Virus record (IMG/VR): IMGVR_UViG_3300016480_000130
Origin: a virus
Strand: one strand, 5' to 3'
DNA length: 33,527 nt
Shown: positions 1 through 33,527 of the stretch, in pieces
How the letters are laid out: every line of letters begins with the position of its first letter
Position numbering within the stretch: the stretch's first letter is position 1
The notes under the pieces: generated by a model
Told to the model about the DNA's origin: nothing
The model's input: the letters and a program-made list of their open reading frames with translations, nothing else
Database searches by the model: none
Position numbers and translations under genes: made by a program

Positions 1-22
1 AAAACGGAAGTTGGCTTTTTGC
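1..22. repeat. 22-nt terminal duplication (circular-closure overlap)
   Basis: aaaacggaagttggctttttgc occurs at 1-22 and again at 33506-33527. This is typical of a circular contig written with an overlap, or of a short terminal redundancy. Confidence 0.9.
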
Positions 23-167
23 ACCCAGCTTCGTGTATGCAAAAGATTACGTTTTGGAAAAAGACGGAAATCGTGAAGAAATAGATGGTTGGAAGTGGTA
101 TGACACGCCACCGCAGGAATATTTAATTTGGAAATTTAATAACGAGAAACATGAAGACGTATCTTAA
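1..167 (+). CDS. 3' part of a wrap-around 63-aa ORF whose ATG is at 33481 (hypothetical protein after the fibre genes)
   Basis: The frame opened at 33481 continues through position 1 (codons from position 3) to TAA 165-167, overlapping the ATG at 151. Joined product: MEGFYKLDENGSWLFAPSFVYAKDYVLEKDGNREEIDGWKWYDTPPQEYLIWKFNNEKHEDVS. Confidence 0.45.
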   Translation, partial: NGSWLFAPSFVYAKDYVLEKDGNREEIDGWKWYDTPPQEYLIWKFNNEKHEDVS

Positions 168-585
168 TTATATTTTTACAGGTTTGATTTTATTTTTTGC
201 ACCGATTTACGGCTTATTGATTGCCGTTGGTATAGCTATTGTTTTAGATACGTTCACAGGTATTTTTAAAAGTATTCGTTTAAATGGATGGCGTTCTATT
301 CGCTCACGTAGGTTGTCGCATATAGTTAGCAAAATGCTATTATATCAAACAACTATTTTGCTTTTATTCGTAATTGATAAGTTCGTATTAAACGAGTTCA
401 TACAGATAAATTTTACCATTAAATTTATGTTTACAAAATTAGTAGCTATTTTATTAATTTTTATCGAACTTGTAAGCATTAAAGAAAATATCGAAGAAGC
501 ATTAAAAGTTGATATTTGGAAAATTTTAAAAACTATTTTAAATAGAGCAAAAGAAGTAAAAGAAGATATTAATCAAATTAAATAA
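151..585 (+). CDS. holin (resembles phage holin family 4_1)
   Basis: 144 aa with several hydrophobic helices. LDTFTGIFKS and ELVSIKENIEE resemble the D..TG and E..SI.EN signatures of holin family 4_1. It sits immediately upstream of the endolysin, separated by 1 nt. Confidence 0.7.
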   Translation: MKTYLNYIFTGLILFFAPIYGLLIAVGIAIVLDTFTGIFKSIRLNGWRSIRSRRLSHIVSKMLLYQTTILLLFVIDKFVLNEFIQINFTIKFMFTKLVAILLIFIELVSIKENIEEALKVDIWKILKTILNRAKEVKEDINQIK

Positions 586-586
586 T

Positions 587-961
587 ATGGCTAAAATAAC
601 AAAAGATTTTAAACTTGAAGAGTTCAACTGCAAAGACGGTGGAGCAATTCCAAATAATGTAATTTTAAACATTATTGAATTAGCACGTAATTTACAAGTG
701 TTAAGAGATACTATAAATAAACCAATTACAATTACAAGCGGTTACAGGAGCCAGAAATATAATGAAAAAATAGGCGGTGCAAAAGATAGCCAACATATGA
801 AGGGAACAGCTGCGGATATTCAAGTAAAAGGAATGACACCTAAAGAAGTTGCAAAAGTAATAGAGGGGTTAATATTAAGCGGAAAAATGAAGCAGGGCGG
901 GTTAGGTATTTACCCAAATTGGGTACATTACGATCACAGAGGAACAAAAGCACGTTGGTAG
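587..961 (+). CDS. endolysin, peptidase M15A-type zinc D-Ala-D-Ala carboxypeptidase-like
   Basis: SGYRS..YN, H-x6-D (SQHMKGTAAD) and the C-terminal WVHYDH zinc ligand pattern are typical of M15 family phage endolysins. Adjacent to the holin. Confidence 0.85.
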   Translation: MAKITKDFKLEEFNCKDGGAIPNNVILNIIELARNLQVLRDTINKPITITSGYRSQKYNEKIGGAKDSQHMKGTAADIQVKGMTPKEVAKVIEGLILSGKMKQGGLGIYPNWVHYDHRGTKARW

Positions 962-1124
962 TATGATAGTACAAAAAAAAGCACACAATTATCATAGATA
1001 TAGATTTGAAAAAAAATCTACTTATGAAGTATTTGAATTTTTAATAACTTCAGACTGACACTTTGACAACACGAAAACAAATAGAGATAATATTGAAGTA
1101 GAATTTACATTAACAAAATAAAAT

Positions 1125-1649
1125 ATGAGTGATATAACAAAATGTTCAGGTTTTCTTTGCCCTTTAAAAGATAATTGTTATAGATATAAAGTAAAAGATG
1201 GTGTGCTACAAAGTTATTTTACAGAACAACCTTATAAAGATGGAAAATGTGAAATGTTTTTGGGTTTAAAGAAAATAACTTTATGCTTTTTTTTATTATT
1301 TTTAACATCTTGCGGAATAGTTAAAAAGAACAAAGAGCAAACTAGCATAGAAGATAAAAGCACTATTACGACTGATATAACTAGGTTTTCAGACACTTTT
1401 ATATTAGAGCCTATAGATTTATCAAAACCTATATTATTAGGAAAAGATACTATTTACAACACAAAAGTAGTGTATAATAAGACTAAAGAGATAGTAAAAG
1501 AAAAAGAAGCTAAAAATATAAACGTAGAGCAATCAAAAAAAGAAAAGCAAGTTGACTATTCAGAAACTATTAAAATAGTCGCAAATAGGCTCATACTTGC
1601 TTTTGTGGTCGTGGTACTTTTAGTTGTAGTAATTAAGAAATATTTATGA
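1125..1649 (+). CDS. spanin-like protein (lipoprotein signal plus C-terminal TM helix) with a Cys-rich N-terminal extension
   Basis: From internal Met44 (ATG 1254) the ORF reads MFLGLKKITLCFFLLFLTSC, with an L-T-S-C lipobox. The C-terminus is LILAFVVVVLLVVVIKKYL. The first 43 aa carry C7-x4-C12-x5-C18...C42. It lies just after holin-endolysin. Confidence 0.5.
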   Translation: MSDITKCSGFLCPLKDNCYRYKVKDGVLQSYFTEQPYKDGKCEMFLGLKKITLCFFLLFLTSCGIVKKNKEQTSIEDKSTITTDITRFSDTFILEPIDLSKPILLGKDTIYNTKVVYNKTKEIVKEKEAKNINVEQSKKEKQVDYSETIKIVANRLILAFVVVVLLVVVIKKYL

Positions 1650-1860
1650 TTTCTTGTTTTACTTCAGTCCAATATTCATAAAATTTAATACTTTGAACCA
1701 AATGTTCTTTTCTTGAATTTAAAATTTCATCAACTGCTATTAATGCGCTTTTTTTAGCTATTGAAGTACATAAAATTTCATTCCCGCAATCTGTATCTTC
1801 ATTCATTAATATCATTCTGAATGAATTTACTAAATCTTCAGCTTTTAATTTTGGTGTCAT
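1633..1860 (-). CDS. hypothetical protein (75 aa, acidic)
   Basis: Last ORF of a tightly packed leftward operon. Its start overlaps the upstream stop (ATGA). Confidence 0.5.
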   Translation of the reverse strand: MTPKLKAEDLVNSFRMILMNEDTDCGNEILCTSIAKKSALIAVDEILNSRKEHLVQSIKFYEYWTEVKQEIINIS

Positions 1861-2066
1861 AATCCTTTTTCTTTTTTAACGTTGTATAATCTGCTCTTTT
1901 TGTCATAAACTACATTTTCTTCAGGTATAATTTTAACTTCACTTATAAGTATCTTACAAGGTTCATTTAAGTACCAAATATAGTCAGGGTCTGTTTTTGA
2001 TATCATTCCTGCTTCGCAATACTCTGGTTTTATTCCAGATGGTTGAAAATAAACTGTTTTGTTCAT
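1857..2066 (-). CDS. hypothetical protein (69 aa)
   Basis: ORF in the leftward operon with ATGA overlaps at both ends. Its C-terminus KKEKGL is shared with the upstream ORF. Confidence 0.5.
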   Translation of the reverse strand: MNKTVYFQPSGIKPEYCEAGMISKTDPDYIWYLNEPCKILISEVKIIPEENVVYDKKSRLYNVKKEKGL

Positions 2067-2248
2067 AATCCTTTTTCTTTTTTAAAGATTTCTAATAGTT
2101 CTTTTGATGTTACTATATTTTCAGTAACATAGTTTAAACACCACTCTGCAAATTCAATAGCATATTCATCTGCTATTGTCATAAATGTTGCATAAGGGTC
2201 TTGTTCATCGTAATCCTTTATAATGTCTAATTTTTCTTTTAATGTCAT
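2063..2248 (-). CDS. hypothetical protein (61 aa, acidic)
   Basis: ORF in the leftward operon with ATGA-type overlaps. C-terminus KKEKGL. Confidence 0.5.
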   Translation of the reverse strand: MTLKEKLDIIKDYDEQDPYATFMTIADEYAIEFAEWCLNYVTENIVTSKELLEIFKKEKGL

Positions 2249-2454
2249 AATTCTATTTCTTTTAGTGTAGTAATATATTCAATCTCTCTTTTTAAATATT
2301 CCATAGCTTTTTTTAAATCTTCAAGCTCATTTTCTTTTTTTCCTGCTCTAGCAATATATTTTAATACATTGCCTCTATTGAAATTAAGATTATACATTTT
2401 GCAAAAATCTATAATATCTATATTTTTTTCGTTTTTATAATATTCAGGTTTCAT
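2245..2454 (-). CDS. DUF3310-like phage protein
   Basis: NVLKYIARAGKK....DLKKAMEYL resembles the conserved core of the DUF3310 family of small phage proteins. Confidence 0.55.
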   Translation of the reverse strand: MKPEYYKNEKNIDIIDFCKMYNLNFNRGNVLKYIARAGKKENELEDLKKAMEYLKREIEYITTLKEIEL

Positions 2455-2660
2455 TATTTTATAATTAAATGTATTTCACAATTATTTTCAATTCCTTTTA
2501 ACTCTTTAATGCCTAATTTTAAGGCATATTGATAAGCGTAAAATAAAGTCTTTTGGCTTTTAGTCTGTGCGTGTAACTTTTGAGGCGTTACATTCATCTT
2601 TTTAGCAAATTGATTATTGTTTAATCCTAAGCTATTAATTAAATTTTCTAGTGTATTCAT
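2454..2660 (-). CDS. helix-turn-helix DNA-binding protein (Cro/XRE-like)
   Basis: 68 aa. LNNNQFAKKMNVTPQKLHAQ has an HTH-like pattern. It is the first sizeable gene of the leftward small-gene operon. Confidence 0.55.
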   Translation of the reverse strand: MNTLENLINSLGLNNNQFAKKMNVTPQKLHAQTKSQKTLFYAYQYALKLGIKELKGIENNCEIHLIIK

Positions 2661-2743
2661 TTTTTAAAAGTTTCGTTATAGTATTGTTCGCCTAAAGTAA
2701 TTTTAATATTGTCGCTATATTGCATAACTTCAATTAATGACAT
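2657..2743 (-). CDS. possible 28-aa leader ORF (MSLIEVMQYSDNIKITLGEQYYNETFKK)
   Basis: ATG 2743-2741. The TGA stop overlaps the ATG of the HTH gene (ATGA). It is below the ORF-track size cut-off and there is no other support. Confidence 0.2.
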   Translation of the reverse strand: MSLIEVMQYSDNIKITLGEQYYNETFKK

Positions 2744-2768
2744 TTTATTGATTCTATCTTCATGTAAG

Positions 2769-2873
2769 TTTTGTTTTTAATAATCCGTGCCTGCGTATAA
2801 CACTGGTTTTGCAATAGCGGTTTTGAAACTTTGCACCGCATAAAAACCGCCATTGCAAAGCCGTTTAACGTTA
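2769..2873 (-). promoter_or_regulatory. GC-rich intergenic element A (box TAACGTTAAACGGCTTTGCA plus 16-bp hairpin)
   Basis: The box is at 2873-2854 on the minus strand, 21 nt after the methyltransferase stop. Stem 2809-2824 pairs with 2843-2858. The GGCACGGATTA block is at 2791-2781. Confidence 0.6.
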
Positions 2874-2894
2874 CCAGCAATGCCAGCGACCGTG

Positions 2895-3590
2895 CTAAAA
2901 CAACCGCAGTTGTGATTTAAAGTCATTAAAACGCTTTTCTTGTTTCTCATAATATTCTTGGTCTATTTCAAATCCTACAAAGTTAAACCCGCCTTTATAC
3001 GCTGCAATCCTACTGCTTCCACTCCCTAAATGAGTGTCTAAAATCAAATTGCCTTGCTCTAATTTTGCAAAGTTCAAACAGAAGTCATAAAGTTCAACAG
3101 GTTTTTGAGTTGGATGTATTTTTTCACATCCTATACTTGCCTTTGCTTTTGCTCTTGCCATTTCAAATACTCTCAATGATTTTTTAAATGAAGTCCAGCA
3201 AAGTTCGCCATCTGCTAAACTAAAATTCCTTTGTCCTTTATCCCAAAAAATCCAGCCTTGTGAGTTTGGTAATAAGTTTGCAAAATAATTTCCTCCCCAA
3301 ATAATTTGATTTTTAGATACTCGGAATAGTTCAGTAAAATATTCTTCATTTGGTATTGAACTATCCCAGTCCTTCCTGTCCCATTGCTTCCATCCGTTAT
3401 CAGCATTTCCAGCGTGGTTTTCTGCTCCTATTCCATAAGGCGGGTCAACTATTGCCAAATCAAAATGGTTATCGTTAAAGCGTTTTAATGCCGTTACACA
3501 ATCTTCCAAATAAACCTCCGGTGAAGGCACTGCTGGTAACACGTGTTTGGAGCAATGCGGGGATTTGTCTTTAATTTTAATATCTTGCAT
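2895..3590 (-). CDS. DNA methyltransferase, N6-adenine/N4-cytosine type (DPPY, beta-class motif order)
   Basis: The catalytic motif IVDPPYG is near the N-terminus and the SAM motif LDTHLGSGSS is near the C-terminus (IV before I). No adjacent endonuclease gene, so it is an orphan. Confidence 0.85.
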   Translation of the reverse strand: MQDIKIKDKSPHCSKHVLPAVPSPEVYLEDCVTALKRFNDNHFDLAIVDPPYGIGAENHAGNADNGWKQWDRKDWDSSIPNEEYFTELFRVSKNQIIWGGNYFANLLPNSQGWIFWDKGQRNFSLADGELCWTSFKKSLRVFEMARAKAKASIGCEKIHPTQKPVELYDFCLNFAKLEQGNLILDTHLGSGSSRIAAYKGGFNFVGFEIDQEYYEKQEKRFNDFKSQLRLF

Positions 3591-3662
3591 TTTTGTTACT
3601 ATTAGTTATTAATCGAAAAATGGTGCATTTTTGCCCGCACTGCACCAAGCACTCGGACGTTA
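3591..3662 (-). promoter_or_regulatory. intergenic element E (box TAACGTCCGAGTGCTTGGTG plus hairpin and T-tract)
   Basis: The box is at 3662-3643. The minus-strand stem GGTGCA (3646-3641) pairs with TGCACC (3627-3622) and is followed by ATTTTT. A TTAATAACTAATAG stretch precedes ATG 3590. Confidence 0.5.
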
Positions 3663-3665
3663 TGG

Positions 3666-3875
3666 TCAATGGCTACGTTTACGTTTTAATTGAACTTTTC
3701 TGTATATGTAGCTTATACTTTCGTAAACTACGCATCCCGAAGAAAGAAATGCAATCATTATTAAAGTCATATTAATTACTACTATTAAATTATCAATAAT
3801 TTGTCCAGTAATAACAATAATTATTAATAAACCACAAGCCGTAAACAACCAATTAGCAAATCTATCTATATTCAT
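3666..3875 (-). CDS. small membrane protein (two predicted TM helices)
   Basis: 69 aa. The hydrophobic stretches WLFTACGLLIIIVITGQII and VVINMTLIMIAFLSSGCVV are followed by a basic tail, KRKRSH. Confidence 0.5.
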   Translation of the reverse strand: MNIDRFANWLFTACGLLIIIVITGQIIDNLIVVINMTLIMIAFLSSGCVVYESISYIYRKVQLKRKRSH

Positions 3876-4033
3876 AATTTTTAGTTTTAAAACCCGCCAC
3901 TAACTATAACAAGTGTTTGACAAAAAAGCGGGTTCGGTTATTAATTTAATGTTTGTTTTCTATTTGCTACCATTTTGCTGGCGTCGGTAATATGGTTTTA
4001 TTTTCCGCTTCTTCGCCAAGCACATTAACGTTA
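3876..4033 (-). promoter_or_regulatory. intergenic element D (box TAACGTTAATGTGCTTGGCG plus hairpins)
   Basis: The box is at 4033-4014. Stem TGGCG/CGCCA, then stem AACCCGC/GCGGGTT (plus-strand coordinates 3891-3897 and 3928-3934), followed on the transcribed (minus) strand by TTTTAAAA before ATG 3875. Confidence 0.5.
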
Positions 4034-4041
4034 TACGCTAT

Positions 4042-4323
4042 TTATATTGGACGATGGAAATCAATGTTTATGAATATAAAATAAGCTATACGTATGCTTA
4101 TGTATTCAAGACCTTTTAGCTTTGAAACCCTCAAATAGAAAAATTCAACATTCTTATATTCTCCATATTGCTTTCTTACATCTTCTCTCCGTTTAATCTT
4201 ATATGGAATAATTGATAGATTTATGCTTTGTCTATCTTTTTCAAAATAAATTAAACGGCTTATAACAGCACCTACCCAAAAGCGGGGGTTCAGTGCTTTA
4301 ATAAAGTTGATTGCTCTGTTCAT
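4042..4323 (-). CDS. hypothetical protein (93 aa)
   Basis: ORF flanked by box/hairpin elements on both sides. Confidence 0.45.
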   Translation of the reverse strand: MNRAINFIKALNPRFWVGAVISRLIYFEKDRQSINLSIIPYKIKRREDVRKQYGEYKNVEFFYLRVSKLKGLEYISIRIAYFIFINIDFHRPI

Positions 4324-4388
4324 GTTTTTGTTGTAAAAATTAAAATTTCGTTTAAAAATCCCCGCCTTCGGGTAGCCGCAAAACGTTA
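4324..4388 (-). promoter_or_regulatory. intergenic element C (box TAACGTTTTGCGGCTACCCG plus short GC hairpin and T-tract)
   Basis: The box is at 4388-4369. The hairpin CCCG-AAGG-CGGG is followed by GATTTTT. Confidence 0.5.
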
Positions 4389-4398
4389 GCAGAAAGCA

Positions 4399-4680
4399 CT
4401 ACTGACCGTCTTCGATTGAAAGTTTAGCCAATATTGTATCTGCTGCTCTGATTGCCACGTCTGCAACAATATCACTTTGCATAAGATACTTTTCACCCTT
4501 GTACTCTTTCATCCATTCGGGGTTTGACAATAAACCTTGCATTGCTTTCGCTGTGAAATATTCACGTTTTGTCAATCCCATTTCAAAACCTGAAAAGTTT
4601 GACGTTTGACTTCCTCTTAAATTACCTTTTTCGTCTACTGAAACTTCGACTGGAAACGCTGGTTCATTTTTTGTTTTCAT
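4399..4680 (-). CDS. hypothetical phage protein (93 aa)
   Basis: The ORF has a LTKREYFTAKAMQGLLSN segment reminiscent of a widespread small phage protein of unknown function. It ends in TAG. Confidence 0.55.
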   Translation of the reverse strand: MKTKNEPAFPVEVSVDEKGNLRGSQTSNFSGFEMGLTKREYFTAKAMQGLLSNPEWMKEYKGEKYLMQSDIVADVAIRAADTILAKLSIEDGQ

Positions 4681-4803
4681 TTATCGTTATTATTAAAATT
4701 TTTACTAATTAACCCGTGCCATCTGCTAACAGCGGTTTTGTGCAAGCTGCCCGACCGCTCAATGCCAACGCTTCGCAGCCTGACACAAAGCCACAAAACG
4801 TTA
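4681..4803 (-). promoter_or_regulatory. GC-rich intergenic element B (box TAACGTTTTGTGGCTTTGTG plus composite hairpin)
   Basis: The box is at 4803-4784. Composite stem 4737-4750 pairs with 4775-4789. It shares the blocks AAAACCGCTGTTAGCA and GGCACGGGTTAAT with element A. Confidence 0.6.
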
Positions 4804-4811
4804 TGCTTAAT

Positions 4812-5000
4812 TTAAAGATATACTACATAGAAAATTTCTTTATAAACCTTTCTATATACAATAATTGGATTCCCTAAATTAACATATAACATAAGACAAC
4901 TTGAAAAAAATAAGTTACATAAAAACTCATTTCGTTTATAAAAACTACGCATAACAGCGTTTTTATTCAATTGTTGCTCTTGGTTTAATTTTTTTGTCAT
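4812..5000 (-). CDS. hypothetical protein (62 aa)
   Basis: ORF in the leftward cluster between elements F and B. Confidence 0.4.
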   Translation of the reverse strand: MTKKLNQEQQLNKNAVMRSFYKRNEFLCNLFFSSCLMLYVNLGNPIIVYRKVYKEIFYVVYL

Positions 5001-5077
5001 TGTGTACTTGTATTTTTTAGTAATTAATAAAAGTTAGTTTATGTCATTCCACACTGAAATAAACACGCAAACCGTTA
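5001..5077 (-). promoter_or_regulatory. intergenic element F (degenerate box TAACGGTTTGCGTGTTTATT)
   Basis: The box is at 5077-5058 and its TAA is the stop codon of the upstream gene. TTAATTACTAAAAAA precedes ATG 5000. No clear hairpin. Confidence 0.35.
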
Positions 5078-5302
5078 TGCAACAGTTAGCTCACGTTGTC
5101 CTAAAACGAAAACTAAATTTTGCAATTCGTGTAAATAATTGAAGTTCGTTAAGACTGTTTCTCCATCGCAAAAAAAGAATCCATCATAATCTTTTGCAGT
5201 TTGAACGCTATATCTGAAATTAGGTAACGTAGCTTCAAAAGTTTCATTTACTTCAACTATGAAAAACCCCATTTTTGTTAATACTTCTTTTGCGTTTATC
5301 AT
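5075..5302 (-). CDS. hypothetical protein (75 aa from Met30 of the tracked ORF)
   Basis: The tracked ORF 5075-5389 begins in a low-complexity K/I-rich translation of the AT-rich promoter region. The ATG at 5302 (MINAKEVL...) lies 16 nt downstream of a TATATTTG box. Confidence 0.5.
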   Translation of the reverse strand: MINAKEVLTKMGFFIVEVNETFEATLPNFRYSVQTAKDYDGFFFCDGETVLTNFNYLHELQNLVFVLGQRELTVA

Positions 5303-5317
5303 AATTTTTCTTTTTTG

Positions 5318-5325
5318 CAAATATA
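5318..5325 (-). promoter_or_regulatory. Bacteroidota-type -7 promoter box TATATTTG (leftward)
   Basis: The reverse complement of caaatata matches TAnnTTTG. It lies in the AT-rich divergent region at the head of the leftward cluster. Confidence 0.45.
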
Positions 5326-5515
5326 TAAAAATATTTTTTAAAATAAATTTTTTTTTTATTTTTTTTTTATCATTACTTTGCCTTATCAAAATAACAAATT
5401 ATGAAAACATTATTTTATTTAACACTCGCTACAATAGCAATGCACACAGAAAATAATATAGTTATGGTGACTATATTTATATTTTTAAGTTTAACAATTT
5501 ATAAAATGATTAAAT

Positions 5516-5734
5516 ATGAAAACACTTTGGAAAAGACTAAGTAAAGAAAATAGAAATAAATTAAAAGTTTCTGCTAAAATGTATCCTCACTCGATAGGTA
5601 AATTAATAAAAGCATTGAAAACTGAATATTCTTATAGTAGCTTAACTTTTGAGTGTATTGTTTGGCTAATGCAAGAAACAACAGGCGAGCAAACGACAAT
5701 AACTAACGTAGATAAATTGTTTAACGATAAATAA
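5516..5734 (+). CDS. hypothetical protein (72 aa)
   Basis: First tracked ORF of the rightward early cluster. Confidence 0.5.
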   Translation: MKTLWKRLSKENRNKLKVSAKMYPHSIGKLIKALKTEYSYSSLTFECIVWLMQETTGEQTTITNVDKLFNDK

Positions 5735-5740
5735 AAAAAT

Positions 5741-6184
5741 ATGAAATTAATATCAATGACAGATTTTGTTTTACAAGAACAAAAAGGAGGACAACAAGTA
5801 AATTGTATTACTAGTAATTTGCATCACAAATTAAGAAAAATAAAAAAATACGCTAACTTTCTAAAACAACCTTTAAAACTAGAAATGTTTGTTCCTTGTG
5901 ATGAAGATGGAAATAAATTACAAGAACCAGAAGAATTTAAAGAATGGATGAAATCAGACCATTACTTTAATGCTTCAGAAAATGTTACTCATCAATGTAG
6001 AATGTACAAAAAAGCAAAAGAAAAAGTTTTGTTTGACGGTTTTGATATTTACTCAAATGGAGATTTACACAATGCTTTTGTAACATTTGAAAGTAGTAGA
6101 TTAGAAATAATGAACGTTGAAAATTTAATAACTGACTTTCAGTATAGTTTCTATTTAACACCAAACGCAATTAAACAATTATAA
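5741..6184 (+). CDS. hypothetical protein (147 aa)
   Basis: ORF closely packed with its neighbours. Confidence 0.55.
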   Translation: MKLISMTDFVLQEQKGGQQVNCITSNLHHKLRKIKKYANFLKQPLKLEMFVPCDEDGNKLQEPEEFKEWMKSDHYFNASENVTHQCRMYKKAKEKVLFDGFDIYSNGDLHNAFVTFESSRLEIMNVENLITDFQYSFYLTPNAIKQL

Positions 6185-6186
6185 TT

Positions 6187-6342
6187 ATGAAGAAGTTTAA
6201 AATTTATTACTGGAAACACAAAAACGATGAATGCATCGATTGTGAAAGAATTGTAGAAGCTCATAACTTTGATATAGCTTATCAAGAATTTAGAAAAAAT
6301 AACCCTTTTGTTAAAATTAGAGAAATAAAAGAAATATTATGA
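6187..6342 (+). CDS. hypothetical small protein (51 aa, MKKFKIYYWKHKNDECIDCERIVEAH...)
   Basis: Not in the ORF track because of its size. It starts 3 nt after the previous stop, and its TGA overlaps the ATG of the next small ORF. Confidence 0.4.
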   Translation: MKKFKIYYWKHKNDECIDCERIVEAHNFDIAYQEFRKNNPFVKIREIKEIL

Positions 6343-6518
6343 AAATAGAATTAATAGCTGGTAAATGGCACGTAAACGGAAAATCATTCCAAGAGTTAAC
6401 TCCTAACGAAAGAATGATACTAGATAATTTTTTTGAAGATTATAAAAACGGGAAAGAATTAGCAAGTGAAATAGTGATTGATGAAAGTTTAAAACAAGTA
6501 TTAAAAGAATTAATATGA
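6339..6518 (+). CDS. hypothetical small protein (59 aa, MKIELIAGKWHVNGKSFQEL...)
   Basis: Not in the ORF track. ATGA overlaps at both ends (6339-6342 and 6515-6518) fill an otherwise unexplained 330-nt gap. Confidence 0.45.
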   Translation: MKIELIAGKWHVNGKSFQELTPNERMILDNFFEDYKNGKELASEIVIDESLKQVLKELI

Positions 6519-7000
6519 CTTTATTAGAAATTAAAAAGCTTTGGGGTATTGATATAACCGAAAAAAATAGAACTCAATTATATGTCTTTTTACGCTATTT
6601 GTACCTAGAGGAAAATTTAGACAAAATAGATTATATTATTGCTAGGGAGTTAAATTTAGAACGTTCAACTGTAAATCAAGCAAGGAATAATCCTGAACGA
6701 TTTAACAAAGGATTTGTGTATTTATTTCTAAAAGATTTATATTATAAAAGAGATAAAGATTTAATTAAAAAATATAACGATTTTATAAAAGAAAAAAAAT
6801 TAGAACAAAAATGTCTTTATAAATCAAGATATGAAGCTAGTATAAAAGAAATAAATAAATCAACTGCTAATTTTAAAAGAAAAGAAAATTTATTTTTTGT
6901 ACTTGACAAATTAAGAGGTAAAAAAACTTATTTAAACTACAAAGTTTTTAATACTTGGGATGATCACGACTGGAACGAATTTTATAGACTAATTAAATAA
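6515..7000 (+). CDS. hypothetical protein, possible HTH DNA-binding
   Basis: 161 aa. IIARELNLERSTVNQARNN looks like an HTH recognition segment. Confidence 0.4.
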   Translation: MTLLEIKKLWGIDITEKNRTQLYVFLRYLYLEENLDKIDYIIARELNLERSTVNQARNNPERFNKGFVYLFLKDLYYKRDKDLIKKYNDFIKEKKLEQKCLYKSRYEASIKEINKSTANFKRKENLFFVLDKLRGKKTYLNYKVFNTWDDHDWNEFYRLIK

Positions 7001-7002
7001 TT

Positions 7003-7557
7003 ATGAACACAGCAAACATATATTTACTGCAAAACGCAAAAGGGCAATATGTATCGTATAATAAAATACACGGTTATTCCTTTTGCTTTAAAATACACGA
7101 TGCTCAATACACACGTAAAAAAGAAGAAGCAGAAGCATCAAAGCCAAGAATTGAACAATTACTAAATATTAAACTTGAAATAGTAAAATCAACTGAAGAA
7201 GAACTTTTATTCTCTTACGGTTTAACAGCTACACACGCTGTAATTACAGGAAGTTATTTTATTGAGTTTTTAGAGCTTATAAATTATAATATACCTACTA
7301 TTTCACAAGTTAATAAAAATATTAAAAAACACCTTGTAAATGCTATTAATTCACTTAAACCAATTGATATAAAGTTTAAAGATTTTGAGAGCGTAAAAGA
7401 TGATCAGACTTATGAGGTTTATGGCTATTACCAAGAAATGATACACGAATTAGCTAAAATAGATTTATATCATTGTAATAACATAACTCAATTATTAAAA
7501 GCCTATCAAAAAAGCCCTAAGTCTTTGGAAGGAATAACTAAAAAAATATTGCAATGA
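7003..7557 (+). CDS. hypothetical protein (184 aa)
   Basis: ORF whose end overlaps the next start by 4 nt. Confidence 0.55.
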   Translation: MNTANIYLLQNAKGQYVSYNKIHGYSFCFKIHDAQYTRKKEEAEASKPRIEQLLNIKLEIVKSTEEELLFSYGLTATHAVITGSYFIEFLELINYNIPTISQVNKNIKKHLVNAINSLKPIDIKFKDFESVKDDQTYEVYGYYQEMIHELAKIDLYHCNNITQLLKAYQKSPKSLEGITKKILQ

Positions 7558-8282
7558 AAAAAATAATATGGAGTTTATTCGATTCTGAAACAGCTATAAC
7601 ACAGGAATTAAATTCAGATAAATATATTGTTTATTCTATTGGCTTACCGAGTTCAAGTGCGGTAACTAATAATTTTATAAAAATGGATTTAAGTAAAAGA
7701 AGTTGTTTAAAGAAATTAGAAAAACTACCAAAACCTGATATAATTTTTGCAAGTCCACCATGCGAAACTTGGGTAAAAGTAAACATTGGTAATGTTATTT
7801 ATTTTGAAAGAAATTTTAACGAACATAATTTTTATTGGCAACTTAATTTTAAAGGAAATGACTTTATACCAAAATATAGAGAGTTTAGATTGTTAGGACA
7901 AAAAACAGCATTTTATACTTGCAAAGTAATTCAAAATTTTAATCCTGATTTATGGTGTATTGAAAATGGTAGTAGTAGTTATATTTTTAAATACTTAAAT
8001 AAATATCATAATTTAAAAGGTAATCAAAACAAAACTTTTTATTCAAGTTATGACAACATAAATTTCGGAAGAAAACCTACTACTATTTATAGTAATTTAA
8101 AAATGAATTTAAGAAACGATTTTAAAAAATCAAACATAGCAACAACAGACCATTTAACAGGAAATAAAAGAGGAACTAAAGAAGTAAGAATGGACTACTG
8201 TGAACGTTCAAAAGTACCAATTGAATTATATAAACATATAATTTCAATTTACGAAGGTAAAGAACAGTTAAATTTATTTTAA
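7554..8282 (+). CDS. cytosine-C5 DNA methyltransferase-like protein, divergent
   Basis: DIIFASPPCETW resembles motif IV (PC catalytic Cys) and WCIENGSS resembles motif VI (ENV). The N-terminal IIWSLFDSETA occupies the motif I position but lacks the G-x-G loop. At 242 aa it is short for the family. Confidence 0.5.
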   Translation: MKKIIWSLFDSETAITQELNSDKYIVYSIGLPSSSAVTNNFIKMDLSKRSCLKKLEKLPKPDIIFASPPCETWVKVNIGNVIYFERNFNEHNFYWQLNFKGNDFIPKYREFRLLGQKTAFYTCKVIQNFNPDLWCIENGSSSYIFKYLNKYHNLKGNQNKTFYSSYDNINFGRKPTTIYSNLKMNLRNDFKKSNIATTDHLTGNKRGTKEVRMDYCERSKVPIELYKHIISIYEGKEQLNLF

Positions 8283-8330
8283 ATAATTAAAATTTTTTTT
8301 TATATTTACATACATTTAAACATTAAAATT

Positions 8331-8774
8331 ATGAGCAAACATTTATTTGAGCTAATGCAACAACAAAGCATAGCAACTGACAATTTTTTACCAAATAAAA
8401 AAGAAATTGAATTTAGCAGTAAGCAATTTGCTAAAAATTTAATTGAAGCTGGTGAAATAGATAAATTTGAAGCTTTTGCACAGGCTGAAAGATTAGCACT
8501 TGCAACAGCCAACGTGAGAGATGAGATTAAAAAACATTTGCCACGTGAAAAACATTCATTCTTTGGAATTGAAATAACACCTGTAACAGGTAGAACAATG
8601 ATACAATTTCAAGATGATTTAGTTTGGGCAGAACTTAAAGAAAAGTTACAACAACGTGAGGAACTTTTAAAATTAGCTTTGAAAACAAACGAGCCTTTTT
8701 ACGATAGTGAAGGATGCGAAGTACCAAAAGTTTCTGTAAAATATGCTGCTGATTCCTTAACTGTTAAATATTAA
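8331..8774 (+). CDS. hypothetical protein (147 aa)
   Basis: ORF immediately upstream of the SSB candidate. Confidence 0.55.
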   Translation: MSKHLFELMQQQSIATDNFLPNKKEIEFSSKQFAKNLIEAGEIDKFEAFAQAERLALATANVRDEIKKHLPREKHSFFGIEITPVTGRTMIQFQDDLVWAELKEKLQQREELLKLALKTNEPFYDSEGCEVPKVSVKYAADSLTVKY

Positions 8775-8779
8775 TTTTG

Positions 8780-8787
8780 TATATTTG
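8780..8787 (+). promoter_or_regulatory. Bacteroidota-type -7 promoter box TATATTTG
   Basis: Exact TAnnTTTG match in the gap before the SSB candidate gene. Confidence 0.4.
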
Positions 8788-8848
8788 TTAAACTCAAAAG
8801 CGAGAAGGGTTGGCTCGCATTATTTCAATCCGTAAAACTTTATATATT

Positions 8849-9556
8849 ATGAGTAATAGAAAAAATGCCATTCAAGGTGGCGATGCAATCAAAAACCCAG
8901 CTACTAAATTCTTAAGCTGGAAATCAAACGACCAAGCATTTTCTTATTATGACAAAGACAAACAAGAAAATGTATTAGTAAAACTTCCTTTTAGATTTTT
9001 ATTTCTTGATCAATTACAATCTGTTAAAGGTTGGAGCGATGCCCTAAGTGGTCAAATTATTTCAAACGAAGTTAAGACTGTTTCAGACCAAGAGTTAAAT
9101 GTTATTTGTTACCATAAAAATAACAAAGGAGAAAACACAAAAACAACTATTGCAAAAGGTTTGTATTCTCAAATTAAAGACGCTGTTGTTTCTGCTGGTG
9201 CAAAATACCATAAATCAATTTACATTATGTTAGAAGATGCTACTTTAGCAAATATTCAGCTAAAAGGCGCAAGCGTTAAAGAATGGAGTGATTTCTTTAA
9301 TCGTTCTAAAAAACGTTTAGCCGATGAGTGGATTATAATTGATTCAGCTAAAGCTGGTAAAAAAGGAGCTGTTAAATTTACAACGCCTGAGTTTAAGTTT
9401 GAACGCTCATTATCTGAAAGCGAATCAGAGCAAGCCGATAGCGTATTTGATGAATTAGATGCTTATTTACAGCAATATCTTAAAAAGCCTATTATTAATG
9501 ATATAGAGGTTATAGAACCTGAAGAAGTTGAAGAAGTTGAAGAAGAAGATTTTTAA
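8849..9556 (+). CDS. single-stranded DNA-binding protein candidate (acidic C-terminal tail ending in Phe)
   Basis: The first ATG of the tracked ORF is at 8849; the track start at 8810 is TTG. The C-terminus EPEEVEEVEEEDF mirrors the acidic tail with terminal aromatic residue of T7 gp2.5-type and bacterial SSBs. It sits next to the origin-like region and the replication genes. Confidence 0.5.
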   Translation: MSNRKNAIQGGDAIKNPATKFLSWKSNDQAFSYYDKDKQENVLVKLPFRFLFLDQLQSVKGWSDALSGQIISNEVKTVSDQELNVICYHKNNKGENTKTTIAKGLYSQIKDAVVSAGAKYHKSIYIMLEDATLANIQLKGASVKEWSDFFNRSKKRLADEWIIIDSAKAGKKGAVKFTTPEFKFERSLSESESEQADSVFDELDAYLQQYLKKPIINDIEVIEPEEVEEVEEEDF

Positions 9557-9561
9557 GAATT

Positions 9562-9590
9562 AAACCACCTTTTAATAAGGTGGTTTTTTT
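9562..9590 (+). terminator. intrinsic terminator
   Basis: AAACCACCTT-ttaat-AAGGTGGTTT followed by TTTT, 6 nt after the stop at 9556. Confidence 0.75.
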
Positions 9591-9860
9591 ATGGTTTAAA
9601 ATTTTAAACAGGTTTAAAAAATAAACACTTAAAAATCAATTAGTTAAATTGTTTTTTAAACTTTTAAACTGGTTTAAAGAAAAAAGTAATTTATAAAAAA
9701 AATAAAAAAAATAAAAAAAATGTTTTTTTCATTAAACTTGGTTTAAAAGTTTAAAATAAAAAGTTAAGTAATTGATTTTTAGTTATTTAGTATTTTTTTT
9801 TAGTTTAAAAAAAGTTTAAAAAAGTTTAAAATTTTAAACCTATATTTTTTTTAAACAATG
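9591..9860. repeat. origin-of-replication-like region (GTTTAAA/TTTAAAC iterons, phased A-tracts, 17-bp inverted repeat)
   Basis: More than 10 copies of GGTTTAAA/GTTTAAAA and the inverse TTTTAAAC. (A8T)x3 at 9695-9721 followed by T7. Inverted repeat 9631-9647 / 9764-9780. Non-coding and directly upstream of the primase gene. Confidence 0.55.
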
Positions 9861-9883
9861 GTTGTTATTTATATAATAATTAT

Positions 9884-9891
9884 TATATTTG
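9884..9891 (+). promoter_or_regulatory. Bacteroidota-type -7 promoter box TATATTTG
   Basis: Exact TAnnTTTG match, with GTTG 19 nt upstream (9861-9864) as a partial -33 element. It precedes the primase leader. Confidence 0.5.
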
Positions 9892-10007
9892 TACTCGTTG
9901 AAGCTCTACCAACAAGGAAAGTATAACGTTAATTATTTAACGTAACCGAGAAACCCTTAAAGATAGTAGAGCATCTTTAGGGGTTTTCTCATTTTAAAAA
10001 GGATCAT
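9892..10007 (+). promoter_or_regulatory. structured 5' leader of the primase gene (attenuator-like)
   Basis: Hairpin 9926-9932/9937-9943. An 11-bp stem 9954-9964/9973-9983 followed by TTTTCTCATTTT. GCTCTAC (9903-9909) is complementary to the loop sequence GTAGAGC (9966-9972). Confidence 0.5.
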
Positions 10008-12245
10008 ATGAATTTAGAAAAAGTAAGAAAGTTTTATGATTATTTTAGCTTAATAGCTGTGAATGATAATAAAAAACCAAATCATCTTTGGAAGTCTTGC
10101 CAAACAGAAAAGATGCCTTGGAATGAATTAGAAAATGAATTATCAAAAGTTTCTAATTTTGGAATCGTTACAGGTTTTGAGGATTTAGAGTGTATTGATA
10201 TTGACTTAAAAGTTTTTTCAACTGCTAAAGAACAAAAAGATTTCTTTGATGAATATATAGGTTATTTAAAAGATAATATTTTAGATTTTGAAAAAAAGAT
10301 AGTAGTATATAAAACTAAAAACGCTGGTTATCATTTGCTTTATAAATCAAAAAGAGTTCAGGGCAATTTAAAACTTGCTAAATTAAAAGGACATACTGAG
10401 GCTGTCATTGAAACTAGGGGAATAGGCGGTTATATTTTTGCATATCCTGAAAATAAAATCTCTAATTTAAGCTATTTTAATATACAATATATTTCTGATG
10501 ATGATAGAGATATTATTATGTCTTTTTCTAAAATGTATAATCATGTTGAAGCTATACCAGAAACACCTAAGAAACAAAAAAATACAAATTTTGATGGAAT
10601 AACTCCTTGGGATGATTATAACGAAAAAACAAATATTTTTGATGTAATAGACTCTGACTTCACTATTGTAGGTAATCATACAAAAAGATATGTTATTAAA
10701 AGACACGGGTCTAAAAGCCCTCATAGTGGATATATTTTTAAAGATACTGGTTTTATGTATCTATTTAGTACAGGTACGATATACCCACATGAAAAACTTA
10801 TAACTCCTTTTTTAGCTTATGCTTATAAATACCACAATGGTAATTTATCAGAAGCCACAAAAGAAATATATAAATTAGGTTTTGGGTCAAGAATTGTCGT
10901 AAAAGAAAACGAGCCTGAAGAAAAAATAATATTAAAAAAAGATGATTTAGTTTTTCCTTTGGAAATATATCCTAAGTCAGTGCAAAATTATATTATTGAA
11001 TGTTCTCAAACATTAGATAGTTCAATTGATTATATGGGTTGTTCTTTGTTATGGTTAATATCCCTATCAATAGGTAATTCAATGGTTATTGAAGTCAAAA
11101 GAGGATGGGTTGAAAATTGTGTTGTTTGGGTTGCAATTGTTGGGAAGGCTGGTATTGGTAAAACACCATCAATCTCTAATATTATTTTTCCATTAGAAAA
11201 AATAAATAATAGAGAAATATCTAATTACATTAAAGAATACGAAAAATACGAATATTATAACTCTTTAAGTAAAAAAGAACAAGAGGAATTTCCTGAAGTT
11301 CAAAAGCCTAAAAAAAGCCAATTTATGGCTAATGACATTACAGTTGAAGCTTTAGTCGACTTACATCAGCAGTCTGATAACGCTGTAGGTGTTTTCAAGG
11401 ATGAACTTGCTGGATGGTTTAAAGACATGAATAAGTATAAACAAGGATCTGATTTAGAATTTTGGCTGTCTACTTGGAGCGGAAAAGCTGTAAATTTAAA
11501 TAGATTAACTAGAGCTGGGTCTTTTGTTGCAAAGCCTTTTTTTCCTGTTCTTGGTGGTATTCAACCAAGTATTTTTAATTCTTTTTATACTGAAGAAAAT
11601 AAAGATAATGGTTTTATTGACAGAATGCTTTTGTCTTATCCTGAGTTACAAGTTGAAAAATATAATGAATCAGAGATGAATTATGAGACTATACAATGGT
11701 ATAGTGATACTATTGTGGCTTTCTTTGAACGTATAAAAACTAATTTAGTAAAAAGAGATGATAATCAAAAAATAGATCCTATTGTTTTAAAATTTTCTGA
11801 AGAAGCAAAAAAAGAATGGATTAGGATTTACAATGATATAACAATAATTCAAAATGATGATTCTGAAAACGAATATATGAAATCAATGTTGCCTAAACAA
11901 AAATCATATATTCCTAGATTTGCTCTTTTAATTCACGTATTTAATGCTATTGGTGAGCCTAGTTATAATTTACAAGAAATTTCAAAAGATAGTATTTTGA
12001 AAGCTGAAAAACTATCTAAATATTTTATTGCCATGGCAAAGAAAATAAAAATAGATAGCGTTGAAGTCTCAGAAATAAAACAAATTTTAAAAGACCAAAA
12101 AGGTAAGACAACTAAAGAAAAATTTGAGCAACTTTATTTAGCTAATAAAAACTTAAATAAAAAAGAAGTCTCAGAACAATTGGGAGTTTCTCTACAAATG
12201 ATTTATAAATACATAAAACAAATTGAAAATGGAACTGAAATATAA
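10008..12245 (+). CDS. bifunctional primase-polymerase (prim-pol) fused to a DUF3987-type helicase/NTPase, with C-terminal HTH
   Basis: The N-terminus has ECIDIDLK (DxD), NAGYHLLYK and ETRGIGGYIFAYP, as in prim-pol domains. The central region has the Walker A motif GKAGIGKTPS. The C-terminal segment is EVSEQLGVSLQMIYKYIK. Confidence 0.8.
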   Translation: MNLEKVRKFYDYFSLIAVNDNKKPNHLWKSCQTEKMPWNELENELSKVSNFGIVTGFEDLECIDIDLKVFSTAKEQKDFFDEYIGYLKDNILDFEKKIVVYKTKNAGYHLLYKSKRVQGNLKLAKLKGHTEAVIETRGIGGYIFAYPENKISNLSYFNIQYISDDDRDIIMSFSKMYNHVEAIPETPKKQKNTNFDGITPWDDYNEKTNIFDVIDSDFTIVGNHTKRYVIKRHGSKSPHSGYIFKDTGFMYLFSTGTIYPHEKLITPFLAYAYKYHNGNLSEATKEIYKLGFGSRIVVKENEPEEKIILKKDDLVFPLEIYPKSVQNYIIECSQTLDSSIDYMGCSLLWLISLSIGNSMVIEVKRGWVENCVVWVAIVGKAGIGKTPSISNIIFPLEKINNREISNYIKEYEKYEYYNSLSKKEQEEFPEVQKPKKSQFMANDITVEALVDLHQQSDNAVGVFKDELAGWFKDMNKYKQGSDLEFWLSTWSGKAVNLNRLTRAGSFVAKPFFPVLGGIQPSIFNSFYTEENKDNGFIDRMLLSYPELQVEKYNESEMNYETIQWYSDTIVAFFERIKTNLVKRDDNQKIDPIVLKFSEEAKKEWIRIYNDITIIQNDDSENEYMKSMLPKQKSYIPRFALLIHVFNAIGEPSYNLQEISKDSILKAEKLSKYFIAMAKKIKIDSVEVSEIKQILKDQKGKTTKEKFEQLYLANKNLNKKEVSEQLGVSLQMIYKYIKQIENGTEI

Positions 12246-13167
12246 TTATTTATATAATAGACATAATCAAGTTGTTTTTGTTGAAAATGCAATTAAAGAT
12301 GATTATAAAATTTCATTAAAAAGTGATTTAGATTATACTTTTGTAGAGCCTTACAGCAGAAAAGATGGCACTATTGTAAGCGGACATTTTAAATTAAAAT
12401 CAGACAATCCTTTTGCATCCATAGGTAGTGTAGGCATAAATCCTGAAAGTATAGAACATATAAATGCTAAATTAGAAATAGTTTATAATAAAAAATATTA
12501 TGACACTATTTTTAATAAATGGATTGTTTTTGATAACGTAATTGAAGAACAAAAACAAGATGATAAAATACCAGATTTGTCTTGTTATGTAGATGATAAA
12601 TTAGTTTGTTTAATCGAAATTTATCACACTAATAAAAAAAATGAAATAGATATTGAAAAATTAAAATTAATAGGGGTTCCTGTTATAGAATTAGATACTT
12701 ATGGAAACACTAAACACCTTGTTTTACCAAAAATACTCGAATCTAACAAAAGAGAATATACAGAAATTAAAACAAGAATCGAAAACCTTAGAAGCGAATA
12801 TTCAAAACTTGCCATTGAGCTACATCCAGATGGAGAAAGAAAAATTAAAAAGTTTACTGAATGGTTATTTAATAGAAAAAGAAGAGAATTTAAAAGCTTT
12901 AGCCATATTTCAAGAGAACGAAAAGAATTACGAGAAGAGGATGCAATTAATAAAGATATTAAAAGAATTAAAAATGAAATTGAAAAAGCTGATTATAGAG
13001 TTGGAAAACTTGAGCAAGAAATTGAAAGAATTGAAAGCAGTATTAAGCAAAGAAGAAACTCTTTTAATGAAATTGCAAAACAAAGCAAAATCGAATGGTT
13101 TAGAAATAAATGGATGACATACGAACCACAAAACATAATTGAAGAGATTAAATATTGGATACAATGA
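12223..13167 (+). CDS. hypothetical protein: possible PD-(D/E)XK/CoiA-like nuclease domain plus C-terminal coiled coil
   Basis: IPDLSCYVDDKLVCLIEIYHTNKK resembles a restriction-endonuclease-like core. The C-terminal ~120 aa are heptad-like and K/E-rich. Located between the primase and helicase genes. Confidence 0.35.
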   Translation: MKMELKYNYLYNRHNQVVFVENAIKDDYKISLKSDLDYTFVEPYSRKDGTIVSGHFKLKSDNPFASIGSVGINPESIEHINAKLEIVYNKKYYDTIFNKWIVFDNVIEEQKQDDKIPDLSCYVDDKLVCLIEIYHTNKKNEIDIEKLKLIGVPVIELDTYGNTKHLVLPKILESNKREYTEIKTRIENLRSEYSKLAIELHPDGERKIKKFTEWLFNRKRREFKSFSHISRERKELREEDAINKDIKRIKNEIEKADYRVGKLEQEIERIESSIKQRRNSFNEIAKQSKIEWFRNKWMTYEPQNIIEEIKYWIQ

Positions 13168-14444
13168 AATTAAGAGATTATCAAGAAAGACTTTCAAGCG
13201 ATGCGGTAGAAATATTGCATCGTAAAAAGATAGTTTACTTAGCAATGGAAGTTCGCTGCGGTAAGACTGTAACAGCTTTAGAAACGTGTAAAAAATACAA
13301 AGCTAATAAAGTTCTATTTATAACAAAGAAAAAAGCCATTTCTTCAATTGAATCAGATTATATTAACTTTGGATATTCTTTTAAATTAGTGATCATAAAT
13401 GATGAATCGTTACACAAAATAACGGATACTGACTTTGATATTGTAATTCACGATGAACACCACCGTTTCGGAGCTTTTCCAAAACCAAATGCAACAGCTG
13501 TTTTATTTAAAAAGAACTTCGGACATTTACCAATGATTTTTTTGAGTGGTACACCAACACCTGAAAGCCATTCCCAATGGTACCACCAGTTTTGGGTATC
13601 TAATCACAGCCCTTTTAATGATTATAAAAACTTTTATAAATGGGCAAACGAATATGTAGACATCGTTCAAAAAAACTTAGGATATGCAAAAGTAAATGAT
13701 TACTCAAATGCACGTAAAAAAGACTTTTGGCATAGAATTAGATATTATATTATTTCTTTTACACAGCAGCAGGCTGGGTTTACTACTTCGGTTAATGAAA
13801 TGGTTTTAGAGTGTGAAATGAAGCCTATTACTTATGGTATAATACGCAAGTTGCATAAAGGTTTAGTCGTTAAAGGTAAGTCAGGGAAAGAAATAATAGC
13901 TGACACAGGAGTTAAATTGCAACAAAAAACGCATCAATTATTTAGCGGTACAATTAAATTTGAAGACGGTTCTTTTGCTATTATTGACAACTCAAAGGCT
14001 GAGTTTATAAAAGAAAAGTTCAAAGATTATAAAATTGGAATATTTTATAAATTTGTGGCTGAGTTAGAAATGCTAAAGCAAACATTTGGACAAAATTTGA
14101 CCACAGATTTAGATGAGTTTAATGCAACGGATAAAAATATAGCTTTGCAAATTCAAGCAGGCAGAGAAGGAATTAGTTTATCAAAAGCTGATAGCCTTGT
14201 ATTTATGAATATTGATTTTAGTGCTGTTAGTTATTTTCAGGCTAGAGATAGACTAACAACGATGCAAAGAAAAGAGAATACTATTTTTTGGGTTTTTGCC
14301 AAAAATGGTATAGAAGAAAAAATTTATAAAACAGTTCAATCAAAAACAGATTATACTAATGGCATCTTTAAAAAAGACTTTGGAATCAAAAATTCAATCC
14401 AAAATAATAAAGAAACTCGAAGCAAAAGGTTATTACGTAGTTAA
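13155..14444 (+). CDS. DEXH-box (SNF2/SF2-like) DNA helicase
   Basis: Walker A EVRCGKT, motif II VIHDEHHRF and motif III LSGTP, with C-terminal helicase-like motifs. Confidence 0.75.
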   Translation: MDTMKLRDYQERLSSDAVEILHRKKIVYLAMEVRCGKTVTALETCKKYKANKVLFITKKKAISSIESDYINFGYSFKLVIINDESLHKITDTDFDIVIHDEHHRFGAFPKPNATAVLFKKNFGHLPMIFLSGTPTPESHSQWYHQFWVSNHSPFNDYKNFYKWANEYVDIVQKNLGYAKVNDYSNARKKDFWHRIRYYIISFTQQQAGFTTSVNEMVLECEMKPITYGIIRKLHKGLVVKGKSGKEIIADTGVKLQQKTHQLFSGTIKFEDGSFAIIDNSKAEFIKEKFKDYKIGIFYKFVAELEMLKQTFGQNLTTDLDEFNATDKNIALQIQAGREGISLSKADSLVFMNIDFSAVSYFQARDRLTTMQRKENTIFWVFAKNGIEEKIYKTVQSKTDYTNGIFKKDFGIKNSIQNNKETRSKRLLRS

Positions 14445-14676
14445 ATTAATAAAAACAAATAAAAATGGTGTTTGTGATTTAATTGCTGTTAAAGAAAATG
14501 AAACTATATTCATAGAAGTAAAAAGACCAAACGGCATATTAAGTGAGTTGCAGAAAGTTAGAATTAATGAGTTAAGAAGTAGAAATATAAATGTTAAAAT
14601 ATGGCAAGATTACGACCAGGAGTTTCAAGAATCGAAAACGGATTTGAAATCCCAACAGGAGCATTTGAATTTTTAA
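14359..14676 (+). CDS. VRR-NUC domain nuclease
   Basis: GVCDLIAV....IFIEVKRPNG.LSELQ matches the PD-(D/E)XK core of VRR-NUC. It overlaps the helicase 3' end by 86 nt. Confidence 0.7.
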   Translation: MASLKKTLESKIQSKIIKKLEAKGYYVVKLIKTNKNGVCDLIAVKENETIFIEVKRPNGILSELQKVRINELRSRNINVKIWQDYDQEFQESKTDLKSQQEHLNF

Positions 14677-14813
14677 GCAAGTCAGGACGAAAATGTTATC
14701 TCTCAGGAGTTAAAAAAATAAATAACAACTTTGTAGCTGTTATAAGATATATAGATGATGGTACTTTTGTTGAAGTTGATTATAAAAAAATCGAAAATAA
14801 ACTTCCTGTTTAA
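14601..14813 (+). CDS. hypothetical protein (70 aa)
   Basis: The ORF has only one possible ATG and overlaps the VRR-NUC 3' end by 76 nt. Confidence 0.4.
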   Translation: MARLRPGVSRIENGFEIPTGAFEFLSKSGRKCYLSGVKKINNNFVAVIRYIDDGTFVEVDYKKIENKLPV

Positions 14814-14821
14814 TTTTTTTA

Positions 14822-14829
14822 TATATTTG
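14822..14829 (+). promoter_or_regulatory. Bacteroidota-type -7 promoter box TATATTTG
   Basis: Exact TAnnTTTG match in the 124-nt gap before the sigma-factor gene. It is followed by a leader with AACGTT (14885-14890) and the hairpin CCGCTT/AAGCGG (14906-14911/14925-14930). Confidence 0.45.
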
Positions 14830-14937
14830 TATCAATAACTTTTTTGGATTGAGGTGTCCTCGGTCGGAGTTAGTTAAAAACTAAAACGTTCTTAAAATAT
14901 TTTTTCCGCTTTTTTGTTAGTTTTAAGCGGTTCTTTT

Positions 14938-15429
14938 ATGCTAGAAAGATTATATAAATACCATAATGAATTAATTGATTTAGCTGTTGTTTTTAGCAAG
15001 AAATATGCTGAGGATATAATTCAGGACGTTTATATAAAATTAAGCCTTTACGCTAAAGAAGATAAACTATTTATAAATGATAAACTAAACAAGCATTATT
15101 TATTTATAATTATAAGAAATGTTTATATTACAAATTATCATAAAAAAAACCATACTGAAGATATAACCAATTTTGAAATTGAGTACAATGATTTTAATGA
15201 ATTAGAAGAGATAGACTGGTTTAACTTTATGACTAAATGCAAAGCTGAGGTAGATAGCTGGGATATTTACGATAAAAAATTATTTAGCCTTTATAGAGAT
15301 TCAGGAATGAGTATGCAACAAATTTCAAACGAAACTAAAATAAGTAAAACTAGTATATTTCATTCATTAAAAGAACATAAAAGTAAATTAAAACAATTAT
15401 TTCAAAAAGATTATAATGACATTAGATAA
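14938..15429 (+). CDS. ECF-like sigma-70 family RNA polymerase sigma factor
   Basis: Taken from the first ATG; the track start at 14914 is TTG. Region 2-like AEDIIQDVYIKL and YLFIIIRNVYITNYHKK. Region 4-like HTH SGMSMQQISNETKISKTSIFHSLKEHKSKL. Confidence 0.6.
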   Translation: MLERLYKYHNELIDLAVVFSKKYAEDIIQDVYIKLSLYAKEDKLFINDKLNKHYLFIIIRNVYITNYHKKNHTEDITNFEIEYNDFNELEEIDWFNFMTKCKAEVDSWDIYDKKLFSLYRDSGMSMQQISNETKISKTSIFHSLKEHKSKLKQLFQKDYNDIR

Positions 15430-15661
15430 TTTAATTAATTACGCTAAATTTTACCCGACTATTGATTGGATGACTTTAAGCAAATTTGAAATAAAAGAAA
15501 CTTTAAAAAATGATGAGTTTAATTTCATTAAAAATGTAAATAACGCTTTGAACTTATTACGAATTAAAGAAAAAATAACACCAGAAGATAAAGAATATTA
15601 TAATAATTTTATAAAATTATGGCAAGAGGAAGAAAGCCAAAAGGACTTGGCGATACAATAG
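15416..15661 (+). CDS. hypothetical protein (81 aa)
   Basis: ORF overlapping its neighbours at both ends. Confidence 0.5.
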   Translation: MTLDNLINYAKFYPTIDWMTLSKFEIKETLKNDEFNFIKNVNNALNLLRIKEKITPEDKEYYNNFIKLWQEEESQKDLAIQ

Positions 15662-15996
15662 AACAAATTACAACTGCAACAGGTATTAAAGCTGTAGTAG
15701 AAAAAGTATCTGAGTTAACTGGCATTGACTGCGGATGCGAAGAACGTAGAGAAAAACTTAACGCTCTTTGGTCTTATCGACAACCAAAATGTTTGTCAGA
15801 AACTTCAATCGAATGGTTAAATAGCTTTTTAAAGAACAAACCTGAACAACTGACAATTATACTTCAAAATAAATTAAAATCAATTTACAAAGAAGTATTT
15901 GATATTGATTTTGCTTCAACTAATTGCGCATCTTGTTGGCGTGATATGATTAGAGAGATTGAACGTGTTTATGAAGTGCAAATAAATGAAAATTAG
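15619..15996 (+). CDS. hypothetical protein with a four-Cys motif
   Basis: 125 aa with C-G-C ... C-x2-C (GIDCGCEE, NCASCW) and a basic N-terminus, MARGRKPKG. Confidence 0.5.
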   Translation: MARGRKPKGLGDTIEQITTATGIKAVVEKVSELTGIDCGCEERREKLNALWSYRQPKCLSETSIEWLNSFLKNKPEQLTIILQNKLKSIYKEVFDIDFASTNCASCWRDMIREIERVYEVQINEN

Positions 15997-16016
15997 ATAA
16001 CTTATTTTTACTGATT

Positions 16017-16310
16017 ATGACTGATAAAAGAAAAAACAATAAAGGAACTATTGGCAATAAAGGTGGTCGACCATCTGTAAAAGATGAGTTAAGAGGCGTT
16101 GCTTTAGCAAGCCCACACGTTGAACAATCATTTGCTGTTTTAGCTTCTATTATGATTAATAGCGATGAAAAATCACGTGATAGAATTGCAGCGGCTAAAT
16201 TATTAATTGAATATGGGTGTGGTAAACCAAAAGAAACAATAGAACAAACGCATAATATTAACGATTTTAATATTAAAGAATTGTTTAAGTTTGATAACGA
16301 TAAAAAATAA
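16017..16310 (+). CDS. terS: terminase small subunit candidate
   Basis: 97 aa with a basic N-terminus containing GNKGGRPS. It is immediately upstream of the large terminase and overlaps it. Confidence 0.5.
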   Translation: MTDKRKNNKGTIGNKGGRPSVKDELRGVALASPHVEQSFAVLASIMINSDEKSRDRIAAAKLLIEYGCGKPKETIEQTHNINDFNIKELFKFDNDKK

Positions 16311-17493
16311 ATACAAACCTTTAGGAAGTGATAGTCGTTACTTTGTAATTACAGGTGGTCGGGGAAGTGGAAAATCATACTCGATTAACCTGTTTTTACT
16401 TTTTCTTACTTATGAAGTCGGACACGTTATTTTATTTACTCGTTATACATTAACATCTGCACACGTTTCAATCATCCCAGAATTTATAGATAAGATTGAA
16501 ACATTAGGCTTGCATAATGATTTTTATATTACTAAAGATGAGATCATAAATAAAAAAACAAGCTCTAAGATTTTATTCAAGGGAATTAAAACAAGTTCAG
16601 GAACTCAAACAGCTAACTTAAAATCTTTAGCGGGTGTAACCACTTGGGTGTTAGATGAAGCCGAAGAGCTAACTGATGAAGATACCTTTGACAAAATTGA
16701 TTTTTCTATACGTTCTCAAACAAAACAAAACAGAATAATATTAGTACTTAACCCATCTACAAAAGAACATTTCATTTACAAACGTTTCTTTGAGTCAAAA
16801 GGTGTTAAAGATGGCAGTAATATCACTAAGTTAGATACTACTTATATTCATACTACTTACCTTGATAATTACGAAAACTTATCTCAATCTTTTATACTTC
16901 AAATTGAAGATATGAAAGTTAGAAGACCTCAAAAATTTAAACATCAAATTTTAGGAGGATGGCTTGATAAAGCAGAGGGTGTTGTATTTAATAACTGGTC
17001 TTTTGGTAAATTTAATCCAAATGAATTACCAACCTCTTTTGGTTTAGATTTTGGTTTTAGTGTTGACCCTGATACGCTTATTGAAGTTGCTATTGATACC
17101 AAACATAAAAAGATTTACGTTAAAGAACATTTATATCAAAATGGTTTAAGAATGGAACAGTTAGCCACTATTTGCAAAAATATAACTGCGGATAAATTAA
17201 TTATTGCAGATAGCGCTGAAGATAGATTGATAGTTGATTTAAAACATAAAGGTTTAAACATTGAGCCAATTAAAAAGGGAACTATTGAAAGCGGTATAAC
17301 AATGATGTTAGACTTCGATATTATTGTAGAAGAAAATAGTTCAAACATAGCAAAGGAATTTAACAACTATGCTTATTTAAACAAAGGTAGTAAATTATAT
17401 ATAGATGCTTTTAACCATGCAATAGACGCTATTAGATATAATGTAACGTATCATTTAGACAATCCAAACAAAGGGAATTATTATGTCTACTAA
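16291..17493 (+). CDS. terL: terminase large subunit (PBSX/Terminase_3-like)
   Basis: Walker A ITGGRGSGKS and Walker B VLDEAEEL, with a C-terminal nuclease-like region. There is no ATG between the upstream in-frame stop (16240-16242) and Walker A, so the TTG at 16291 is the best start. Confidence 0.85.
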   Translation: MITIKNKYKPLGSDSRYFVITGGRGSGKSYSINLFLLFLTYEVGHVILFTRYTLTSAHVSIIPEFIDKIETLGLHNDFYITKDEIINKKTSSKILFKGIKTSSGTQTANLKSLAGVTTWVLDEAEELTDEDTFDKIDFSIRSQTKQNRIILVLNPSTKEHFIYKRFFESKGVKDGSNITKLDTTYIHTTYLDNYENLSQSFILQIEDMKVRRPQKFKHQILGGWLDKAEGVVFNNWSFGKFNPNELPTSFGLDFGFSVDPDTLIEVAIDTKHKKIYVKEHLYQNGLRMEQLATICKNITADKLIIADSAEDRLIVDLKHKGLNIEPIKKGTIESGITMMLDFDIIVEENSSNIAKEFNNYAYLNKGSKLYIDAFNHAIDAIRYNVTYHLDNPNKGNYYVY

Positions 17494-17647
17494 CCCAACA
17501 TATGGACAAATGATTTCTGTTGTAGAAATATATATATTAAAAAAAACAGGTAAAGAAGTAAAAATAAATTTACCTAGAAATGTTGGCGAAATTAAAAAAC
17601 TTATTCACGCATATAAAATAGCACTTAATACAAAAATCAACTTTTAA
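17483..17647 (+). CDS. hypothetical small protein (54 aa, MSTNPTYGQMISVVEIYILKK...)
   Basis: Not in the ORF track. The ATG overlaps the terL 3' end and the ORF fills the 166-nt gap before 17660. Confidence 0.4.
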   Translation: MSTNPTYGQMISVVEIYILKKTGKEVKINLPRNVGEIKKLIHAYKIALNTKINF

Positions 17648-17659
17648 TGTTTTTAATAT

Positions 17660-17848
17660 ATGAAGATAGATAATAAATTTAATTTAGAAGAGGTTGTGTT
17701 TTTAATAACAGATACAGACCAATACGCAAGAATAATAACAGGTATTCAAGTTTATAAAAACGGATTGCTTTACAGGCTTGCTTGTGGTACTACTGATAGT
17801 TGGCATTATGAATATGAAATAGCTTCTAATAAAAATTATACAATATGA
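17660..17848 (+). CDS. hypothetical protein (62 aa)
   Basis: ORF with an ATGA overlap with the next gene. Confidence 0.5.
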   Translation: MKIDNKFNLEEVVFLITDTDQYARIITGIQVYKNGLLYRLACGTTDSWHYEYEIASNKNYTI

Positions 17849-18507
17849 AGATAGATATACAAATTCCTGAATCACTAAACGAAGTTACTTTATACCAATA
17901 TCAACGTTTTGATAAATTGGTAAAAGAAAATAAACCTAGTGATTTTGTGAATCAAAAAACAATTGAAATATTTTGCAAGCTTGAATTAAAAGACGTTGCA
18001 CGAATAAAATTAGTTGATGTATCGGAAATATTAGCACACTTAAATAAAATACTGAACCAAAAGCCACAATTTAAGCAAACGTTTAAACTTGGTAAATACG
18101 AGTTTGGTTTTATACCAAATTTAGAAGAGATTACAAGCGGTGAGTTTATAGACTGTGAGGAATATTTAAAAGATACTGATACATTACACAAAGCAATGGC
18201 TGTGTTGTTCAGACCAATAACTAAAAAATACAAAGATTATTACGACATTGAGCCTTACGAAACTGCTGAAAAATATTCTGAGGTCTTAAAATATATGCCT
18301 TTGGATATTGCACTTGGTACAATGGTTTTTTTTTACGATTTAATGAACGACTCATTGAAAGGTTTGAAGGACTATATACTCAATCAAGCGGAGCAATCGG
18401 AAGCTATACAGAAGCATTTGGCAAAAAGTGGGGTTGGTATCAATCAATTTACGCAGCAGCTGGAGGAGATATTCTCAAATTTGACAGCATTACAGCATTA
18501 CCAATAA
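17845..18507 (+). CDS. hypothetical virion-assembly protein, possibly tail assembly chaperone-like
   Basis: It heads the tail-gene block. It contains a T9 run, and the -1 frame is open for about 100 codons (see findings). Confidence 0.35.
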   Translation: MKIDIQIPESLNEVTLYQYQRFDKLVKENKPSDFVNQKTIEIFCKLELKDVARIKLVDVSEILAHLNKILNQKPQFKQTFKLGKYEFGFIPNLEEITSGEFIDCEEYLKDTDTLHKAMAVLFRPITKKYKDYYDIEPYETAEKYSEVLKYMPLDIALGTMVFFYDLMNDSLKGLKDYILNQAEQSEAIQKHLAKSGVGINQFTQQLEEIFSNLTALQHYQ

Positions 18508-18576
18508 AAAAATTAATGACTTGGTTATTATTTGAAAAAGAGAAAATAGAACTAGAAAATAAAATGTTAAAAAATA

Positions 18577-19002
18577 ATGGTATATAACTTAATAAATACT
18601 ATCAAAGAAGCCTTATTACAAGAGCCTTTTGTTAACACAGTTACAGAGGGTGATATTTTTTCTATTGATTTAGCTAAAAGAACATTATTCCCTTTGTCGC
18701 ATATTATGATCAATAACGCAACACATCAAGGTAGTACAATTCAATTTAATATAAGTATTATTATGATGGACTTGCTCAACCAAAAAGAACAAGATAATAA
18801 GCAAGACATTTGGAATACTCAATTAGCATTAGGTGTAAGATTGATGGATAGATTAAATAGAGGTGATTTAAGAAACGATAATTACGAGTTGACAGGTAAT
18901 CCAACTTTTGAGCCATTCACAGAAAGATTTGAAAACGATTTAGCAGGATGGGCTTTGACATTTGATGTACTCGTTAGAAATGATATGACTATATGCGACT
19001 AA
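18577..19002 (+). CDS. head-tail joining / tail terminator-like protein
   Basis: 141 aa. The call rests on its position next to the gp10-like gene. Weak resemblance to DUF3168-type tail terminators. Confidence 0.3.
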   Translation: MVYNLINTIKEALLQEPFVNTVTEGDIFSIDLAKRTLFPLSHIMINNATHQGSTIQFNISIIMMDLLNQKEQDNKQDIWNTQLALGVRLMDRLNRGDLRNDNYELTGNPTFEPFTERFENDLAGWALTFDVLVRNDMTICD

Positions 19003-19505
19003 ATCAAAAAGAAACAGAGAGATATTTAAACAGCTTTGCGAAGTATGTAATTCAGCAAATTAGAAGTAATTTAACCAGACAAAATAAAAACGTAGATAAA
19101 AAGTTATATAATAGTTTAGATAAAGAAATTGAAGTAGGTGCAAATAGTTTTCGATTATCTTTTTTGATGGAGAATTACGGGGAGTTTCAAGATAAAGGTG
19201 TTAGCGGAGTAAAAAAGAAATACGATACACCGTACAGCTTTAAAACTAAAAAGCCACCTTTTAAACCAATTCAAGAATGGGTAAAAAAAAGAAGGTTTCA
19301 ATTTAGAGATAAAAAGAGCGGTAAATTTATGAGTTACAACTCCACAGCGTTTTTAGTTGTTCAAGGAATTTTTAACAATGGAATTAAACCGAGTTTATTT
19401 TTTACAAAGCCTTTTCAAAGTGCTTTTAATAAAATGCCAGATGAATTGATTGAGGCTTATGGTTTAGACGTAGAAGAATTTTTAAAATATACATTAAAGA
19501 AATGA
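18993..19505 (+). CDS. HK97 gp10-like head-tail connector component
   Basis: The N-terminal helix followed by ENYGEFQDKGVSG resembles the YG.f.E.G core of the HK97 gp10 family. Confidence 0.4.
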   Translation: MRLNQKETERYLNSFAKYVIQQIRSNLTRQNKNVDKKLYNSLDKEIEVGANSFRLSFLMENYGEFQDKGVSGVKKKYDTPYSFKTKKPPFKPIQEWVKKRRFQFRDKKSGKFMSYNSTAFLVVQGIFNNGIKPSLFFTKPFQSAFNKMPDELIEAYGLDVEEFLKYTLKK

Positions 19506-20485
19506 AAAAAATATTTGTTAGAAGTCCTTATTTTGTTGAAGTTGATGAGCCAGCACAATCAATTGTTAGGTTAGAAATTAAACTTTGGCACAAAGGTCAA
19601 TCAATACCTAGTCAACCTAAATATATAATTACAGAAAAAGTCCCAAGCGCAAGCCAAAATAAAATTAGTATTAATGTATCAAATTACGCAAAAGATTTTA
19701 TAAAGCCTATTGCGCCAACAGTTGTAACATCACCAACTGAAGAAAATGTATCAACGTGGTGTTTTATGGAGGTTAAGCCTTTTTCAGACGGTGTAGAACT
19801 GCAAAAATATACTTTTGTATGTTTAAATGGTTATGTTAATTATATGGGAGGGTATAATCAAGGTATAGATAATGAAACAATTGAATTATTTAACAGTAAT
19901 ATAAAAATATATCAAAATCAAATTAACTATTTAAATGTTTTTGTTGAAACATCACCAATAATAAATTATAATGAAAATGAATATGATATAGATTGTCCAA
20001 CTTTAATAAAATTACCATTAAAAGAAAATGTAAATTATTATTCTGATAATTCAGGTTATTCTTTTGAAGTTATCGCAGAAGAACTTTGCGAGCCTAAATA
20101 TACGCCTATCACTTGCACGTTTATTAATCGTTATGGAGGTTGGCAGTTCTTAACATTTTTCAAAGCAAATACCCAAAGCATCGAGGTAAAATCAAAAGAC
20201 TTTAAAATGATGCCTAACGCAGTTGATTACAATCCGCTACAAGGGCAAACTAAACGTTTTAATTTTCAAGGTACGCAAAAGATTAAATGCAATACAGGTT
20301 GGGTTGATGAAAATTACAGCGAGTTAATACAAGATTTATTACTGAGTGAAGTTGTACTTTTAGACAATAAGCCAGCTATTGTTAAAAGTCAAAGCTTTGA
20401 TATTAAAACGCACTTAAAAGATAAAAATATTAATTACGAAATTGAGTTCGAGTACAATTACGCACTTATAAACGATGTTATTTAA
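19502..20485 (+). CDS. tail structural protein (possibly distal tail/baseplate)
   Basis: 327 aa, translationally coupled to its neighbours within the tail block. No specific motif recognised. Confidence 0.35.
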   Translation: MKKIFVRSPYFVEVDEPAQSIVRLEIKLWHKGQSIPSQPKYIITEKVPSASQNKISINVSNYAKDFIKPIAPTVVTSPTEENVSTWCFMEVKPFSDGVELQKYTFVCLNGYVNYMGGYNQGIDNETIELFNSNIKIYQNQINYLNVFVETSPIINYNENEYDIDCPTLIKLPLKENVNYYSDNSGYSFEVIAEELCEPKYTPITCTFINRYGGWQFLTFFKANTQSIEVKSKDFKMMPNAVDYNPLQGQTKRFNFQGTQKIKCNTGWVDENYSELIQDLLLSEVVLLDNKPAIVKSQSFDIKTHLKDKNINYEIEFEYNYALINDVI

Positions 20486-22698
20486 TGGTACAGCTTTATA
20501 TATATATTGACGGACTAGCAAAAGAAATAGAACTTTTCGACGATGAAAAGATCTCTATCACTTCATCTATTCAAAATATTAACGATATTTCAAAAGTATT
20601 CACTGACTATTCACAAACTTTTACTATTCCCGCAAGTGCTAACAATAATATTATTTTCAAGCATTGGTACGAAAGCGGAATAGATAATGGATATGATCAA
20701 AGAATTAGATACGATGGTTTTATTAAAATAGATACTCAGACTTTTAGAGTAGGAAAATGGCAGTTAGAGAGTGCATCTATAAAAGACAATCGAGTAGAAG
20801 ATTATAAACTCACTTTTTATGGTAATTTAAAAACATTAGCTGATAAATTTGGAGAAGATAAATTAAAAGATATTCAAGAAGTAAACGCATATACAATAAA
20901 TTACTCAGGGGCAAACGTTCAAAATACAATCACTACAACAGCGGATTTAGATTTGATGTATCCGTTAATTAGTTCTGCTAGGGCGTGGCAATATGGAACA
21001 GGCGGTTCAAATGATATATCTGTATCGACAAACGCAATAGTTCATTCCGAACTTTTCCCAGCGTTAAAAGTTTCTAAAATATTTGAAGCTATTGCTTCAA
21101 AATATAACTTAACTTTTTCAGGTAGTTTTTTAAATGATGCAAGATTTAAAAAGGCTTTTTTATGGTTAAAAAATAAAGAAGAAAATACAGTTAACTTTAG
21201 TGAAGAAGTGCCTATTAATTTCAATACTATTGTTAATAATAGTGCTATGACACAATTTACAACTTCACAATTTACTATTAACAAACAGCCTTTTATTACA
21301 AGTATTTCAGGAGGTGCAGAAACAAATACTTTTAGTTATTTTCAAATAAATTTAACGTTATCTACAGCGACCAATTGGGAATTATTGTTGTACAAGTCGG
21401 GAACTTTATACGCAAGTGAAACAGGGTACGGCACAAGCATTTCAAAGCTTTACAATGCTAATATGATTGATAATGGTACTTATACATATAAAATAAAATC
21501 AACAGTACCGATTACAATTACAGGAACAGCGACAGGTCGACACATACGCAGACGAACTTTTTCTCCTTACACTGCAACAGATGTTTTTTCAACTGCTAAT
21601 GTTAGTGCGAGTATTTCATCTATCCCCTTAGATTTAACACGTTTTATGCCTGACATGAAAGTGGCTGATTTTTTTACAGGAATTTTAAAAATGTTTAATC
21701 TAACTGCATTTAGTGAGGATGGGGAAAACTTTACACTTCAACAGCTAGAGCAATGGTATTACGATGGAGAAATAAAAGATTTTAGTCAATATTGTATAAC
21801 TGATAAAGACGTTAATAGGGTAAAACCATATAAAAAAATAAAATTTGAGTACGAGAAAAGTGAAAGCATTTTAAATAAAAAGTTCTTCGATTTATTTTCA
21901 CGTGAATATGGTGATTTAGATTATTCTTTTAACTACGACGGAAGCGAATACACTATAAAATTACCATTTGAAAATATATTATTTAATAAATTTGGGACTA
22001 CATTTTTACAAGTGGCTTATGCCTTAAAAAGTGATTTAAATAAATACATCCCTAAGCCAGTTATTATTTATCGAAATGAAAGAAAAGGATGTTCATTTTA
22101 TTTCAACAATGGATCTGCAAATAATTTAATTAGCATGTATAATGTGTTCGGACAAGAACTATATGCGAATGGGGTTATTAATTCTTTAAACTGGGGTGTA
22201 GAAATTTCAAGTTTTTATCTTAATCCTGTTTACAACTCTTTATTTAAAAACTATTATTTAGACTATTTAAATAATCTTTATTCTTTAAAGTCAAGAATGA
22301 TTAAAATAAAAATGAGGTTGCCATATACCGAACTATTAAGGCTTAAATTAAATGATAGGATAGTATTAAGAAATAAGCGTTATATAATTAATCAATATAC
22401 AACAGACCTGACCACTTTTGAAAATGATTTTGAACTAATTGAAGATTTTAGAAATATAAACTTTGATAATTCAGCAGATAGGTATATTAATAATACAGCA
22501 CAAACATTAACTTATTATTATACCCAAAAAAGAAAATGGTCAATCGAAATAGACCCTTTAAATATTATTGACAGCTTCACTCAATATGACGGACATATAG
22601 AAGTTAACATAAAAGAGAATACAAGCGGTGAGCAAAGGGTATGTGTTTTATCAACAGTAGTAGAAAAAGAACAACTAATTATAATACAAGATGCTTAG
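20485..22698 (+). CDS. large tail-tip/baseplate structural protein
   Basis: 737 aa. The N-terminal ~110 aa (ISITSSIQNINDISKVFTDYSQTFTIPAS.NN) are reminiscent of siphovirus tail-tip (Dit/Tal-type) N-domains. Confidence 0.4.
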   Translation: MVQLYIYIDGLAKEIELFDDEKISITSSIQNINDISKVFTDYSQTFTIPASANNNIIFKHWYESGIDNGYDQRIRYDGFIKIDTQTFRVGKWQLESASIKDNRVEDYKLTFYGNLKTLADKFGEDKLKDIQEVNAYTINYSGANVQNTITTTADLDLMYPLISSARAWQYGTGGSNDISVSTNAIVHSELFPALKVSKIFEAIASKYNLTFSGSFLNDARFKKAFLWLKNKEENTVNFSEEVPINFNTIVNNSAMTQFTTSQFTINKQPFITSISGGAETNTFSYFQINLTLSTATNWELLLYKSGTLYASETGYGTSISKLYNANMIDNGTYTYKIKSTVPITITGTATGRHIRRRTFSPYTATDVFSTANVSASISSIPLDLTRFMPDMKVADFFTGILKMFNLTAFSEDGENFTLQQLEQWYYDGEIKDFSQYCITDKDVNRVKPYKKIKFEYEKSESILNKKFFDLFSREYGDLDYSFNYDGSEYTIKLPFENILFNKFGTTFLQVAYALKSDLNKYIPKPVIIYRNERKGCSFYFNNGSANNLISMYNVFGQELYANGVINSLNWGVEISSFYLNPVYNSLFKNYYLDYLNNLYSLKSRMIKIKMRLPYTELLRLKLNDRIVLRNKRYIINQYTTDLTTFENDFELIEDFRNINFDNSADRYINNTAQTLTYYYTQKRKWSIEIDPLNIIDSFTQYDGHIEVNIKENTSGEQRVCVLSTVVEKEQLIIIQDA

Positions 22699-22834
22699 AT
22701 TAATTATTGAAATTTTAGAGTTTCAAAAGATAGGAGTTAGCGAAAATATAGACATCGCAAAAGGAAAATACAAATATCCGAAAACGTTTAACGAATTTAA
22801 AAAGGCTGTAAAATGGCAATTACTAAAAAAATAG
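22691..22834 (+). CDS. possible 47-aa ORF bridging the gap before the tape-measure gene
   Basis: ATG 22691 and TAG 22832-22834. It overlaps both neighbours. The only support is that it fills the 114-nt gap. Confidence 0.25.
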   Translation: MLRLIIEILEFQKIGVSENIDIAKGKYKYPKTFNEFKKAVKWQLLKK

Positions 22835-24999
22835 AGATTGATGTTTCAACGCTGCAAGCTGTTGGAGGTTTAGAGAATTTATCTAAGGCACTTGAAAAAG
22901 TAGATGCTGAGGCTAGGTCAGTAGACAAAACATTTGAGGAAGTTTACGGAGATTTAAATCCCCTTACTACTAGAATGGGTGAAGCTGAGGACAGGCTCTA
23001 TGAATTAGCTTTAGCGGGGCAAAGTGCATCAAAAGAGTATCAGGATTTATTAGCTACTGTTGCCAATTATCGTAAAGTACAAATACAGACCGATATGGCT
23101 GTTGATGCTTCAGCTACTACTTTTAATAATAAGTTAGGAGGAGCGTTGCAAGGTATTACTTCAGGGTTTGCAGCAACTCAGGGCGTAATGGCTGCCTTTG
23201 GCACTGAGAGTAAAGATTTAGAAGAGGCACTTGTAAAAGTACAAGGCGCAATGGCGTTATCTGAAGGTATTAGAGGAATTAGAGAAAGTGCCTCATCTTT
23301 CAGAGCGTTGATTACTTCTGTTCAATCATTTACAGTAGTTCAAAAGATTAGCACAGCCTTACAATATGCTTTTAACGCTGCTATGTCAGCTAATCCGATA
23401 GGGGTTGTTACAACTGCTATAATTGGATTAGTAGCGGCGGGATATAAACTAATATCGTGGTACCAAGATAGCGCAGAAGCTAATGATTTAGCGGCTAAAA
23501 ATACGGCTAAAAATACCCAAGCTTTAAAAACGCAGTCTAAACAAGCTGAGGATAGTTCAAGCAAATTAAAAGATTATAACAAGTATCAATATGATTTAGC
23601 AAAAGCATCTGGAGCGAGTGCAGAGGAGCTTCGTAAACTTGCATTAAAGCATAAAGATGAAGAAATTGCTTTAAATCAAAAGAATACAATGTTAGCACGT
23701 TCAACATTTTTAAGAGAGCGAGATACATTAGCGTCTTTAAAAAATGCAGATGCATCAGAGGAGGTTATAAAAGCGCAGGAAAAATTAACGCAAGACACTT
23801 ACAAAGAATTTGAAAAGCAGCGTGATAACTATTACCAATCTAAAAAGGATAAAGTAGCGTTAATTAGACAACAAAATGTTGAGATAAAACAAGCAGAAAC
23901 AGATCATAACAAAGAGTTAGCTGATAAAAGAAAAGAAGCTAGGCAAAAAGAAATAGAAGAAAGAAAAAAAGGACTTGAAGAAATTACAAAAATTCAAAAA
24001 GAGGCAGCTAATTATTTAGAGGATATAAACAAAAGTGAAAGGCAAAAAGAATTAGAAGCTGTTGATGACAAAAATAAGTCTAAACTTGATTTATTAAAGA
24101 AATTCGGTAAAGATACAACCGAACTTGAAAAAGTAATTGCTGAAGAAAAAAGACTGATCAATGCTAAATTTGATAAACAAGAAAAAGATGAGTTTTTAAA
24201 AAAGGAGCAAGAAAAATTAAATTTCTTAAACCAGTTCAAAGAAAAAGAGAAAGAATATACCGAGATAAAAAATGTTGAGGAATTAGATAGAGTTCGACAA
24301 AAAAATATTCAGACTTTAGAAGAAAATAAAAACGCATCTTTAAAAGAGGCTGAAGAAAAAGGTTTGTCACTAGAACAGAAAAAACAAATAGAAATTTTTT
24401 ATCAATCCCAAGATGAGGAAAATTTAAAAGCTTATACTGAAAGAAGAAAACAGGTTTTAATTGACTTAAAACAAAAGGAAGAAGAAACGCAAAAAGCAAA
24501 AGTAGATGCAGTATTTTCAATTGCTCAAAATGGCGTTGATATGCTTGATAGTCTTTCAAAATTAGGATTGTTAAAAGGCAAGGCAGCGCAAGCGGCACAA
24601 AAAACTCTTACTTTAGCGCAAATAGGTAAAGATACTGCTTCGGCTATATCATCATTAATTAGAGGTTCAGAAGCAACAGGTGCAGCAGCAGGGCCAGCAT
24701 ACCCAGTTGTTAAAACGACGACTTTTGTTGCGGGACTTGCTCAGATTTTGGCAAATGTAGCAAAGGCAAAACAATTATTAACGTCTAGTGATAGCGGAGG
24801 CGGTTCGGCTTCAGCTTCAGCAAGCGCAGCACCAGTAGCACCAGCGCCACAATTTAATGTTGTTGGAAATAGTGGTATTAATCAAATAGCATCAACGATA
24901 GGGCAACAACAACCGATACAAGCTTATGTAGTTGCTAATAATGTAACAACAGCACAGGCAATGAATAGAAATATAATTGAGAATGCAAGTATAGGTTAA
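22813..24999 (+). CDS. tape measure protein (alternatively an ejection/internal virion protein)
   Basis: 728 aa with Gly/Ala-rich hydrophobic N- and C-terminal segments and a long central K/E-rich coiled-coil region. It is the largest alpha-helical protein in the tail block. Confidence 0.6.
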   Translation: MAITKKIEIDVSTLQAVGGLENLSKALEKVDAEARSVDKTFEEVYGDLNPLTTRMGEAEDRLYELALAGQSASKEYQDLLATVANYRKVQIQTDMAVDASATTFNNKLGGALQGITSGFAATQGVMAAFGTESKDLEEALVKVQGAMALSEGIRGIRESASSFRALITSVQSFTVVQKISTALQYAFNAAMSANPIGVVTTAIIGLVAAGYKLISWYQDSAEANDLAAKNTAKNTQALKTQSKQAEDSSSKLKDYNKYQYDLAKASGASAEELRKLALKHKDEEIALNQKNTMLARSTFLRERDTLASLKNADASEEVIKAQEKLTQDTYKEFEKQRDNYYQSKKDKVALIRQQNVEIKQAETDHNKELADKRKEARQKEIEERKKGLEEITKIQKEAANYLEDINKSERQKELEAVDDKNKSKLDLLKKFGKDTTELEKVIAEEKRLINAKFDKQEKDEFLKKEQEKLNFLNQFKEKEKEYTEIKNVEELDRVRQKNIQTLEENKNASLKEAEEKGLSLEQKKQIEIFYQSQDEENLKAYTERRKQVLIDLKQKEEETQKAKVDAVFSIAQNGVDMLDSLSKLGLLKGKAAQAAQKTLTLAQIGKDTASAISSLIRGSEATGAAAGPAYPVVKTTTFVAGLAQILANVAKAKQLLTSSDSGGGSASASASAAPVAPAPQFNVVGNSGINQIASTIGQQQPIQAYVVANNVTTAQAMNRNIIENASIG

Positions 25000-25005
25000 T
25001 AAAAA

Positions 25006-25028
25006 AAGCCACTCGTAAAAGTGGCTTT
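25006..25028 (+). terminator. intrinsic terminator
   Basis: AAAGCCAC-tcgtaaa-GTGGCTTT, 7 nt after the stop at 24999. Confidence 0.65.
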
Positions 25029-25128
25029 CCGAATTAATTTAATCCATAAGAAAGATGGCGCATTAAATCCAAAGACATTACAAATATACAACAATTTTTA
25101 AAACAACAAGTTTTTAAATAAAAAAGTT

Positions 25129-25722
25129 ATGAATTTAATTGAGCTTATTATTGATGAAACGGATAAATTGAGTGGTGTTGATGCTATTAGCGTTGTATCA
25201 CAGCCAGCTATTGAATCTAATTTTGTGGCGTTAAAGTCAGAAGAAATTAAACTTGCTGAGGTTTCAAATGAGAAACGTATTTTAATGGGTGCAGTATTAA
25301 TTCCTGAAAAGCCTATTTACAGAAAAAATGGTGAGGATGAATATTATATCTATTTTTCAAAAGATACTGTAAACAAAGCATCTCAATTATTTTTTAAAAA
25401 TGGTAATCAGTCTAATTGGACTTTAGAACATAATAAAGAAATAAAAGGCTTAACCGTTGTTGAAAGTTGGATTGTAGAAGATACGCAAAAAGATAAATCG
25501 GCAATTTATAATTTATCTGTTCCTATTGGTACATGGATGGCTTCTGTAAAAGTTGAAGACGATACTATTTGGAATGAATACGTAAAAACAGGAATAGTTA
25601 AAGGTTTTAGTTTAGAGGGTTATTTTGCTGACAAATTAGAAGAAAAAAAACAACTATCTAAAGAACCTGATTTAGTTGAACAAATTAAAAAAATAATTAT
25701 AGACTATGAAAACAAAAAGTAA
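25129..25722 (+). CDS. XkdF-like putative prohead serine protease
   Basis: VDAISVVSQPAIESNFVALK ... LMGAVLIPEK ... LEHN ... VVESWIVED follows the conserved pattern of the PBSX XkdF-like family. Located upstream of the scaffold and capsid genes. Confidence 0.6.
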   Translation: MNLIELIIDETDKLSGVDAISVVSQPAIESNFVALKSEEIKLAEVSNEKRILMGAVLIPEKPIYRKNGEDEYYIYFSKDTVNKASQLFFKNGNQSNWTLEHNKEIKGLTVVESWIVEDTQKDKSAIYNLSVPIGTWMASVKVEDDTIWNEYVKTGIVKGFSLEGYFADKLEEKKQLSKEPDLVEQIKKIIIDYENKK

Positions 25723-25894
25723 AACAAGTCCTAAAAATGGCAAACGTGGTTGTTTATGCGACGACGGAACTTATAACAAAGAATGTTGCAATGGTGATTT
25801 ACAAAATCAAGGCATCGGAAAAACAACAGGCACAGAAAATGTAACTATTACAGAAGATAACGGAGTAAGAACAATAACAAGAACAAACGGATAA
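25706..25894 (+). CDS. small Cys-rich protein (62 aa)
   Basis: Basic N-terminus followed by C-L-C ... C-C (GCLCDDGTYNKECCNG). It overlaps the protease 3' end by 17 nt. Confidence 0.4.
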   Translation: MKTKSKTSPKNGKRGCLCDDGTYNKECCNGDLQNQGIGKTTGTENVTITEDNGVRTITRTNG

Positions 25895-25897
25895 ATT

Positions 25898-26215
25898 ATG
25901 AATCCAGAAGTAAAAAAAATATTAGGAAAATTTGAGTTAGGTTCTCATAAGGTTGATTTGTCTTTAGTAGATGATGTAAAAAAATTAGCTTTAAAATATG
26001 AACCTATTTTTGCAAAAGCAAATTCAGATTATTTATCAGCTCTACAAGGTTTTAAGGAAGCTTTATCTGTTTTAGAGCAAGCAGAAGAAATAGCAAAAAA
26101 AGGTCAACAACAAGTAAAAGATTTAGGGTTGAATGATAATTTTTTCTCAAATGTTTTAACACAATTAGCAGACCAGAAAAAAAGAGTTTTAAGTGAAATT
26201 AATAAATTAAAATAG
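25898..26215 (+). CDS. hypothetical head-module protein (105 aa, helical)
   Basis: ORF between the protease and scaffold genes. Confidence 0.5.
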   Translation: MNPEVKKILGKFELGSHKVDLSLVDDVKKLALKYEPIFAKANSDYLSALQGFKEALSVLEQAEEIAKKGQQQVKDLGLNDNFFSNVLTQLADQKKRVLSEINKLK

Positions 26216-26265
26216 TAAAAAATACAACAACATTTTAAAAGCTTTGTTTTTATAAAAAAAATATT

Positions 26266-26814
26266 ATGTCAGATGTATTAACACAAATCAAGAAATTTTT
26301 AGGAATGGAAGTGAAACTTGAACAAATGAAACTAGACAACGGTACTGTAATAGAAGCAGAAATATTCGAAGTAGGGCAGGCCGTGTTTATAGTTAACGGA
26401 CAAGATAGAGTGGCTTTGCCAGTTGGTGAATATACTCTTGAAGATGGGCGTATTTTAGTGGTTACAACAGAAGGAGAAATTGCTGAGGTTAAAGATGCAA
26501 TGCCTGAAGCTCCTGAAGCTCCTGAAGTAGAAGTTGAAGTTGAGCAATCAGCTGAACCTGCACCAACTGCTAAAAAGGTAATCGAATCAACAGTTAAAGA
26601 GTCTCATTTCTCAAAAGAAGAAGTAGATGCTTTAAAATCTGAAATCGAAAATTTAAAAACAGAATTAGCTTCATTGAAAAAAGTTGAAGAAGTAGAGCTT
26701 GCGGCTCAGCCTTTGACTCATTCACCTGAGGTTAAACAAGTAGAGAAAATTTTGTTTGCTCAAAATAGAGAGAAAACAACTTTTGATCGTGTAATGGAAA
26801 AAATTTCTAACTAA
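26266..26814 (+). CDS. scaffolding protein candidate
   Basis: 182 aa and acidic, with a PEAPEAPEVEVEVE low-complexity linker and a C-terminal coiled coil. Directly upstream of the major capsid gene. Confidence 0.55.
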   Translation: MSDVLTQIKKFLGMEVKLEQMKLDNGTVIEAEIFEVGQAVFIVNGQDRVALPVGEYTLEDGRILVVTTEGEIAEVKDAMPEAPEAPEVEVEVEQSAEPAPTAKKVIESTVKESHFSKEEVDALKSEIENLKTELASLKKVEEVELAAQPLTHSPEVKQVEKILFAQNREKTTFDRVMEKISN

Positions 26815-26830
26815 AAAATAAAAATTAAAA

Positions 26831-27784
26831 ATGGCTACAACAACAAGTATTACTACAACTTACGCTGGGGAGTTTGCGAAAAAATATATCTCAGCTGCAT
26901 TATTATCTGCACCAACTATCGAGAATGGTGGTATCGAAGTAATGCCAAACATTAAATTCAAATCAGTTATCCAAAGATTAGCAACTGATGCAATTATTAA
27001 AGATGCAACTTGCGACTTTGACCCAACATCAACAGTTACCTTAACTGAGAGAATCTTACAACCTGAGGAATTTCAAGTAAATTTACAACTTTGTAAAAAA
27101 GATTTTCATGCTACTTGGCAAGGTATTGAAATGGGAATGAGTGCTTTTGACACGTTACCTAAATCTTTTGCTGATTATTTAATTGCTTACGTTTCTGCAA
27201 AAGTTGCTGAAAAAAATGAGCAAAACATCTGGAGAGGAGTAACTGCTAACGCTGGTGAGTTTGACGGTATCATGACAAAATTAACTACTGATGCGGGTTT
27301 ACCAGCTGCTCAAGAAATTGCTGGTACAACTGTAACTTCTGCAAACGTTATTGCGGAATTAGGTAAAGTAGTTGACGCTATTCCTGCTGCATTATACGGA
27401 AAAGAAGATTTGTACTTATACGTTTCTCAAAACGTAGCTAGAGCATACGTCCGTGCTTTAGGCGGGTTCGGGGCTTCAGGATTAGGTGCAAATGGTACAA
27501 ACGCTCAAGGGACACAATGGTATAACAACGGAAGTTTATCATTTGATGGTGTTAAAATCTTTGTTGCAAATGGATTAGCTTCTAACACTGCAATTGCTGC
27601 TCAAAAATCTAACTTATATTTTGGTACAGGTTTATTAAATGACATTAACGAAGTTAAATTGATTGACATGGCAGACATCGACGGAAGTCAAAATGTAAGA
27701 GTTGTAATGAGATTTACTGCGAGTGTTCAATACGGTATTGTATCTGAAATTGTAACTTACGGAATTACTAACTCAGCTAACTAA
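26831..27784 (+). CDS. major capsid protein (HK97-fold type)
   Basis: 317 aa. Supported by its position after protease/scaffold, by high-expression-type composition (Ala/Gly/Thr-rich) and by a strong terminator immediately downstream. Confidence 0.75.
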   Translation: MATTTSITTTYAGEFAKKYISAALLSAPTIENGGIEVMPNIKFKSVIQRLATDAIIKDATCDFDPTSTVTLTERILQPEEFQVNLQLCKKDFHATWQGIEMGMSAFDTLPKSFADYLIAYVSAKVAEKNEQNIWRGVTANAGEFDGIMTKLTTDAGLPAAQEIAGTTVTSANVIAELGKVVDAIPAALYGKEDLYLYVSQNVARAYVRALGGFGASGLGANGTNAQGTQWYNNGSLSFDGVKIFVANGLASNTAIAAQKSNLYFGTGLLNDINEVKLIDMADIDGSQNVRVVMRFTASVQYGIVSEIVTYGITNSAN

Positions 27785-27803
27785 CTAGGTAACTAAGTAA
27801 TAG

Positions 27804-27831
27804 GGTGGTGCAACAAACACCACCTTTTTTT
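27804..27831 (+). terminator. intrinsic terminator
   Basis: GGTGGTG-caacaaa-CACCACC followed by T7. Confidence 0.85.
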
Positions 27832-27853
27832 AAACTTTTAAAATATATAAATT

Positions 27854-28381
27854 ATGGCATGTGATTTAACATACGGAAGAAAAGAAGTGTGTAAAGATAG
27901 CGTAGGGGGTTTAAAGGCTGTATATTTTGTAAATTATGGAGATGCGACTGGCTATACTTATGATACAGTGGATGCTGACGTAATTACAGATGTAGCGGGA
28001 ACACCAACAGCTTATAAATACGAATTAAAAGGAGCTTCTACATTTACACAAAACGTAAATAGTTCACGTGAAAACGGAACTACTTTTTACGAACAAGTGT
28101 TGGAATTAACATTTAAAAAACTAACTGTTAAAGACCATAAAGAATTGAAATTAATGGCTTATGGTAGACCTCAAGTAATTGTAGAAGACCACAACGGCAA
28201 TTTCTTTTACGCAGGTTTAGAACACGGAATGGATGTTACAGGCGGTACAATCGTAACAGGTGGTGCAATGGGTGATTTAAGCGGATATACATTGACTTTG
28301 ACAGGTCAAGAAAAAGTACCTGCTAATTTCATTGGTGATACATTAACTGGAGCTGGTTTTACAATTGTTTCAGGAACTTAA
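27854..28381 (+). CDS. major tail (tube) protein candidate
   Basis: 175 aa in a monocistronic unit bracketed by strong terminators. The pattern C....GGLKAVYFVN ... GRPQVIVEDHNGNFFYAGLEHG resembles siphovirus tail tube proteins. Confidence 0.5.
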   Translation: MACDLTYGRKEVCKDSVGGLKAVYFVNYGDATGYTYDTVDADVITDVAGTPTAYKYELKGASTFTQNVNSSRENGTTFYEQVLELTFKKLTVKDHKELKLMAYGRPQVIVEDHNGNFFYAGLEHGMDVTGGTIVTGGAMGDLSGYTLTLTGQEKVPANFIGDTLTGAGFTIVSGT

Positions 28382-28402
28382 TAGTTTAAATAAACAAATA
28401 TT

Positions 28403-28437
28403 AAAAACGCATAATTTAAGTATTATGCGTTTTTTTT
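28403..28437 (+). terminator. intrinsic terminator
   Basis: ACGCATAAT-ttaagt-ATTATGCGT followed by T7. A preceding A-run could extend the stem. Confidence 0.85.
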
Positions 28438-28491
28438 GTTATATATAAAAACAAAAATGCAAAAACCTTGTTTTTATATTAAATAGTTCAA

Positions 28492-28821
28492 ATGATTATT
28501 TTAAGAGAGCAAGAAGAATCACAAAATTTAAGTGTAATTATATATGGTTGCAATGCGGATACTATTACTATAATCGATGAAGAAACGCAAATAGAAACAG
28601 ATATTGATTGCGTTTTTTCAATTGATAAATATTTTGTTACTACTTCGGCTATTTTCCCAGTAAAAGAAAATAAATATTATACTCTAATTATAAAAGATGG
28701 TACAAATGTAGTTTATAGAGATAAAATATTTTGTACTAACCAAACAAAAGAAACGTATAGCATAAATAAAGATGTTTACGTAGAGCATACAACGACTAAC
28801 GAATATAAAGTTTATGAATAG
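28492..28821 (+). CDS. hypothetical protein (109 aa)
   Basis: ORF overlapping the portal start by 8 nt. Confidence 0.5.
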   Translation: MIILREQEESQNLSVIIYGCNADTITIIDEETQIETDIDCVFSIDKYFVTTSAIFPVKENKYYTLIIKDGTNVVYRDKIFCTNQTKETYSINKDVYVEHTTTNEYKVYE

Positions 28822-30574
28822 TTACATTTTGAATTTAAGTGCCTATACAAGCCCTACAATAAGCGAAAGCAAAAAAGGTGATTTTGTTGAGTATGGTGCT
28901 GACAATAATTATTTTCAATTTCTAATTGACCGCTATTTATATAGTACAACAAATAACGCTATTATTACTGGGTGTGCTAATATGATTTATGGAAAAGGGA
29001 TTAGTGCATTAGACGCAAATAAAAAGCCTGATGAGTATGCAAAGTTGATTTCAATGATTAAGCCTAACTGTCTTAAAAAAGTTGCGTTAGAGCGCAAATT
29101 GTTAGGAATGGCAGCGATGCAAGTTGGATATAATAAAAAACAAGTTGCTTTTGTCGATCATTTCCCTATGCATACATTAAGAGCTGAAAAATGCAATGAA
29201 AAAGGGGAAATTCAAGCGTGGTATTATCATCCTGATTGGGCAAATAGAAAGCCAAGCGATGAACTTAAAAGAATACCTTCTTTTGGTTTTGGTAATGGCA
29301 ATGAAGTTGAAATTTTTATTGTAAAACCATATTTAAGTGGGTTTCATTATTACACACCTATTGACTACTCAGGTGCTTTGCCTTATGCTAAATTAGAAGA
29401 AGAAATAAGTGATTATTTGATTAACGATGTAAAAAATGGTTTTAGTGGTACAAAGATTATAAATTTTAATAACGGAATACCACCTGAGGAAAAAAGAGAA
29501 GAAATTGCAAACGATGTAAAAAGAAAAGTTACAGGGGCAAAAGGGCAAAAGACTATTGTATCTTTTTCAAACAACAAAGAAAACGCAACAGAGGTTATAG
29601 ATATTCCTTTAAACGATGCACCGCAACATTATGAATACTTAGCAAAAGAATGTTTTGAAAAGTTAATTGTAGGTCATAGAGTTACAAGTCCAATGCTTTT
29701 GGGTGTTCGTGATACGGGTGGCGGATTTTCTAACAATGCAGATGAGATAAAAACAGCTACTTTATTATACGATAATTTAGTAATTAAACCTTATCAAATT
29801 GAAATTATTGAGGCTTTAGATGAGATTTTAGCGGTTAATGGTATTAAATTAAAGCTATATTTTAAAACGATTCAGCCTTTAGAGTTTACAGATTTAGAAA
29901 ACGCTCAAACTGCTGATCAAGTAGCAGAGGAAACAGGCACGCAATTATCAGCTCATACTAATCCAACTATTGCAGATTTATTAATTGATAAAGGGGAGAT
30001 TTTAGGCAACGAATGGGTGTTGATTGACGAAAGCGAAGTTAATTTAGAACTAGAATCTGAACTTGATGCAGAAATTGAAGCTTTAAACAATAAGAAAAAA
30101 CCAAGTTTATTACAAAAATTAGCCTCAACGATTACAGGACGACCAAACGCAAAAAGCGAACAAGACGAAAATAAAGACGGAATTCGCTTTATAACTCGAT
30201 ATAAATATTCTGGTGCTGAAGTTGGTGAACGGGAATTTTGTAAAAAAATGTTAAGTGCTAATAAATTATACCGTAAAGAAGATATAGAGAATACAAATTC
30301 AAATGTTGTTAATCCGGGTCAAGGTCATAATGGGGAAAATTATAATTTATTCCTATACAAAGGGGGTGTTAACTGTAAGCATAAATGGTTAAGACAGACT
30401 TATGTTTCTTTTGATAATGTAAAAATTGATGTTAATAATCCGAACGCTACTAAAATAAGCACTAATAAAGCTGAAAAGTACGGATATAGAGTAAGAAATC
30501 CAAAAGAGGTTGCTATGATTCCTTTTGATATGCCAAATAACGGCCACCACCCTAATTACAATTACAATAAATAA
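28814..30574 (+). CDS. portal protein with C-terminal Mu F/SPP1 gp7-like extension
   Basis: 586 aa. The N-terminal ~400 aa follow the general portal pattern (YG...NYFQFLIDRY, GFSGTKIINFNNG, HRVTSPMLLG). The C-terminus, REFCKKML...YKGGVNCKHKW, resembles the Cys/His motif of minor head morphogenesis domains. Confidence 0.6.
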   Translation: MNSYILNLSAYTSPTISESKKGDFVEYGADNNYFQFLIDRYLYSTTNNAIITGCANMIYGKGISALDANKKPDEYAKLISMIKPNCLKKVALERKLLGMAAMQVGYNKKQVAFVDHFPMHTLRAEKCNEKGEIQAWYYHPDWANRKPSDELKRIPSFGFGNGNEVEIFIVKPYLSGFHYYTPIDYSGALPYAKLEEEISDYLINDVKNGFSGTKIINFNNGIPPEEKREEIANDVKRKVTGAKGQKTIVSFSNNKENATEVIDIPLNDAPQHYEYLAKECFEKLIVGHRVTSPMLLGVRDTGGGFSNNADEIKTATLLYDNLVIKPYQIEIIEALDEILAVNGIKLKLYFKTIQPLEFTDLENAQTADQVAEETGTQLSAHTNPTIADLLIDKGEILGNEWVLIDESEVNLELESELDAEIEALNNKKKPSLLQKLASTITGRPNAKSEQDENKDGIRFITRYKYSGAEVGEREFCKKMLSANKLYRKEDIENTNSNVVNPGQGHNGENYNLFLYKGGVNCKHKWLRQTYVSFDNVKIDVNNPNATKISTNKAEKYGYRVRNPKEVAMIPFDMPNNGHHPNYNYNK

Positions 30575-30576
30575 CT

Positions 30577-31089
30577 ATGTCATACGCATTACTAATAAGC
30601 ACAGAGGATATAAAAAAGTTTACCCTTGCAAATGGTAATCTTGACGCTGACGATTTTATTCAGTACATTAAAATTAGTCAGGATATTACTATTCAAAATT
30701 ATCTAGGGACTAAACTATACGTTAAGTTACAATCTTTGATATTGAATAACACGATCAATGATGTATCAAATGCAAAGTATAAAGATTTATTAACTATTTA
30801 CATTAAACCTATGTTAATTCATTGGGCTATGGTTTATTATTTACCTTATGCTGCCTATACGCTAAGTAATAAAGGGATATTCAAGCACAAGAGCGAGAAT
30901 TCAGATAATGTAGAGAAGTCTGAGGTTGATTATTTAGTAGAAAAAGAAAGAGATATTGCAGAAAGTTATACACAACGATTTATTGATTTCATGTGTTTTA
31001 ATCAAAGTACATATCCTGAGTACAATGCTAACGTTAATGAAGATGTAAAACCTGATAACGATAATTTTTATGGAGGCTGGCAAATATAA
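30577..31089 (+). CDS. head-tail adaptor/connector candidate
   Basis: 170 aa immediately after the portal. The N-terminal pattern STEDIKKF...DADDFIQYIKISQDITIQNYLG is like gp6-type connectors. Confidence 0.3.
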   Translation: MSYALLISTEDIKKFTLANGNLDADDFIQYIKISQDITIQNYLGTKLYVKLQSLILNNTINDVSNAKYKDLLTIYIKPMLIHWAMVYYLPYAAYTLSNKGIFKHKSENSDNVEKSEVDYLVEKERDIAESYTQRFIDFMCFNQSTYPEYNANVNEDVKPDNDNFYGGWQI

Positions 31090-31163
31090 AAAAGTAAAAG
31101 AAAAGAATTTTAAGAAGCTGAATTTATATTTAGCTAAAGTTGAACAAGAAAAATATATAAAAG

Positions 31164-31490
31164 ATGCTAAACTTAAAAGTAATTAGAGGCAATACATTTG
31201 AGCAAATGCCTTTTGGATTATTGAAAAATAATGTACCTATTGATTTAACAGGTGCTAAAATAAAAATGCAACTTAGAAAAGAATGTAACGGAGTTGTATG
31301 TTTAGAACTAGACCAAGATAATGGGATTACAATAACCGATGCTGTAAATGGTAGGTTTCAAATTGATGAGCAAATTATAAATATTGCGCCTTGTAATTAT
31401 AAATATGATATTCGTATTACCTTTGCGGATGGTAGCGTAAAAACGTGGATAAAAGGGGATTTTTTAGTAATTTGTAATATCACTCAATAA
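31164..31490 (+). CDS. Ig-like (BppU N-domain-like) tail accessory protein
   Basis: 108 aa. The pattern RGNTF...PIDLTGAKIKMQLRK...ITDAVNGRFQI...NYKYDIRITFADG is typical of BppU-type Ig-like domains. Confidence 0.4.
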   Translation: MLNLKVIRGNTFEQMPFGLLKNNVPIDLTGAKIKMQLRKECNGVVCLELDQDNGITITDAVNGRFQIDEQIINIAPCNYKYDIRITFADGSVKTWIKGDFLVICNITQ

Positions 31491-32347
31491 TGGCAGAGAT
31501 TATAGATATAAATGTTAGTGAAGTAGTTGAAAATATACAAATAACAACTACTGAAAATATTACAACAGTTAACATAAACAAAGTAACTGGAAGTGGTGTT
31601 AACTGGGGTGAAATATTTGGAAATTTAAGTGATCAAACTGACTTACAAGATGCACTTGATTTGAAGGCTAATATAAGCGAATTAGGGACAACTGCTTTTT
31701 CAAATGATTATAATGATTTAGCTAATAAGCCAAATATTCCAACATTAACATCTCAATTAACAAATAATTCAGGGTTTATAACTAATGTTATCACAGCTTT
31801 AGGATTTACTCCTGAAAATAGTGCGAATAAATCTACTTCTGTAACAACAGATAGTGCAAGTAATACAAAATATCCAAGTGTAAAAGCTGTATTTGATTGG
31901 GCAAATAGTGTATTTACAACACCAAGTGCAGTAGCTACACAAATCACAACTGCTCTAGTTGGATATGCCACTCAATCATGGGTAAATTCACAAGGGTTTA
32001 TAACTAATGTTATTACAGCTTTAGGATTCACACCTGAAAACATTGCAAATAAAGCTACAGATTTCACAAGCCCTAATAATACTACTTTTCCAACAACGCA
32101 AGCGGTAATTAACGAAAACAAAAAGGCGACTATAACAGTTGAGTTAATTAATTTACTTACAACAAGTTTCTACGCACCAAATGCTTTAAGGATTAATTCT
32201 ACTGCTTTAATTAACGGAAGTGGTACAATAACATTAAAAGTTAATGATGTGGCTTATACGCTAGGAAATTTAATTGCACAAGGAGCAAAAATAACGGTAG
32301 AAACAACAACAGCAAGTGTTTATAATTTAATTGTAATTTATGAATAG
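31490..32347 (+). CDS. tail fibre protein with an internally duplicated GFITNVITALGFTPEN.ANK module
   Basis: 285 aa and Thr/Asn/Ser-rich, with two copies of a conserved module 74 aa apart. The start overlaps the upstream stop (TAATG). Confidence 0.65.
   Translation: MAEIIDINVSEVVENIQITTTENITTVNINKVTGSGVNWGEIFGNLSDQTDLQDALDLKANISELGTTAFSNDYNDLANKPNIPTLTSQLTNNSGFITNVITALGFTPENSANKSTSVTTDSASNTKYPSVKAVFDWANSVFTTPSAVATQITTALVGYATQSWVNSQGFITNVITALGFTPENIANKATDFTSPNNTTFPTTQAVINENKKATITVELINLLTTSFYAPNALRINSTALINGSGTITLKVNDVAYTLGNLIAQGAKITVETTTASVYNLIVIYE
31772..32053 (+). repeat. direct repeat of ~60 bp within the fibre gene (31772-31831 and 31994-32053)
   Basis: gggtttataactaatgttat[c/t]acagctttaggatt... 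is repeated with a few substitutions at 222-bp spacing. Confidence 0.85.
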
Positions 32348-33479
32348 AGATTTATACATAAAAGCAGTTGCAAGTAGCAATTCAAGTAAATGGCAAAGAC
32401 CATCTGATTGGCTACCTATGCCAACTAATATTACAGCTACAGACCAAATATTTGTGGGGCTTCACGCTGTAATTGAAAATAGTGATAATTATTGTTCTTT
32501 TTCATTTACAACATCTGCGGGACAATATCGAGTAGATTGGGGAGATGGAAATGTAACGCTTCACAATTCTAATACAATAGCACAGTATCAGTACAACTAT
32601 GCGAGTATAAGTAATAGCACGCTTTCAAGTAGAGGTTATAAGCAAGTTATTATAAAAGTTACACCTGTAAGCGGTAATTTATTAGGTTGCAACTTTCAGC
32701 AAAGATTTGTGACCACGCCTGTCCAAAATCAAACGTATTCGAGTGGATTTTTAGAGTGTATTTTGTCGATGCCAAATGCGAATTCAGGGCAAAGTATCAT
32801 TTTTGGAGGAACAACTATAAGACACACTTATTGCGAAAAGGTAGATATTAAAACAATTGGAAATGCTACGAGTATGGCATATATGTTTACTAATTGCGTT
32901 TCACTACAATCAGTGCCTTTGTTTAATACAATAAATGTCACGAATATGGGAAATGTGTTTAACACTTGCACTTCACTCCAATCAGTGCCGTTATTTAACA
33001 CTGCAAATGTAACGAATATGCAAACTATGTTTTTAAGCTGTTATTCACTACAATCAGTGCCTTTGTTTAATACATCTAATGTTACGAATATGTCATATAT
33101 GTTTCAAAATTGTTATTCACTACAATCAGTGCCACTATTCAACACATCAAATGTGACGAGTATGGCATATATGTTTCAAAATTGCGTTTCACTAAATTTC
33201 ATACCAGCATTTATAACAACAGCCATTACAACAGACTACACAACTTTTGCAAACGGAAGTAACTCTATAAACAGAATTTTAATGAGTTTTAATAGAACAG
33301 TTGCACTTCAAAACTGCCAACTTTCAAAAGATGCGCTGGTTGAGATTTTTACAAATCTTACAAATAGAACATCAACAACATCAGCAACGATTGATATAAC
33401 AGGAAATTGGGGGTCAAGTGCATTAACAGCAGCGGACAGAGCAATAGCAACTAATAAAAATTGGATAATCACGGGGTAA
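32340..33479 (+). CDS. DUF285/BspA-type leucine-rich-repeat protein, probable receptor-binding protein
   Basis: Tandem 24-aa repeats MF.NC.SLQSVPLFNTSNVTNM.. match the DUF285/BspA-like repeat signature. It is the last large gene of the fibre block. Confidence 0.7.
   Translation: MNRDLYIKAVASSNSSKWQRPSDWLPMPTNITATDQIFVGLHAVIENSDNYCSFSFTTSAGQYRVDWGDGNVTLHNSNTIAQYQYNYASISNSTLSSRGYKQVIIKVTPVSGNLLGCNFQQRFVTTPVQNQTYSSGFLECILSMPNANSGQSIIFGGTTIRHTYCEKVDIKTIGNATSMAYMFTNCVSLQSVPLFNTINVTNMGNVFNTCTSLQSVPLFNTANVTNMQTMFLSCYSLQSVPLFNTSNVTNMSYMFQNCYSLQSVPLFNTSNVTSMAYMFQNCVSLNFIPAFITTAITTDYTTFANGSNSINRILMSFNRTVALQNCQLSKDALVEIFTNLTNRTSTTSATIDITGNWGSSALTAADRAIATNKNWIITG
32865..33212 (+). repeat. about 4.5 tandem copies of a 72-bp coding repeat
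   Basis: Repeat units start at 32883, 32955, 33027, 33099 and 33171, each beginning (A/G)TGTTT and containing cactacaatcagtgcc. Confidence 0.9.
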
Positions 33480-33480
33480 T

Positions 33481-33527
33481 ATGGAAGGATTTTATAAACT
33501 AGACGAAAACGGAAGTTGGCTTTTTGC
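33481..33527 (+). CDS. 5' part of the wrap-around 63-aa ORF (continues at position 1)
   Basis: The ATG at 33481 is 1 nt after the stop of the LRR gene, and the frame is still open at the window end. Confidence 0.45.
   Translation, partial: MEGFYKLDENGSWLF
33506..33527. repeat. 22-nt terminal duplication (copy of 1-22)
   Basis: Identical to positions 1-22. Confidence 0.9.

Follow-up and report, generated by a model that had tools for sequence, protein, structure and literature searches.

The six box-and-hairpin units that separate the genes of the leftward operon in this viral DNA are, with high probability, attC-type structure-specific recombination sites, which together with the intervening genes make up an integrase-less cassette array (CALIN) in an early operon. 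The window is the whole stretch of DNA that was analyzed (33,527 nucleotides), and all positions are given on it. This reading builds on what was observed: the structure and covariation of the units, their homology to integrase-linked sites, the complementarity found between cassette ends, and a shuffling of whole cassettes whose junctions lie in the box.

Six Inverted Repeats in the Leftward Operon

The initial annotation placed six boxes on the minus strand, each 0–25 nt past a stop codon, and all six are borne out at its positions; its statement that the segments have no conserved reading frame in common also holds. The "box plus hairpin" units it described are real, but only their 5′ half had been caught. 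Each TAACG box is paired with a TGTTA 76–127 nt downstream (6/6 window copies), and the spans from TAACG to TGTTA on the minus strand (5077–4952, 4803–4727, 4388–4263, 4033–3907, 3662–3537, and 2873–2798) are imperfect inverted repeats of 76–127 nt, in which the conserved structure is a long stem between the two boxes. The local stems proposed earlier stand for the copies at 2873 and 4803 and fall for the remaining copies; GGTGCA/TGCACC, CCCG/CGGG, and TGGCG/CGCCA were rejected as conserved pairing, which is instead the long-range stem. MFE folding recovers this stem in 5/6 window copies, and the copy at 5077 is decayed, with a fold no better than that of shuffles (z = 0). In the copies at 5077, 4388, and 3662, the ATG of the next gene lies within the loop, and the ORF continues through the 3′ arm.

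Two covariance models, R1 and R2, were built only from sites adjoining an Xer/IntI-like integrase in Bacteroidota chromosomes and are phage-free; R2 comprises 17 integrase-linked sites from metagenome and MAG contigs, with phage sequence excluded. Searching both strands of the 33.5-kb window with R2 gave matches at exactly six places (E = 8.6e-8 to 2.8e-22), and R1 and R2 each match the six sites and nothing else in the window (33–94 bits). The pattern TAACGT-N5-KGCT has just five exact occurrences in the window, all of them within 2859–4803 on the minus strand, but it was picked post hoc from data already seen, so the independent covariance-model test weighs more. The AACGTT copies at 9924 and 14885, in the primase and sigma-factor leaders, had been put forward as related elements; neither has a TGTTA partner or a model match, each is preceded by a TAnnTTTG promoter-like box, and they are chance matches. 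Over positions 1500–6000, Rfam 15 returned no family, only a chance 5.8S rRNA match (E = 0.92). The features of the array are given below, where Q and P are the boxes at the start and the end of a cassette body and pairing is counted as Watson–Crick plus G·T pairs.

5318..5325, minus: Bacteroidetes-type −7 box TATATTTG, the sole intergenic TAnnTTTG on the minus strand in 2600–5450
4952..5077, minus: putative attC-type site 1, 126 nt, TAACGG...GCTGTTA, stem decayed; loop with ATG 5000 of the next ORF and an A-rich leader; R2 match 5089–4940, 41.1 bits, 6e-9
4804..4951, minus: cassette 1 body; Q 4951–4940 TGCGTAGTTTTT, P 4815–4804 TTAAATTAAGCA, complementary at 8 + 1 of 12
4812–5000, minus: cassette 1 ORF, 62 aa
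4727..4803, minus: putative attC-type site 2, 77 nt, compact hairpin; next ATG 4680, 47 nt past TGTTA; R2 match 4815–4715, 8.6e-8; R1 match 44.9 bits, 1.7e-11
4389..4726, minus: cassette 2 body; Q GCAGATGGCACG, P AGTGCTTTCTGC, 9 + 1 of 12
4399–4680, minus: cassette 2 ORF, 93 aa, no Pfam match
4263..4388, minus: putative attC-type site 3, 126 nt; long-range stem GCGGCTACCCGAAGGCGGGG / CCCCCGCTTTTGGGTAGGTGC, −39 kcal/mol; loop with leader and ATG 4323, ORF continuing across the 3′ arm; R2 match 4400–4251, 94 bits, 2.8e-22
4034..4262, minus: cassette 3 body; Q TAAGCCGTTTAA, P ATAAATAGCGTA, 8 + 1 of 12
4042–4323, minus: cassette 3 ORF, 93 aa, beginning in site 3, no Pfam match
3907..4033, minus: putative attC-type site 4, 127 nt, z = −3.4; loop with a 10-codon dead ORF only, the real gene start (3875) lying beyond the site; R2 match 4045–3895, 53.9 bits
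3663..3906, minus: cassette 4 body; Q TAGTTAGTGGCG, P AGCCATTGACCA, 8 + 2 of 12
3666–3875, minus: cassette 4 ORF, 69 aa, hydrophobic
3537..3662, minus: putative attC-type site 5, 126 nt; loop with ATG 3590 of the DNA methyltransferase; R2 match 3674–3525, 55 bits
2874..3536, minus: cassette 5 body; Q CCAGCAGTGCCT, P TGGCATTGCTGG, 10 + 1 of 12
2895–3590, minus: cassette 5 ORF, N6/N4-type DNA methyltransferase
2798..2873, minus: putative attC-type site 6, 76 nt, compact hairpin, last site of the array; R2 match 2885–2786, 42.1 bits; R1 match 33.3 bits

A distal end of the last cassette, downstream of site 6, was looked for and not found. TAnnTTTG is the −7 box consensus of Bacteroidetes, and the box at 5318..5325 is, judged by its sequence, likely to be the single promoter of the leftward operon, reading through the array. 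Site 1 has 89.7% identity to the site preceding hemulen gp006, with differing gene bodies, and the 62-aa ORF that starts in its loop is probably a remnant: residues 1–16 match the hemulen C5-methyltransferase, and the remainder is unrelated. Positions 2870–3566 have 90.5% identity to the hemulen gp005 cassette. Site 5 and its counterpart in the orthologous hemulen cassette have diverged in their arms; within each copy, the two arms are still complementary. The loop of site 3 is homologous to loops in 126-nt chromosomal sites.

Structure and Covariation of the Site Family

The stem of about 24 bp contains conserved G·T wobbles, one conserved mismatch, and 5′-arm bulges, and its arms vary yet stay complementary. 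Among 110 unique family members, four to six pair types occur at each stem position, and the folding energy is −26.7 kcal/mol with a site's own arms versus −12.4 kcal/mol when arms are swapped between sites. A G·T pair is present at 3′-arm position 19 in 101/110 members, and position 10 is an unpaired A. The integrase-linked alignment has a covariation score of 0.355 versus 0.158 for shuffled alignments; 0/500 shuffles reach the observed score. The coding strand forms 2415 pairs (287 of them G·T) versus 1917 (108 G·T) for its complement.

TAACG and TGTTA are invariant in 39/39 copies from the window and three phages, a set that had itself been selected on these boxes, and they are invariant also across the 34 integrase-linked sites. 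Position 6 of the box is T in 34/39 copies, the rest of the box varies, and the 3–4 nt outside TAAC do not strictly follow the RYYY of the attC end boxes (R″ RYYYAAC, R′ GTTRRRY; e.g., GCA-TAAC). The TAACG strand carries, on its 5′ arm beside the crossover box, a 3–4-nt bulge, a 1 × 1 C·A mismatch, and a 1-nt bulge. Site length ranges from 46 to 215 nt across the family, with a variable terminal loop that encloses a start codon in 29/54 long elements and often the first 12–20 codons.

Cassette Ends and the Link to a Recombinase

Each TGTTA is followed by ∼11 nt that can pair with the 11 nt ahead of the next TAACG. Over 111 cassettes, 9.99 of 12 positions are paired between the Q box of one site and the P box of the following site, against 6.19 for the Q and P boxes of the same site and 6.24 for random pairings; each of the five window cassettes pairs at 9–11 of 12. 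Such complementarity is what marks the split site of an integron cassette.

The enzyme beside the Bacteroidota chromosomal arrays is a 275–280-aa Xer/IntI-like tyrosine recombinase, which public sources label XerD or plain "integrase." It aligns end to end with XerA, has no counterpart of IntI4 residues ∼181–242 and no IntI-specific insertion of ∼42 aa, and scores 209 on TIGR02249, under the cutoff of 265. In 80 metagenome loci anchored on the integrase of chromosomal locus L033, 51/51 site matches are opposite the integrase strand and nearly all are downstream; L033 also has an attI-like end, P-TAAC/tatc, adjoining the integrase. A 224-kb chromosomal contig carries five sites beside the integrase, each directly 3′ of a gene or gene group. 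No tyrosine recombinase or integrase was found in the window or in related complete phage genomes, and no cassette bodies are common to the sampled chromosomal and phage pools. All 155 orientable phage cassettes have the ORF sense on the TAACG (bottom-type) strand, with 15 more unclear, and the sole two antisense cases in that count come from L033; the integrase-linked arrays have the canonical orientation (8 antisense vs 1 sense).

Because phage ORFs lie on the folding strand, the mRNA carries a stable hairpin ahead of its gene, and an RNA-level role could also be selected. The hairpins would then be punctuation in the mRNA, as RNase III-type sites, 5′ stabilizers, or translation insulators, and shuffling a by-product of recombination between repeats. 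The sense orientation in 155/155 cassettes, the better folding of the sense strand with G·U-compatible wobbles, and the start codons in the loops of long elements agree with this, and the stems of at least 24 bp with internal loops resemble the RNase III sites of T7, where irregular hairpins roughly two helical turns long, interrupted by internal loops, mark the cistron boundaries of an early polycistronic transcript. Unlike the T7 sites, however, the units in chromosomal arrays are antisense to genes, so that the mRNAs there bear the weak complement, which locates the conserved function in the DNA. Complementary P and Q boxes stand on either side of complete translated genes, as expected of a split cassette site; where the ATG lies within a stem, cleavage of both its strands would part the start codon from its ORF; no Rfam family covers the sites; and the partner is a DNA recombinase rather than an RNase, a tight link for which RNA punctuation does not account. 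We therefore consider it unlikely as the main role. RNA processing or stability, one of four options in the initial annotation, may be a secondary effect, but it leaves the cassette-end complementarity and the integrase link unexplained.

Exchange of Whole Cassettes among Phages

Homology blocks in seven phages start at the T of TAACG, with 25/29 element-near ends at 0 to −3; the other end lies 4–16 nt into the next box, and just three ends fall at TGTTA. Among pairs that have the same gene body, 59 share the upstream hairpin but differ in the downstream one, and 2 show the opposite pattern. The cassette strings of related phages show whole units of hairpin plus downstream gene inserted, lost, and re-ordered, near-identical phages differ by whole cassettes, and the junctions between related phages fall inside TAACG. 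The shuffling could be historical, or it could be short-homology recombination at the conserved box. Copies are always in co-oriented arrays with one gene in between. R1 and R2 match 96 sites in other phage loci, and cultured Flavobacterium phages have arrays of 6–16 sites in the early operon, with DNA methyltransferases and small early genes.

Breakpoints in TAACG, the movement of hairpin-plus-gene units, and the homology to integrase-linked sites show that another of the four options, a recombination linker for gene shuffling, was essentially right, although the attC/integron type of the site had gone unrecognized. Repeated boundary stem-loops in a variable accessory region, with related phages differing by whole-gene modules, are also known from T4-type phages, as PeSLs (promoter-early stem-loops; PMC2839356, PMC4122927). 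By that analogy, each unit would combine a terminator with a promoter and turn a small gene into its own transcription unit, and homologous recombination would do the shuffling, as in T4-type hyperplastic regions; units do stand at every gene boundary, and the junctions of close relatives are at the repeats. PeSLs are composite promoter–terminator motifs thought to work by homologous recombination, whereas the units here have neither consensus: TAnnTTTG is found in 0/6 window elements and 6/110 family members (6.8 ± 2.6 expected), and no U-tract follows the main stem, findings that likewise lend no support to the terminator–promoter "moron" cassette suggested earlier. The breakpoints, moreover, are concentrated in a 5-nt box despite longer conserved stretches at the 3′ end, and the split-site signature and the homology to recombinase-linked sites are not PeSL features. 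A PeSL-like regulatory cassette is very improbable on this evidence.

We find it equally hard to credit a nonautonomous transposable element (a MITE or an IS200/IS605-type PATE) whose hairpin ends would be the substrate of a transposase. Such an element would explain imperfect palindromes with conserved ends, strand-specific folding, and many copies in phages and Bacteroidota genomes, but the mobile unit here is the hairpin with its downstream gene and not the hairpin by itself, the copies invariably form arrays of a single orientation in which one gene separates neighboring sites, the enzyme found with them is the Xer/IntI-like tyrosine recombinase and not a transposase, target-site duplications are absent, and every cassette has inverted P/Q halves of its own. 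An operator at which a phage HTH protein reads the palindromic AACGTT core, also listed initially along with a small HTH-like protein encoded nearby, finds no support and is scarcely credible: TAACG alone is invariant, the enrichment of AACGTT in the window is slight (20 vs 11.2 expected; 1/100 shuffles reaches 20), the conserved partner is a TGTTA 76–127 nt off with covarying arms, and the family spans unrelated phages and bacterial chromosomes without a common regulator.

Comparison with Integron and Xer Sites

The attC-type reading draws on a series of likenesses to integron attC sites and CALINs. Both are imperfect inverted repeats that end in TAAC and GTTA, with arms that are variable in sequence but complementary, a variable terminal loop (46–215 nt per site here, canonically 57–141 nt), and strand-specific folding; both form co-oriented promoterless arrays with mostly one gene per unit, each cassette begins with a sequence that can pair with the distal end of its own site, and whole cassettes are gained, lost, and re-ordered. 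The crossover in the AAC box of the TAACG...TGTTA strand reads as in the bottom strand of attC_aadA7 (PMC9892861, Table S3). CALINs, including ones with methyltransferase cassettes, are reported in virulent phages. We find AAC/GTT ends, covarying arms, a split site, a one-gene mobile unit, and homology to integrase-linked sites.

The differences are as consistent. The phage ORFs are on the folding ("bottom") strand, whereas the canonical ORF is on the top strand with attC after it, and start codons with the first 12–20 codons are often in the loop. The paired end box is ∼16 bp with conserved G·T instead of 7 bp, the unpaired spacer is 3–4 nt instead of 0–1 nt, and the linked recombinase is without the IntI-specific insertion. 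Bulged bases are on the arm of the crossover box and not on the opposite arm; attC_aadA7 has an extra G and T on the 3′ arm of its TAACG-type strand (PMC9892861, Table S3), and the extra bases here are on the 5′ arm, so the geometry is mirrored. The central spacer with extrahelical bases on the R″–L″ arm of the bottom strand, which directs strand choice in attC, was not found, the phage arrays have no ORF on the top strand, nor does the window contain the adjacent intI with an IntI-specific domain that defines a complete integron. The pdif/Xer modules of Acinetobacter plasmids are likewise small gene modules with Xer-type recombinase sites and no dedicated integrase in the element, but their sites are 28-bp, double-stranded, and of alternating orientation, in contrast to single-strand hairpins of 46–215 nt in one orientation.

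Proposed Mechanism

From these observations we infer an acting enzyme, a cleaved strand, a circular intermediate, and present activity in this Flavobacterium phage. A cassette is laid out as TAA/CG, 5′ arm, loop, 3′ arm, TGTTA, Q box, gene, and P box, and on its gene-coding strand the arms fold into the ∼24-bp stem. In the circularized cassette, the P box would pair with the cassette's own Q box, making the stem longer by 11 bp. When the TAACG strand becomes single-stranded, a host-encoded Xer/IntI-like recombinase could exchange strands within the TAACG box, so that whole cassettes would be excised, inserted, and re-ordered. One putative promoter (∼5325) would transcribe the array, each cassette supplying an A-rich leader and ATG just past its hairpin or in the loop.

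CALINs are known to occur in phages (PMC9892861). P12002L_attC1 from a Polaribacter phage, flagged in 2023 (PMC9892861), belongs to the present site family by model match. Of six sites tested, it was the only one without verified IntI1 attC × attI1 recombinants (PMC9892861); it is the only family member to have been tested experimentally, and the enzyme used was IntI1, not a Bacteroidota enzyme. The 2023 screen covered 10,705 phage genomes; it does not list the Flavobacterium phages of the present analysis, and one of its tools predicted one site of the family (PMC9892861). We found no description of the family, its arrays, or its geometry in the literature. Our results suggest that a large variant of site and integrase in Bacteroidota escapes standard integron finders. 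More tentatively, and with slightly more doubt than confidence, we propose that phages of flavobacteria and other Bacteroidota take part in a distinct integron-like system, with a mirrored attC marked by G·T wobbles, a very abundant Xer-like integrase without the IntI insertion (annotated as XerD), and a separate phage pool of "inverted" cassettes (anti-restriction methyltransferases and small early genes) that lie on the recombinogenic strand and start in the attC loop. In such a system, a virulent phage with no integrase of its own could renew its counter-defense arsenal one cassette at a time via a host enzyme.

Implications

Integrons have been known chiefly as platforms on which bacteria collect antibiotic-resistance cassettes and, more recently, cassettes for anti-phage defense. 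Here the same cassette logic is seen on the phage side, as arrays in early operons. The mirrored geometry, together with an integrase that is without the IntI domain for extrahelical bases, amounts to a natural experiment on how strand choice is encoded. If true, the cassette reading would explain, by a concrete mechanism open to testing, why accessory and counter-defense genes of phages turn over so fast.

Six paired-box sites in the leftward gene cluster

The six-site feature is real and highly non-random. The six minus-strand boxes of the initial annotation were confirmed where it had placed them, each 0-25 nt 3' of a stop codon in a run of six leftward genes, and each of these TAACG boxes has a partner, an invariant TGTTA 76-127 nt downstream. 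In the six window sites, the ~25 nt following TAACG are complementary to the ~25 nt preceding TGTTA, and RNA minimum-free-energy folding recovers these stems in five copies, with z from -1.8 to -3.4; the sixth, copy 5077, has a decayed stem by the same analysis.

Spans of the attC-type sites in the window (TAACG...TGTTA pairs)
5077-4952, minus strand
4803-4727, minus strand
4388-4263, minus strand
4033-3907, minus strand
3662-3537, minus strand
2873-2798, minus strand

The sites fall into two size classes, 76-77 nt and 126-127 nt, and the loop of the long class can carry the A-rich leader of the gene that follows together with its ATG and opening 12-20 codons, as seen at 5000, 4323, and 3590. 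Models built from integrase-linked sites alone match the six sites with 33-94 bits and match nothing else in the window, while an Rfam scan of 1500-6000 at E ≤ 1 returned nothing relevant. The box taken as a simple motif was rejected: its counts in the window give a weak signal (TAACGTT, 14 vs 6.9 expected; AACGTT, 20 vs 11.2 expected), and the signal is the two-box structure, not the hexamer. Relatives keep the long-range stems but not the short hairpins originally drawn in four of the six copies, and the AACGTT cores at 9924 and 14885, once counted as extra copies, lack a partner box and are not members.

We note that the 62-aa ORF at 4812-5000 (minus strand) matches the N-terminus of the hemulen C5-methyltransferase gp006 over its first 16 residues (MTKKLNQEQQLNK.AV), that its remainder is unrelated to gp006 and of low complexity, and that the stem of site 1, which lies upstream of the ORF, is decayed; ORF and site 1 are probably a degenerating cassette.

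Architecture and distribution of the site family

The window belongs to a Flavobacterium phage that is no more than a distant relative of the Baltic Flavobacterium phages of Nilsson et al. 2020, matches of ~90% being limited to the methyltransferase and one repeat. The Baltic phages hold 9-15 copies each by pattern scan, or 14-16 by covariance model R2, all on the coding strand of the leftward early cluster; the repeat is not mentioned in the paper describing them (Nilsson et al. 2020). Strict-pattern matches occur in 23 IMG/VR contigs and 12 genome contigs, again as co-oriented arrays, and the genome contigs are mostly labelled Bacteroidota (Runella, Pedobacter, Chryseobacterium, Kaistella, Flavobacterium, Chitinophagaceae). 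The architecture is constant across 110 unique copies.

Stem architecture (positions numbered along the 3' arm, starting from the end of TGTTA)
1-5: box helix TAACG/TGTTA, last pair G.T
Between 5 and 6, 5' side only: bulge of 3-4 nt
6-9: 4 base pairs, covarying
10: unpaired A, conserved, opposite C
11-18: helix of 8 base pairs, broken by a 5'-side bulge of 1 nt
19: G.T, near-invariant (101/110)
20-25: ~6 further base pairs

Over the 110 unique copies, folding with the site's own arms yields -26.7 kcal/mol vs -12.4 kcal/mol when arms are swapped between sites. The coding strand forms 2415 pairs, 287 of them G.T, vs 1917 on the complement, 108 of them G.T. One site of filifjonk9-1 (L003, 6691-6563) is a hybrid that combines a 5' arm of the 'GGCTTTAATACAGTTGCGG' type with a 3' arm of another type, common to site 3214; it pairs poorly (-16.5 kcal/mol) and suggests occasional exchange inside the loop.

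Cassette logic

Breakpoints, linkage, and the split-site signature, tested independently, agree on a cassette logic, in which Q denotes the 12 nt after TGTTA and P the 12 nt before the next TAACG. Homology blocks between seven phages that are close relatives start at the T of TAACG and stop 4-16 nt into the next TAACG box; of ~70 block ends located near an element, only 3 fall on the TGTTA side. For gene bodies that recur in two settings, 59 pairs share the upstream hairpin but differ in the downstream one, and 2 pairs show the reverse; the unit is therefore a hairpin plus its downstream gene. Complementarity of Q to the next P reaches 9.99/12, vs 6.19 to the adjacent P and 6.24 to random P boxes, and position 7 of this pairing is a conserved G.T. 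Because Q_k pairs with P_k+1, a circularised cassette would carry one long perfect hairpin split by the crossover, which is the classic integron-cassette signature. An outer helix formed by ATTG upstream of a hairpin and CAGT downstream of it was rejected, since Q_k matches P_k no better than chance and pairs with P_k+1 across the gene. No P box matching Q6, at the distal end of the last cassette, was found downstream of 2786.

From one of the seven phages to another, whole units of the cassette string are inserted, lost, or re-ordered.

Cassette strings of three of the phages
hemulen: EABNCLODFGHIJRS
stinky: EABNCDFGHIJRS
hattifnatt: EABMCLKaD

A swap of the methyltransferase hairpin between window and hemulen was also considered and discarded, as blastn homology extends into the 3' arm and loop; the two are one site that has diverged, with arms still complementary. 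The rightward window gene 5741-6184 (plus strand) and hemulen gp013 (L002, 6389-6567), a leftward cassette gene, are homologous (73% for the DNA), so this gene is an array member in hemulen but lies beyond the array and on the opposite strand in the window. Comparison by tblastx (17 x 109) found no cassette bodies common to chromosomal and phage arrays.

Link to a tyrosine recombinase

In L033, a genome match, the array lies beside a gene for a 278-aa tyrosine recombinase with Phage_int_SAM_4 and Phage_integrase domains, and the array end adjoining this gene is a P-TAAC|tatc junction. The best NCBIfam matches of the protein are 'XerA/integron integrase' (216 bits, cut-off 220) and TIGR02249 'integron integrase' (209 bits, cut-off 265). 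It aligns end to end with XerA and in two pieces with VchIntIA, without residues ~181-242, the IntI-specific insertion. At E ≤ 1e-40 the family counts at least 7,988 members, named in their sources 'XerD' or simply 'integrase'. In 80 metagenome loci fetched with this recombinase as query, all 51 significant model matches are on the strand opposite the integrase, almost all downstream of it. A 224-kb Bacteroidota contig (L128) has co-oriented genes after its integrase, including a PemK toxin pair and a T9SS-sorting-domain protein, with opposite-strand sites after each gene or gene group. The PemK-type toxin-antitoxin pair (15113-15672) fills one cassette of this chromosomal array; toxin-antitoxin cassettes also occur in large proteobacterial chromosomal integrons.

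Integrase-bearing metagenome contigs (L125-L127 and many of L045-L124) often stop 100-900 nt past the integrase. Array sizes are probably underestimated, because assemblies are expected to break in repeated site arrays. In contig L047, sites flank the integrase gene on both sides (3165-7070 and 10234-16825), all on the strand opposite to it, and the integrase seems to lie inside one array or between two.

Pfam and tblastn searches found no integrase in the window, hemulen, filifjonk, lillamy, or the Polaribacter phage P12002L. An uncultured IMG/VR viral contig (L016) encodes a homolog of the array-linked integrase (10104-10898, 36% identity) directly adjoining two sites on the same strand, and may be a phage with its own recombinase.

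Inverted orientation of the phage cassettes

Genes of the chromosomal arrays run antisense to the TAACG strand, which is the canonical integron arrangement; the bottom strand of attC_aadA7 likewise reads ..TAACG...TGTTA.. (PMC9892861 Table S3). In every phage array, by contrast, genes are sense on the TAACG strand (155/155 orientable cassettes), and TAA|CG-hairpin-TGTTA-Q-body-P is therefore a canonical cassette read on the bottom strand, its ORF being inverted. Chromosomal and phage sites of the 126-nt class have homologous loops (e.g., ...CACTGAACC preceding the 3' arm), which phages have turned into leaders with start codons; an ATG lies inside the loop in 29/54 long sites and 1/42 short sites.

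A possible reason for the inversion is that the coding strand of the leftward genes would be the lagging-strand template, most often single-stranded, if replication both starts at 9590-9850 and moves leftward. This intergenic segment, AT-rich and 300 bp long, precedes the primase gene and has iteron-like direct and inverted repeats (TGGTTTAAAANTTTTAAAC, at least 3 copies); it is a plausible origin of replication.

Proposed mechanism and expression

The analysis establishes how the sites fold and covary, their homology, the split-site signature, and shuffling at the level of cassettes. We propose that a host integrase of the L033/L128 family would act on the folded TAACG strand and cleave between TAA and CG, with circular cassettes being excised and inserted and the exchange resolved, by analogy with integrons, through replication. 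G.T wobbles, which turn into C.A mismatches on the complement, could plausibly serve to mark the strand and would stand in for the extrahelical bases read by IntI via the insertion missing from the linked integrase.

The hairpins may additionally act at the RNA level, although such a role does not explain the main evidence. The terminator-promoter cassette, an option listed initially, is not supported, scans having found a promoter box or terminator-like U-tract in no window element. Cassette genes would be expressed by read-through from a single TAnnTTTG promoter at 5325. TAnnTTTG is the consensus of the Bacteroidetes -7 box, and TATATTTG, which matches it, has copies in front of three genes or operons.

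Copies of this TAnnTTTG match
5325-5318, minus strand: in front of the leftward operon
9885-9892, plus strand: in front of the primase leader
14822-14829, plus strand: in front of the sigma-factor-like gene

Small unrelated leader hairpins come after the primase and sigma-factor copies and are the source of the supposed extra cassettes.

Relation to reported elements

CALINs, arrays without an integrase, were reported in phages in 2023 by Qi, Ghaly, Tetu and Gillings (PMC9892861), whose phage list does not include the Baltic Flavobacterium phages. Their P12002L 'attC1', between two methyltransferase genes, was predicted by one tool only and was the sole site among six without verified IntI1 recombinants (PMC9892861); we find it to be a member of the window site family. 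Bacteroidota integrons have also been reported (PMC8618304). In an incomplete library, we found no description of the repeat in Flavobacterium or Cellulophaga phages, of Bacteroidota integron-like elements of this site type, or of the mirrored site geometry, the linked integrase, and the inverted phage cassettes. The feature is best explained as a phage-borne attC-type cassette array of a Bacteroidota integron-like family.
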